From positions 1 through 54,657 of the forward strand of contig JBGAOA010000024.1 of assembly GCA_044222065.1 (NCBI GenBank): a stretch of DNA of 54,657 bases, written 5' to 3'. The translations under genes were made by a program, and so were the position numbers. The notes below the pieces were generated by a model. That model saw nothing but the letters and a program-made list of their open reading frames with translations. It was not told the origin of the DNA and did no database searches. Of this stretch, positions 1 through 54,657 are shown piece after piece. Positions within the stretch are counted from its first letter, which is position 1; every line of letters starts with the position of its first letter. The DNA is from Candidatus Eiseniibacteriota bacterium. Its GTDB lineage: Bacteria; Eisenbacteria; RBG-16-71-46.

Positions 1-44
1 TGCGTCTCGAGGGCGCGCGGCGATGGGCCGCGCGCCGCGGGGGT

Positions 45-1247
45 TCAGAAGTGCAGCGTCACGCCGGGCACGACGTACCAGCGCGGGTGCGTGCGGCGCC
101 GCTGGTCGAGGAACGGACCGTGGTCCGAGTAGCCGTGCGCCCACTCGAGCGCGAGCACCGTCTCGGGCCCCGCCTTGCGTCCTCCGCGCGACGCGTCGCG
201 TGCGTCCGGCGCGTGGATCGTGACGCCGACGCGTCCGTACCAGGTCGCCGCGTAGTTCCGGAACTCGCGCCCGTACAGGTTCGGCGTCCAGAGGCTCGGC
301 GTCCACACCTCTTCGTCGCCGTTCGGATTGTCGGCGCCGGCGAAGTTGAACGGCCGCGCGAGCCGCACCTCGGCGCCCGCGTACCACGACGTCGCGAGGC
401 GCTCGCTTCCGAGCATCCGGTTCAGCGCGCGCGAGACCGGGTCGGGCGCGACCGACTCGCGATCGCCGGCCGACCGCCACTCGACGCCCGCGAGCGCGGC
501 GGGGGAGCGGAAGCGCCACGGCTGGCGACCCGAGATGCCGACCTTCCATTCGCCGCCGGCGACGAGGCGCAGCGTCGGCGCCCCGCCGAGCGCGAACTCG
601 AGCGAGGCGATCTGCTCGATCGTCTCGTAGCTCAGCGCCGTGCGCTTCACCGGCGGGTGGGCCGAGAGTTCGCCTTCGAGACCCGTCTGGTTGCGCCCGA
701 AGCGGGCCTGGCCGATCACCTCGTCGCCGACGTGCGCGCTGCGATGGGAGAGTCCCGTGCGCGTCGTGAGCACCGGCGTCCGGAACGACGTCACGCCTCG
801 CCCGGCGTCCCCTTCGCCGCTCCACTGGACCTCGAGCGCGCCGCCGAAGCGGTAGTCGGTCACGACGACGAAGCGGGCGCGGATGCGGTCGAAGCTCGAT
901 CGCACGAGCCCGCTGGCGGTGAACTGGTAGCGCTTCCACGGCCCGCTCCGGCCGGCGACGCCCGTCCACACCGGGGCGCGGAACACGTGGCCGCCGGCGA
1001 CGTCGAACGTCATGCCGTCCACGTCCTCCTCCCAGCCCCCGCGCGTCGTCGAGTCGGTGACGTCCGAGCCGAAGCGCAGGTCCTGCGTCACCGCCTGGAC
1101 GCGCAGGTGCACGAGCGGTTCGTCGGGATCCTCGAGCAGCGGGCGGAACAAGAGCGGCGGTCCGTCCGCGCGCGCGATCGCCGAAGACAGCGTGAGTGCG
1201 AACGCGAGCGCGAAGAGCAGGGGACGGACGCGGGGAGTGGCGAACAT
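45..1247 (-). CDS. DUF1207-like putative outer-membrane beta-barrel protein
   Basis: Real gene is the 3' end of the 45..4265 shadow ORF, starting at ATG MFATPRV. Signal peptide (LLFALAFALTLSSAIARA), FRPLLEDPDEP and HRSAHVGDE motifs resembling DUF1207, C-terminal Phe (VTLHF). Confidence 0.6.
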   Translation of the reverse strand: MFATPRVRPLLFALAFALTLSSAIARADGPPLLFRPLLEDPDEPLVHLRVQAVTQDLRFGSDVTDSTTRGGWEEDVDGMTFDVAGGHVFRAPVWTGVAGRSGPWKRYQFTASGLVRSSFDRIRARFVVVTDYRFGGALEVQWSGEGDAGRGVTSFRTPVLTTRTGLSHRSAHVGDEVIGQARFGRNQTGLEGELSAHPPVKRTALSYETIEQIASLEFALGGAPTLRLVAGGEWKVGISGRQPWRFRSPAALAGVEWRSAGDRESVAPDPVSRALNRMLGSERLATSWYAGAEVRLARPFNFAGADNPNGDEEVWTPSLWTPNLYGREFRNYAATWYGRVGVTIHAPDARDASRGGRKAGPETVLALEWAHGYSDHGPFLDQRRRTHPRWYVVPGVTLHF

Positions 1248-1445
1248 GGCGCGCGAATCTAGCGATCGCCCGGCGGCCCCGCCAGCGGCCGCGGGAGGGC
1301 GACGCGTCGACGGCGGCGTCCGGCGCGCCGCCTCCGCGCTGGTCGCGGCAAACCCGCGCCCGGGGCGGCTTCGTTGACGCCGCGCTCCCGCGGGGGCAAG
1401 AGTGCGCGTCGAGCCCTTGCGTTCCTCCACTCGGAGATTCCTTCC

Positions 1446-4268
1446 ATGTCGACGCCCCACCGCTCCGCCGCGCTCCGCCGCGCGCTGCTGCCGGCGGTCC
1501 TTTTCGTTCTCGCCGCGGGCTTCACCGCGTGCTCGCCCACGACCTCCGAGGGACCGCCGCGCGTGCGGCTCGACTTCGAGAAGTACTCGCTGCCGAACGG
1601 TCTCGAGGTGATTCTGCGGAAGGACAACCGCCTGCCGATCGTGGCCGTCAACCTCTGGTACCACGTCGGCCCGGCGAACGAGGCGAAGGGCCGCACCGGC
1701 TTCGCCCATCTGTTCGAGCACATGATGTTCCAGGCTTCGGGGCACGTGCCCGAGGACCAGTACTTCCCGATCCTCGAAGGCGCGGGCGCGTCGTTCATCA
1801 ACGGCACCACCGACTTCGACCGGACGAACTACCTCGAGGACGTGCCGTCGAACGAGGTCGAGACGGCGCTGTGGCTCGAGAGCGACCGCATGGGCTTCCT
1901 GCTCGACCGTCTCGACGCCGCGAGCCTCGCGCGCCAGCAGGACGTCGTGCGCGCCGAGCGCAAGCAGGGCATCGAGAACGTGCCTTACGCGCTCGCCGAG
2001 GAGCGGCTCTACCAGCTCGTGTATCCGGAGGGCCATCCGTACCGCGCGATGGTCATCGGCTCGCACGAGGACATCCAGGCCGCGAAGCTCGAGGACGTGC
2101 GCGACTTCTTCCGGCGCTATTACGCGCCCAACAACTGCAGCATCTCGATCGTCGGCGACATCGACGTCGCGCGCACGAAGGAACTCCTCACGAAGTACTT
2201 CGGCACGCTGCCGCGCGGCGAGGACGTGCCGAAGCCGACCGGCGCCGCGCCGGCGCTGACCGCGGAGCGGCGCGACGTCGTGACGGACGAGATCGAGCTG
2301 CCGCGCGTCTACATGGGCTGGATCACGCCGAACGCGTTCCAGCCCGGGGACGCCGAGGGCGCTCTCGCGGCCCGCATCCTCGCGAGCGGAAAGGCGAGCC
2401 GTCTCTACAAAGCGCTCGTCTACGACCGGAAGATCGCCCAGGCCGTGAACGCGACGCAGCAGTCGCTCGCGCTCGGCTCGCTGTTCGAGGTCACGCTCAC
2501 CGCGAAGCCCGGGCACACGGCCGAGGAACTCGAGCAGTCCGCCGACGCCGAGCTCGCGCGGCTCGCGAGCGACGGCCCGACCGCGGAGGAGCTGCGTTCG
2601 GCGAAGACCGGCCTCTACTCGGCCGTAGTGCTCGCGCTCCAGAACCCGGGCGGATTCGACGGCGTCGCGAACCGCTTCAACCTGTACAACCACTACACGG
2701 GCGATCCCGGCTACCTGCAGAAGGACCTCGAGCGCATCGAGGCCGTGACCGCGGACGGCGTGAAGCGCTTCGCCGCCGAGCAGCTCGCGAAGGACCGCCG
2801 CGCGGTCGTGCACTGCGTGCCGGGGGAGAAGGTCATCCCGGCCGGGCCGCCGTCGCCGGCGGAGCCGCCGCCCTCGACGGCCCCCGTCGTGTCGGCCGAG
2901 CCGTGGCGCAACGAGCGTCCGAAGTCCGGCCCGACGCCGACGACGCCGCTCCCGAGCGCGAAGTCGTTCGACCTGCCGAACGGACTGCGCGTGCTGCTCG
3001 TCGAGTCGCACGAGCTGCCCGTGGTCGCCGCCGAACTCGTCGTGCGCGCGGGCAGCGCCGCCGATCCCGCGGACCGGCCCGGACTCGCGGGCTTCGCGGT
3101 CTCGATGCTCGACGAGGGCGCCGGCGACCGCGACGCGCTCGCGATCGCGCGCGAACTCGAGTCGCTCGGCGCGACGCTCGGAACGAACGCCGGGACGGAC
3201 GGCAGCTACGCGTGGGTCACGGTGCTCAAGGGCCAGGCGACGCAGGCGATGTCGCTGCTGTCGGACGTCGTGACGAAGCCGACCTTCCCGGATTCGGACC
3301 TCGCTCGCGTTCGCAACGACCGGCTCACCGCGATCATCGAGACGCGCCAGAATCCGTTCGCGACTGGCATGCGCGTGATCGGCCCCGTGCTGTACGGCGA
3401 CGCCCATCCGTACGGCCACGCCCAGCTCGGCACGGAGTCCGGACTCCAGCAGGCCACGAAGGGCGAACTCACGGGCTTCTACCAGCGCTACTTCTCTCCG
3501 TCGAACGCGGCGCTCGTGCTCGCCGGCGACCTCACCGAGGCCGAGGCGCGGCGGCTCGCGACGCAGGCGCTCGGCCAGTGGCGCGGAACGGGCGAGGTCG
3601 TGAAGGCGCCCGAGGGCGGCGCCTCCACGGCCGACCGCGTGACGATCGTGGACATGCCGTCCGCGTCCCAGACCGCGCTGATCGCGGCGCAGCAGAGCGT
3701 CGCGCGCTCGGATCCCGACTACGAGAAGCTGAACGTGATGAACCAGGTGCTCGGCGGGCTGTTCTCGAGCCGCGTCAACATGAACCTGCGCGAACAGCAC
3801 GGCTATTCCTACGGCGCGTTCTCGTTCATCCGCGAGAACCGGGGCGTGGGACCGCTGATCGTCGGGAGCATGGTGAAGGGCGAGGCGACGGGCCCGTCCG
3901 TGCGCGAGCTGCTGAAGGAAGTGGCGGGCATGACGGCGAAGGAGATCTCGCCGGAGGAGCTGACGCTCGCGCGCGAGTCCATCGCACGCGCGCTGCCGGC
4001 GCAGTTCCAGGACGCCGAGACGACCGCCGGCACGATCGGGCAGCTGTTCCTGCTGGAGCAGTCGCCGGACTACTACCAGTCGCTGCCCGAACGGCTCAGC
4101 TCGATGACCGCGGCCGAGGTGTTTGACGCGACGAAGCGGCACCTGCGGCCCGACGACATGCGGCTGATCCTCGTCGGCTCGCGCCGGCAGATCGAGCCGC
4201 AGATTCGCGCGCTCGGGCTCGGGCCGATCGGCATCCGCGACGCGGATGGCAAGGCCGTCGCGCACTGA
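1446..4268 (+). CDS. M16-family zinc metallopeptidase (two fused halves), probable lipoprotein
   Basis: Inverted zinc motif HLFEH, NGTTDFDRTNY, second LPNGL repeat without zinc ligands, lipobox-like GFTA-C. ATG at 1446. Confidence 0.92.
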   Translation: MSTPHRSAALRRALLPAVLFVLAAGFTACSPTTSEGPPRVRLDFEKYSLPNGLEVILRKDNRLPIVAVNLWYHVGPANEAKGRTGFAHLFEHMMFQASGHVPEDQYFPILEGAGASFINGTTDFDRTNYLEDVPSNEVETALWLESDRMGFLLDRLDAASLARQQDVVRAERKQGIENVPYALAEERLYQLVYPEGHPYRAMVIGSHEDIQAAKLEDVRDFFRRYYAPNNCSISIVGDIDVARTKELLTKYFGTLPRGEDVPKPTGAAPALTAERRDVVTDEIELPRVYMGWITPNAFQPGDAEGALAARILASGKASRLYKALVYDRKIAQAVNATQQSLALGSLFEVTLTAKPGHTAEELEQSADAELARLASDGPTAEELRSAKTGLYSAVVLALQNPGGFDGVANRFNLYNHYTGDPGYLQKDLERIEAVTADGVKRFAAEQLAKDRRAVVHCVPGEKVIPAGPPSPAEPPPSTAPVVSAEPWRNERPKSGPTPTTPLPSAKSFDLPNGLRVLLVESHELPVVAAELVVRAGSAADPADRPGLAGFAVSMLDEGAGDRDALAIARELESLGATLGTNAGTDGSYAWVTVLKGQATQAMSLLSDVVTKPTFPDSDLARVRNDRLTAIIETRQNPFATGMRVIGPVLYGDAHPYGHAQLGTESGLQQATKGELTGFYQRYFSPSNAALVLAGDLTEAEARRLATQALGQWRGTGEVVKAPEGGASTADRVTIVDMPSASQTALIAAQQSVARSDPDYEKLNVMNQVLGGLFSSRVNMNLREQHGYSYGAFSFIRENRGVGPLIVGSMVKGEATGPSVRELLKEVAGMTAKEISPEELTLARESIARALPAQFQDAETTAGTIGQLFLLEQSPDYYQSLPERLSSMTAAEVFDATKRHLRPDDMRLILVGSRRQIEPQIRALGLGPIGIRDADGKAVAH

Positions 4269-4275
4269 ACGAATC

Positions 4276-4306
4276 CGGGCGGCGGCGCGATCGGCGCCGC
4301 CGCCCG
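4276..4306. terminator. GC-rich hairpin between convergent genes
   Basis: Perfect 13-bp stem CGGGCGGCGGCGC/GCGCCGCCGCCCG with 5-nt loop, just after the protease stop. No clear U-tract. Confidence 0.6.
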
Positions 4307-4322
4307 TCGGTTTCCCGGCGCG

Positions 4323-4892
4323 TCAGCGGGCGCTCGCGCGCCTCAGGTGACGGAGCAGCGAGATCTGCCCGAGGTGTCCCGCCTCGTGCTCCACGAGGTG
4401 GTAGAGCACCCAGGCCGCGTCGAGCACGCGCACCGTTCCGTCCGGACGCGGGGGGCGCGTCACGATGCGCGCGAGATCGGCGTCGGTGAGCGGCGCGACC
4501 GCCGCGCGGGTGTGCGCGTGCGAGCGGTCGAGCATCGAGTGGAAGAAGGCGACCGGCTTGCCCGAGACGGCGGGCGAAGGCCGGCCGTCGGGCGGCAGCG
4601 GCAGCCCTTCGTCCTCCTCGGTGATGCCGATCACGTCCTGCGCGTGGCCCGTGGTCTCGCCGAGCACGCCGACCTGCACGAGGTGCGCTTCGGCGAACGC
4701 GACGTGCGCGAGCAGCATGCCGATCGTGTTCATGCCGGGGGCGAACTGCCAGTCGAGATCCTCGACCGTCAGCTCCCGCGTCTCCGCGATCAGCTTCTTG
4801 CGCTGTTCGGCGAGCGCCCAGAACAACAGCGCGCCGCGCTCGCTCGCGAATCCGGCGGGCGGCTCGAAGACGGTGCGCAGGGTCGTGGACAT
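4323..4892 (-). CDS. DinB/DUF664-family protein
   Basis: NTIGMLLAH and YHLVEHEAGHLGQI supply the His triad. AAAGGAG RBS upstream. Confidence 0.88.
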   Translation of the reverse strand: MSTTLRTVFEPPAGFASERGALLFWALAEQRKKLIAETRELTVEDLDWQFAPGMNTIGMLLAHVAFAEAHLVQVGVLGETTGHAQDVIGITEEDEGLPLPPDGRPSPAVSGKPVAFFHSMLDRSHAHTRAAVAPLTDADLARIVTRPPRPDGTVRVLDAAWVLYHLVEHEAGHLGQISLLRHLRRASAR

Positions 4893-4914
4893 GCGGACTC
4901 CTTTCGTCGGGAGG

Positions 4915-5493
4915 TCAGCGTGGGCGGCGCGCGACGCGCGCCCAGTGCCGGAGCATCAGGATTTGGCCGTGATGTCCGCAGAAGTGCTCGACCACGTGGT
5001 ACGCGATCCAGCGGCGGTCGAAGTGGCGCACGACGCCACGGTCGGGGCGCGGCTGCTGGAGCGGCTTCACCATCTCTCGGTCGGTGATCTTGCGCGCCTC
5101 GCGCTTCACGAACGCGCGCGACTTCTTCAGCAGGCCGAGGTAGAACGCGAGCGGCTTGCCGCGAAGTGCGACCGGGTGCCGCCCGGTCGGCAGCGCCGGG
5201 ATGCCGTCGTCGTCGCCGCCGATGCCGAGGACGCCGTCGAAGTCCACGTCGGTCGTGAGACGCGACGGCCCGCCGAACCACCACACCTCCACGATCGCGA
5301 GGTGGGCGAGCAGCATTCCGATGGTGTTCATGCCCGGCTTCGGCTGCCACTCGAGCTCCTTGACGCCGATGCCGTCCAGCGCCTCCGCGAGCAGCTTCGT
5401 CTGGTCGTCGAGCTGGGCGATGAACGATGCCATCTCGCGCGAGCGGTAGCCGGACGGCAGGGCGAGGAACGTGCGGTCGGGTTTGAGGGCCAT
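4915..5493 (-). CDS. DinB/DUF664-family protein (paralog)
   Basis: NTIGMLLAH and YHVVEHFCGHHGQI. ATG MALKPD with GGAG RBS. Confidence 0.88.
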   Translation of the reverse strand: MALKPDRTFLALPSGYRSREMASFIAQLDDQTKLLAEALDGIGVKELEWQPKPGMNTIGMLLAHLAIVEVWWFGGPSRLTTDVDFDGVLGIGGDDDGIPALPTGRHPVALRGKPLAFYLGLLKKSRAFVKREARKITDREMVKPLQQPRPDRGVVRHFDRRWIAYHVVEHFCGHHGQILMLRHWARVARRPR

Positions 5494-5589
5494 GCGTTCT
5501 CCGTGGAAGAGGGTGGGAGGCGCCGCGGTTCGTGTCACCCAATCGCGGGACGCGCGGCGCGTCAAGGAAGATCGTCCGCCGCGAACGCT

Positions 5590-5623
5590 CGCGCCCCCGG
5601 CGGGTCTGGCCGCCGGGGGCGCG
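5590..5623 (-). terminator. Hairpin downstream of the pyrophosphatase gene
   Basis: 14-bp perfect stem CGCGCCCCCGGCGG/CCGCCGGGGGCGCG with 6-nt loop. Confidence 0.55.
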
Positions 5624-5640
5624 TCGCGACGATGCGAGGG

Positions 5641-8043
5641 CTACTTGCTCGTCGAAATCCGCATGCCGTAGAACGAGCGGTACACGAACGCGAGCGCGAT
5701 CAGCATGAACACCGCCGAGACCGGAACCGAGATCGCCGGGTTCGCGACCGCCATTTCGACCGCCAGCAGGCCGAACAGCGTCGTGAACTTGATGATCGGG
5801 TTGAGCGCGACCGACGACGTGTCCTTGTACGGGTCGCCGACCGTGTCGCCGACGACGGTCGCCGCGTGCAGGTCGGTGCCCTTCGCCTGCAGCTCGACCT
5901 CGACGACCTTCTTCGCGTTGTCCCACGCGCCGCCGGCGTTCGCCATGTAGACGGCCTGGAACAGGCCGACCACCGCGATGCTGACCAGGTAGGCGATGAA
6001 GAACACCTCGTTGAAGAACGCATAGGCGATCGTCAACGAGAAGATCACGAGGAAGATGTTGAACATGCCCGCCTGCGCGTACTGCGTGCAGATGCGCACG
6101 ACCGTGCGCGAGGTCTCGATGTTCGCGGCCTCGGCGGAGTCGAGCTTGATGTTCTTCTTGATGAACTCGACCGCGCGGTAGGCGCCCGTCGTGACCGCCT
6201 GCATCGAGGCGCCGGTGAACCAGTACACGGTCCCGCCGCCCATGAGCAGTCCGAGCAGCACGTAGGGGTCGAGCAGGTCGAGGCGGAAAACCGGTGCCCC
6301 GTTCGCGTCCACGCCGAAGTGCTTCTGGAGCGTCAGGATGATCGAGAACAGCATCGTCGTCGCGCCGGCCACGGCGGTCGCGATGAGCACCGGCTTCGCG
6401 GTTGCCTTGAACGTGTTGCCCGCGCCGTCGTTGTCCTCGAGGTAGTGCTTGCCCTTTTCGAAGTCGGGCTTGAAGCCGAACTGCTTTTCGATCTCCTGCG
6501 CGGCGCCCGGCGTCGTCTCGACCTGCGACAGCTCGAAAATGGACTGGGCGTTGTCCGTGACCGGGCCGTAGGAGTCGACCGCGATCGTCACCGGTCCCAT
6601 GCCGAGCAGTCCGAACGCCACGAGGCCGAACGCGAACACGGCAGGGTACTGCATGTACTGCGCGAGACCCTGCTGCGAGAAGAGGAACGCGAGGAACAGC
6701 AGCACGGCGAGCGTCAGCGCCTTCCAGAACACCGAGAAGTTGCCGGCCACCATGCCCGAGAGGATGTTGAGCGAGGCGCCGCCTTCCTTGGACGCGGCCA
6801 CGACTTCGGACACGTGTCGCGAGTGCGCGCTCGTGAACACCTTCGTGAACTCGGGGATCACCGCCGCGGCGAGCGTGCCGCACGAGATGATGACGGACAG
6901 CGTGAACCACAGGTTCCCGCCGAGCGGCGCGAGCAGCCACTTCGAGACGGCGAACGTCACGACGATGGAGAGGATCGAGCACACCCACACGAGGCTCGTG
7001 AGCGGCGCCTCGAAGTCGATCTTCGTCTTGCCCGCGTTCTGCGCGCGCGCGACCGCGGCGTTGCCGAGGTACGACACGATCGACGTGAGGATCATCAGCA
7101 CGCGCATCACGAAGATCCACACGAGGAAGCTCGCCTTGTGCTCGGGAACGACCGCGAGCGCGATGAACGAGATCAGCGCGACGCCCGTCACGCCGTACGT
7201 CTCGAAGCCGTCCGCCGTGGGACCGACCGAGTCGCCCGCGTTGTCGCCCGTGCAGTCGGCGATGACGCCGGGATTGCGCGGGTCGTCCTCCTTGATGCGG
7301 AACACGACCTTCATGAGGTCGGAGCCGATGTCGGCGATCTTCGTGAAGATGCCGCCCGCGATGCGGAGCGCCGAGGCGCCGAGCGACTCGCCGATCGCGA
7401 AGCCGAGGAAGCACGCGCCGGCCTGCTCGGCGGGCACGAAGAGCAGGATCGCGAGCATCATCAGCAGCTCGACGCAGATCAGCAGCACGCCGATGCTCAT
7501 GCCGGCCTGCAGCGGAATCTCGTACACCTGGAGCGGCTTGCCCTTGAGCGATGCGAAAGCCGTGCGGCTGTTCGCGAAGGTGTTCATGCGGATGCCGAAC
7601 CACGCGACGCCGTAGGAGCCGAGGATGCCGAGCACCGAGAACGCGAGGATCGTGACGACCCGCATCGCGTCGAGGCCCTGCAGGACGCCGAAGTAGTAGA
7701 CGATGCACGCGCCGATGAAGATCTCGAGCACGGCGAGCAGCTGGCCCTGCTTGAGCAGGTAGGCCTTGCAGGTCTCGTAGATCGTGTTCGAGACGTCGAG
7801 CATGGACTTGTGCGCCGGCATGCCCTTCACCTGGTTGAACATCACCATGCCGAACGCCATGCCGACGACGCACACGCCGAGGCCGAGCACGAGCAGCTGG
7901 CGCTGCGCGGCGTCGAGCTCCGGCAACTGCAGATCGAGCTCGCTCGCGAGCGCGAGCGCGGGGACCGACAGCGCGAACAAAGCCGCGGTCGCGGTCAGGG
8001 CGAACTTTCGCAGGGCGGAGCCCGCAGCGCGGATCCTCATCAT
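5641..8043 (-). CDS. hppA: Membrane-bound ion-translocating pyrophosphatase, K+-independent, divergent long type
   Basis: GGIFTKIADIGSDL, EDDPRNPGVIADCTGDNAGD, GNTFKATAK, GGAWDNAKK, GDTVGDPYKD. Many TM helices; GAGGAG RBS. Confidence 0.95.
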   Translation of the reverse strand: MMRIRAAGSALRKFALTATAALFALSVPALALASELDLQLPELDAAQRQLLVLGLGVCVVGMAFGMVMFNQVKGMPAHKSMLDVSNTIYETCKAYLLKQGQLLAVLEIFIGACIVYYFGVLQGLDAMRVVTILAFSVLGILGSYGVAWFGIRMNTFANSRTAFASLKGKPLQVYEIPLQAGMSIGVLLICVELLMMLAILLFVPAEQAGACFLGFAIGESLGASALRIAGGIFTKIADIGSDLMKVVFRIKEDDPRNPGVIADCTGDNAGDSVGPTADGFETYGVTGVALISFIALAVVPEHKASFLVWIFVMRVLMILTSIVSYLGNAAVARAQNAGKTKIDFEAPLTSLVWVCSILSIVVTFAVSKWLLAPLGGNLWFTLSVIISCGTLAAAVIPEFTKVFTSAHSRHVSEVVAASKEGGASLNILSGMVAGNFSVFWKALTLAVLLFLAFLFSQQGLAQYMQYPAVFAFGLVAFGLLGMGPVTIAVDSYGPVTDNAQSIFELSQVETTPGAAQEIEKQFGFKPDFEKGKHYLEDNDGAGNTFKATAKPVLIATAVAGATTMLFSIILTLQKHFGVDANGAPVFRLDLLDPYVLLGLLMGGGTVYWFTGASMQAVTTGAYRAVEFIKKNIKLDSAEAANIETSRTVVRICTQYAQAGMFNIFLVIFSLTIAYAFFNEVFFIAYLVSIAVVGLFQAVYMANAGGAWDNAKKVVEVELQAKGTDLHAATVVGDTVGDPYKDTSSVALNPIIKFTTLFGLLAVEMAVANPAISVPVSAVFMLIALAFVYRSFYGMRISTSK

Positions 8044-8322
8044 CAGCTGCTCCTCATCATCAGAGGTGTCGTGGCCCGGCGAGCGGCCGGACGACCGAAC
8101 CGGAGGGCGACCGCGTTGCAATCGCGAGAGATGCGGCCTTCCGGCGGGGATGAACTCGACCCTCGCGCGTGGAGTCCCGGGCGCGAAGGACGCGGGAGAC
8201 TAGCGGAGGCGGGGGAATCGAACAAGGTGGCCGTGCGCCACGCGCTGCGGGTATCATTTCGGCCCGTCGCCGATCCCCCGCGTCGCGACGAGGCACCGAA
8301 CGACACCGAGACTTCCCCGAGA

Positions 8323-10128
8323 ATGACAGCGCTCGCCGACACTCCGTCCCCGACGAGCGAGCCTCGCACGCGGGTAACGGCCGGGCGCGCGATCGCGCGC
8401 CCCTGGCCGGCCGCGTTGGGGCTCGCCCTGCTGCTGCTTGCCGGAAACGCGAACTCCGCGGTCCCGTCCCTCGGCGTGGGAAATGGCGTGCCCCCGGGCT
8501 TCGCGCCGAAGGACTTCGCCGTCATCGCCTCGCAGGGGGTCGCGCACGCCTTCTACATCATGAACGACCTCTCCCTGCGGCAGGCGGGGGACTACCACCG
8601 CAACGAGCGGCGCTTCGGACACGCGATTTCCTACGACCTCTTCACCTGGACGTTCGTGGATTCGAACTTCGTCGCGAGCGGATCGGGATGGGATCGCGAT
8701 CACGTCTGGGCGCCGAGCGTCGTATTCGCGAACGGGAAGTTCTGGATGTTCTACACCGGCGTGCGCGACACGCTCATCGGCAGCGCGTGGACGCTCGCCG
8801 AGCAGCGCATCGGCGTCGCGTGGTCCACGGACCTCACGAACTGGACGCGTCAGGCTGCGCCGCTCATCGAGTGCGGCTCGCCGTCCCTGCCGTGGGCGGA
8901 TTGCGCGGGCGGGGGAGCGCGCGATCCGTTCGTCATGCGCGAGGACGCGGCCGATCCCGCTTCGCTGAGTCCTCCCGGCTGGCTCCTCTACTACACGACG
9001 AAGCCCGCGACCGTTCCGAACGGCACGTACAACCCTTACGCGTTCGTCGTCGGCGTGGCGCGCGCACCGTTCTCCGATCCGACCGCGATGTCCGATCTCG
9101 GGCCGCTCTGGAGCACCTACCGCAACTACCAGGTCGAGCCCGGCACGAACAAGGTCGAGTCGCCGCACGTCGCGAAGATGCGGTCGCAGTGGCACCTGTT
9201 CTTCACCGGCGACGCCGGCGTGTTCCAGCTCACCGGACCGTCCGCGCTCGGCGACGTCGGAATGCCGCAGAGCGCGTGGGAGTTCGACGGCCTCTTCGGC
9301 GAGGTCAACCCCGACGAGTACGCGAGCGAGACCTTCTCGTTCGCGTGGGAGGACGGGACCGTCGAGCCGTACCTCGCCTCCCTCGAGAGCTTGCAGAATT
9401 TCAACCACGTCGTGAACTTCCGGTCGGTGCGGAACGCCGGGGCGTCACTGCTGTGCGATCCGCTCACGCTCGAGGCGATCCTCCCGGACCAGACCTACGC
9501 CCACCAGGGCGACACCGTGCGGATCCTGCTCAAGTCCGACCTGCCGTCGACCGGAATCCAGTTCGTGGACACGCTGACGCGCATCGCGCCGTTCCGCGTC
9601 TGGGAAGTGGACACGATCGCCGGGCATCCGATCCTCGAGAAGAAGTGGCCCATTCCGTACGGCCTGCAGTCGGTCGTGCACGTGACGACCCAGTTCATCG
9701 AGGGCGACGACTCCGAGACGATCGTCTGGCGGCCCGAGTTCGTGCCCGACGACGACGCCACGCCGAACCGTGACGAACTCGTGTTCGAGGTGCGCGGCCG
9801 CTACTCGCCGCTCGTCTACCTGTACCCGCCCGGGAGCACGGTGGATGCCGGCGCGCCGGAACCCGCGACGCCACGGCTCGCCGTGCACGGCGCTGCGGAC
9901 GGACGGCGCGTCCTGCTCGACCTCACCGTGCCCGCCGACGTGCGCGTCGAGCTGTTCGACGCCGCGGGGCGCCGCGTGCGCGATCTCGGCGTGCAGCACT
10001 GCGGCGCGGGACGCACCGCAGTGGACCTCGACGGCGCGGGGCGGGAGCCACTCGGCCCGGGGCTCTACTTCGCGCGCGCGACGGCGGGCGAACTTCGGGC
10101 GCACGGCCGCGTCATCGCGCTGCGCTGA
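8323..10128 (+). CDS. Secreted five-bladed beta-propeller glycoside hydrolase-like protein (GH32/GH43-like) with C-terminal FlgD/T9SS-like domain
   Basis: Hydrophobic signal, PKDF, GHAISYDL, WDRDHVWAPSV, RDPFV, ESPHV; tail VELFDAAGRRVR...PGLYFARA. Start codon uncertain. Confidence 0.7.
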   Translation: MTALADTPSPTSEPRTRVTAGRAIARPWPAALGLALLLLAGNANSAVPSLGVGNGVPPGFAPKDFAVIASQGVAHAFYIMNDLSLRQAGDYHRNERRFGHAISYDLFTWTFVDSNFVASGSGWDRDHVWAPSVVFANGKFWMFYTGVRDTLIGSAWTLAEQRIGVAWSTDLTNWTRQAAPLIECGSPSLPWADCAGGGARDPFVMREDAADPASLSPPGWLLYYTTKPATVPNGTYNPYAFVVGVARAPFSDPTAMSDLGPLWSTYRNYQVEPGTNKVESPHVAKMRSQWHLFFTGDAGVFQLTGPSALGDVGMPQSAWEFDGLFGEVNPDEYASETFSFAWEDGTVEPYLASLESLQNFNHVVNFRSVRNAGASLLCDPLTLEAILPDQTYAHQGDTVRILLKSDLPSTGIQFVDTLTRIAPFRVWEVDTIAGHPILEKKWPIPYGLQSVVHVTTQFIEGDDSETIVWRPEFVPDDDATPNRDELVFEVRGRYSPLVYLYPPGSTVDAGAPEPATPRLAVHGAADGRRVLLDLTVPADVRVELFDAAGRRVRDLGVQHCGAGRTAVDLDGAGREPLGPGLYFARATAGELRAHGRVIALR

Positions 10129-10149
10129 CGGCGCGCCGCGCCGGCGCCG

Positions 10150-12720
10150 TCAGTCGGCGGCGCCCGCACGGCGGCGCGCGATCACGAGCGTGATGTCGTC
10201 GGCGGGTCCCTGAGTCCCCTCGAACGTGCGCACCTCGGCCGCGATGCGCTCGGCGAGCGTCGCGCACGGCAGGTCGCGGCCGACGCGCAGGGCGTTCAGC
10301 AGCCGCTCCTCGCCCCACAGCTCTCCCGAGGCGTTCTGGCCCTCGGTGACGCCGTCGGTGTAAAGCGCGACGAAGTCTCCCGGCTCGATCACCGCTTCAC
10401 CGTGGTCGAAGTGACTGCCGGGCAGGATGCCGAGGATCAGCCCGCCCGTCGTCAGCCACTCGTGCTCGCCGTTCGTCCGCACGATCACGGGCGGATTGTG
10501 TCCCGCGTTCGCGTACACGAGCTGTCCGGTCTTCCCGTCGAGGAAGCCGATGAACGCGGTGACGAACTTGCCGGGCTGGACGCTGCGGAGCAGGAACTCG
10601 TTCAGCCGTTCCGCGACGCTCGACGGCGCGGACGCCGACAGGTCCTGGCTCACGAGCGAGGCGCGGAAGCCCGACATGAGCAGCGCCGCCGGCACGCCTT
10701 TGCCCGAGACGTCCGCGACCACCAGCAGCACGCGTTCGTCGCCGAGATCGATGTGGTCGAAGTAATCGCCGCCGACTTCGCGCGCGGACTCGCTCAGGCC
10801 CGCGATCTCGAGCCCCGCGATCGCGGGCGGGGCCGCGGGCAGGAGGCGCGCCTGGATCTGCCGCGCGAGCGACAATTCGCTCTCGAGGCGGTGCTTCTCC
10901 TTCTCGAGCCCCTGAGCGCGTTCGAGGCCCGCGACCGCCTGGTTGAACGTCGCGGCGACGTCCCACAGGTCGTCCCGGCCCGCGACCTCGATGCGATGGT
11001 CGAACGTGCCGCCCTCGAGCCGGCGGGCGCCGACCTTCAGCGCCTGGATCGCGGACGTGATGCTGCGCGCCATGTTCGTCACCATGACGACGTCGAACAG
11101 CAGCACGAACAGCGCGAGGACGAGCGTGAGGGACAGCAGCACGATCGGCAGCACGCTCAATCGGTTCTCTCGCGCCGTGTCGAGCAGGCCGCCGAGCAGT
11201 TCGCCGATCGGCACGTGCGAGTCCACGACGGCGTCGCGCGGCACCCAGCGTCCGCGCCGGAACGCGAGCCCCTCGATCGTCGCGTGGCCGTTCAGCAGGA
11301 AGTACGGATCGTCGTCGGACGACACCTGGCGCCGCTTTCCGTCGGTCGTGATCGAGATCCGAGGTCGATTGCGCCGGCCGCGCCCGCGCTCGTCCGCCGT
11401 GACGACCGAGTCCGGGATGCCGAGACGGCGCGTGATGCGCCGCGCGGCCTCGAGCTCGACCGAGTCCCGTCCGCCGGCGATCGCTGCGGCGGAATCGAGC
11501 GCCGCGTCGACGGCCGCGAGCGCCGAGTCCGCTTCGTCCTCGGCGTCCTCGTCGAATTCCGTCGCCGTCGACGTGCGCGCGGAGTCCGCGCGCAAGGTCG
11601 TGCTTCCCGCGAACGCGATGTGCGCCCGGGCGACGGGCGACACGACGCGCGCGAGGAACGTGTCGGCGGGGACGAACGCGACCGCGAACGCGCCGTCGGC
11701 CCCGCGCGCGAGCGCGCCGAGGAACCGGCGGCCGCCGAGGCCGACGAGCGCGTCGTGCGCGACGCTGTCCCGCTGCGCGATCCACTGCGCGACCTCGCCG
11801 CGGCGCCCGAGCGTGTCGGCGTGCAGCGCTTCGACGCGGCCGGCCTTCACGGTCCAGATCAGCATCCCCGGCCAGCGTTCGCGCTGCGCCTCGGCGAGCG
11901 CGCGCAGTCGCGCGTCCGAGGCGCCCTCGCTGAGCGCGGCCTCGAGCGACGCACGCAGCGCGCGGCTCTCGCTCACGACGAAGCGCGCGGCGACGAGCGC
12001 GCGTTCGTTCGACACGCCGAGGATCGTCGTGAACGCCCACAGCGCCGCCATGAGCAGCAGCGGCACCACGACGACGAGCACGTGCGAAAGCGCGAGCCGC
12101 CGGCCGACCGTGCGGATGCCGAGGCTCGGGTCGCGGACGAATCGCACGACCGCCGAGACGGTGCCGGCGATCAGCACGCCGAACGCGATCGTCGAGCACG
12201 CCGAGCCGAACGCCGCGAGCGGGTGGAGCGCCGGCAGCGGCAGTTCCTTCTCGAGGCGCACGGGGCCGACGAGCAGCTGCACGACGAAAAACACGGTGCC
12301 CGCGAGCGCGATCGCGAAGACGCGGCGCGTCTCGAACGCGGCGGTCCAGCGGTGCGCGAGCACGGCCGCGAGCGTGAATCCCGTCGCCACCGTCCACGTG
12401 TTCGTCGCCCACAGGATCAGCGCGACGAACAGCAGCGGGCCGCGCAGCCAGTAGTCGCGGCCGCGGGTGCCATACGCGGACAGCCACGCGACCGGGACCC
12501 ACACCGCGAGTCCCGCGAGGAACAGGAGCGGTGCGAGCAGCGGTCCCGAGGCGGGCGCCTTCGTGACGCGCACCACGAGCGTGAGCGCGTCGAGCGCGAG
12601 CAGCGCGACGAGGAACGCGTTGAGCATGCGTCCGACGCGCTCGGGCCGCGGCACCCGGGCCTCGCGGTGCGCCCAGAGGAGCGGCAGGAGCCACGCGACC
12701 AGTCGGAGGAGGACGAGCAT
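10150..12720 (-). CDS. Multi-TM HAMP-domain SpoIIE/PP2C (RsbU-like) phosphatase
   Basis: ELSLARQIQ, VGGDYFD, DVSGKG, NAGHNPP, YTDGVTE, DDITL; HAMP (GRDDLWDVAATFNQ); many N-terminal TM segments. Confidence 0.92.
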   Translation of the reverse strand: MLVLLRLVAWLLPLLWAHREARVPRPERVGRMLNAFLVALLALDALTLVVRVTKAPASGPLLAPLLFLAGLAVWVPVAWLSAYGTRGRDYWLRGPLLFVALILWATNTWTVATGFTLAAVLAHRWTAAFETRRVFAIALAGTVFFVVQLLVGPVRLEKELPLPALHPLAAFGSACSTIAFGVLIAGTVSAVVRFVRDPSLGIRTVGRRLALSHVLVVVVPLLLMAALWAFTTILGVSNERALVAARFVVSESRALRASLEAALSEGASDARLRALAEAQRERWPGMLIWTVKAGRVEALHADTLGRRGEVAQWIAQRDSVAHDALVGLGGRRFLGALARGADGAFAVAFVPADTFLARVVSPVARAHIAFAGSTTLRADSARTSTATEFDEDAEDEADSALAAVDAALDSAAAIAGGRDSVELEAARRITRRLGIPDSVVTADERGRGRRNRPRISITTDGKRRQVSSDDDPYFLLNGHATIEGLAFRRGRWVPRDAVVDSHVPIGELLGGLLDTARENRLSVLPIVLLSLTLVLALFVLLFDVVMVTNMARSITSAIQALKVGARRLEGGTFDHRIEVAGRDDLWDVAATFNQAVAGLERAQGLEKEKHRLESELSLARQIQARLLPAAPPAIAGLEIAGLSESAREVGGDYFDHIDLGDERVLLVVADVSGKGVPAALLMSGFRASLVSQDLSASAPSSVAERLNEFLLRSVQPGKFVTAFIGFLDGKTGQLVYANAGHNPPVIVRTNGEHEWLTTGGLILGILPGSHFDHGEAVIEPGDFVALYTDGVTEGQNASGELWGEERLLNALRVGRDLPCATLAERIAAEVRTFEGTQGPADDITLVIARRRAGAAD

Positions 12721-12956
12721 TGCGCGGCATCTATACCAGAAGCCCCCCGCGAACGCCGGAGCAGGCCCGCGCTTCGAGGCTGCACTTCCTGCGCGCCGCC
12801 GCCGATAACGCTCGGGACGTCCTCCGGGGCGGCCTCCGAGCGCGCGGCCCCGCGGAATCCGGCGCGAACCGTTGGCGCGCGCCGGGGGAGCGGCTACTCT
12901 GCGGCCGCCGACCGACACGCACACCACAGGCTCTCGCGGGCCGTCCGAGGGAGATC

Positions 12957-14905
12957 ATGAGCGAACCGAACCGTTCCGCCGCGCACGTGAGCGAACACGA
13001 AGCCCGGGCCGTCGCCGAAGCCTCGCGCGAAACGCAGTGGGAGTCGCCGTCGTTCCTGCGCGAGCTCTTCCTCGGCGCGCTGCGCCTCGACCTCATCCAC
13101 CCGTTTCCCGAGCCGGACGCCGAGGAGCAGAAGCGCGGCGACGAGTTCCTTGCGAAGCTCGAGCGCTTCCTGAAGGAGCACGTGGACGCCGAGCGCATCG
13201 AGCGCGACGGACGCATCCCCACGTGGACGCCGAGCGCATCGAGCGCGACGGACGCATCCCTGAGGAGACGATCCAGGGGCTGCGCGAACTCGGCGCGTTC
13301 GGGATCAAGATCCCGCGCGAGTACGGCGGACTTGGGCTGTCGCAGTTCACCTACTGCCGCGCGATGTCGCTCATCAGCACGGTCTCGAGCCCGGTCGTCG
13401 CGCTGCTGTCCGCGCACCAGTCCATCGGCGTCCCGGGCCCGGTCAAGATGTTCGGCACCGACGAGCAGAAGCACCGGCTGCTGCCGCGCCTCGCGAAGGG
13501 CGCGATCTCGGCCTTCGCCCTCACCGAGCCCGAGGTCGGATCGGATCCGGCGCGCATGACGACGACGGCGATTCCGACCGCGGACGGCTCCGCGTACGTG
13601 CTGAACGGCGCGAAGCTGTGGATCACGAACGGCACGATCTCCGAGCTGATGGTCGTGATGGCGCGCACGCCCGGCAAGGACGGCAAGCCCGGACCGATCA
13701 GCGCGTTCGTCGTCGAGTCCGCGTCGCCCGGCGTCGAGGTCACGCACCGGCTCGAGTTCATGGGCGTGCGCGGCATCGAGAACGCGGTGCTGCGGTTCAC
13801 GAACGTGCGCGTGCCGAAGGAGAACCTGCTGTGGGGCGAGGGCAAGGGCCTGAAGCTCGCGCTCATCACGCTCAACACCGGCCGTCTCACGCTGCCCGCG
13901 ACGATGGCCGCGCTCGGCAAGTGGTGCCTCGGCGTGTGCCGCGCGTGGGCGAACGAACGCGTGCAGTGGGGCAAGCCCGTCGGGAAGCACGAGGCGATCG
14001 CGCACATGCTCGCGAAGATGGCCGCCGACACGTACGCGCTCGAGGCCGTCTCGGATCTCGGCACGCTGCTCGCGGACGGCGGCAAGAGCGACATCCGGCT
14101 CGAAGCGGCGATCGCGAAGCTGTGGAACACGGACGTCGCGTGGCAGCTCGCGGACGACGCGATGCAGATCCGCGGCGGCCGCGGCTACGAGACCGCGCCG
14201 AGCCTCGCCTCGCGCGGCGAAGCGCCGGTCGCGCTCGAGCGCGCGATGCGCGACCTGCGCATCAACCGCATCTTCGAGGGCTCGAACCAGGTCATGCGGC
14301 TGTTCATCGCGCGCGAGGCGCTCGACGTGCACCTCAAGGTCGCGGGCGACGTCGTGATGCCGAACGTGCCGCTCGGCAAGCGGCTCTCGGGGCTCGTGCG
14401 CTCGGGGCTGTTCTACGCGGGCTGGTACCCGAGCCGCTGGCTCGGCTGGGGGTGGTGGCCGCAGTACGGCGAGTTCGGTCCGCTCGCGACGCACCTGCGG
14501 TACGTCGAGCGCACCGCGCGCCGGCTCGCGCGCCAGCAGTTCCACCTCATGATCGCGCACGGTCCGGCGCTCGAGCGGCGCCAGGGGCTGCTGTTCCGCT
14601 GCGTGGACATCGGCGCCGAGCTGTACGCGATGGCGGCCGTGTGCGTGCGCGCGCAGCGCGACGTGAAGCGCGGCATCGCGGGCGCGGGCGAGACGCCGTA
14701 CGAGCTCGCTGACGCGTTCTGCCTCGCCGCGCGGCGGCGCGTGACCGCGCTGTTCGAGGCGATCCGCTCGAACGACGACCCGGCGCACACCGAGGTCGCG
14801 AAGGGGCTGCTGACGGGACGCTACGTCTGGCTCGAGCGCGGCATCGTTCCGGCGCCGGTCGCGACCGCCGCCGCTCCGGCGCCGGAGCGACAGCGAAGCG
14901 CCTGA
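12957..14905 (+). pseudogene. Acyl-CoA dehydrogenase (long, VLCAD-like) frameshifted by a 41-bp duplication; pseudogene or assembly artefact
   Basis: N-terminus MSEPNR is in one frame; the catalytic body ([40 protein letters not shown]) is in another. Removing 41 bp gives one 1908-bp ORF. Confidence 0.85.
13179..13260 (+). repeat. Exact 41-bp tandem duplication
   Basis: CACGTGGACGCCGAGCGCATCGAGCGCGACGGACGCATCCC at 13179-13219 and 13220-13260. Confidence 0.97.
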
Positions 14906-14929
14906 CCGCCGCGATTCACGATCCGGCGA

Positions 14930-14966
14930 CGCCCCGGCGCGCGGACTTCCGCTCCGCGCCGGGGCG
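14930..14966 (+). terminator. Hairpin after the acyl-CoA dehydrogenase
   Basis: 12-bp stem CGCCCCGGCGCG/CGCGCCGGGGCG followed by TTCG. Confidence 0.5.
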
Positions 14967-15236
14967 TTCGCGCTTCGAGGCCGCGTTTCGTTGAGGTGGG
15001 TTGCGAGGTGATCCCCGGAGTCGCGCCGCGGGGAGGGGGTTCGATCGGTCCCCGGGGGCGTGATCTCCGGCATTGCCCGTGCGCGGGCCCTCGTGCAATA
15101 TGTCGCGCCGTGGGCCCGCCAGGAAGGCGGGTGCGGCCGTCGGCGGACCATCCTGCGCGCTCGGCGGCCGGCGCGCGAGACTCGCACGAAGCGGGGCGCT
15201 CGCGGCCCCTCGCAGGCCGTCAGGGACGACACGAAC

Positions 15237-17573
15237 GTGGCCTCATCCCTCTCCGAAAAACGCCAGCGCCAGATCCTCGCGCTCCTGCTCGGCGCGTTCG
15301 CGGTGCTGTGTCTCGCGAGCGTCGCGACCTACCGCGCGCCGCTCCCCGGCGCGACGCTCTGGTCCGGCGACAACGCCTGCGGCCCGGTCGGCGCCGCGCT
15401 CTCGTTCGGCCTCGTGTGGGCCGTCGGCCGTCTCGCGTCGTTCACGGTGCCGGTGCTCGCCGCGATGTGGTCGTGGAACCGCCTCCGTTCGCGGCCGGCG
15501 GTCGGGCTCGCGGTGACCTCGGCGATCGGCGTGCTGCTCGTGTTCGAGGTGTGCGTGCTGCTCGGGCTCGGCGGGCTCGACCGCTGGGTGTGGGCGGGCG
15601 GCTGGGGCTTCGCGGCCTCGCTCGCGCTCGAATCCGCGCTCGGCCGCGTCGGCTCGTGGATCGTCGCCGGCGCGCTGTTCGGAGTCACGGCGCTCGCCGC
15701 GAGCGAACTCGGGTTCCACTGGATCGCGCGCCTCGTGAAGGGGGCGGTCACCGTGCCGGCGAACGGCGCGGTCGGCCTGTGGCAAACGCTGCAGGAGCGG
15801 CGCGCCCAGGCGGCGCGCCAGCGCCCGACCCCGAAGCGCGCGAAGACCGAGAAGCGCGTGACCGCCGCGCGCGCAACCGTCGCCGAAGAGGACGCCGCGG
15901 CGGCCGAGGCGCCGCCGCCGCCGCGCATCGCGACGAACGGATCGGGCGGACGGCCGCGCGACGAATCACAGCCGCCCGATGCGGTGCAGACGCGGCTCGC
16001 GCTGCCGGGGCTCGCGAAGCTCGACGCGAAGCCGAAGCCCGCGAAGCCACGATCGGCCGCGAACGGTCCCGTTCCGCCGGGAGCGCCCGCGCTCGCGCCG
16101 ACGGACGAACTGCCGTCGCTCAGCATGCTGCAGCTGCCGGGGCAGCCCGAAGACCTCGTCACTGCACAGGACCTGACGAACGAGGCGAACCTGCTGGTCG
16201 CGAAGCTCGGCGACTTCGGCGTGGACGGCCGCGTCACCGAGATCCATCCCGGCCCCGTCGTCACGACGTTCGAGTTCGAGCCGGCCGCCGGCGTGAAGGT
16301 GAACTCGATCGTCTCGCGCGAAGACGACCTCGCGCTCGCGCTGCGGGCGCAGCGCATCCGCATCCTCGCGCCGATCCCGGGCAAGGGCGCCGTCGGCGTC
16401 GAGATCCCGAACCGGCGCCGCCGCATGGTCTACCTGCGCGAAGTGCTGTCGTCGGCGCCCTACGAGTCGAGCACCGGCGCGCTCAAGGTGCCGCTCGGCG
16501 TCGACGTCGTCGGCGAGCCGTTCGTCTACGACCTCACGAAGATGCCGCACGTGCTCGTCGCCGGCGCGACCGGCTCGGGCAAGAGCGTGTGCCTGAATTC
16601 GATCATCACGGGCCTGCTGTTCCAGCACGGGCCGGACACGCTGCAGATGGTGATGATCGATCCCAAGATGCTCGAGCTGTCGGCCTACAACGGCATCCCG
16701 CACCTCGTCATGCCGGTCGTGACCGAGCCGAAGCGCGCGAGCCGCGCGCTGCGTTGGGGCGTCGCCGAGATGGAGAAGCGCTACAAGCTCATGGCGACGA
16801 CGGGCGCGCGGAACATCGCCGCATACAACGAGAAGGTCGCGGCGGGCCAGGTGCCCAGCCCCGAGGCCGGCTCGCCGCCGCCGACGAAGCTGTCGTTCAT
16901 CGTGGTCGTGATCGACGAACTCGCGGACCTCATGCTCACGGCGCCGGCCGAGATCGAGGAGCCAATCGCGAGGCTCGCGCAGATGGCGCGCGCCGTCGGC
17001 ATCCACCTCGTGCTCGCGACGCAGCGGCCGTCGGTGGACGTCATCACCGGAGTCATCAAGGCGAACTTCCCGTCGCGGATCGCGTTCCAGGTCGCGAGCA
17101 AGACGGACTCGCGCACGGTGCTCGACATGAACGGCGCCGAGAACCTGCTCGGTCACGGCGACATGCTGTTCATGCCGGCCGGCAAGCCCGAGCCCTACCG
17201 CATCCACGGGGCGTACGTGTCCGAGGAGGAGAGCGCGCGCGTCGTCGACTTCTGGCGCGCGAAGGCGCAGCCGGGCGCGGCACCCCCGCTCGCGACCGAC
17301 GCGAACATCCCCGACACCGACGAGGCCGAGGAGGGCGAGGGGCTCGACGATCCCTTCGACGACGAGCTCATCAAGGAAGCCGCGCGCATCGTCGTCATGC
17401 ACGCGCAGGGCTCGACCTCGCTGCTCCAGCGCCGGCTCAAGGTCGGCTACTCGCGCGCGGGGCGGCTCATGGACCAGCTCGAGCAGCTCGGCGTCGTCGG
17501 CGCGTTCCAGGGCAGCAAGGCGCGCGAGGTGCTCGTGGACCAGCACTGGCTGCAGCAGCACGGGTTCGAATAG
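15237..17573 (+). CDS. ftsK: DNA translocase FtsK
   Basis: N-terminal TM domain, Walker A GATGSGKS, IDPKMLEL, IDELADLM, ATQRPS, gamma domain LQRRLKVGYSRAGRL. GTG start inferred. Confidence 0.96.
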   Translation: MASSLSEKRQRQILALLLGAFAVLCLASVATYRAPLPGATLWSGDNACGPVGAALSFGLVWAVGRLASFTVPVLAAMWSWNRLRSRPAVGLAVTSAIGVLLVFEVCVLLGLGGLDRWVWAGGWGFAASLALESALGRVGSWIVAGALFGVTALAASELGFHWIARLVKGAVTVPANGAVGLWQTLQERRAQAARQRPTPKRAKTEKRVTAARATVAEEDAAAAEAPPPPRIATNGSGGRPRDESQPPDAVQTRLALPGLAKLDAKPKPAKPRSAANGPVPPGAPALAPTDELPSLSMLQLPGQPEDLVTAQDLTNEANLLVAKLGDFGVDGRVTEIHPGPVVTTFEFEPAAGVKVNSIVSREDDLALALRAQRIRILAPIPGKGAVGVEIPNRRRRMVYLREVLSSAPYESSTGALKVPLGVDVVGEPFVYDLTKMPHVLVAGATGSGKSVCLNSIITGLLFQHGPDTLQMVMIDPKMLELSAYNGIPHLVMPVVTEPKRASRALRWGVAEMEKRYKLMATTGARNIAAYNEKVAAGQVPSPEAGSPPPTKLSFIVVVIDELADLMLTAPAEIEEPIARLAQMARAVGIHLVLATQRPSVDVITGVIKANFPSRIAFQVASKTDSRTVLDMNGAENLLGHGDMLFMPAGKPEPYRIHGAYVSEEESARVVDFWRAKAQPGAAPPLATDANIPDTDEAEEGEGLDDPFDDELIKEAARIVVMHAQGSTSLLQRRLKVGYSRAGRLMDQLEQLGVVGAFQGSKAREVLVDQHWLQQHGFE

Positions 17574-17654
17574 GGAGAAAAGGGCCCCGGGCTGGGGTAT
17601 GATGCCCGGCCTTTGCCGCCCTTCTAAGCGCCCCACGACGGAACTCCGATCGGC

Positions 17655-19028
17655 TTGAAGAACGCCTCCCATACGCCCGCGCTGGCCTTCGTCACGCTCG
17701 GTTGCCCGAAGAACACCGTGGATTCCGAGCACATGCTCGGGGCGCTCGTGCGCGATGGGTTCCGCACGGTGGGCGATCCGGGCGAGGCCGACGTCGCCGT
17801 CGTGAACACGTGCGCGTTCCTCCAGAGCGCCGTGCGCGAATCGCGTGACGCGATCTCGCGGCTCGCCGAACTCAAGCAGGAGGGACGGCTGCGCGGCCTC
17901 ATCGTGACCGGCTGCCTCGCGCAGCGCGCGGGCGAGGGGCTGCTCGCCGACTTCCCCGAAGTGGACGTCGTGCTCGGCACCGGCCAGTGGCGCGAGGTCG
18001 TCGGCGCGGCGCACCGGCTCGTGAACGGCGGAATGGAGCGGCTCGCGCGCACGGAGTTCCCCGGAGGCGCGCTCGACACGCTCGCGCCCCGCGCGCTCTC
18101 GACGCCGCGGCACCTCGCGTACCTGAAGATCTCGGAGGGCTGCGATCACCGCTGCACGTTCTGCATCATCCCGCGGCTGCGCGGCGACCAGCGCAGCAAG
18201 CCGGTCGAGGCGCTCGTCGAGGAGGCGCGCGCGCTCGCGCGCTCCGGAGTCCGCGAGCTGAACCTGATCGGGCAGGACACGACCGGCTACGGCGCCGACC
18301 TGCCCGGCCGCCCGGAACTCGCCGACCTGCTCGAGGCGCTCGACGCGATCGAGGAACTGACATGGATCCGCGTCCAGTACACGTACCCGCGGCTCTGGAG
18401 CGACCGGCTGATCGCGACGTGGGCGCGCGCGAAGCGCGTCGTGCCGTACGTGGACATGCCGCTCCAGCACATCGCGGCCGACCTGCTGCGCACGATGGGG
18501 CGCGCGATGACCGAGCGCGACACGCGCGCGCTCGTGCGGCGCATCAAGGACGGCATCCCGGGCGTGGCGTTCCGGACGAACTTCATCGTCGGCTTTCCCG
18601 GCGAGACCGAGGCGCACTTCGAGACGCTGTGCCGCTATATTGAGGAGGAGCCGTTCGACAACGTCGTCGTGTTCGGGTACGAGCGGGAGCCGGAGACGCC
18701 GTCCCACGCGATGACCCCGCGCGTTCCGGTCGCCCACAGGCGGCAGCGGCGCGCGCGGCTGCTCGCGCTCCAGCAGCGGCTCTCGCGGGAACGGCTCGCG
18801 CGCCGGATCGGCGAGCGGATCCCGGTGATGATCGACGGACCGGCGTCGCGCGGGCAGTGGGCCGCCCGGCACGCGGGTTCGGCGTTCGAGGTGGATGGTG
18901 GAGTCGTCGTCGATGGGGGTCGCTTCACGCCCGGAGATCTCGTGCAGGTGCGCGTGACCGGGTCTTCCGCTTACGATCTGTTCGCGCGGGCCGACGCTCC
19001 GGACCCGCTCCACGTATTGACCCGGTGA
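17655..19028 (+). CDS. rimO: Ribosomal protein S12 methylthiotransferase
   Basis: LGCPKN, VNTCAF, radical SAM CDHRCTFC, YLKISEG, C-terminal TRAM domain. Confidence 0.93.
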   Translation: MKNASHTPALAFVTLGCPKNTVDSEHMLGALVRDGFRTVGDPGEADVAVVNTCAFLQSAVRESRDAISRLAELKQEGRLRGLIVTGCLAQRAGEGLLADFPEVDVVLGTGQWREVVGAAHRLVNGGMERLARTEFPGGALDTLAPRALSTPRHLAYLKISEGCDHRCTFCIIPRLRGDQRSKPVEALVEEARALARSGVRELNLIGQDTTGYGADLPGRPELADLLEALDAIEELTWIRVQYTYPRLWSDRLIATWARAKRVVPYVDMPLQHIAADLLRTMGRAMTERDTRALVRRIKDGIPGVAFRTNFIVGFPGETEAHFETLCRYIEEEPFDNVVVFGYEREPETPSHAMTPRVPVAHRRQRRARLLALQQRLSRERLARRIGERIPVMIDGPASRGQWAARHAGSAFEVDGGVVVDGGRFTPGDLVQVRVTGSSAYDLFARADAPDPLHVLTR

Positions 19029-19039
19029 GGACGCATCCG

Positions 19040-19792
19040 ATGCGATTCTGGTCTCTCGCGGTCGCGCTGACGCTGGTGCTGGCGCCCGGGGCGGCGCACG
19101 CGAAGAAATTCCGCTATGCGAGCGGACCGCAGCCGACCGCCGACAGCACGTTGTCGGTCGCCGAGGTGCAGCTCGATCCGATCGTGCGTCAGCGCGGGCC
19201 GAAGGTCGCGCCGACGAACCTCCAGCTCACCGGTCTCGTCGCGAACGCCGCGATCGAGAAGGCGCTGGCCGCGGCGCCGTTCGACTCGGGCGCGCACGTG
19301 ACGCTCGCCCCGGCCGAGAGCCACCCGCTCAACTTCCTCGTCGAGCACGCCGCGTTGCGCGCGCTCTCGAAGCGCGGAATCACGGCGACCGTGCGGCGCT
19401 CGATCGTGCCGGACGACTCGCTCGCGCTGCTCGCGGATGGCGGTTCGGATCCGGTGCTCGAGTACCAGCTCGCGACGGCGCGCGTGACGTACCTGCGGCT
19501 CGTCGGGGGCTACGTCCTGCCGAGCCGTTCCAAGATCGAGCGCCAGTCGCTCGTCGAGGCGGGGCTCACGTTGCGCGACCCGGCTTCGGCGCGCGTGCTG
19601 TGGGTCGGGGATGCGGCGTACAACCTCGTGGACGTCTTCCCGCGCGGCCAGCTGCCGCTCGTTGAGGACGAGCGGTACTCGGAACTGAAGGGCGCGCTCC
19701 CCGAGCGCAACCTCGGCCGATTCTTCGAGCCGCTCGTGGTGGTCGGCGTCGTCACCGGCCTCGTCGTGCTGTTCTTCCAGAACCGTCCGTGA
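19040..19792 (+). CDS. Hypothetical exported protein with C-terminal hydrophobic tail
   Basis: Signal peptide MRFWSLAVALTLVLAPGAAHA; tail FFEPLVVVGVVTGLVVLFFQNRP; stop overlaps the bamD start (GTGA). Confidence 0.75.
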   Translation: MRFWSLAVALTLVLAPGAAHAKKFRYASGPQPTADSTLSVAEVQLDPIVRQRGPKVAPTNLQLTGLVANAAIEKALAAAPFDSGAHVTLAPAESHPLNFLVEHAALRALSKRGITATVRRSIVPDDSLALLADGGSDPVLEYQLATARVTYLRLVGGYVLPSRSKIERQSLVEAGLTLRDPASARVLWVGDAAYNLVDVFPRGQLPLVEDERYSELKGALPERNLGRFFEPLVVVGVVTGLVVLFFQNRP

Positions 19793-20595
19793 ACGCGCTC
19801 GTCCGCCTTCGGAGCGCCGCGGTCCTCGCGGCGCTCGCGCTCGCGCTCGCCGGCTGCGGCGCGACGGTCGTGCCGCTCATCGGATCGGAATCGGACCGGC
19901 TCTCGGCCGCGCGTCACCTCATGTCGCGGCGCGACTACTTCCCGGCCATCGAGCTGCTCAAGACCTACATCGACCGCAACGCCGGCAGCGAGCACGTGGA
20001 CGAGGGCGTGTACCTGCTCGGCGACTGCTATCTGCACCAGAAGGAGTGGGCGAGCGCCGAGGTCGAGTTCGAGCGGCTGCTGCGCGACTACCCCGAGAGC
20101 GACTCGGCGGCGGCGGCGTCGTACCGGCTCGGCGAGGCGCTCTACGGACAGTCCCGCGGCGAGGACTTCGACCAGGAGTTCACGAACAAGGCGCTCGAGC
20201 AGTGGCAGCGGTACTCCGAGGGCTTTCCCGACCATTGGCTCCACGCCGAGGCCGAGTCGCGCATCGCCCAGCTGCGCGCGCGCCTCGCGCGCAAGCTGCT
20301 GAACAACGGCGTGCTCTACCTGAAGCTCGACGAGCCCGCGGCGGCGCGCGCGTACTTCGAGCGCGTCGAGAGCGACTATCGCGACACGCCGCTCGTCGGC
20401 GAAGCGTGGATCGGGATCGCGCGCTGCGACATCCTCGGCGGCGCGCGCGAGAAGGGCATCGCGCGGCTCCGGTCGCTCGCCGAGACGTACGCGGGCGAGC
20501 CGCTCGGCACGCGCGCGGCGGAAGAGCTGAAGCGCGCGCTGAAGTCGAAGCCGCGGAAGCCGAAGCACTCGCATCGCGCCACGGAAACGAATTGA
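19789..20595 (+). CDS. bamD: Outer membrane protein assembly factor BamD (TPR lipoprotein)
   Basis: Lipobox LAG-C, TPR repeats (FERLLRDYPES), DFDQEFTNKA, LARK...LYLK. Confidence 0.82.
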   Translation: MNALVRLRSAAVLAALALALAGCGATVVPLIGSESDRLSAARHLMSRRDYFPAIELLKTYIDRNAGSEHVDEGVYLLGDCYLHQKEWASAEVEFERLLRDYPESDSAAAASYRLGEALYGQSRGEDFDQEFTNKALEQWQRYSEGFPDHWLHAEAESRIAQLRARLARKLLNNGVLYLKLDEPAAARAYFERVESDYRDTPLVGEAWIGIARCDILGGAREKGIARLRSLAETYAGEPLGTRAAEELKRALKSKPRKPKHSHRATETN

Positions 20596-21176
20596 GCGAA
20601 CGCATCGGGATCTTCGGCGGGACGTTCGATCCGCCGCACGTCGGCCACCTCGCGCTCGCCGAGCGGGCGCGCGAGCGCCTGCGGCTCGACCGCGTCCTGT
20701 TCGTGCCCGCCGCCGCGTCTCCGCACAAGGTCGGCGCGCGCGCGAGCGCGGCGCGTCACCGGCTCGCGATGACGCGCCTCGCGGTCCGCGGCCAGCGCGC
20801 GTTCCGGGTGAGCGCGCTCGAACTCGGGCGGCCGGGGCCGTCCTACACGATCGACACGCTGCGAACGCTCGCCGCCCGGCACCCGGGCGCGCGCCTCTTC
20901 CTGCTGCTCGGCGCCGACAGCTGGGCGACGTTCGCGATGTGGCGCGAGTCGCGCGCGATCCGTGCGCTCGCGACGGTGGCGGTCGCCACGCGTCCCGGCG
21001 CCGCGCGGCCCGGTCGCGGTGGGGGCCGCGCGGTCGCGATCGGCAATCCGCCGCTCGCCGTGTCGTCGAGCGACCTCCGTCGCCGCGCGGCGCGCGGGGC
21101 GTCGCTGCGCTACCTCGTGCCCGATGCGGTCGTGCGCTACGTCGCGCGCCACCGCCTGTACCGGAGCCGCGCGTGA
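20592..21176 (+). CDS. nadD: Nicotinate-nucleotide adenylyltransferase
   Basis: GIFGGTFDPPHVGH, SYTIDTL, LGADS, VSSSDLR. TTG start overlaps the bamD stop. Confidence 0.94.
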   Translation: MSERIGIFGGTFDPPHVGHLALAERARERLRLDRVLFVPAAASPHKVGARASAARHRLAMTRLAVRGQRAFRVSALELGRPGPSYTIDTLRTLAARHPGARLFLLLGADSWATFAMWRESRAIRALATVAVATRPGAARPGRGGGRAVAIGNPPLAVSSSDLRRRAARGASLRYLVPDAVVRYVARHRLYRSRA

Positions 21177-21898
21177 GCTACGAGCCGCGCGAGTTCTGGG
21201 AGGACCGGCTGTCGCGCCAGTTCGACCTGCGCGGCACGGGCGAGACGGGGCTGTCGCTCGCGTACAACCGCGCGTGCTACGCGCTGCGCCGCGAGGTGCT
21301 GACCGCGGCGCTCGCCGGCGTCGGCTTCGATCCGCGCGGACGTCGCGTGCTCGACGTCGGCTGCGGCACCGGCTACTTCGTGGAGTACTACCTCGAGCGC
21401 GGCGCGGACGTGACCGGGCTCGACCTCACCGAGACCTCGGTCGAGCGGCTGCGTGCGAGCTTCCCGGCCGCGCGCTTCGTGCGCGCCGACGTCGGCGACG
21501 GCGTGCCCGGCGGCGGCTTCGACCTCGTCAACGTGTTCGACGTGCTGTTCCACGTCACCGACGACGCGCGCTGGGAAGCGGCGCTGCGGAACCTCGCGAA
21601 CGCGCTCGCGCCCGGCGGACTGCTCGCCGTGACCGACACGTTCGTGGACGCCGCGGACGCCGAGTCGCACAACCGGCCGCGCTCGCTCGGGCGCTACGAG
21701 CGCACGCTCGCGTCGCTCGGCCTCGAGCGCGTCGCGCTGCGGCCGACGGCGGTGCTGCTCAACCGCGAACTCGGCGCGTTGCGGTTCCTGAACCGCGCGC
21801 CGGGACTCCTGCTCGCGCTCGACCGGACGCTGATCGCGCTCGGCGCCGGGCGCGTCCCCGGCGTGAACCAGCTGCTGCTCGCGCGCCGCGCGCGCTGA
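21173..21898 (+). CDS. Class I SAM-dependent methyltransferase
   Basis: VLDVGCGTG, GLDL, FDLV...DVLFHV, LAPGG. Confidence 0.88.
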   Translation: MSYEPREFWEDRLSRQFDLRGTGETGLSLAYNRACYALRREVLTAALAGVGFDPRGRRVLDVGCGTGYFVEYYLERGADVTGLDLTETSVERLRASFPAARFVRADVGDGVPGGGFDLVNVFDVLFHVTDDARWEAALRNLANALAPGGLLAVTDTFVDAADAESHNRPRSLGRYERTLASLGLERVALRPTAVLLNRELGALRFLNRAPGLLLALDRTLIALGAGRVPGVNQLLLARRAR

Positions 21899-21985
21899 GC
21901 GGCTTCCCGCGCGCGACCGTCGGCGTTAGTCTCGCGCGCCCGCCGCTTCCGCCGCGCCACCCGACCGCCGGAGGTCCCGACCGCC

Positions 21986-24946
21986 GTGTCCCGCCTGTTC
22001 GTCCTCGACGCCCTGGGGCTCGCGTACCGCGCGTACTACGCGTTCATCCGCCGGCCGCTCGTGAACTCGAAGGGCGAGAACACGTCCGCGATCTTCGGCT
22101 TCGCGAACATGGCGATGAAGATCCGCCGCGACGAGCGGCCCGAGTTCTGGGCGCTCGCCTGGGACGGTCCCGGGCCGACGTTCCGCCACGATCGCTTCCC
22201 CGACTACAAGGCGACGCGCAAGCCGATGCCGGACGACCTGCGCGCGCAGATCCCCGCGATCGAGTCGCTCGCGCAGGCGATCGGGCTGCCTCTGCTCGAG
22301 ATCCCGGGCTGCGAGGCGGACGACGTGATGGCGACGCTGGCCGCGATCGGCGAGCGCGAGGGACTGGAGGTCGTGCTCGTGACGAGCGACAAGGACCTGC
22401 TGCAGCTCGTGAACGATCGCGTGAAGGTGCTCGCGCCGGCGGGGCGCGGCGAGGACTACACGTGGGTGGATCGTGACGCCGTGCACGGCAAGTGGGGCGT
22501 CGCGCCCGAGCAGATCCGCGACGTGCTCGCACTGATGGGCGACACGAGCGACAACGTTCCCGGCGTGCCGGGGGTGGGCGAGAAGACCGCCGTCGAGCTG
22601 ATCACCGCGTTCGGATCGCTCGATGCGCTCTACGACCGGTTGCCCGAGGTGAAGCGCCCGGCGCTGCGCGAGAAACTCTCGGCGCACCGCTCGCTCGCGG
22701 ACCTGTCGCGCGAACTCGTCACGGTGAAGACCGACCTCGAGCTGCCGGTCGCGCTCGCGGATCTGCGCCTCGCCCCGGTGCGCCGCGACGACCTGCGGGC
22801 GCTGGCCCGGCGCTGGGAGGTGCCGCGGCTCGAGCGGCTCGCGGAGGAGCACGGCGTCGGTGAGGACGAGGCGGGCGAGCGCGTTCACGCGCGCAGCGCC
22901 GAGCGTCGCGGCACCGCGGCCGAGACGCCGGCCGAGGGCGTGAAGCTCGAGGGACGCGACTCGACCGCTCCGCCGCCGGCGGCCGCCGGATCGCCGGCGA
23001 GCGGCGCGCTCGAACGCCGGCCGCCGCCGCGGCCCGCGCCCGCGAGCGGCGCGCTCGAGAGAGCCGTGCGTCCGCAGGCGCCCGCGAGCGGCGCGCTCGA
23101 GCGAGCCGTGCGTCCGCAGGCGCCCGCGATGCAGGCGGCGCTCGACCTGTTCGGCGCGGCGGAGGCGCCGGAGGCGAACCCCGAGGCGATCGAGGCGGCG
23201 GTCCACGAGGTGCGCGCGCGCAGCGCCCACGGCCTCGCGCTCGTTCCGGTGCTCGATGGCGAGGATCCCCGACGCGCACCGATCGCGGGGCTCGCGCTCG
23301 CCGCGCGCGACGGCACCGCGTGCTACGTGCCGCTCGCGCACGCCGCCGGCCCGAACGTCGCGCGCGAGCGGCTCACGGAGTGGTTCGGCCTCGCGCTCGA
23401 GGACCGCGGCGTGCCGCTCGTCGCGGCGGACGCGAAGGCGCTGCTGCACGTCGCGAAGCGGCTCGGGCTCAAGCTCGCCGCGCTCGACCTCGACCTGCGG
23501 CTCGCGTCGTTCCTGTGCGATCCCGGCCGCGATCACGCGCTCGCGGCGCTCGCGGCCGACGTGCTCGGCGAGCCGCTGCCGGCGCTCGAGTCGCAAGCCG
23601 GGCGGGGCAAGCGCGTGCCGCCGTCCGCGCGTCCGGTCGCCGAACTCGTCGCCGCCGGGTGCGCGCACGCCCGTGCGGCCGCGCTGCTCGCCGACGCGCT
23701 CCGCGCCCAGGTCGAGGCGCGCTCGCAATGGCCGCTCTACGAGACGCTCGAGCGGCCGCTCGTGCCGGTGCTCGCGGCGATGGAGTCGGCGGGCATCGCG
23801 CTCGACCGCGCCGTGCTCGACGCGCAGGCGGCGCAGGCGGGCGCCGAGATCGCGAGGCTCGAGGGCGAACTGCAGGCGCTCGCCGGCGAGCCCGTGAACC
23901 TGCAGAGCGGACCGCAGATCTCGAAGCTGCTGTTCGAACGCTTCGGGTTGAAGCCCGCGGGCAAGACCGCTTCGGGAGCGCTGTCGACCCGCTCGGACGT
24001 GCTCGAGGACCTCGCGCACGAGCACCCCTTCCCGAAGCTGCTGCTCGAATACCGCGCGCTCGCGAAGCTCAAATCCACGTACCTCGACGCGCTGCCGCTC
24101 GAGATCGACCCGGCCGACGGCCGCGTGCACACGACGTACGACCAGGCGGGCGCCGCGACGGGGCGGCTGTCGTCGTCGTCGCCGAACCTGCAGAACATCC
24201 CGATCCGGACGCCGCAGGGCCGGTCGATCCGCCGCGCGTTCGAGGCATCGCCCGGCGCGACGCTGGTCGGCGCCGACTACTCGCAGATCGAACTCCGGGT
24301 CATGGCGCACCTGTCGCACGACCCGCAGCTGATCGATGCGTTCCGCGGCGGGGAGGACGTCCACGCGAGCACGGCTCGTCGCGTCTTCGGCGTGACGGGC
24401 GACCTCGACCCCGCGCTGCGCGCGCGCGCGAAGATCGTGAACTTCGGCGTGATGTACGGCATGGGCGCGCGCAGCCTGTCGGCCCAGATGGAGATCCCGC
24501 TCGCCGAGGCGCAGGAGTTCATCGCGCACTACTTCCGCGTCTACGCGCGCGTGCGCGAGTACCTCGACGGCACGGTCGAGGAAGCGCGCCGCCGCGGCTA
24601 CGTCGAGACGCTGCTCGGCCGCCGCCGCTACCTGCCGGGGCTGCAGAGCACGCACGGCGGCGAGCGCGCGAACGCCGAGCGCGCCGCGATCAACGCGCCG
24701 ATCCAGGGGACGGCGGCCGACCTCGTCAAGCTCGCGATGATCCGCGTGCACGCGGCGCTCCGCCGCCGCCACCCGGGCGCGCGGCTGCTGCTTCAGGTGC
24801 ACGACGAACTGCTGTTCGAGTGTCCCGAGTCCGATGCCGCGGCCGTGGCCCAGACGGTGCGCGCCGAGATGGAGGGCTGCCTCGCGCTCGACGTGCCGCT
24901 CGTCGTCTCGGTCGGCGTCGGGAGGACGTGGTTCGATGTCCACTGA
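21986..24946 (+). CDS. polA: DNA polymerase I
   Basis: 5'-3' exonuclease (EADD, GDTSDNVPGVPGVGEKTA); polymerase motifs DYSQIELR, KIVNFGVMYG, QVHDEL. Confidence 0.97.
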   Translation: MSRLFVLDALGLAYRAYYAFIRRPLVNSKGENTSAIFGFANMAMKIRRDERPEFWALAWDGPGPTFRHDRFPDYKATRKPMPDDLRAQIPAIESLAQAIGLPLLEIPGCEADDVMATLAAIGEREGLEVVLVTSDKDLLQLVNDRVKVLAPAGRGEDYTWVDRDAVHGKWGVAPEQIRDVLALMGDTSDNVPGVPGVGEKTAVELITAFGSLDALYDRLPEVKRPALREKLSAHRSLADLSRELVTVKTDLELPVALADLRLAPVRRDDLRALARRWEVPRLERLAEEHGVGEDEAGERVHARSAERRGTAAETPAEGVKLEGRDSTAPPPAAAGSPASGALERRPPPRPAPASGALERAVRPQAPASGALERAVRPQAPAMQAALDLFGAAEAPEANPEAIEAAVHEVRARSAHGLALVPVLDGEDPRRAPIAGLALAARDGTACYVPLAHAAGPNVARERLTEWFGLALEDRGVPLVAADAKALLHVAKRLGLKLAALDLDLRLASFLCDPGRDHALAALAADVLGEPLPALESQAGRGKRVPPSARPVAELVAAGCAHARAAALLADALRAQVEARSQWPLYETLERPLVPVLAAMESAGIALDRAVLDAQAAQAGAEIARLEGELQALAGEPVNLQSGPQISKLLFERFGLKPAGKTASGALSTRSDVLEDLAHEHPFPKLLLEYRALAKLKSTYLDALPLEIDPADGRVHTTYDQAGAATGRLSSSSPNLQNIPIRTPQGRSIRRAFEASPGATLVGADYSQIELRVMAHLSHDPQLIDAFRGGEDVHASTARRVFGVTGDLDPALRARAKIVNFGVMYGMGARSLSAQMEIPLAEAQEFIAHYFRVYARVREYLDGTVEEARRRGYVETLLGRRRYLPGLQSTHGGERANAERAAINAPIQGTAADLVKLAMIRVHAALRRRHPGARLLLQVHDELLFECPESDAAAVAQTVRAEMEGCLALDVPLVVSVGVGRTWFDVH
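22993..23129 (+). repeat. In-frame 42-bp tandem repeat in the polA linker
   Basis: 23036-23077 and 23078-23119 both encode APASGALERAVRPQ, with one synonymous AGA/CGA difference; a degenerate copy lies upstream. Confidence 0.92.
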
Positions 24947-25592
24947 CCGCTCGGCCGCCCGCAGGCCGCGCACCGACGACGGGCTGTTCATCGTCGGACT
25001 CGTGGGCCGCGCGGGGAGCGGCAAGAGCACGGTCGCGGCCGCGCTCGAGGCGGACGGCGCGCGCGTGTTCTCGGCGGACGCGATCGGCCACGAGGTCACG
25101 GACCGCGATCCGGTCGTGCGGCAGGCGCTCGTCGCCGAATACGGTCCCGAGGCCTACCGGCCGGACGGCACGCTCGATCGCGCGCTCGTCGCCGCGCGCG
25201 TGTTCTCGGATCCCGCCGCGCGCCGCCGGCTCGACCGGCTCACGCACCCCAGGATCGTCCACGAACTCGTCGGACGCGTGGCGGCGCTGCGCGACGGCGG
25301 TTTCACCGGCGTCGTCGTCGTGGACGCCGCGCTGATGCTCGACTGGGGGCTCGAGCGCGCGTGCGACGCGCTCGTCGCGGTCACGGCGCCCGAATCGGAA
25401 CAGGTCGCGCGGCTCGTGCGCTCGCGCGGCTGGAGCGAGGAGCAGGCGCGCGCGCGGCTCGCGGTGCAGCGCACGAACGAGGCGTTCGCCGCCGCCGCCG
25501 ACGAAACGCTCGACAACGGCGGGACGCCCGAGACGCTCGCCGCGGCGGCACGCGCGGCCGTCGCGCGGCTGCGCGCCGCTCGCGAGGCGTGA
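24936..25592 (+). CDS. coaE: Dephospho-CoA kinase
   Basis: GLVGRAGSGKST, ADAIGHEV, LDRLTHP, DAALM. Confidence 0.93.
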   Translation: MSTDRSAARRPRTDDGLFIVGLVGRAGSGKSTVAAALEADGARVFSADAIGHEVTDRDPVVRQALVAEYGPEAYRPDGTLDRALVAARVFSDPAARRRLDRLTHPRIVHELVGRVAALRDGGFTGVVVVDAALMLDWGLERACDALVAVTAPESEQVARLVRSRGWSEEQARARLAVQRTNEAFAAAADETLDNGGTPETLAAAARAAVARLRAAREA

Positions 25593-25646
25593 CGCGGTTG
25601 CGCTAGGGTGTGCGCCCTCGCGACGCCCTCCACCGACGGAGACCTC

Positions 25647-26754
25647 ATGCTGACCACGGCCGAACTGCGCAAGCGACTCGATCAGACCCGGACGATGCTC
25701 GACGGTCTGCGGAGGTACCTTTGACGTCGAGCAGCGCGCGCGCGACGTCGAGTCGCTCGAGCAGCGCATGGCGGAGCCCGGCTTCTGGGACCGGCCGGAC
25801 GAGGCGCAGAAGCTCGTGCAGCAGCTCAAGCAGGCGCGCCGCACCGTCGAGGAGTGGAACAACCACGACGGCGGCCTGAAGGGCATCGCGGAGCTGCTCG
25901 ACCTCGCCGAGGCCGAGGGCGACGACAAGATGCTCCAGGAACTCGCGACCGAGCACGAGACGCTCGCGACGCGCGTCTCGGACCTCGAGACGCGCAGCCT
26001 GCTCTCGGGCGAGCACGACCGGCTCGGCGCGATCGTGAACATCCATCCGGGCGCGGGCGGCACCGAGTCGCAGGACTGGGCCGAGATGCTCATGCGCATG
26101 TACCAGCGTTGGGGCGAGCGCCACGGCTACTCGGTGACGCTGCTCGACTACCAGGCCGGCGAAGAGGCGGGCATCAAGGACGCGACGCTCGAGATCGAGG
26201 GCGAGTTCGCGTACGGCTACCTCAAGGCCGAGAGCGGCGTGCACCGGCTGGTGCGGATCTCGCCCTACGATGCGAACGCGCGCCGGCACACGTCGTTCTC
26301 GTCGGTCGTCGTGCTGCCGATGCTCGACGACACCGTCACGGTGGACGTCCGGCCCGAGGAGTTGAAGATCGACACGTTCCGCGCGGGCGGCGCCGGCGGA
26401 CAGCACGTCAACAAGACCGAGTCGGCGGTGCGCATCACCCACCTGCCGACCGGCACGATCGCGCAGTCGCAGGGCGAGCGCAGCCAGCACCGCAACAAGG
26501 ACGCGGCGATGAAGATCCTCATGAGCCGCCTGTTCGTGCTGTTCGAGGAGCAGAAGCGCCAGAAGACCGAGGCGCTCGCGGGGCCGAAGAAGGACATCGA
26601 CTTCGGCAGCCAGATCCGCTCGTACGTGCTGCAGCCCTACACGATGGTCAACGACCACCGCACCGAGACGAAGATCGGCGACGTCCACGCGGTGCTGGAC
26701 GGCGGACTCGATCCCTTCATCGACGCATTCCTCAAGCAGAAGGACCGGACATGA
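25647..26754 (+). CDS. prfB: Peptide chain release factor 2, programmed +1 frameshift
   Basis: ATG 25647, 25 codons to CTT TGA C at 25719-25725, continuing in the +1 frame; GAGGTES, GGQ, QIRSYV. Confidence 0.97.
25710..25725 (+). promoter_or_regulatory. RF2 autoregulatory frameshift cassette
   Basis: CGGAGG TAC CTT TGA C: internal Shine-Dalgarno 3 nt before CUU-UGA-C. Confidence 0.95.
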
Positions 26755-28124
26755 TCCCGCGCCACATCTTTCGCGAGTACGACATCCGCGGCCTGCACGC
26801 GACCGAACTGTCGGACGAGGTCGCGCTCGGTGTGGGTCGCGCGTTCGGAACGCTGATCGCCGAGGAGGGCGGCACGCGCGTCGCGCTCGGGCAGGACGTG
26901 CGTCCTTCGAGCGCCCGGCTCGCGGCCGGCGTCGAGCGCGGACTCGTCGCGTGCGGGCTCGCGGTCGAGCGCGTGGGCGTCGTGCCGACTCCGGCGCTCT
27001 ACTACGCGGTCGCTGCGCGCGGGCTCGACGGCGGCGTTCAGATCACGGGCAGCCACAATCCGCCCGAGTTCAACGGCTTCAAGATGACGGCGCGCAAGCG
27101 TCCGATCTTCGGCGCCGACATCCAGCGCATGCGCGAGCGCCTCGAGGCCGGCGACGTGCGCGCCGCGGCGGGAGGGAGCGCGGGCGACCGTCCGGTGCTC
27201 GACGACTACCGCGCGATGCTGGTCGACCGGCTGCGCGGGCCGCGCGGGCTCAAGGTCGTCATGGACTGCGGGAACGGCTGCGCCGGCACCGTCGTGCCGC
27301 AGGTGTTCGAGGCGCTCGGACACACGGTGACGCCGCTCTACGCCGAACTCGACGGCAACTTCCCGAACCACCTTCCCGATCCCACCGTGCCGAAGCTGAT
27401 GGCGGACCTCGCCGCGGCGGTGAAGCGCGAGGGCGCCGATCTCGGCATCGGCTTCGACGGCGACGCCGATCGCATCGGCGCCGTGGACGGCGCGGGCCGG
27501 CTGATCTTCGGCGACCAAATCCTCGCGCTGCTCGCGCGCGACGTGCTCGCGCGCGTGCCCGGCGCCGAGGTGATCTTCGACGTGAAGTGCTCGCAGGGGC
27601 TCGTCGAGGACATCGCGGCGCACGGCGGACGGCCGACCATGTGGAAGACCGGGCACTCGCTCATCAAGAAGCGCCTGCTCGAGACCGGCGCGCCGATCGC
27701 GGGGGAGATGTCGGGGCACATGTTCTTCAGCGAGGGCTACTTCGGATTCGACGACGCGCTGTTCGCGGCTGGCCGGCTCCTGCGCTACGTCGCTCAGAGC
27801 GGCCGCACGCTCGGAGAACTCGTGGACTCGATCCCGCGCTACTACGCGACGCCCGAGACGCGGCTCGACTGTCCCGAGGAGCGCAAGTTCGAGATCCCCG
27901 AGGAGCTGAAGAAGGCGTTTGCCGGCAAGTACAAGGTGATCGACATCGACGGCGCGCGCGTCGAGTTCGGCGACGGCTGGGGCCTCGTGCGCGCCTCGAA
28001 CACGCAGCCGGTCGTGGTCGTGCGCTTCGAGGCGCGCACGCCCGAGCGCCTCGAGGAGATCCGGCGTTCGATGATGGAGCCGCTCGAGCGGCTCGGCGTC
28101 GGTGCCCCGGCCGCGGGCCACTGA
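26751..28124 (+). CDS. Phosphomannomutase/phosphoglucomutase
   Basis: FREYDIRG, ITGSHNP (phosphoserine site), FDGDADR, GEMSGH, RASNTQP. Confidence 0.95.
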   Translation: MIPRHIFREYDIRGLHATELSDEVALGVGRAFGTLIAEEGGTRVALGQDVRPSSARLAAGVERGLVACGLAVERVGVVPTPALYYAVAARGLDGGVQITGSHNPPEFNGFKMTARKRPIFGADIQRMRERLEAGDVRAAAGGSAGDRPVLDDYRAMLVDRLRGPRGLKVVMDCGNGCAGTVVPQVFEALGHTVTPLYAELDGNFPNHLPDPTVPKLMADLAAAVKREGADLGIGFDGDADRIGAVDGAGRLIFGDQILALLARDVLARVPGAEVIFDVKCSQGLVEDIAAHGGRPTMWKTGHSLIKKRLLETGAPIAGEMSGHMFFSEGYFGFDDALFAAGRLLRYVAQSGRTLGELVDSIPRYYATPETRLDCPEERKFEIPEELKKAFAGKYKVIDIDGARVEFGDGWGLVRASNTQPVVVVRFEARTPERLEEIRRSMMEPLERLGVGAPAAGH

Positions 28125-28779
28125 GGCGCCGGAGCCGCCGGCGTTCGATCCGCGCGTGCACCGACCGCTGCCGCGCGCGTTCTACGACCGCCCGGCGCTC
28201 GCGGTGGCGCGCGACCTGCTCGGCCGCGTGCTCGTCCGGCGCGAGCGCGGCGTGACGCTGGCGGCGCGTCTCGTCGAAGTGGAGGCGTACCGGGGCGCGG
28301 ACGATCCCGCGAGCCACGCGTACCGCGGCCCGACGGCGAGGAACGCCGTGATGTTCGGCCCGCCCGGCCGCGCGTACGTCTACTTCACCTACGGCATGCA
28401 TCACTGCGTGAACGTCGTGTGCCGCGAGCGCGGGCGCGCCGAGGCCGTGCTGCTGCGCGGCGCCGCGCCGCTGTTGGGGCTCGCGCGCATGCGGTCCCGA
28501 CGGGGCGGCGCGGCCGACGCCGCGCTGTTGCGCGGGCCGGGCTGCCTCGCGCGGTCGTTCGGCCTCACCCGCGAGCACGACGGCGAGGACCTGACGCGCG
28601 GAGGCGTCTGGATCGCGGACGCGCCGCCCGTCCGCGAGGGGCGTCGCGTGCGGCGCGGGCCGCGCATCGGCATCCGGGTGGCGGTCGAGCGGCCGTGGCG
28701 CCTGTGGCTCGAGGGGCACCCGTGCGTGTCGGGCCCGCGTCGACTCGCCGCCGCGCCGGAACGAGCGAAACCGCGTTGA
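28102..28779 (+). CDS. mpg: 3-methyladenine DNA glycosylase (AAG/MPG family)
   Basis: VEVEAY, DPASH, YVYFTYGMHHC, GPRIGI. Start uncertain. Confidence 0.92.
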   Translation: MPRPRATEAPEPPAFDPRVHRPLPRAFYDRPALAVARDLLGRVLVRRERGVTLAARLVEVEAYRGADDPASHAYRGPTARNAVMFGPPGRAYVYFTYGMHHCVNVVCRERGRAEAVLLRGAAPLLGLARMRSRRGGAADAALLRGPGCLARSFGLTREHDGEDLTRGGVWIADAPPVREGRRVRRGPRIGIRVAVERPWRLWLEGHPCVSGPRRLAAAPERAKPR

Positions 28780-28805
28780 CACCCGCGGGGGAGCGTCCCT
28801 AGGAT
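28776..28805 (+). promoter_or_regulatory. Sigma70-type promoter upstream of the envelope cluster
   Basis: TTGACA-N18-TAGGAT. Confidence 0.55.
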
Positions 28806-28919
28806 GCGCGCCTCGTGCTCGGCGCACGACGTTGACCGCGCGCCATCTCGCCCTGGCGGGAGTTTTTCCTCGCCGCGGTCGGCATCCGTTCGCACTCGAT
28901 CGGTTGGAAAGGAGTTTCC

Positions 28920-30548
28920 ATGAGCCCTTCGCGCGGGGTTCGCATCGGCGCGTGTCTGACCACGCTGCTGGCGCTGATCGTGTTCGCGCCGGCCGCCCGG
29001 GCCCAAATGTCCTTCGAGGAAGCGAGCTTCGCACTCGACCCCTCGCCGGATCCGCTCGCGCGCTCGCCGCGCCTGGTCGGCATGGGCCGCCTCACGCTCG
29101 TGATCCCCGATGCGAACAACCGGCTCACGCTCTGGGACTTCGCCGGCAATCCCGTCGGCGCGCTCGACTCCGACTCGATCTCGACCTTCGAGTTCCGCCC
29201 GAACACGTCGTCCCTGTCCGAGTCGCGCGACTTCGTGAACGGCGGACTCGCGGGCGAACGTCAGGACGCTGCGGCTCGCGCGACGTCCCTCGGCTACGAG
29301 TTCTGGCGCCGGGCCGGAACTCGCGTGGCCTTCGGCGCCGTCGGCGATCTCTCGACGCTCAACTGGGACCGCGCCTACGACGACTCGCGCGAGGTGCGCA
29401 GCCGGTTCTCGGTGCCGAACGCGATGCCCGTTCTCACCGGGCAGTTCCCGTTCTTCGCCCGCGAGCGCATGCGCTACGCGCTGCGCGGCATCTTCGCGAA
29501 CGAGATCCACGACGACGAGTACCGCCTCTACACCGTCAACGCCGCGGGACAGTACCTCGATCACGACGGCGGGCTGCTCGGACCTCCGAACTACTTCGAT
29601 CCCGACGAGCGCGACGTGAATCGCGTCGGCATGGGGCTCGCGCTGTCCTACCGCGTGTCGCCGTCGTTCGTGCTGGCCGTGGACGTGGACGGGTTGCGCG
29701 ACCGCATCAAGGGCCGCAACGAGGCCGGCCGCTACCTGTCGCAGCGCGACGAGTCGCGCCCGTACGGCATCGGTCAGGTCAGCGCCGTCGGACGCATCGG
29801 GCCGAACTTCGAGTACGGCCTCGACGCCCGCGGCTGGAAGTCCAGCTCGGACGCGCACTGGGTGTTCACGTTCTCGCAGGGCGCGGGAGCCCGGCCGGTG
29901 ATCGGCCGCGGCGACCTGTACGACCGCGAGGAGGAGGGCTCGAGGACGCGCGCGCGCGTGCGCTGGACGAGCGGCGCACTCGAGTTCGGCGGCAGCTACG
30001 GGACGGGCTACGGCCACTACGAGATCACGACGCCCCCGCTCAGCGATCTCGCCTCGTTCAACCACTTCCTGAACGACCTCTACAACTTCGCGACGAACGA
30101 CTCGCTCGCGCTTCCGGACAGCCTGCGATCGAACACGGTCGAGCACCGTTCGGTGAACTACGCCGGCGGCGTCTCGTACCGCCTGCGTCACGGCATCGTG
30201 GGCGTCGAGTACCACTGGCTCCGCGACCTGCAGGGGGATGACTTTTACGGCGCCGGCCCGCGCCGGATCCTCTGGGACGTGCGCGCCGGCCTCGAGCACG
30301 TGCTGACGCCCGTGCTCACGGGGCGCGCGGGCTATCTCTATCGCTCGGACGATCGGGACGACGAAACGGAGCAGAACGCGTTCGTGAGCCACACGGCGAC
30401 GGCGGGCCTCGGCCTCAAGCACCCCGGCTCTCGCTGGGGGCTCGAGGCGTCGTACGCCTTCGAGTGGGGGATCGCGGATTTCGGGACGCCGAGCCTGCCG
30501 CGCTCCACTCGCCAGCAGCTGGCGGCGGGGCTGCGCTGGTCGTTCTGA
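28920..30548 (+). CDS. Putative outer-membrane beta-barrel protein with FadL/PorV-like N-terminus
   Basis: GAAAGGAG RBS, signal peptide, ARSPRLVGMG...NPVG, amphipathic beta-strands, C-terminal LRWSF. Confidence 0.7.
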   Translation: MSPSRGVRIGACLTTLLALIVFAPAARAQMSFEEASFALDPSPDPLARSPRLVGMGRLTLVIPDANNRLTLWDFAGNPVGALDSDSISTFEFRPNTSSLSESRDFVNGGLAGERQDAAARATSLGYEFWRRAGTRVAFGAVGDLSTLNWDRAYDDSREVRSRFSVPNAMPVLTGQFPFFARERMRYALRGIFANEIHDDEYRLYTVNAAGQYLDHDGGLLGPPNYFDPDERDVNRVGMGLALSYRVSPSFVLAVDVDGLRDRIKGRNEAGRYLSQRDESRPYGIGQVSAVGRIGPNFEYGLDARGWKSSSDAHWVFTFSQGAGARPVIGRGDLYDREEEGSRTRARVRWTSGALEFGGSYGTGYGHYEITTPPLSDLASFNHFLNDLYNFATNDSLALPDSLRSNTVEHRSVNYAGGVSYRLRHGIVGVEYHWLRDLQGDDFYGAGPRRILWDVRAGLEHVLTPVLTGRAGYLYRSDDRDDETEQNAFVSHTATAGLGLKHPGSRWGLEASYAFEWGIADFGTPSLPRSTRQQLAAGLRWSF

Positions 30549-30571
30549 GCCCTCCTGCGCCGAGAAAGCGC

Positions 30572-30600
30572 TTGACAGCTTCGCCACGTTCTCCGAGATT
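30572..30600 (+). promoter_or_regulatory. Candidate sigma70 promoter (distal) for the TBDR operon
   Basis: TTGACA-N17-GAGATT; weak -10. Confidence 0.35.
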
Positions 30601-30787
30601 TCATCGCGACTGGGCGTGGGCGCCGAACCCCGCCGTGCTTTTCTCGGCGTCCCCCTTTACCCGTGACGGACTCGAGTCCGCTCTCATCGGCACTGCCTTC
30701 GTGCGCCCGAGTTCCCCCGCGCCTTCGAGCCTGCCGAACGCCGACACTAAGCAGCGTCGAGCGAAGGGTTTGTCCGTCGGAAAGACT

Positions 30788-30817
30788 TTGACAGCGTGCT
30801 TACACCATTGGCATCTT
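30788..30817 (+). promoter_or_regulatory. Candidate sigma70 promoter (proximal) for the TBDR operon
   Basis: TTGACA-N18-CATCTT preceded by TG (extended -10). Confidence 0.45.
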
Positions 30818-30872
30818 GTCGCGGCTCATTGCGTTGAGGTCCGCTGTCGGATCGACTGGAGAGGTTGACACC

Positions 30873-33623
30873 ATGTTCTTGAAAGGAATGCGCTTGCTCA
30901 CGCCGCTGTGCGCACTGGCGCTGGGTGCGTTGCTGGCCGTGCCGGCCTTCGCGCAGCAGCCGGTCCGACCCGCGGCACCCGCCGCCTCCACGTTCGGAAA
31001 GGTGAGCGGCCGGGTCACGGAGCGCGGGAAGGACCCCGTCGCGTTCGCCAACGTCGTCGTCCTCGGCACCAAGCAGGGCACGATGACGGACGAGAACGGA
31101 AACTTCGTCATCCTCGGCGTTCCGGTCGGGGCGGTGCAGATCCAGGCGCAGGCGATCGGCTTCGACAAGCAGGTCCAGACCGTCCAGGTGAGCGCCGGAC
31201 AGACCGCGATCGCGAACTTCAACTTCGGCGAGTCGAAGGTCGTGAAGCAGATGGAAGAGATCGAGGTGCGCGCTGAGAAGCGCATCGACACCAAATCTTC
31301 GACGACCAAGCAGAACATCACCGCCGAGAAGCTCAAGGAGATCCCGGTGGACAACCTGCGCGAAGCGGTCGGAACCAAGGCCGGCGTCGTCGCGCAGGGC
31401 GGGGAGCTGCACTTCCGCGGCGGGCGCGGCGGCGAGGTGAAGTTCCAGTTCGACGGCGTCGAAGTTTCGGACCCGCTGCTCGGTCGCGGCGCGAACATCG
31501 CGAACCTCGCGGTCGCCGGCACCGAGATCCTGTCGGGCGGATTCGATGCGGAGTTCGGGAACGCGCTCTCGGGCGTCGTGAACGTCAGCACGCGCGAAGG
31601 CACCGACCGCTTCGGCGGCGAGGTGCGCTGGGACACCGACCGATACGGTGATCCCACGAAGACGTTCGACAACTACGACCGCTTCACGTTCGGCTTCGGC
31701 GGTCCGACGCCGGTGAAGAACCTGACCTACTTCGCGACCTACGAGGGCAGCTTCCAGGACACCTACCTGCGCTCGTCGCTGACGCGGCCGAGCACGACGC
31801 TGTTCGACTTCCTGCGCTTCGGCAATCGGCAGGACAACGTCGTGAACACGAACCTCAAGTTCGCCTACCGCGTGAACCCGAAGAACAAGGTGACGTGGGA
31901 GACGATCAACAACCACACGATCCGCACCCCGTACAACCACATGTGGAGCCGGAAGGGCTTCGTGAAGGTGGAGTACGACACGACCGCCGGCGTCAACGGC
32001 GCCCCCGACACGTACACGCCGGTGTACGGCGCCTGGTCGGGCACGCAGGTGGATTCGACCTACCTGCCGATGAACTTGCCCGATCACATGCCGACGCTCG
32101 ACGACCGCTACCGCCAGTACACGGCGGTGTGGACGAGCCAGCTGTCCGACAAGACGGTGTGGTCCACGCGCGCCTCGAATTTCCGCTTCCGCACGCGCTC
32201 CTCGGTCGGTCGCAAGGAACCGTGGGAGTACGACACGCAGAGCCCGTTCTACTGGTCGGGCAACACCGTCGTCGAAAGCGAGAACAACCCGTACTTCGCG
32301 ACGCACGGCGACTTCCCGCGCTACACGAAGCGCGACGCCTCGACGTGGACGCTCAAGAGCGACATGTCCACGCGCCACTGGCGGGCGCACACGTTCAAGA
32401 CCGGTCTCGAGGCGAAGTACAACCGCGTCGAGAACCTCGACCTCACGCTGCCGAACGTCGAGACGAACGGTCTGCCGGGCGGCTCGCGCTCGAGCTACGT
32501 GAACTTCAATCCCGAAGGCGCGGCGTACGTTCAGGACCGGTGGGAGTTCGAAGGTCTGGTGCTGAACGCCGGCGTCCGCTACGACCTCTTCACGCCGGGC
32601 GAGCAGATCACCGATTCCGACCTCAAGAGCGGGGTTCGCTACAAGCAGCAGTTCAGCCCGCGGCTCGGCATCGCGTACCCGATCTCGGACAAGGACGTGC
32701 TGAGCTTCCACTACGGCTGGACCTACCAGACGCCGTCGCGGAACTTCGTGTTCGAGAACCGCGGCGTCACGACGTCGGTGGCCGTGCGCGGCAACCCGGA
32801 CCTCGAGCCCGAGACGAACATTGCGTACCAGGCGGGCGTGCAGCACTTGTTCTCGCGCGACGTCTCGGGGCAGTTCGCGGTGTTCTTCAAGGACATCTAC
32901 GGGCTGATCACCGTGCGCCAGGAGAAGGACCAGTTCGGAAACCTGGTGCAGGCCTACTACAACGGCGACTACGCGAGCTCGCGCGGCTTCGAGGCGAGCA
33001 TCATCAAGAGCTTCAGCCACAAGTTCTCGGCCGAAGTGAACTACACGTACTCGCTCGCGACCGGCGTGTCGTCGGATCCGAACTCCGCGCTCCAGTTCTT
33101 CAACGGCGGCCGGCTCTACCTGCCGATCTCGGAGCAGCCGCTCGACTGGGACCAGCGCAACACGGTCAGCATGCAGGCGGTCGTGCGCGACCCGGGCAAG
33201 TGGGGCTTCCGCATGCTGTGGACGTACGGCTCGGGCTTCCCGTTCACGCCGGCGTTCCGCAACGACCGTCGCCCGGACCCGGCGCTCACGAACACGCGCC
33301 GTCAGCCGTCCGTCACGCGCCTCACGATCGACGGCGACAAGTACTACAAGATCTGGGGCCAGAACGTGACGCTGTTCTTCGACGCCCGCAACGTGCTCGA
33401 CGCGCTGAACCTTGCGAGCATCACCCAGGGCGCGTTCCCGAACCAGAACGTGAACCTCGCGGGTGACGACTACACGATCTACTACACCGAGACGGGTCGC
33501 GCCGGCGGCGCGTACCTGCAGGACATCAACGGCGACAATCTCCTGGATTGGGTTCCGGTCCACGATCCGCGCGTCTTCGAAGAAGGTCGGAACGTGCGGC
33601 TCGGCGTGAGCGTGACCTTCTAG
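30873..33623 (+). CDS. TonB-dependent receptor-like protein with N-terminal carboxypeptidase-regulatory-like domain
   Basis: Signal peptide; GTMTDENGNF; plug HFRGGRGGE and SGGFDAEFGNALSGVVN; AGVRYD, FSPRLG, GNPDLEPE; C-terminal VSVTF. Confidence 0.9.
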   Translation: MFLKGMRLLTPLCALALGALLAVPAFAQQPVRPAAPAASTFGKVSGRVTERGKDPVAFANVVVLGTKQGTMTDENGNFVILGVPVGAVQIQAQAIGFDKQVQTVQVSAGQTAIANFNFGESKVVKQMEEIEVRAEKRIDTKSSTTKQNITAEKLKEIPVDNLREAVGTKAGVVAQGGELHFRGGRGGEVKFQFDGVEVSDPLLGRGANIANLAVAGTEILSGGFDAEFGNALSGVVNVSTREGTDRFGGEVRWDTDRYGDPTKTFDNYDRFTFGFGGPTPVKNLTYFATYEGSFQDTYLRSSLTRPSTTLFDFLRFGNRQDNVVNTNLKFAYRVNPKNKVTWETINNHTIRTPYNHMWSRKGFVKVEYDTTAGVNGAPDTYTPVYGAWSGTQVDSTYLPMNLPDHMPTLDDRYRQYTAVWTSQLSDKTVWSTRASNFRFRTRSSVGRKEPWEYDTQSPFYWSGNTVVESENNPYFATHGDFPRYTKRDASTWTLKSDMSTRHWRAHTFKTGLEAKYNRVENLDLTLPNVETNGLPGGSRSSYVNFNPEGAAYVQDRWEFEGLVLNAGVRYDLFTPGEQITDSDLKSGVRYKQQFSPRLGIAYPISDKDVLSFHYGWTYQTPSRNFVFENRGVTTSVAVRGNPDLEPETNIAYQAGVQHLFSRDVSGQFAVFFKDIYGLITVRQEKDQFGNLVQAYYNGDYASSRGFEASIIKSFSHKFSAEVNYTYSLATGVSSDPNSALQFFNGGRLYLPISEQPLDWDQRNTVSMQAVVRDPGKWGFRMLWTYGSGFPFTPAFRNDRRPDPALTNTRRQPSVTRLTIDGDKYYKIWGQNVTLFFDARNVLDALNLASITQGAFPNQNVNLAGDDYTIYYTETGRAGGAYLQDINGDNLLDWVPVHDPRVFEEGRNVRLGVSVTF

Positions 33624-33644
33624 GCCGAAGGCAGGCGAGGACGA

Positions 33645-36605
33645 ATGAACTCCAGAATCGAACGGTGGGCGAGCGTCGGGGCGGTGGTCGTGGCCCTGAG
33701 CCTCGCGGCGGCGGGCCCGACGCTCGCCGAAGGCGACGAGTTCTTCCGCAAGCCGATGCCCGAGGACGGTCTCTCCGCAGACCAGGTGCGGGCCGCGTTC
33801 CCCGAGCTGTTCGGGGGCGGCAAGGGGCGCAACAGCACCATGGCGGTGCCGGACATCTTCGGCCACGGCGCGGTGCTCGACGTGGGCAAGCTGGTCATGA
33901 AGGTCACGAACTTCGGCCTGTTCGGAAACCCGTTCAACACGGTTTCGAGCGATCCGTCGTGCCAGTGGCCGGGACAGTCGAGCGTCGAGTACATGAACTT
34001 CGTCGCGCTCGCGGTCGGCGCGGTGAATCCCCAGGCGACCGACCCGAACGCGATCCGGCGCGTGAGCTACGGCGGCCTCTTCGAAATGCGGCCGGCGACG
34101 CTCAACCCCGAGGACAAGATCTACCCGGCCTACGACGGCGTCGTGAACGGCGTGCGATTCCTCAACGACGATAGCGACGTGCTCGTGACCCAGACGGGAA
34201 CCGAGCAGCTCATCGACGAGGACTTCCTCGACGGTCACGACAACGACGGCGACGGTCGCATCGACGAGGACTTCGGCGCGGTCGGCCAGAAGATGTTCTC
34301 GCTCGTGATGCGCGACGACACGCCCGAGTCCATCAACTTCGCGCAGGCCGAGAAGCACGTGCCGCTCGGCCTCGAGATTCGCAACCGCTCCTGGGCGTAC
34401 TCGCTGTCCCAGTTCGAGAACTTCAACGTCGTGGACTACGAGATCCTCAACGTCTCGGGCCACGAACTCGACAGCCTCGTCGTCGGCTTCCGCTTCGACA
34501 TGGACTGCGGTCCGACGACCGACCCGAGCTACTTCAACGACGACTTCGACCTGCCGTTCTACCCGCAGGGCAAGTTCCAGTACCACCTGCCCGATCAGGA
34601 CTCGCGTCGCCAGACGCTGCATTCGCCTTCGCTGTACTCGGTCTATCCGGCCGGCTCGCCGCTGTGCACCGATCTCAACATCCAGATCAACGGCTTCTCG
34701 CTCTCGGACGACAACGGCGACGAAGGCAAGACGACCGGCGTTCCGTCGGTGCTGCTGTTCGACATGACGACCGATCCGCTCGGCATCAACGCGCCGTCGC
34801 GCGTCGGCTGGCGCGCGTACCGCCAGTTCCCGTCGGGCACGCCGTACACGCAGGGCGGCAATCCGACGATCGACCAGCAGCGCTTCGAGTTCATGACGAG
34901 CCAGCAGGGCATCGATCTCGAGAATCCCGAGAACATCACGGACAAGACGAACAACTACGGCCTGATCAACGCCGAGCAGGGCGATCAGAAGAGCGACTAT
35001 TCGGGCTGGATCTCGGTCGGTCCGTACCTCGTGGTGCCGAACGGCGGCAGCGTGAGAGTGACGATCGGCATGGCGGTCGCGACGGGCAGCTACCAGCTCG
35101 CGAACCGCTACCCCGGCGAATACCGCCGCTACCAGGCGGGCCTCATCACGCAGGAAGCGTTGTTCGAGCAGTTCCCCTCGGTCGAGAACGCGTTCACGGC
35201 GCAGGTGGCGTTCGAAGGCATCTGGGAGCGCCGCGGCGGCTTCCACGTCACGACGTTCCACGGCCGCGAATCCGAGATCTGCGTGCCGATCACCGGCCAG
35301 ACGCAGTTCTTCGCGGACTGCCGCGATGGCGACAACATGCGTTCGATCCAGGCCGGTCAGTGCGCGTGGTTCGACTTCGACTGCGACTACTGCTCCGGTG
35401 TCTACGACTTCGGCAACGGCGTGGGCCTCTTCCACAAGACCTGGAACGCCTCGGCGCCGCCGCCGAACCCGAACACGAACGTCGCGACGAACTACAACTT
35501 CACGGACAATCCGAATCGCGAATTCGCTCCGGCCGGCGACGGTCAGGTGCTGATCGCATGGGACAACCTGTCCGAGACTTCGCCCGACCCGTCCGACTCT
35601 CGCGAGTTCGATTTCCGCACCTACAAGATCTGGAAGGTGTCGGGGTGGACGCGGCCGGTCGGCTCGCCCGGCCCCGCGGACGACCAGTGGGCGCTGCTCG
35701 CCGAGTTCCGCCTGTTCGACTTCCGCAACGATCGCTCGCACCTTCCGATCCCGGACAACCGCTACTGGAAGCGCATCAGCGCCACCGAGTCCACGCTCGT
35801 CTGCCCGCGCGTGTGGGTTCCCCAGAAGAACGACTCGATGGACATCTGCCTCAAGCGCGGCGACCTGTGGGATCGCCAGAGCGGGACGATCCTCCGCCCG
35901 GACACGACGATCCAGTGCACGGGCTATCCGAATTGCGAGACCGAGCACGGCAACGCTCCGGGCTATTCGCGTGCGCCGCTCGTGATCGAGGAGACGCGCA
36001 CGAAGTACCCGGTCGGCCGCTACCGCTACGTGGACCGTGAGGTCAAGAACGGTTTCCTCTACTTCTACGCGGTGACCGCCGCGGATTCGTCGGTGTCGTC
36101 GAGCGGTGTCGCGACCGAGCTCGAGGGCCGGCGCGCGGCCGTGGAGGCCGAAGGCGTCGTCCCGCAGATCTCCGCGCGCGCGCTCGGCGCGGGCGGCAAG
36201 GTGAGGGTCGTGCCGAATCCGTACAAGGGTTTCCAGGATCCGACCGCGCGTCCGTCCTCGTGGGACCTCACGCCGAACGCCTCCGATCCGACGGGTACTC
36301 ACGTGGACTTCATCGGATTGCCCTTGGGGCGGTGGACGATCCGCATCTACACCGTCTCGGGCGACCTCGTCACCGAACTCCACTCGGAGGATCCGGTGAA
36401 CGAATCGGTGCGCGCCGAGGTGTCGCTGCCGAGCGGTCAGGTCGTGCCCGGGTACAACCGACAGCAGGACACCGCGAACGACGGCCAGGCACGCTGGAAT
36501 CTCATTTCCCGCAACGGCCAGGACGTCGTCAGCGGGATCTACATCTTCACGGTCGAGGCCGAGAACGGCGACGTCGAGCGTGGCAAGTTCGTGGTGATTC
36601 GATGA
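33645..36605 (+). CDS. Large secreted Cys-rich protein with T9SS/FlgD-like C-terminal domain
   Basis: Signal peptide; TNFG; DGHDNDGDGRIDED; FnIII-like YVDREVKNGFLYFYAVTA; CTD VVPNPY...IRIYTVSGDLV...WNL...SGIYIFTV...GKFVVIR; 12 Cys. Confidence 0.85.
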   Translation: MNSRIERWASVGAVVVALSLAAAGPTLAEGDEFFRKPMPEDGLSADQVRAAFPELFGGGKGRNSTMAVPDIFGHGAVLDVGKLVMKVTNFGLFGNPFNTVSSDPSCQWPGQSSVEYMNFVALAVGAVNPQATDPNAIRRVSYGGLFEMRPATLNPEDKIYPAYDGVVNGVRFLNDDSDVLVTQTGTEQLIDEDFLDGHDNDGDGRIDEDFGAVGQKMFSLVMRDDTPESINFAQAEKHVPLGLEIRNRSWAYSLSQFENFNVVDYEILNVSGHELDSLVVGFRFDMDCGPTTDPSYFNDDFDLPFYPQGKFQYHLPDQDSRRQTLHSPSLYSVYPAGSPLCTDLNIQINGFSLSDDNGDEGKTTGVPSVLLFDMTTDPLGINAPSRVGWRAYRQFPSGTPYTQGGNPTIDQQRFEFMTSQQGIDLENPENITDKTNNYGLINAEQGDQKSDYSGWISVGPYLVVPNGGSVRVTIGMAVATGSYQLANRYPGEYRRYQAGLITQEALFEQFPSVENAFTAQVAFEGIWERRGGFHVTTFHGRESEICVPITGQTQFFADCRDGDNMRSIQAGQCAWFDFDCDYCSGVYDFGNGVGLFHKTWNASAPPPNPNTNVATNYNFTDNPNREFAPAGDGQVLIAWDNLSETSPDPSDSREFDFRTYKIWKVSGWTRPVGSPGPADDQWALLAEFRLFDFRNDRSHLPIPDNRYWKRISATESTLVCPRVWVPQKNDSMDICLKRGDLWDRQSGTILRPDTTIQCTGYPNCETEHGNAPGYSRAPLVIEETRTKYPVGRYRYVDREVKNGFLYFYAVTAADSSVSSSGVATELEGRRAAVEAEGVVPQISARALGAGGKVRVVPNPYKGFQDPTARPSSWDLTPNASDPTGTHVDFIGLPLGRWTIRIYTVSGDLVTELHSEDPVNESVRAEVSLPSGQVVPGYNRQQDTANDGQARWNLISRNGQDVVSGIYIFTVEAENGDVERGKFVVIR

Positions 36606-36631
36606 GACCGGATGAGCGAAGGAGGAACCCA

Positions 36632-37576
36632 GTGAAGAGAGCGATCGCGGTCCTGTGCCTGTCCGGCCTGCTGGTCCCCGGACTCGCCGGTGCCGCCAAC
36701 ATCTTCGAAAAGGTCGGGACGTTCGACGGGCAGTTCCTGAAGATCGGCGTCGGCGCACGCGCGTCGGCGATGGGCGGTGCGTTCGTCGGCGTCGCCGACG
36801 ACGCGTCGGCGATCTACTGGAACGCCGCCGGCATCACTCGCATCGATCCCGACAAGTCCGAGTTCAGCTTCAACCACGCGTTCTGGCCCGCGGACCTCAA
36901 GTTCACGCAGGCCGCGTACGTCTTCCACGTGAAGCGGTTCCCGGGGGCGTTCGGCGTCAACGTGCGCGCGCTGTACATGGACCCGATGGAAGAGACGACC
37001 GCGTTCCAGCCGAACGGCACGGGCAACACGTTCGACGCGGGCTACACGAGCGTCGGGTTCACGTACGCCCGTTCGTTCACCGACAAGTTCAGCGCCGGCG
37101 GAACGCTCAACATGATCCACCTCGGGCTCGCCGAGTTCTCGCAGCAGACGACGTCGTTCGACGTCGGCACGCTGTACGACGTCGGCACGCTCGGGATGCG
37201 CATCGGCATGTCGATCTCGAACATCGGCTCGACCGTGCAGTTCATCGAGCGCGAAGGCCGGATCCCCGGCATCTTCCGGGTCGGCACGTCGTTCAACCTG
37301 CTGCAGGGGGCGGACCAGCGCCTGATCGGCTCGTTCGAGTTCTCGCATCCGCCGGACAACTCGGAGCGCGTCAACGTGGGCGCCGAGTACTCGTTCCAGA
37401 AGTACCTGTTCGTGCGCGGCGGCTACAACGTCAACTACGACGCCGAGGGCCTCGCGGGAGGCATGGGTCTGCACGTCCCGGTGTCGATCGTCGGCCAGGC
37501 CGATGTCGACTACGCCTTCACCGACATGAAGGACCTGGGCGCGGCTCACCGCGTCTCGCTGAGGTTCCTGTTCTGA
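36632..37576 (+). CDS. PorV/PorQ-family (UPF0164-like) outer membrane barrel
   Basis: GGAGG RBS, GTG start; FLKIGVGARASAMGGAF, DDASAIYWN, FDVGTLY, GAEY...RGGY, DYAF, HRVSLRFLF. Confidence 0.85.
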   Translation: MKRAIAVLCLSGLLVPGLAGAANIFEKVGTFDGQFLKIGVGARASAMGGAFVGVADDASAIYWNAAGITRIDPDKSEFSFNHAFWPADLKFTQAAYVFHVKRFPGAFGVNVRALYMDPMEETTAFQPNGTGNTFDAGYTSVGFTYARSFTDKFSAGGTLNMIHLGLAEFSQQTTSFDVGTLYDVGTLGMRIGMSISNIGSTVQFIEREGRIPGIFRVGTSFNLLQGADQRLIGSFEFSHPPDNSERVNVGAEYSFQKYLFVRGGYNVNYDAEGLAGGMGLHVPVSIVGQADVDYAFTDMKDLGAAHRVSLRFLF

Positions 37577-37595
37577 TCCGCCTTCCGGTGGCGGA

Positions 37596-39086
37596 ATGAT
37601 TCGCTCCTTCGCTCATCCACGGACGCGCTCCCTCCGGGCGCGTCCGTTCTTTTTCGCGGCCGTGATCGCCCTCGCCGTCGCCGGAGCCTCGCCGGCCGTC
37701 GCGGCGCGACGCATCGAATGGCCCGGCGCCGTGCCCTGGAAGGTCGGCGGTCCCGTCGGCTTCACGGTGGACGCCGCGACGTTCCCCGACAGCGCGGGCT
37801 ACCGGCTCGATGTCTACGTGCGCCTGCGGCCGGCCATGATCGCCACGCTCGCCCGGGGTGAGCGGTTCGCGAACGGGCTCCGTTTGTCGGCCTCGCTCCA
37901 GCTCGATGGCAAGGGGCGCGCGGACGTGTTCGAGCAGACGCTCTCGTTCACCGCGGACGACACCCTTCCGGGCTTCGGGCGCGTCGTCCAGTTCAGTTTT
38001 CGCACGCACCCGGGCACGCACCGGCTGCGGGTGAGTGCCGAGGGGAAGCGCCGCCTGCTCGGCGGGGGCACGGGGCGGACCTCGGTGGCCGAGGTCGAGG
38101 GCGAAGTCGTGGCGCCCGACCCGCAGGCGCGGCGCGACGTGTCGGACCTCGAATTCGTGTGGTCGAGCGGCGATTCGGCGGTCTCGCGCGCGTTCGAGCG
38201 CGGGGGGACGCGCCGCGTGCCGAACCCGGAACGTCTCTACGGATTGCTCGCTCGCGAGGTCCGCGCGTCGTTCGTCGCGCGCGCGCTCGAGGGCGACGAG
38301 CGGCCGTGGCGCTGGGTCGCGCGCCTGCTCGATTCGACCGGTGCGACGATCGCGGTGCGCGAGACCACGGCCGCTCGCGGGCGCTGGCTCCACGGCGACG
38401 TCGAGTTCGACGTCGCGTCGGAGTCGTCGGGCGGGTACGAGATCGAAGTGAAGGCGTGGCAGGAGGGCGATCCCGGAGCGCTGACGCGCCGATCGCGCTT
38501 CAGCGTCGCGTGGCACCCCGAGACGTGGAACCGCAACCCGCGCGATCTTGAAGACGAAGCCCACTTCCTGCTCTCGCGCGAGGACGAGGACGAGTTCGCG
38601 ATGATGCTCGCCGGCGAGCAGGAGCGATACCTCGTGGACTTCTGGAAGCAGCGCGATCCCGATCCGTCGACCGGCGTGAACGAGGCACGGGAGAGGTTCC
38701 TCTCGCGCGTGGACTTCGCGAACCGCACCTACGGCCGCTTCGGAGTCGAGAAGGGCATGTTCTCGGACATGGGCCGCGTGTACATCCGCTACGGCGAGCC
38801 GAACGAAGTGCATCGTGCCGTGATGCCGGGCCGCGACAACGAACTCGAGCGCGTCATCGCGCAGTACATCACGCCCGAGGACCGGCCGGTCGGCGACATC
38901 GAGGACAAGCAGCTCGGCGCCGACATGCGCCCGTTCGAGCTGTGGATCTACCAGGGCGATCTCGCGCCGCCGCCCGACGCCGATCCCGGCGCGGGCGGGC
39001 TCCTGCACTTGCGCCGCCGCCTGCTGTTCCTGTTCGTGGACGAGCGCGGACTCGGCGACTACCGGCTCAAGTACTCGACGGAATGA
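37596..39086 (+). CDS. GWxTD domain-containing exported protein
   Basis: Signal peptide; FWKQRDPDPSTGVNE, RVDFAN, GMFSDMGRVYIRYGEP, ELWIY, FLFVDERGLGDY. Confidence 0.85.
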   Translation: MIRSFAHPRTRSLRARPFFFAAVIALAVAGASPAVAARRIEWPGAVPWKVGGPVGFTVDAATFPDSAGYRLDVYVRLRPAMIATLARGERFANGLRLSASLQLDGKGRADVFEQTLSFTADDTLPGFGRVVQFSFRTHPGTHRLRVSAEGKRRLLGGGTGRTSVAEVEGEVVAPDPQARRDVSDLEFVWSSGDSAVSRAFERGGTRRVPNPERLYGLLAREVRASFVARALEGDERPWRWVARLLDSTGATIAVRETTAARGRWLHGDVEFDVASESSGGYEIEVKAWQEGDPGALTRRSRFSVAWHPETWNRNPRDLEDEAHFLLSREDEDEFAMMLAGEQERYLVDFWKQRDPDPSTGVNEARERFLSRVDFANRTYGRFGVEKGMFSDMGRVYIRYGEPNEVHRAVMPGRDNELERVIAQYITPEDRPVGDIEDKQLGADMRPFELWIYQGDLAPPPDADPGAGGLLHLRRRLLFLFVDERGLGDYRLKYSTE

Positions 39087-39110
39087 CGCGCGAGCGCCGG
39101 CCCGGCGCGC

Positions 39111-39140
39111 TTGACCCTGTGACGGGCACGGCGGCATAGT
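39111..39140 (+). promoter_or_regulatory. Candidate promoter of the glycolytic operon
   Basis: TTGACC-N18-CATAGT. Confidence 0.4.
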
Positions 39141-39215
39141 CCGAGCGATTCCGCGCTCCCTGCGCTCGCACGATGCGAGCGGCCGCGGGCGCGGTGAACC
39201 TCGAAGAGTCCGGTC

Positions 39216-40250
39216 ATGCGTCTCGGAATCCTCACCGGCGGCGGCGATTGCCCCGGTCTGAACGCCGTCATCCGCGCGGTCGCCCGCCGGGTCCTGCGCG
39301 GTCACGACGGCCAGCTCGTCGGGTTCCTGGACGGCTGGAAGGGGCTCATCCAGAGCCGAACGCTCGAGCTCGACCTCGACACCGTCCGGGGCATCCTGCC
39401 TCGCGGGGGCACGATGCTCGGGACCTCGAGGACCGATCCGCTCCGCGAGTCCTCGGTCGTGAAGCTTCAGGACGCCTTCCGCCTCCACGAGATCGACGGA
39501 CTGCTCGTCTGCGGCGGCGAGGGCACGCTCGCTGCGGCGCTGCGGCTCAGCGAAGCCGGGCTTCCGATCATCGGCATCCCGAAGACCATCGACAACGACG
39601 TGCCCGGGACCGAGTACTCGTTCGGATTCGACACGGCGCTCGACACCGTCGTGCGCGCGGCGGACGCGCTCCACACGACGGCCGAATCGCACGACCGTGT
39701 CATGGTGCTCGAGACGATGGGGCGGACGACCGGCTGGCTCGCGGTGTGCGCCGGCATCGCCGGCGGCGCCGACGTCGTCGTCGCGCCGGAGGCGCCGACG
39801 AGCGTGCAGGCCGTGTGCGATCACATCCGCCGACGCGTCGCGCGCGGACGCGACTTCAGCATCGTGCTCGTCGCCGAAGGCGCCGAGTTCGTTCCGGACG
39901 CGGACGGATTCGTGCTGCAGGCGCCGGACCGCCGCGATCCGTTCGGCCGCCCGCGCTTCGGCGGCATCGGGGAATTGCTCGCTGGCGAGATCGAGCGGCG
40001 GCTCGGGATCGAGACGCGCACCGTGATCCTCGGCTACACGCAGCGTGGCGGGACGCCGACGGCGTTCGACCGGCTGCTCGGCACTCGCATGGGCGTCGCG
40101 GCCGCCGACTTCGCGGCCGCGGGGAAGTACGGAACGATGGTGAGCCTGCAGGGCGGGCGCATCGTCCCCGTGGACTTGAGCGTGATTCGACAGGGCGCAC
40201 GCCGGGTGGACCCCGAGCTGTACGCGTGCGCGCAGGTGTTTTTCGGCTGA
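39216..40250 (+). CDS. pfkA: 6-phosphofructokinase (PfkA family, group III-like)
   Basis: LTGGGDCPGLN, GGTMLGTSR, GGEGT, PKTIDND, ETMGR, QRGG. Confidence 0.94.
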   Translation: MRLGILTGGGDCPGLNAVIRAVARRVLRGHDGQLVGFLDGWKGLIQSRTLELDLDTVRGILPRGGTMLGTSRTDPLRESSVVKLQDAFRLHEIDGLLVCGGEGTLAAALRLSEAGLPIIGIPKTIDNDVPGTEYSFGFDTALDTVVRAADALHTTAESHDRVMVLETMGRTTGWLAVCAGIAGGADVVVAPEAPTSVQAVCDHIRRRVARGRDFSIVLVAEGAEFVPDADGFVLQAPDRRDPFGRPRFGGIGELLAGEIERRLGIETRTVILGYTQRGGTPTAFDRLLGTRMGVAAADFAAAGKYGTMVSLQGGRIVPVDLSVIRQGARRVDPELYACAQVFFG

Positions 40251-40301
40251 ACGACGCCGGACTCGGTTCCGGCTCTCGATCGAAACCCGGAGGAGGGGAC
40301 G

Positions 40302-41306
40302 ATGGCACTGCGTGTGGGCATCAACGGTTTCGGCCGCATCGGGCGGCTCGTGGTGAGGGCGGCGAAGCAGCGCAAGGAGAAGATCGATTTCGTCGCGGTG
40401 AACGACCTGACGGACGCGAACACGCTCCAGCACCTGCTCAAGTACGACAGCGTGCACGGCGTGTGGTCCGAGTGCCCGAGCAAGCCGAACGCGGAGGGCC
40501 AGCTCATGGTCGTCGGCGACGCGATGAAGGTGTACGCCGAGAAGGATCCGACGAAGCTGCCGTGGAAGGACCTCGGCGTGGACGTCGTGATCGAGGCGAC
40601 GGGGAAGTTCACCGACAAGGAGAAGGCGGTCGTCCACCTCGCAGCCGGGGCGCGCAACGTGCTCGTATCGGCGCCGTCCAAGGGCGCGGACCTCACGTTC
40701 GTGTTCGGCGTCAACGACCAGCTGTTCGACAAGTCGAAGCACACGGTCGTGAGCATCGGCTCGTGCACGACGAACTGCCTCGCGCCGGTCGCGAAGGCGC
40801 TCAACGACGCGTTCGGCATCGAGCACGGCTTCATGACCACGATCCACGCCTACACGAACGATCAGAACATCCTCGACCTGCCGCACAAGGACCTGCGTCG
40901 TGCGCGCGCCGCGGGGCTCAGCATGATCCCGACCTCGACCGGCGCGGCGAAGGCGATCGGCGAGGTGCTGCCCGAGCTGAAGGGCAAGCTCGACGGACTC
41001 GCGGTGCGCGTGCCCGTGTGCGACGGCTCGCTCGTGGACCTCGTGTGCCGCGTCAAGAAGGGCGTGGACAAGGCGGCGGTGAACGCGGCGGTCAAGGCGG
41101 CGGCGCAGGGCCCGATGAAGGGCGTGCTCGAATACTGCGAGGATCCGATCGTGTCCATGGACGTCGTCGGCAATCCGGCGAGCAGCGTGTTCGACTCGCT
41201 CTCGACGCTCGTCATGGCGGAGAACACGGTCAAGGTGTTCTCGTGGTACGACAACGAGTGGGGTTTCTCGAACCGCATGGTCGACGCCCTGCTGCGGATG
41301 GCGTGA
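40302..41306 (+). CDS. gap: Glyceraldehyde-3-phosphate dehydrogenase type I
   Basis: GINGFGRIGR, SCTTNCLAP, TGAAK, WYDNEWG. Confidence 0.98.
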   Translation: MALRVGINGFGRIGRLVVRAAKQRKEKIDFVAVNDLTDANTLQHLLKYDSVHGVWSECPSKPNAEGQLMVVGDAMKVYAEKDPTKLPWKDLGVDVVIEATGKFTDKEKAVVHLAAGARNVLVSAPSKGADLTFVFGVNDQLFDKSKHTVVSIGSCTTNCLAPVAKALNDAFGIEHGFMTTIHAYTNDQNILDLPHKDLRRARAAGLSMIPTSTGAAKAIGEVLPELKGKLDGLAVRVPVCDGSLVDLVCRVKKGVDKAAVNAAVKAAAQGPMKGVLEYCEDPIVSMDVVGNPASSVFDSLSTLVMAENTVKVFSWYDNEWGFSNRMVDALLRMA

Positions 41307-41316
41307 GGAGGCGGCC

Positions 41317-42522
41317 GTGAGTTTCGCGAAGAAGACGATCAAGGACCTCGACGTCGCCGGCAAGCGCGTCTTCGTGCGCGTGGACTTCAACGTCCCGGTC
41401 GCGAACGGCGAGGTGTCGGACGACACGCGGATCGTGGCCGCCATGCCCACGATCCGCTACCTGCTCGAGAAGAACGCCCGGCTCGTGCTCGCCTCGCACC
41501 TGGGGCGACCGAAGGGCGGGCCAGAGCCGAAGTTCTCCATGAAACCGGTGAAAGCCCGCCTCGAACGCCTGCTCCGCAAGAACGTCGCGTGGTCGGACGA
41601 CTGCATCGGCGAGGCGGCCGAGGCCGCGTCGAAGGCGCTCCCGCCGGGCGGCGTGCTGCTGCTCGAGAACCTGCGGTTCCATCCGGAGGAAGAGAAGAAC
41701 GATCCGGCGTTCGCGGCCGCGCTCGCGGAGCTCGGCGACGTGTACGTGAACGACGCGTTCGGCACCGCACACCGGGCGCACGCCTCCACCGAGGGCGTCG
41801 CGAAGCTGCTGCGGCCCGCGGTGGCCGGCTTCCTCATGCAGAAGGAGCTCGACTACCTCGGCCGTGCGCTCGATCAGCCCGTGCGGCCGTTCGTCGCGAT
41901 CCTCGGCGGCGCGAAGATCTCGGGCAAGATCGACGTGATCACGCAGCTGCTCGGCAAGGTGGACCGCCTGCTCATCGGCGGTGCGATGATGTTCACGTTC
42001 CTCAAGGCCCAGGGCGTTCCGACCGGCAAGTCGCTCGTCGAGGACGACCGCATCGAGATGGCGAAAGACGTGCTCGCGCAGGCGAAGGCGCGCGGAGTGG
42101 AACTCGTGCTGCCGGTGGACTGCATCGCGAGCACGGCGCCGGACGGCAGCGCGGCGGGCCGCCCGTGCGCGCTCGCCTCGCTCGGCGCCGACGAGATGGG
42201 CGTGGACATCGGGCCCGAGTCGGTGAAGCTTTTCGCCGAGCGACTGCGCGACGCGAAGACGATCGTCTGGAACGGGCCGATGGGCATCTTCGAGGTCGAG
42301 GCGTTCGCGGCCGGCACGCTCGGCGTCGCGAAGGCCGCGGCCGAGGCGAAGGGGCGCGGCGCCGTGACGGTCGTCGGCGGCGGCGATTCCGTCGCGGCCG
42401 TGCAGCAGGCCGACCTCGCCGACCGCTTCACCCACCTCTCGACCGGCGGCGGCGCGTCGCTCGAGTTCCTCGAGGGCAAGACGCTTCCGGGCGTCGCCGC
42501 GCTCGATGACGCGGGGGCGTGA
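41317..42522 (+). CDS. pgk: Phosphoglycerate kinase
   Basis: RVDFNVP, SHLGRP, LENLRF, NDAFGTAHR, WNGPMG, STGGGASLE. Confidence 0.98.
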   Translation: MSFAKKTIKDLDVAGKRVFVRVDFNVPVANGEVSDDTRIVAAMPTIRYLLEKNARLVLASHLGRPKGGPEPKFSMKPVKARLERLLRKNVAWSDDCIGEAAEAASKALPPGGVLLLENLRFHPEEEKNDPAFAAALAELGDVYVNDAFGTAHRAHASTEGVAKLLRPAVAGFLMQKELDYLGRALDQPVRPFVAILGGAKISGKIDVITQLLGKVDRLLIGGAMMFTFLKAQGVPTGKSLVEDDRIEMAKDVLAQAKARGVELVLPVDCIASTAPDGSAAGRPCALASLGADEMGVDIGPESVKLFAERLRDAKTIVWNGPMGIFEVEAFAAGTLGVAKAAAEAKGRGAVTVVGGGDSVAAVQQADLADRFTHLSTGGGASLEFLEGKTLPGVAALDDAGA

Positions 42523-43295
42523 TCGTGCGTGAGCGACGGCCGAGGCTCGTCCTCGGGAACTGGAAGATGCACAAGACGTCCGGGGAAGCGGGAACGCTCG
42601 CACGCGAGCTGCGGTCGCTCGTCGGCGTCAGTCCCGGTTGCGGCGTGGGCGTCGCTCCGACGTTCACGTCGCTCGACGCCGTGCGCGCCGCTCTCGACGG
42701 CGGCCCCGTGACACTCGGCGCCCAGAATCTCCACCCGGAGACGCACGGCGCGTTCACGGGCGAGATCTCGGGCCCGATGCTCGTCGTGGCCGGCTGCCGC
42801 TGGGTGCTCGCCGGACACTCGGAGCGACGGCACGGACTCGGCGAGGACGACGCGTTCGTGGCGAAGAAGGTCCGGGCGGCGCTTCGCGACGGGCTCGAAC
42901 CGGTGTTGTGCGTCGGCGAAACGCTGGCCGAGCGGGAGGCCGATCGCACGGCCGAGGTGCTCGTCCGGCAGGTGACGGTCGTGTTCGACGGACTCGAACG
43001 CGCATCGGCGAACGCGATCGTGATCGCCTACGAACCCGTGTGGGCGATCGGCACCGGCCGCGTGGCGACGCCCGAGCAGGCCCGCGACGCGCACCGCGTC
43101 ATCCGGGCCACGCTCGACCGCGTCGCCGGCGCGGGGGCGGGGAACGCGAAGACGATCCTCTACGGCGGCAGCGTGAACGCCGCCAACGCGGCTTCGCTGT
43201 TCGCGGAATCCGACGTGGACGGGGCGCTCGTCGGCGGCGCGTCGCTCGATCCGAACGCGTTTCTCGCCATCGTGAGGGCGGCTTCGAGCGCGTAG
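42519..43295 (+). CDS. tpiA: Triosephosphate isomerase
   Basis: GNWKM, GHSERR, AYEPVWAIGTG, YGGSV, VGGASL. Confidence 0.98.
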   Translation: MIVRERRPRLVLGNWKMHKTSGEAGTLARELRSLVGVSPGCGVGVAPTFTSLDAVRAALDGGPVTLGAQNLHPETHGAFTGEISGPMLVVAGCRWVLAGHSERRHGLGEDDAFVAKKVRAALRDGLEPVLCVGETLAEREADRTAEVLVRQVTVVFDGLERASANAIVIAYEPVWAIGTGRVATPEQARDAHRVIRATLDRVAGAGAGNAKTILYGGSVNAANAASLFAESDVDGALVGGASLDPNAFLAIVRAASSA

Positions 43296-43327
43296 CGGGC
43301 GGTCTCCGGGCTCCGTCGCGCCGAGGT

Positions 43328-43356
43328 TTGACGGAGTCCGGGGCCGTTGCTACTCT
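43328..43356 (+). promoter_or_regulatory. Sigma70 promoter for secG-tRNA
   Basis: TTGACG-N17-TACTCT with TG extended -10. Confidence 0.55.
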
Positions 43357-43419
43357 CCGCGCCCGCTTCTGAGGTCGGTCGCGCTCGCGCGCGCATTCTC
43401 CAGGACTCAAGAGGTCGTC

Positions 43420-43809
43420 ATGTACGCGTTCTTGATGGTCATTCACCTGCTCGTCTGCTTCGGCCTCATCGCCGTCGTGCTCGTGCAGTCGGGCAAGGGC
43501 GGCGGTCTCGCAGGCGGCGCGTTCGGCGGCTCCGCGCAGACGGTGTTCGGCGGGCGCGGGGCGAACGACTTCATCACGCGCGCGACGATGATCCTCGGCG
43601 GCCTGTTCTTCGTGACCTCGCTCGTGCTCGCCATGATGTCCACGCGCGGACAGTCGTCCTCGCGCAGCCTCATGCAGGAGGAGGCCCGCAAGGCCTCGAC
43701 CAGCGCGCCCGCGCAGGTCCCCGGCGGCGGCCAACCTTCCGCGCCCGCGGGCGGTGCGCCCGCTCCGGCGACGGGCGGCACGGCCCCGGCTCCGGCCGGC
43801 GGGAAGTGA
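43420..43809 (+). CDS. secG: Preprotein translocase subunit SecG
   Basis: Two TM helices flanking LVQSGKGGGLAGGAFGG; classic tpiA-secG-tRNA-Leu synteny. Confidence 0.95.
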   Translation: MYAFLMVIHLLVCFGLIAVVLVQSGKGGGLAGGAFGGSAQTVFGGRGANDFITRATMILGGLFFVTSLVLAMMSTRGQSSSRSLMQEEARKASTSAPAQVPGGGQPSAPAGGAPAPATGGTAPAPAGGK

Positions 43810-43832
43810 TCCCGAATTCGAGTTCGATTCGT

Positions 43833-43918
43833 GCCCGGGTGTGGTGGAATTGGTAGACACGTACGTTTGAGGGCGTATGGGGAAACCCGTGCGAGTTCAA
43901 ATCTCGCCCCGGGCACCA
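43833..43918 (+). tRNA. tRNA-Leu(GAG), atypical as written
   Basis: Acceptor GCCCGGG/CCCGGGC-A-CCA; D arm GTG GAATTGGTAGA CAC; long variable arm; T arm GCGAG TTCAAAT CTCGC. Has 2 extra nt before the D arm and a 6-nt anticodon loop. Confidence 0.88.
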
Positions 43919-43926
43919 CGAACGAA

Positions 43927-43955
43927 GAAAGCCACGCGCGGCGCGCGTGGCTTTC
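43927..43955. terminator. Hairpin between tRNA-Leu and convergent tlpA
   Basis: 13-bp perfect stem GAAAGCCACGCGC/GCGCGTGGCTTTC. Confidence 0.7.
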
Positions 43956-43977
43956 GCGTTTCCGGGGGGGAGCGCGG

Positions 43978-44472
43978 CTAGAACAGCTCGCGCACGTACG
44001 ACTCCATCGTCTCGCCGTCGATGTAGCCGACGACGCGGCGCACGACCTCTCCCTTGCGGTTGATGAAGAAGGTCGTGGGGATGGAGCGGATCGGACCGTA
44101 GGCGTCGAGCACGCGTTCGTCGGCCATCGCGAGCCGGAAGCGCACGCCCAGGGTCTCGGCGAAACGCTTCACCTGCGACGCCTGGACCTCGTCCACGGAC
44201 AGCCCCAGAACGACGAGGCCCTGCGAGGCGTATCGCTCCTGCAGGGCACCGAGGTGGGGCATGCTGGCGCGGCACGGTCCGCACCACGTCGCCCAGAAGT
44301 CGAGCACGACGGGGCGGCCCTTGAGTTCCGAGAGCTTGAACCAGCGGCCCTCGAAGTCCTTCACCGAGAAGGACGGGGCGATCGTCTCGGAGCCCGCACG
44401 CGCGGACCCGACGCCGCCGAGCGCGAACGACAGCGCGGCGGTGAATGCGAGAGGAAGAGCGAGGCTGCGCAC
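43978..44472 (-). CDS. TlpA/ResA-family thiol-disulfide oxidoreductase
   Basis: Signal or anchor sequence; DFWATWCGPC; IPTTFFI. Confidence 0.93.
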   Translation of the reverse strand: MRSLALPLAFTAALSFALGGVGSARAGSETIAPSFSVKDFEGRWFKLSELKGRPVVLDFWATWCGPCRASMPHLGALQERYASQGLVVLGLSVDEVQASQVKRFAETLGVRFRLAMADERVLDAYGPIRSIPTTFFINRKGEVVRRVVGYIDGETMESYVRELF

Positions 44473-44703
44473 GGAAGGGCTTCCTGTCGGTGAGCGGGAG
44501 AGCGAGCGGGGAGAGCGCCCGGGCGTTCGAAGTGGACGCAGTGTAGCGGTTCACTCGCGCCGCGAGCAGGGAAATCACCCGCTTTTGCACCCTTTTGACC
44601 TCGAGCGCTCTCGAGCGAGCGGTTTCGGGAACGTCGGCCGCGCATCGGAGTACAGAGTTCGAGCCGGTCTCGCGGAACCTCCGCATTCGACGGGCTCGAA
44701 TGC

Positions 44704-44733
44704 TTGAGGCTCGATTTCGCGCTGTGCTAGCGT
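44704..44733 (+). promoter_or_regulatory. Candidate promoter for the tol-pal operon
   Basis: TTGAGG-N18-TAGCGT with TG extended -10. Confidence 0.35.
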
Positions 44734-44833
44734 GCCCACGCGTCTCCCCACGCGACTCGGATGGAACGCAGTCCCACCGGATTCGGTCGCCGGGACCGCC
44801 GCCCGGGACGACTTCACACGGAGAGTGAAGCCG

Positions 44834-45532
44834 ATGACGATTGGCAGCCTTCTGCTTCAGGCGGGCGGCGGAGTCGGGGTTTCGGTCCCGGCGCTCGTCC
44901 TGCGCGCGAGCCCGTTCTCGAAGGTCATCCTGCTCGTGCTGCTCGCGGTGTCCGTCTACTCGTGGGCCCTCATCTGGATGCGCGCCCGCGTGATCGGCGG
45001 CGCGATCCGCGCCGACCGCAGTTTCCTCGACGCGTTCCGGCGGCTCGCGGCCGGCTCGGAACTCACGGGGCTCGTGCAGCTCCACCGGGCGGGGACGCTC
45101 GCGGCGCTTGCCGAAGCGGGCGACCGCACGCTCGCCTCGCCGTCCGCGCAGGCCCTGCCGGCGCCGGAGCGGCTCGAACTCGCGCGCCGCGCGATGGAGC
45201 GCGCCGCGAGCCAGCAATCGGCCCGCCTCGAGCGCCAGATCGGATTCCTCGCGACCGCGGGCAGCGTCACGCCGTTCGTCGGCCTGCTCGGCACGGTGTG
45301 GGGTGTGATGAGCGCGTTCCTCAGCATCGGTGGCGCGGGCTCGGCCTCGCTCGCCGTCGTGGCGCCCGGCATCGCCGAAGCGCTCATCGCGACGGTCGCG
45401 GGTCTCGCGACCGCGATTCCCGCCGTCATCGGCTACAACCACTTCCTCGGACAGGTGCGCGAGACGGCGAACGGCATGATCGAGTTCGCGAGCGAATTCC
45501 TCGATCGTCGCGTGTACGGGGCGAACCGATGA
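44834..45532 (+). CDS. tolQ: TolQ (MotA/TolQ/ExbB family)
   Basis: [32 protein letters not shown]. Confidence 0.93.
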
Positions 45533-45939
45533 AGCTCCAGACCGCGCGCGCCCCGATGGCGGAAATCAACGTCACGCCGTTCGTGGACGTCGTGCTCGTC
45601 CTGCTCATCATCTTCATGGTCACGGCGCCGTTCCTGCAGGGCGGCCTCGAGATCGACCTGCCGAAGGTCGCGGCGAAGGGACTCGACGTGCGCGAGGGGC
45701 TGATCGTGAGCGTGCGCGCCGATCGCAAGGTCGCCGTCGGCCGAGAGGTCGTCGGCGAAGAGGCGCTCGAAGACGCGCTGCGCCGCGCTGGAGCCGCGAG
45801 CCGCCCCGTCTTCCTGAAGGCCGACCGGCGCGTTCCCTACGGCGACGTCGTCGAGCTGATCGGCCGCATGCGCCGCGCTGGCGTGACGAACCTCGGCATC
45901 GTGACGGAGCCCCCGGCGGGCGAGGAGCGCAGGCGGTGA
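45529..45939 (+). CDS. tolR: TolR (ExbD family)
   Basis: [27 protein letters not shown]...YG. Confidence 0.93.
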
Positions 45940-46592
45940 GGAACGCCGTCGTGGGCTCGACGCTCGTCCATCTCGCGCTGCTGCTCGGCGTATTCGTTTA
46001 CGGGCGCTCCGCTCCGCGCTACCTCGCGGGACCCGACGCGATCCAGGTCGCCGTGCTCGACGCCGGCTCGCTGCCGGTCGTGCCACCGATGCCGAAGACC
46101 GAGCTGCCGCCCCCGGAGGAGCCTGCGAAGCTCGCGCCGACCGACGAGACGGGGATCAAGGTCGATCCGCCGAAGCCCGCGGCCGTGAAGCCGAAGCCCG
46201 ACGCCGCGAAGCCGCCGCCGGCCCCGAGCACGCCTGCGCTGCGCTTCGAACGCGTGGGCGCGCCCGGGCTCGCCGCCGCGGTCGGCACGGACGACGCCGA
46301 CTTCGCGTTCTCGTACTACCTCACGCTCGTACGCAACCGCGTGGCCGAGAACTGGACGCCGCCGAACGGTCTGCCGGCCGGAGGCGCTGCCGTGCGCGCC
46401 GTCGTGTTCTTCCGTATCGGACGCGACGGCTCCGTGAGTGCGATCCGACTCGAATCGGCGAGCGGCGCGGAGTTCTTCGACCGCTCCGCGCTCCGCGCGA
46501 TCGTGCTCTCGAACCCCATGCCGGCGCTTCCGGACGGTTGGTCGAGCCCGACGCTCGGCGTGCACTTCGGCTTCGAGTACGAGGCGCCGTGA
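45936..46592 (+). CDS. tolA: TolA/TonB-like energy transducer (short)
   Basis: TM with SxxxH (STLVH), Pro/Lys linker, C-domain FRIGRDG...SG...FDRSALRAI. Confidence 0.78.
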
Positions 46593-47914
46593 GGAGCGCG
46601 CTCCCGATCCGCTTCGCGCTCGCCGCCGTGCTGATGCTAGCGGCGGACGCGGCGCCGTTCGCCCAGTCCCCGGACGAAGTGCGCCTCGATCTTCGCTCCG
46701 GCGCCCGCCGCATCCGCATCCAGGTCGAGTCGCTGCGGCCCGAGGGCGACCGCACCGCGGGAACGACTTCCGTCCAGGCCGACGAAGTGCTCGCGAACGA
46801 TCTCGAGCACTCGGCCGTGTTCGAGGTGCACCGCCTGTGGGGCGGCAACGGCGCGCCGTTCGCGGTCGTCGCGACCGTCGGCGGCCGCTGGCAGGCGCGC
46901 GGCTCGCAGGTCCGGCTGCGCGGGGAAGTGAAGGACGTCCCGGCGGGGCGCACGATCCTCGCGCGCGAGTACGAAGGTCCGGCCACCGAGTGGCGCTCGC
47001 TCGCGCACCGCTTCGCCGACGACATCGTGCAGCAGTTCACGGGCGAGCCCGGCGTCTCGAACACGCGCATCGCGTTCGTCGGGCAGAAGGGCCGCGACAA
47101 GGAGGTCTACGTCATGGACGCGGACGGCGCGCGCCTCCGGGCGCTCACCGCCGACCGCTCGATCGCGCTGTCGCCCGCCTGGTCGCCCGAAGGTTCGCTG
47201 CTGCTGTTCTCGTCGTACCGCTCGGGACAGGGTCCGCAGCTGTTCGTCACTCCCTCCGCGGGCGGACGGGTGTTCCTCGTCTCGGGGCGCGCCGGTCTCA
47301 ACACGAGCGGCCAGTACTCGCCCGACGGGCAGAACATCGCGTGCACGCTCACGCAGGACGGCAATTCCGAGATCTACCTGCTGGACGCGCGCGGCGGCTC
47401 GCCGCGGCGCCTCACGAACCATCGCGCGATCGACACGTCGCCGAGCTGGTCGCCGACCGGCCGCGAACTCGCCTTCACGTCCGATCGCAGCGGCAGCCCG
47501 CAGGTGTACGTCATGGATCGCGATGGTGGTAACGTGCGCCGGCTGACCTACGAAGTGGACTACACGGACTCGCCGTCGTGGTCGCCGAAGGGCGACCGGA
47601 TCGCGTTCGTCGCGCGAACCGGCGGCGGTTTCGACCTGTGGGTGGCGCGCGCCGACGGCTCCGACGCTCACGCCGTCGTCACGGGCCGCAGCAACGAAGA
47701 CCCGCAGTGGTCGCCCGACGGGCGGCACCTGCTCTTCTCATCGAACCGGGAAGGAAGCGAAGCGCTCTACATCACCGATCTGGACGAACGAGCCCCGAGG
47801 CGTCTCGACGCGGGTGGTCTCCGCGCCACCTCGCCCGCCTGGTCGCCGCGCCCCGTTACAGGCGCGAGCACGGGGACTCCGGACGCCAGCAAGAACCTGG
47901 GAGGAACCCCATGA
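46589..47914 (+). CDS. tolB: TolB periplasmic beta-propeller
   Basis: AHRFADDI...TGEPG, TRIAFV, six PD40-type (P)xWSP repeats. Confidence 0.92.
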   Translation: MRSALPIRFALAAVLMLAADAAPFAQSPDEVRLDLRSGARRIRIQVESLRPEGDRTAGTTSVQADEVLANDLEHSAVFEVHRLWGGNGAPFAVVATVGGRWQARGSQVRLRGEVKDVPAGRTILAREYEGPATEWRSLAHRFADDIVQQFTGEPGVSNTRIAFVGQKGRDKEVYVMDADGARLRALTADRSIALSPAWSPEGSLLLFSSYRSGQGPQLFVTPSAGGRVFLVSGRAGLNTSGQYSPDGQNIACTLTQDGNSEIYLLDARGGSPRRLTNHRAIDTSPSWSPTGRELAFTSDRSGSPQVYVMDRDGGNVRRLTYEVDYTDSPSWSPKGDRIAFVARTGGGFDLWVARADGSDAHAVVTGRSNEDPQWSPDGRHLLFSSNREGSEALYITDLDERAPRRLDAGGLRATSPAWSPRPVTGASTGTPDASKNLGGTP

Positions 47915-48432
47915 GACGAAACGCCACACGCTCGCTGCTCCTCGTGCTCGGCGCCGTCGCGCTGTTCGCGACCGGTTGCGCCCGCAAGCCGCCGCAGGCC
48001 GCTCCGACGCCGGCGCCGACGCCGCCCGTCTCGACGCCGACGCCGGCGCCGACGCCCACGCCGACGCCGCCTCCCGCGCCGGCCACGTCGCCGACCGAGA
48101 GCACGAAGATCGAGGACGTCTTCTTCGACTACGACTCGGCCGTCCTGGACGACGAAGCGCGCGCGATCCTCGACCGCAACGCGCGGCTGCTGCGCGATCG
48201 CGGCTCGATGTCGCTCTCGATCGAGGGACACTGCGACGAGCGCGGAACGGTCAAGTACAACCTCGACCTGGGCGAGAAGCGCGCCGCGTCCGTGAAGGAG
48301 TACCTCGTCGGCGCCGGCGTCGCCGCATCGCGGCTGAGCACGATCTCGTACGGCAAGGAGCGCCCGTTCGCCGAGGGGCACGACGACGCGTCGTGGGCCC
48401 AGAACCGCCGCGCGCACCTCGTCACGCGATGA
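47911..48432 (+). CDS. pal: Peptidoglycan-associated lipoprotein
   Basis: Lipobox ATG-C, Pro/Thr linker, VFFDYD, EGHCDERG, ISYGKERP, NRRA. Confidence 0.95.
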   Translation: MRRNATRSLLLVLGAVALFATGCARKPPQAAPTPAPTPPVSTPTPAPTPTPTPPPAPATSPTESTKIEDVFFDYDSAVLDDEARAILDRNARLLRDRGSMSLSIEGHCDERGTVKYNLDLGEKRAASVKEYLVGAGVAASRLSTISYGKERPFAEGHDDASWAQNRRAHLVTR

Positions 48433-49202
48433 CGCGGTCGTCCCACCGACGGGCACGCGCCGCGCGCCGGACCTCGTCCGGCCGCGCGGTCGCGCTGTCG
48501 GCGGTGCTCGCTCTCGGCGTGTTCGGCGCCGCGGGCTGCGTGCCGCCGCAGCTCCTCACGCTGCGCTCGGGGCTCGACAGCCTGCGCACGGTCGTGGACA
48601 CGCTCGTGGTCCGCGATTCGATCGCCTATCGCGTAATCGAAGAGACGCGCGGGGAGATCGCGCGGCAGAACGAACTGCTCCTGAGTTCGCGCGCCGCGAG
48701 CGGCACGTCGAGCCGCGAGCTGATGGACCAGATGGCACGGCTCGAATCGCGGCTCGACGAGGTGATGGGGCGGTTCCAGCAGATCTCACAGCGTGTCGGA
48801 TCCGCTCCGCCGTCCGCGACGGGACCCGATCCGGCTCAGCTCTACGACCAGTCCACGCGCGACCTGACGCAGGGCCGGTACGCGTTCGCGCTCGCCGGAT
48901 TCCGCGACTACGTGCGGCGCTTCCCTTCGGGCGAGCACGCCCAGGATGCGCAGTACGGCGCCGCGGAGTGCCTGTACGCGCAGGCGCGCTACGACAGCGC
49001 CCTCGTCGAGTACGGACGCGTGGAACCCATGGACTCGGGGGGCGCGCGCGTTCCGCCCGCGCTCTACAAGCGCGCGCTCTGCGAGGAACGTCTCGGTCGC
49101 GAGGCCGACGCGCGCAAGACGCTCGAGGAACTCGTGCGGCGCTTCCCGCTGTCGGGTGAAGCGCAGCTCGCGCGCGAGCGGCTGTCGCGAACGAAGCGTT
49201 GA
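48429..49202 (+). CDS. cpoB: CpoB/YbgF-like TPR lipoprotein
   Basis: AAG-C lipobox, coiled coil, TPRs (YVRRFPSG, LVRRFPLS), position after pal. Confidence 0.8.
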   Translation: MTRSSHRRARAARRTSSGRAVALSAVLALGVFGAAGCVPPQLLTLRSGLDSLRTVVDTLVVRDSIAYRVIEETRGEIARQNELLLSSRAASGTSSRELMDQMARLESRLDEVMGRFQQISQRVGSAPPSATGPDPAQLYDQSTRDLTQGRYAFALAGFRDYVRRFPSGEHAQDAQYGAAECLYAQARYDSALVEYGRVEPMDSGGARVPPALYKRALCEERLGREADARKTLEELVRRFPLSGEAQLARERLSRTKR

Positions 49203-50812
49203 ACGCGTTCGGCCGCGCCGGATTCGCCGGGTTCGCGCTGCTGGCGGGCGCGTTCCCGGCGTTCGCGTCTCCGGCGTTCGTGGACTCCACCGTGAACGAG
49301 GGGCTGCCGATCCGGCGCGTCGTGATCCGGCCCCGCGACGTGTTCGAGCCCGTGCCCGATGGCCGGCTCGCGCCCGTCTTCCGCCTCGGAAACCGCCTGC
49401 ACGTGACGACGCGTCCCGCGACGATCCGGCAGCAGCTCCTGTTCGACGAGGGGCGGCCGTTCCTGCGTGCCGATCTGCTCGAGAGCGAGCGGCTGCTGAG
49501 GCGTCTCGACTACCTGCAGCCCGTGCGGCTCGCGGCGACGCGGGCGGGGGACTCGGTGGACGTCGAAGTCGTGACGCAGGACGCGTGGACCTCGCAGTTC
49601 CAGGTCAACCTCGAGCGCGGTGGCGGCAAGCTCTACGGTTCGCTCGGCGTCACGGAGCGCAACCTGTTCGGGTTCGGAAAGGCGGTGGACGTCTCGTACG
49701 ACGAGACGCCGTCCGGGATCACGCGCTCGGTCGGGTGGAGCGACGGCGCGCTGTTCGGCACCCGGGTGCGCGTGCACGCGGCCTCGGGGCGCGGCAGCGG
49801 CGGCGCGTTCGACGAGGGCCGCATCGGCCAGCCGTTCTACGCCGAGGACACGCCGATCGCGTGGAACTTCGAGTGGCGTCACGGCTCGTCGATCGCGCAC
49901 CTCTACCAGTCGGGCGCGGAGGTGGCGTCGTTCGACGCGCGGCGCGCGAGCGTGGACGCGTGGACGGGTATCGGTCGGCGACTGGGCGGCGTCGTGCAGC
50001 GTGCTCAGATCGGCTTCACCTGGAACAACCGCGACCTCGGCGAGAGCCGCATCGGCGGCGTCGCGCCGCCCGAGTTCGACGGCCCGGCCGAGGCGCTGCG
50101 TACGCGTCGGGTCACGCTGGAAGGGCGCCTGTGGCGGCCGCGCTTCGTGCAGAGGGACGGCGCGGAGCGAATGGACCGCATCGAGGACTGGGACCTCGGT
50201 CCGCAGGTCGGAGTGCAGCTCGGTGCGTCGCCGAAGTTCCTCGGCTCCACGGCCGACGAGGGCTGGGTGCGGCTCGACGGTTCGGTCGGCGCGACGAACG
50301 CGCTCGGGTTCGGCGTTCTCAACGCGCGGCTCTCGTCGCGCTGGAGGCGCGAGCCTCGCGAACTCGTTCGGTCGGCGCAGGGACGCTGGTACGTGCAGTG
50401 GGCGGGACAGCACACGATCGCGATGTCGTTGCTCGCGGCCGAGGGCACGCGCGTCTCGCGCGACTACCAGCTCGTCGTCGGCGGGCTGAACGGACTGCGC
50501 GCCTATCCCGTGCAGGCGATCGCCGGCCGCGAACTCGTGCGGGCCAACGTCGAGCACCGCTGGCGTCCCGGGTGGGACGTCGGCGGCCTCGCGCGCATCG
50601 GCACGGCGGTCTTCTACGACCTCGCGCACGGCTGGGGGCCGGGGGCCGACCCGACGAACTGGTTCAACGCCGCCGGATTCGGGCTGCGGCTCGTTCCGCC
50701 GCGAGCCGCGCTCGGTCCGATCTTCCGCGTGGACGTCGCGTGGCCGGTCAGTCCGACGCGCGACGGACAGCGCGAGGCCGTGTTCTCGTTCGGATCGGCG
50801 CAGGCCTTCTGA
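49199..50812 (+). CDS. Omp85/BamA-TamA-like protein with a single POTRA
   Basis: Signal peptide; POTRA-like TRPATIRQQLLF...ESERLLR; ERNLFGFG; GGLNGLRAY; AGFGLRL; RVDVAWP; C-terminal QAF. Confidence 0.8.
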   Translation: MNAFGRAGFAGFALLAGAFPAFASPAFVDSTVNEGLPIRRVVIRPRDVFEPVPDGRLAPVFRLGNRLHVTTRPATIRQQLLFDEGRPFLRADLLESERLLRRLDYLQPVRLAATRAGDSVDVEVVTQDAWTSQFQVNLERGGGKLYGSLGVTERNLFGFGKAVDVSYDETPSGITRSVGWSDGALFGTRVRVHAASGRGSGGAFDEGRIGQPFYAEDTPIAWNFEWRHGSSIAHLYQSGAEVASFDARRASVDAWTGIGRRLGGVVQRAQIGFTWNNRDLGESRIGGVAPPEFDGPAEALRTRRVTLEGRLWRPRFVQRDGAERMDRIEDWDLGPQVGVQLGASPKFLGSTADEGWVRLDGSVGATNALGFGVLNARLSSRWRREPRELVRSAQGRWYVQWAGQHTIAMSLLAAEGTRVSRDYQLVVGGLNGLRAYPVQAIAGRELVRANVEHRWRPGWDVGGLARIGTAVFYDLAHGWGPGADPTNWFNAAGFGLRLVPPRAALGPIFRVDVAWPVSPTRDGQREAVFSFGSAQAF

Positions 50813-50909
50813 TGAACCGACCCCTTCGCGTTCGAAATTCCGCTTCGCTACACTGCGGCGCGCGCACCGTGCGCCCGCGGAGCGGGACACGGCGCGCCGC
50901 GGCCGACTG

Positions 50910-51734
50910 ATGCTGCGCTTCGGGACCTCCGGCATACCGCGCACGAGCGCGCGACCGGGCACCGAGCACGGTATCGCGCGGGCGCGGGAACTCGGACTCG
51001 ACGCGCTCGAGATGGCGTGGGTCAACGGCGTGCGGATGGGTGACGCCGCGGCCGACCGGATCGCCGAAGCGGCCCGGCGGCACGACATCGCGCTCACCGC
51101 TCACGCGCCGTACTACGTCAACCTGTGCGGAGCGGACGACGTCGCGGCACGCAGCCGCGAGCGCCTCGTCGAGACCGGGCGACTCGCGCACCGCTGCGGC
51201 GCGGAGAGTTTCTGTTTTCACGCCGGTTTCTATCAGCAGCTCCCGCCGGATCGTGCGCGCTCGCGCGTCGTGAAAGCGCTGCGCGAGGTCACGGCGAGGC
51301 TCGGCCGGATGGGGGCGCGTGTGGACGTGCGGCCCGAACTGACGGGGAAGCCCACGCAGGTCGGGTCGCTCGACGAGATCATCGATTGGAGCTCCCGGGT
51401 GAACGGCGTCGCGCCGTGCATCGACTTCTCGCACCAGTACGCGCGTTCGCAGGGGGCCTGGAACCGTTATGAGGACTTCGGCCGCATGCTCGAATCCGTG
51501 CGCGACCGCCTGGGGGCGGGTGCGCTCGAGCGTCTGCACGTGCACGTCTCGGGGATCGAATACGGGCCGCGCGGCGAGCGACGTCACCAGCCGCTCGCCG
51601 AGACGCGGTTCCGCTGGCGCGAGTTGCTGCGCGCGCTCAAGGACCTGCGCGTGTCGGGGTGGGTGGTGAGCGAGAGCCCGGCCATGGAAGACGACGCGCT
51701 GAAGCTGCAGCGCGCCTATCGGAGGATGCGATGA
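50910..51734 (+). CDS. Endonuclease IV-like (AP endonuclease family 2) TIM barrel
   Basis: FGTSG, HAPYYVNL, FHAG, RPELTGK, CIDFSH, HVHVSGI, ESP. Confidence 0.85.
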   Translation: MLRFGTSGIPRTSARPGTEHGIARARELGLDALEMAWVNGVRMGDAAADRIAEAARRHDIALTAHAPYYVNLCGADDVAARSRERLVETGRLAHRCGAESFCFHAGFYQQLPPDRARSRVVKALREVTARLGRMGARVDVRPELTGKPTQVGSLDEIIDWSSRVNGVAPCIDFSHQYARSQGAWNRYEDFGRMLESVRDRLGAGALERLHVHVSGIEYGPRGERRHQPLAETRFRWRELLRALKDLRVSGWVVSESPAMEDDALKLQRAYRRMR

Positions 51735-52888
51735 GTTCGCTACCCAGGACCGCGTCGGTCGCGATCGTCGGCGCGGGGTGCGTCGGCACCTCGATCGCCT
51801 ACCACCTCGCGAAGCGCGGCGTGAAGGACGTCGTGGTCATCGAGCGCGAGCCGATCGCCGGGGCCGGCTCGACCTCGAAGGCCGCCGGCGGCATCCGCGC
51901 GCAGTTCTCGACGCCGCTCAACGTGCGGCTGTCCCTCATGAGCATCGAGCGCCTCGAACGCTTCGCCGACGAGATGGAGGACGCGCCGGTCTACGACCAG
52001 GTCGGGTACCTGTTCCTGCTCAGCGATCCGCAGCGCTGGGCCGCGTTCCAGGCCCAGGCCGAGATGCAGCGCTCGTTGGGCCTGCCCGTGCGCACGCTCA
52101 CGCCGGCCGACGTGCTCGACCTCGTGCCGCAGCTCCACGTCGAGGACGTGCTCGGCGCCACGTTCTGCCCGCGGGACGGGCTCGCCGACCCGGGCAGCAT
52201 CACGCTCGCCTACGAGCGCCAGGCGCGGAAGCTCGGCGTGCGATTCGAATTCGGATGCCACGCCGTCGGATTGCTCACCGAGGGCGCCCGGGTCACGGGC
52301 GTCCGCACCGGTGCGGGCGACGTCGCCTCGTCGTGGGTCGTGAACGCCGCCGGCGCCTACGCGGCGCAGGTCGCGGCGTGGGCCGGCGTCGCGCTGCCCG
52401 TCGCGCCGGTGCGCCGCCACTGCTTCACGACCGCGCCGCTGCCGTGGGTGCGGCCGGACCTGCCCATGATCGTCGACATGAAGTCGGGCGTGTACATGCA
52501 TCGCGAAGGCGGCGGCATGCTGCTCGGCTGGGCGAATCCCGACGAGCCCGAGGGCTTCGACACGAGCGTGAACTGGGAGCTGCTCGAACGCGTCGTCGAG
52601 CCCGCGATGCACCGGCTGCCGGCGCTCGAGGAGGCCGAAGTCACGAACGCGTGGGCCGGGCTCTACGAGGTCACGCCCGACCACAATTCGATCCTCGGTC
52701 CGCCGGCGGGACTCTCGGGCTTCCTGCTCGCGAACGGATTCAGCGGGCACGGACTCATGCACGCGCCCGCGGTCGGGCAGCTCGTCGCGGAGTGGATCGT
52801 GGACGGGCGGCCGAGCCTCGACCTGTCGCCGCTCGCGCTCGAGCGTTTCGCGAACGCCACGGCGGTCGCCGAGGCGAACGTCATCTGA
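51731..52888 (+). CDS. FAD-dependent oxidoreductase (DAO / sarcosine oxidase beta-like)
   Basis: IVGAGCVG, GSTSKAAGGIRAQF, WAGLYEVTPDH, GFSGHG. Confidence 0.92.
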   Translation: MSSLPRTASVAIVGAGCVGTSIAYHLAKRGVKDVVVIEREPIAGAGSTSKAAGGIRAQFSTPLNVRLSLMSIERLERFADEMEDAPVYDQVGYLFLLSDPQRWAAFQAQAEMQRSLGLPVRTLTPADVLDLVPQLHVEDVLGATFCPRDGLADPGSITLAYERQARKLGVRFEFGCHAVGLLTEGARVTGVRTGAGDVASSWVVNAAGAYAAQVAAWAGVALPVAPVRRHCFTTAPLPWVRPDLPMIVDMKSGVYMHREGGGMLLGWANPDEPEGFDTSVNWELLERVVEPAMHRLPALEEAEVTNAWAGLYEVTPDHNSILGPPAGLSGFLLANGFSGHGLMHAPAVGQLVAEWIVDGRPSLDLSPLALERFANATAVAEANVI

Positions 52889-52889
52889 C

Positions 52890-53534
52890 ATGGCGCTCGC
52901 CTCGATCCGCCTCGGGCTCGGCCCGCTCGACAACAACACGTACCTGATCGTGTGCGAGGCGACGCGCGAGTGCGCGGTGGTGGACGTCGGATTCGAACCC
53001 GAAGCGGTGATCGCGGCGGTGAGGGAGCGCGGCCTCACGGTGCGCTGGCTGCTCGCGACGCACGCGCACTACGACCACGTCGCCGGCATGCGCGAGGCGC
53101 AGGAGGCGCTCGGGGGCGTGTTCCGACTGCATCCCGCAGACCGTCCTCTGCTCGCGGCGCTCGCGCAGCAGGGCGCGATGTTCGGCTTTCCGCCCGCTCG
53201 GCCGCCGGACGAGGTCCTCGACCTCGTCGCCGGCGAGTCCGTTCCGATCGGCCGCGAGTCCGTGGCGGTGCTCTTCACGCCCGGCCACGCGCCCGGACAC
53301 GTGAGCTTCCACGCGGGCGGCGACGTGTGGTCGGGCGACGTGCTGTTCGCGGGCTCGATCGGACGCACCGACCTGCCGGGCGGCTCGTTCGAGCGTCTCG
53401 ATCACTCCATCCGCACGCAGCTCTGGCCGCTCGGGGACGCGGTCGTCGTCCACACCGGTCACGGACCCGAAACCACGATCGGGGAGGAGCGCGTGCACAA
53501 TCCGTTCGTCGGGATCGCGGCGGGACGGCGATGA
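52890..53534 (+). CDS. MBL-fold metallo-hydrolase (glyoxalase II-like)
   Basis: THAHYDH, TPGHAPG, GDVLFAGSIGRTDLPGG, GHGPETT. Confidence 0.93.
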   Translation: MALASIRLGLGPLDNNTYLIVCEATRECAVVDVGFEPEAVIAAVRERGLTVRWLLATHAHYDHVAGMREAQEALGGVFRLHPADRPLLAALAQQGAMFGFPPARPPDEVLDLVAGESVPIGRESVAVLFTPGHAPGHVSFHAGGDVWSGDVLFAGSIGRTDLPGGSFERLDHSIRTQLWPLGDAVVVHTGHGPETTIGEERVHNPFVGIAAGRR

Positions 53535-54583
53535 GCGACGACGCGGGACGCTGGCAGGCGCGCCTGCGTCTCGATCCGACGGCGTTCGTCGCGCCCGGCG
53601 CGATCGTCGTGGGCGACGTCACGCTCGGCGCGCGTGCGAGCGTGTGGTTCAACACCGTCGTGCGCGGAGACACCGACCGCATCGAGATCGGCGACGACAC
53701 GAACGTGCAGGACAATTCGACCGTGCACGTGGACCACGGCGAACCCGCACTCGTCGGCGTGCGCGTCACCGTGGGGCACCGCGCGATCGTGCACGGCTGC
53801 CGCGTCGAGGACGACGTGCTGATCGGCATGGGCGCGGTCGTGCTCTCGGGAGCCCGCATCGGGACGGGATCGCTCATCGGCGCCGCGGCGCTCGTGCGCG
53901 AGGGTCAGACGATTCCGCCCGGAAGCCTCGCGCTCGGCGCGCCGGCGCGCGTGATCGGACCCTGCACGGAGGCGCACCGCGAGGCGATCCGTCGCGGCGC
54001 CGCCCACTACGCGGAACTCGCGGCGAGCTACCGGGCCCGCGGTTTCGCGCGGGCGCACGCCGACGCGAATTCCGACGCGGGCATGACCGACCGCGTGCCC
54101 GCGCCGATGACGCACGAGGAGTGGACGCGGCTCGTCGCGGTGCTCGAAGCCTCCCCGCGCTGGGTCGCCGGGCAGCTCGAGGCCGCGGGCGAGGCGCGGT
54201 TCGCCACGCGATCCGCCGAGGGACGCTGGTCGGCGCACGAGGCGGCGTGTCACCTGCGGGACGGGGACGCGCACGTTTTCGGACCGCGGCTCGAACGGCT
54301 CGAACGCGGGGACGGCGCGTGGTTCCCGGTCGTGGACCTGCCCGCGTTCGCGCGCGACGCGGCGTACGCGGTCGAGCGGCCCGCCGTCGTGCTCGAGGCG
54401 TGGCGCGCGTATCGCGCGGCACTCGTCGCGAGGCTCGCCCGCTTCGGCCCCGCCGACTGGGCGCGGTGGGGGACGCACGAGCGGCTCGGCCCCTGGACGC
54501 TCGCCGAAATGGCGCGCCGCTGGGTCGAGCACGACCTGTCGCACCGCCGCCAGATCGCGAGCGCGCTGGAGTCGTGCGCGTGA
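53531..54583 (+). CDS. Gamma-carbonic anhydrase-like (LbH) domain fused to a DinB-like domain
   Basis: VVRGD, NVQDN, TVH, GHRAIVHGC hexapeptide region; C-terminal WSAHEAACHLRD...EHDLSH. Confidence 0.85.
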   Translation: MSDDAGRWQARLRLDPTAFVAPGAIVVGDVTLGARASVWFNTVVRGDTDRIEIGDDTNVQDNSTVHVDHGEPALVGVRVTVGHRAIVHGCRVEDDVLIGMGAVVLSGARIGTGSLIGAAALVREGQTIPPGSLALGAPARVIGPCTEAHREAIRRGAAHYAELAASYRARGFARAHADANSDAGMTDRVPAPMTHEEWTRLVAVLEASPRWVAGQLEAAGEARFATRSAEGRWSAHEAACHLRDGDAHVFGPRLERLERGDGAWFPVVDLPAFARDAAYAVERPAVVLEAWRAYRAALVARLARFGPADWARWGTHERLGPWTLAEMARRWVEHDLSHRRQIASALESCA

Positions 54584-54657
54584 TCCACGCGTACGGCTCG
54601 CCGGGGCCGCCCGTGCCGCGGCTCCTCGCCGCGCTCGAGCGGCGCGGGCACGAGGTG
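54580..54657 (+). CDS. Partial CDS running off the window (MIHAYGSPGPPVPRLLAALERRGHEV)
   Basis: GTG overlaps the previous TGA; GHEV resembles a Rossmann-like start. Confidence 0.45.
   Translation, partial: MIHAYGSPGPPVPRLLAALERRGHEV

Follow-up and report, generated by a model that had tools for sequence, protein, structure and literature searches.

A candidate TonB-dependent importer with a proposed type IX-secreted, barrel-anchored partner in Candidatus Eisenbacteria

We describe a conserved gene run in Ca. Eisenbacteria in which a TonB-dependent transporter (TBDR; g2) is followed by a large secreted protein with a type IX secretion system (T9SS)-type C-terminal tail (g3) and a PorV/PorQ-family outer-membrane barrel (g4). 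On balance, we favor a model by analogy in which g3 would be secreted by the T9SS, stay on g4 through its uncleaved tail, and feed g2 as SusD feeds SusC.

Layout of the locus

The window, the whole 54,657-nucleotide stretch analyzed here, comes from a Ca. Eisenbacteria genome (G000). An initial annotation had described five co-oriented genes, all with signal peptides, between mpg and a glycolysis operon. The open reading frames g1 to g5 do lie between mpg (28102-28779) and pfk-gap-pgk-tpi (39216-43295) (Table 1), and all five N-termini, judged by eye, fit the signal peptidase I type. A loose lipobox pattern occurs in 7 of 73 g5, 3 of 69 g1, and 8 of 72 g4 orthologue N-termini. Third-position GC is 0.90-0.93 for g1, g2, g3, and g5. 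The gaps g2-g3, g3-g4, and g4-g5 are 21, 26, and 19 bp, so the close order annotated for the last four genes stands, with a measured range of 19-26 rather than 20-26 bp; g1 and g2 are separated by 324 bp. Short contigs from RNA libraries with 0 or 1 differences cover g1 to g5 at a depth of 2-7 in all four runs examined (of 13 RNA runs); since these records are contigs that mostly fit only partly and were compared without a silent control, expression of the locus is at most putative. The flanks of the locus consist of prfB-pgm and the glycolysis genes, and substrate-specific neighbors are absent at the g2-g5 orthologue locus.

Table 1. Coordinates of genes and putative promoter features in the window
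Feature	Position	Strand	Basis or remark
Putative sigma70-like promoter site before g1	28776..28805	+	Consensus scan, 10/12 matches
g1, FadL/PorV-superfamily outer-membrane barrel, 542 aa	28920..30548	+	Profile matches
P1 promoter-like site (TTGACA at 30572), then conserved GGGCG leader motif and possible short hairpin	30572..30660	+	
P2 promoter-like site directly before g2	30788..30817	+	TTGACA, 18 nt, CATCTT, TG upstream
g2, TonB-dependent transporter, 916 aa	30873..33623	+	Pfam: CarboxypepD_reg, Plug, and TonB barrel
g3, large secreted protein, 986 aa	33645..36605	+	Predicted fold, tail subclass
g4, PorV/PorQ-family barrel, 314 aa, GTG start after AGGAGG	36632..37576	+	Putative anchor dedicated to g3
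g5, two Ig-like beta-sandwich domains and a GWxTD domain, 496 aa	37596..39086	+	TIGR04514

Conservation of gene order across the phylum

We detected g2 in 120 of 121 genomes of a phylum sample, with a single match in 88 (counted by hand). Among loci picked by g3 (set A), the order holds through g3, g4, and g5 in 38/38, 35/35, and 35/35 cases; among 40 loci picked by g2 across families (set B), g3 comes next in 39 of 40, then g4 in 36 of 37 and g5 in 35 of 36. Gene order is conserved in relatives, far beyond chance. A nutrient-specific TBDR would not usually be kept so strictly throughout a phylum.

The sister clade of g2 (FastTree support 0.98) contains two loci (L144 and L145) with the order TBDR-g3-PorV-GWxTD-exbB-exbD-exbD-tonB, in which g5 precedes exbB. 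Of 39 distant loci, 7 contain a complete exbB-exbD-exbD-tonB run and another contains exbB alone. The sister-clade loci (L143-L145) lack g1 and adjoin a peptide-type ABC transporter, not sugar genes, which points away from a glycan substrate. The order TBDR-cargo-PorV also recurs in unrelated chromosomal settings and in low-GC lineages. The core unit is g2, g3, and g4, with g5 added in this lineage and its sister clade. The annotated "five-gene module" was thus overstated: the core holds, g1 is loosely linked, and g5 is missing from more distant triads.

Could these genes just share an old neighborhood without forming a common machine, g2 being an ordinary TBDR and g3 a T9SS cargo with g4 as its shuttle, among envelope genes of no relation to them? 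The housekeeping genes flanking the locus are nearly as syntenic, distant triads occur without g1 and g5, and g3 is able to relocate (in L074/G088 it is gone from the locus and retained on another contig). Recurrence of the triad in unrelated settings and low-GC lineages, the 19-26 bp gaps, and a tail subclass specific to triad cargos (see below) nevertheless make mere co-location highly unlikely.

g2 is a plugged TBDR and g4 is a PorV/PorQ-family barrel

CarboxypepD_reg (an N-terminal extension), the plug PF07715, and the barrel PF00593 all score over their cut-offs in g2. Residues 129-134, ahead of the plug, form a segment, E-[IV]-x-V-x-[AG], that fits the TonB box consensus and is conserved in 70 orthologues. 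In all 70, the position of V132 is occupied by V or I and the chain ends in F. Against the SusC/RagA model TIGR04056, g2 scores 48.5 bits, below the cut-off of 368.

As annotated, a PorV-like gene directly follows the TBDR and the CTD-bearing protein; both the order and the family match agree. g4 reaches 183.5 bits against PorV_fam NF033709 (cut-off 90), and its profile matches the PorV structure 6h3i_F (E 4.6e-16). It is below the equivalog cut-offs for PorV (NF033710, 63.5 vs 250 bits) and PorQ (NF033711, 76.2 vs 220 bits). The host genome has eight PorV/PorQ-family genes over the cut-off, g4 among them. Long PorV-family proteins (16 matches) contain TPR, OmpA, or propeller parts and no TBDR or GWxTD domain. 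A complex prediction of g4 with the g2 barrel (plug omitted) scored 0.19 against a mark of 0.32 and argues neither for nor against contact. Single-sequence PDB searches with g2, g3, g4, and g5 returned nothing useful.

g3 combines a predicted supersandwich with a distinct tail subclass

Searches with g3 yielded no Pfam match and no SusD match. Its AlphaFold model (pLDDT 87.8) predicts a beta-supersandwich at about residues 68-480, further beta domains, and an all-beta C-terminal domain; the sequence has conserved cysteines and a PorU/PorZ-type C-terminal tail. The closest structure is glucoamylase 1lf6 (VIA Z 18.7, rmsd 3.1, 254 aligned), and GH94, GH65, and mutarotase entries follow. An acidic motif, DxDxDGxxDED, is present in 120 of 130 sequences.

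With glycoside hydrolases, phosphorylases, and aldose epimerases as its nearest folds, g3 might be a surface enzyme that cuts or converts a polymer whose product g2 imports, and the invariant residues E119, R143, D148, D196, and H210 (alignment numbering) may together make up a site. However, only the beta domain aligns (~250 residues, identity 7-13%), the helices of the model are short and scattered, and the (alpha/alpha)6 catalytic barrel of GH15/GH65/GH94 enzymes is absent. Several of these acids lie within the Ca-type motif, and we consider an enzymatic role quite unlikely.

The T9SS-like C-terminal domain ascribed to g3 in the initial annotation is a candidate assignment: the PorZ model matches, and TIGR04183 stays below its cut-off (14 vs 23 bits). 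The match to NF052228 (PorZ; 18.6 vs 260 bits, E 0.0005) covers residues 898-976 only. The PorZ model also matches the tails of three g3 paralogues, and the paralogue tails of contigs C84 and C127 reach the TIGR04183 cut-off. The ending G-[KR]-F, a motif chosen after the tails had been inspected, occurs in 6 of 7 triad-type cargos and, by eye, in PorU, whereas none of the 40 ordinary CTD proteins with the best scores has it. A g3-tail HMM gave 48-159 bits for the seven triad-type cargos, 60 for the C127 protein, and at most 27.6 for ordinary CTD proteins. The g3 tail is a distinct subclass specific to triad-type cargos. The pairing of g3 with g4 is not strictly 1:1, because three g3 paralogues in the host genome (C51, C89, and C23) have no adjacent PorV and one metagenomic g2 orthologue (L139) stands alone.

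SprA and PorU-PorV are encoded elsewhere in the genome

The initial annotation reported no sprA or porU in the window. This is literally correct but misleading, because both sit elsewhere in the genome: a search of the remainder found SprA, a PorU-PorV pair (on C77), and 133 CTD matches. sprA is unlinked to the locus, with an M28 peptidase gene, rimP, and nusA as downstream neighbors. SprA is present in 99 of 101 genomes. GldL_N, GldN, and GldM each had 0 matches in 101 genomes, and searches of G000 likewise gave none; as these searches were run without a motor-bearing control genome, divergent motors are possible. Full-length PorZ was not found in G000. The host system thus resembles T9SS of Bacteroidota in having SprA, PorU, PorV, and many type A CTD proteins, and differs in the Gld and PorZ results. 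The Eisenbacteria T9SS would have more than 100 cargos in G000, where the GldLM motor was not found. SusD (PF07980) was detected in 0 of 101 genomes, with a positive search control, in agreement with the annotated absence of a SusD-like lipoprotein.

The locus had also been proposed as a T9SS-derived export route. With SprA, PorU-PorV, and 133 CTD matches in the host genome, an export role of the locus is not needed, and the proposal gains no support. In a related version, g2 or g1 would itself translocate g3. In Myxococcus, the TBDR Oar reportedly translocates PopC in this manner, and the N-terminal extension of g2 is of the same kind. One article cites TonB-dependent secretion as a precedent (PMC9127263). 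Yet g3 has a T9SS-type tail and g2 is a conventional plugged TBDR, so we regard translocation by the locus itself as extremely doubtful.

SprA without a detected Gld motor also bears on a different reading, in which g2 to g5 and ExbBD-TonB form an envelope-housekeeping machine, possibly for the T9SS energy step that GldLM provides in Bacteroidota, or for moving a lipid or glycan anchor. The single g2 match in most genomes, the Ton motor genes after g5 in the sister clade, and tree data would fit this: 16 of 18 well-supported Pgk splits are also present in the g2 tree, and the conservation of g4 comes close to that of Pgk (mean identity across families 52% vs 60%). An operon in the FCB group joins SprA with TonB-C proteins (PMC12419801). 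However, the physical linkage of Pgk to the locus makes the tree agreement compatible with joint transfer, and the missing control for the Gld searches, the distance of sprA from the locus, and paralogous triads in catabolic contexts all weigh against such a machine, which we judge unlikely. A more specific proposal, that TBDR-g3-PorV-GWxTD with ExbBD-TonB is part of a GldLM replacement (a Ton-powered T9SS or surface-anchoring step with GWxTD as the periplasmic link), seems to us very unlikely. If true, GWxTD proteins would gain their first function, and the proposal would hint at how the T9SS ran before, or without, a rotary motor.

The host genome has three further TBDR-cargo-PorV loci: the one on C80 adjoins two PF10091 glycoamylase genes and a LacI gene, the one on C84 a nucleobase permease gene, and the one on C38 the genes for adenosine deaminase and RpiB. 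These neighborhoods are an uptake-system context.

g1 and g5 as neighbors of the core

By itself, g1 had no Pfam match. Its profile (A4) matches the structures of FadL (3dwo, E 1.6e-7), TodX, and CymD, and aligns with the g4 profile (hhalign prob 92, E 6.8e-7). g1 is present in 38 of 38 set B loci and adjacent to g2 in 29; in the other nine, distant loci, a TldD/PmbA pair intervenes. An EB_dh (DOMON-type) lipoprotein gene lies upstream of g1 in 32 of 40 set B loci, and the host lacks this lipoprotein. As with BamG/BamH (PMC12611786), a FadL-family barrel is in most families beside a lipoprotein gene, but the lipoprotein is of a different type. An assignment of g1 as BamG gained no support: among the structures searched, which include the BAM entries 9hiv and 9n2d, the g1 profile matched no BAM chain at E up to 1.

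A sigma70 consensus scan returned two sites versus 0.5 expected in shuffles; P2 was not flagged by it. P1 with the GGGCG motif occurs in 29 of 31 close-relative loci and in 0 of 38 rows of other families, and the strict P2 pattern in 25 of 31, with variants in others. By eye, the spacing of P2 is wrong for sigma54, and we rejected that reading. A structured 6S-like RNA in the g1-g2 gap was likewise discarded (no Rfam match, folding z-score 0.39, no RNAalifold consensus); a hand-drawn 6-bp stem had 76% paired cells versus 74% in shuffles, which supports the hairpin weakly. Most likely, g1 is a separately expressed, looser neighbor with its own promoter-like site.

g5 scores 71.4 bits against TIGR04514 (cut-off 28), and PF20094 is found in 70 of 72 orthologues; in the host sequence, the GWxTD motif reads GMFSD. 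Fold searches with its model (pLDDT 86.8) gave generic Ig matches alone, at Z <8. A BamE-like C-terminus, suggested by eye, gained no support: in a comparison based on only six BamE-like sequences, hhalign probabilities were 0.5 and 9.0 versus up to 7.7 and 17.9 for shuffles, and a search for that region gave no PDB match. No g5 fusion was found among proteins of 869-2480 aa, which is weak evidence. g5 is probably periplasmic and most likely a periplasmic adaptor of the g2-g4 orthologous set. The term GWxTD appeared in none of the papers searched.

A model for a barrel-anchored importer partner

In the model we favor, Sec would carry g3 across the inner membrane, and SprA, by way of the g3 C-terminal tail, across the outer one; both SprA and the tail are observed, and the route is conjectural. 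The tail, of an observed subclass, would escape cleavage by PorU and stay bound to the co-encoded g4, by analogy with PorZ-PorQ and PorU-PorV. Held next to g2, g3 may bind substrate through its predicted, non-catalytic supersandwich and its Ca-type acidic motif and pass the substrate on to g2, in the way SusD serves SusC. ExbB-ExbD-TonB would then pull the g2 TonB box, which is observed along with motor linkage in relatives, and open the plug for transport.

Both precedents match in part. Like SusC/SusD (RagA/RagB), g2 and g3 pair a TBDR bearing an N-terminal extension with a large co-encoded surface partner, and paralogous loci lie among catabolic genes. In contrast, g2 is far under the SusC/RagA cut-off, and g3 is not a lipoprotein, lacks the SusD fold, and has both a T9SS tail and a co-encoded barrel of its own. 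In the attachment complex of Porphyromonas gingivalis, a CTD protein is held by a PorV-family barrel, as proposed for g3-g4, and PorZ retains its CTD and is anchored by PorQ (PMC5562754). In its tail, g3 is similar to the PorZ model and to PorU of G000. Unlike those pairs, g3-g4 are tied to a TBDR rather than a sortase, g3 is not PorZ, and g4 is neither equivalog. The suggestion that the PorV-like barrel holds g3 as a TBDR partner, an alternative to SusCD, fits the gene order, tail subclass, TonB box, Ton-motor linkage, and SusD absence, and stands as our interpretation of them.

Near-universal retention in a fixed housekeeping neighborhood suggests that the substrate is one that all these bacteria need; our first guess would be oligosaccharides or cell-wall fragments, and our second peptides. 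Kept like a housekeeping gene, the g2-g4 orthologue marks a core nutrient or envelope function. We found no paper on the g1-g5 gene set in the literature searched.

The locus also raises the question of what powers the T9SS where the GldLM motor was not found. Known surface partners of TonB-dependent transporters, such as SusD, BtuG, and TbpB, are lipoproteins. If the favored model is correct, it would account for eight PorV-like barrels and a separate T9SS tail class in a SusD-less phylum, and T9SS export of a partner that sits on its own PorV-family barrel would amount to a second design for a lidded importer.

Organization of the locus

Five co-oriented ORFs lie between mpg and pfk-gap-pgk-tpi, where the initial annotation had located them. 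They encode a FadL/PorV-superfamily barrel (g1), a TonB-dependent transporter (TBDR; g2), a large secreted cargo with a T9SS-like tail (g3), a PorV-type barrel (g4) and a GWxTD protein (g5), separated by gaps of 324, 21, 26 and 19 bp. The window is contig C55 of the host genome (4.2 Mb, 94% complete), which the names given to homologues assign to Ca. Eisenbacteria.

Features of the locus, the window and other contigs (Cn, host genome; L062, a set-B locus)
Feature	Location	Remark
g1	window 28920-30548	corrected start
Promoter-like site	window 30572-30660	family-level conservation; span includes GGGCG motif and hairpin
g2	window 30873-33623	corrected start
g3	window 33645-36605	corrected start
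g4	window 36632-37576	corrected start
g5	window 37596-39086	corrected start
tRNA gene	window 43833-43918	3' of secG
Tol run	window 44732-50809	TolQ-TolR-TolA-TolB-YbgF, then 537-aa protein
Triad paralogue	C80:6401-20200	beside two PF10091 (glycoamylase-family) genes and LacI
Triad paralogue	C84:1-9553	beside nucleobase permease
Triad paralogue	C38:22847-39594	beside adenosine deaminase, RpiB and two likely lipoprotein genes
g2-g3 duplicate	C51:11234-16984	close, recent; without PorV
Lone g3 paralogue	C23:2682-5507	
Lone g3 paralogue	C89:71339-73870	
Lone related TBDR	C20:29632-32088	
GWxTD gene	C95:21929-23203	close to CTD-type protein and probable barrel gene
GWxTD gene	C17:5957-8884	
GWxTD gene	C45:53236-55362	
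Lipoprotein gene upstream of g1	L062:867-1982	EB_dh/DOMON type

g2 comprises a CarboxypepD_reg extension, a plug and a TonB-dependent barrel, with a conserved TonB-box-like segment at residues 129-134. The g4 barrel belongs to the PorV/PorQ family (183 bits), and its profile matches solved PorV (E 4.6e-16); g4 falls under neither the PorV nor the PorQ equivalog model. The g5 model has two Ig-like domains and a GWxTD domain, and no conserved lipobox was found in the protein, which is presumably periplasmic. The host genome carries three more GWxTD genes.

Elsewhere in the window, ARAGORN reads an unresolved four-base anticodon (tgag) in a tRNA gene that is probably tRNA-Leu with an unusual loop. 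The 537-aa protein after the Tol run matches BamA weakly (39.6 bits, residues 70-188). BamE (PF04355) exceeded its cut-off in just 4 of 61 phylum genomes, the host not among them; the control was detected.

Conservation and limits of the unit

g2 was matched in 120 of 121 phylum genomes at E 1e-100 or better, the best full-length match mostly having 42-81% identity. By hand count, a single match was obtained in 88 genomes and two to four matches in 32; in G054, the sole genome without one, g3 is broken into two fragments that lie in neighbouring frames. The orthologues form a narrow group: ~20 clusters (50% identity) exceed 600 bits, and three of those are long repeat proteins that match solely via the N-terminal extension.

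We compared gene order, the conservation of which the initial annotation had proposed as a check, in 45 loci selected through g3 (set A; 7 without g2, at contig ends or paralogous, were left out) and in 40 loci that were selected through g2 and come from other families (set B; 40 of the 120 genomes, long contigs favoured). The order is kept in both. All testable neighbours were present in set A (g1, 31/31; g4, 35/35; g5, 35/35), and set B retained g3 in 39/40 loci, g4 in 36/37 and g5 in 35/36; g1 was seen in 38/38, lying adjacent in 29 of them. L074 lacks g3, but its genome, G088, retains the gene elsewhere (790 bits); L058 is broken just past the g3 start. A second g3 lies between g4 and g5 in L046, L052 and L069. 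Mean between-set identity (53 loci) was 60% for Pgk, 52% for g4, 45% for g2, 36% for g3, 26% for g5 and 18% for g1. Well-supported Pgk splits recurred in the g2 tree (16/18) and the g4 tree (15/18), with two conflicts each.

The "five-gene module" of the initial annotation is real in its genes and their order, but as a unit it has softer edges: g5 occurs solely in the Eisenbacteria set and the clade sister to it, g1 is attached more loosely still, and the TBDR-cargo-PorV triad recurs in three more copies in the host genome and in distant metagenome loci. Conserved order could also reflect mere synteny, a reading that we regard, beside these recurring triads, as quite improbable. The C51 duplicate, the lone g3 paralogues and the lone TBDR may share the single g4.

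Linkage of g1 is looser than that of g5 because g1 has its own promoter-like site and two conserved promoter-like sites stand between g1 and g2; because a TldD/PmbA metallopeptidase pair (Pfam-checked in two loci) splits them by ~3.1 kb in nine loci of two families (L050, L058, L062, L064, L065, L082-L085); and because g1 pairs with a conserved EB_dh/DOMON-type lipoprotein gene, upstream of it in 32 of 40 set-B loci (L046-L085) and not found in the host genome. After the tabulated promoter-like site come an invariant GGGCG motif and a hairpin with weak support, ~200 bp ahead of the second conserved site; this element could be a regulatory leader or short RNA.

Linkage to a Ton motor in relatives

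Of the metagenome loci that fall outside the Eisenbacteria-type group (39 loci, L143-L181, many on short contigs), seven contain exbB-exbD-exbD-tonB within the module and one more contains exbB (L145 and L148 Pfam-checked). In L144 and L145 the order is TBDR-g3-PorV-GWxTD-exbB-exbD-exbD-tonB; both belong to the g2 sister clade (support 0.98, from a single FastTree run with a distant paralogue as root), whose loci come after a peptide-type ABC transporter. In L148-L151 and L156 the motor genes sit between TBDR and cargo. The L143 cargo is assigned by its source to bacterium DOLZORAL124_64_63, which we take to be a member of Krumholzibacteriota. The host genome has a single exbB-exbD-exbD-tonB run, on C106, and 15 TBDR matches over cut-off.

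The T9SS of the host genome

The initial annotation had suggested looking for sprA and porU elsewhere in the genome, and both are there: SprA on C118, and PorU adjoining a PorV on C77. TIGR04183, the model of the C-terminal sorting domain (CTD), has 133 matches. The locus is therefore not required as an export route, and the earlier option of a T9SS-derived route is not supported. Export of g3 via g2 is very improbable.

SprA was detected in 99 of 101 phylum genomes. GldL_N, GldN and GldM were each found in 0 of 101, which, with no carrier genome as positive control, reads as "not found" rather than "absent"; the host T9SS apparently lacks its motor. The locus might instead serve the envelope or energise the T9SS, to which the motor genes in relatives could also be fitted; we consider this rather unlikely.

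A distinct tail and a putative anchored cargo

No Pfam family was matched by g3, and its 30 nearest Atlas clusters included none with a name. Its structure model (pLDDT 87.8) has an N-terminal beta-supersandwich resembling the non-catalytic domain found in glucoamylase and in GH65/GH94 phosphorylases; it also resembles aldose epimerases (best match: Z 18.7, rmsd 3.1, 254 aligned). The tail of g3 is all-beta, and the protein carries invariant cysteines and an acidic DxDxDGxxDED motif that is kept in 120 of 130 relatives. The helical catalytic barrel is not present in the model; that g3 is an enzyme, as this fold might suggest, seems unlikely.

An HMM of the g3 tail matched eight ORFs in the host genome. 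It gave the seven triad-type cargos 48-159 bits and C127 60 bits; the 40 best ordinary CTD proteins scored at most 27.6. A G-[KR]-F end motif, a pattern picked post hoc after the tails were seen, occurs in 6/7 triad-type cargos, in PorU (by eye) and in 0/40 of these ordinary cargos. Judged by sequence, the tail is a distinct subclass. The PorZ model matches g3 in the tail region only. In one study, P. gingivalis PorU and PorZ retain their CTD, anchored by PorV and PorQ, respectively (PMC5562754). From the tail subclass and this precedent, we infer that g3 would be a retained cargo anchored by g4. The anchoring logic would be that of PorZ-PorQ, yet g3 and g4 are distinct from PorZ and PorQ, respectively.

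Proposed mechanism and implications

In the reading we find reasonably likely, g3 would be exported through SprA, its uncleaved tail would stay on g4, g3 would capture substrate next to g2, and TonB would open the g2 plug. The triad would thus work much like SusC/SusD, yet g2 scores 48.5 bits against a SusC cut-off of 368, and the SusD search came back empty in all 101 phylum genomes, the control being detected. For the SusCD alternative first suggested, the component genes, their linkage, the tail subclass, the TonB box and the tie to motor genes in relatives are demonstrated here; the physical contacts, the absence of cleavage and the substrate are what we infer. The g3 fold and the surroundings of the paralogues speak for oligosaccharides or wall fragments, the sister-clade ABC transporter for peptides.

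No description of this gene set was found in the searched literature, largely non-subscription papers. The measurements made here concern its retention across the phylum, which resembles that of housekeeping genes; the weaker attachment of g1 and g5; the subclass to which the g3 tail belongs; the association with a Ton motor in the sister clade; and the occurrence of SprA where no GldLMN motor was detected.
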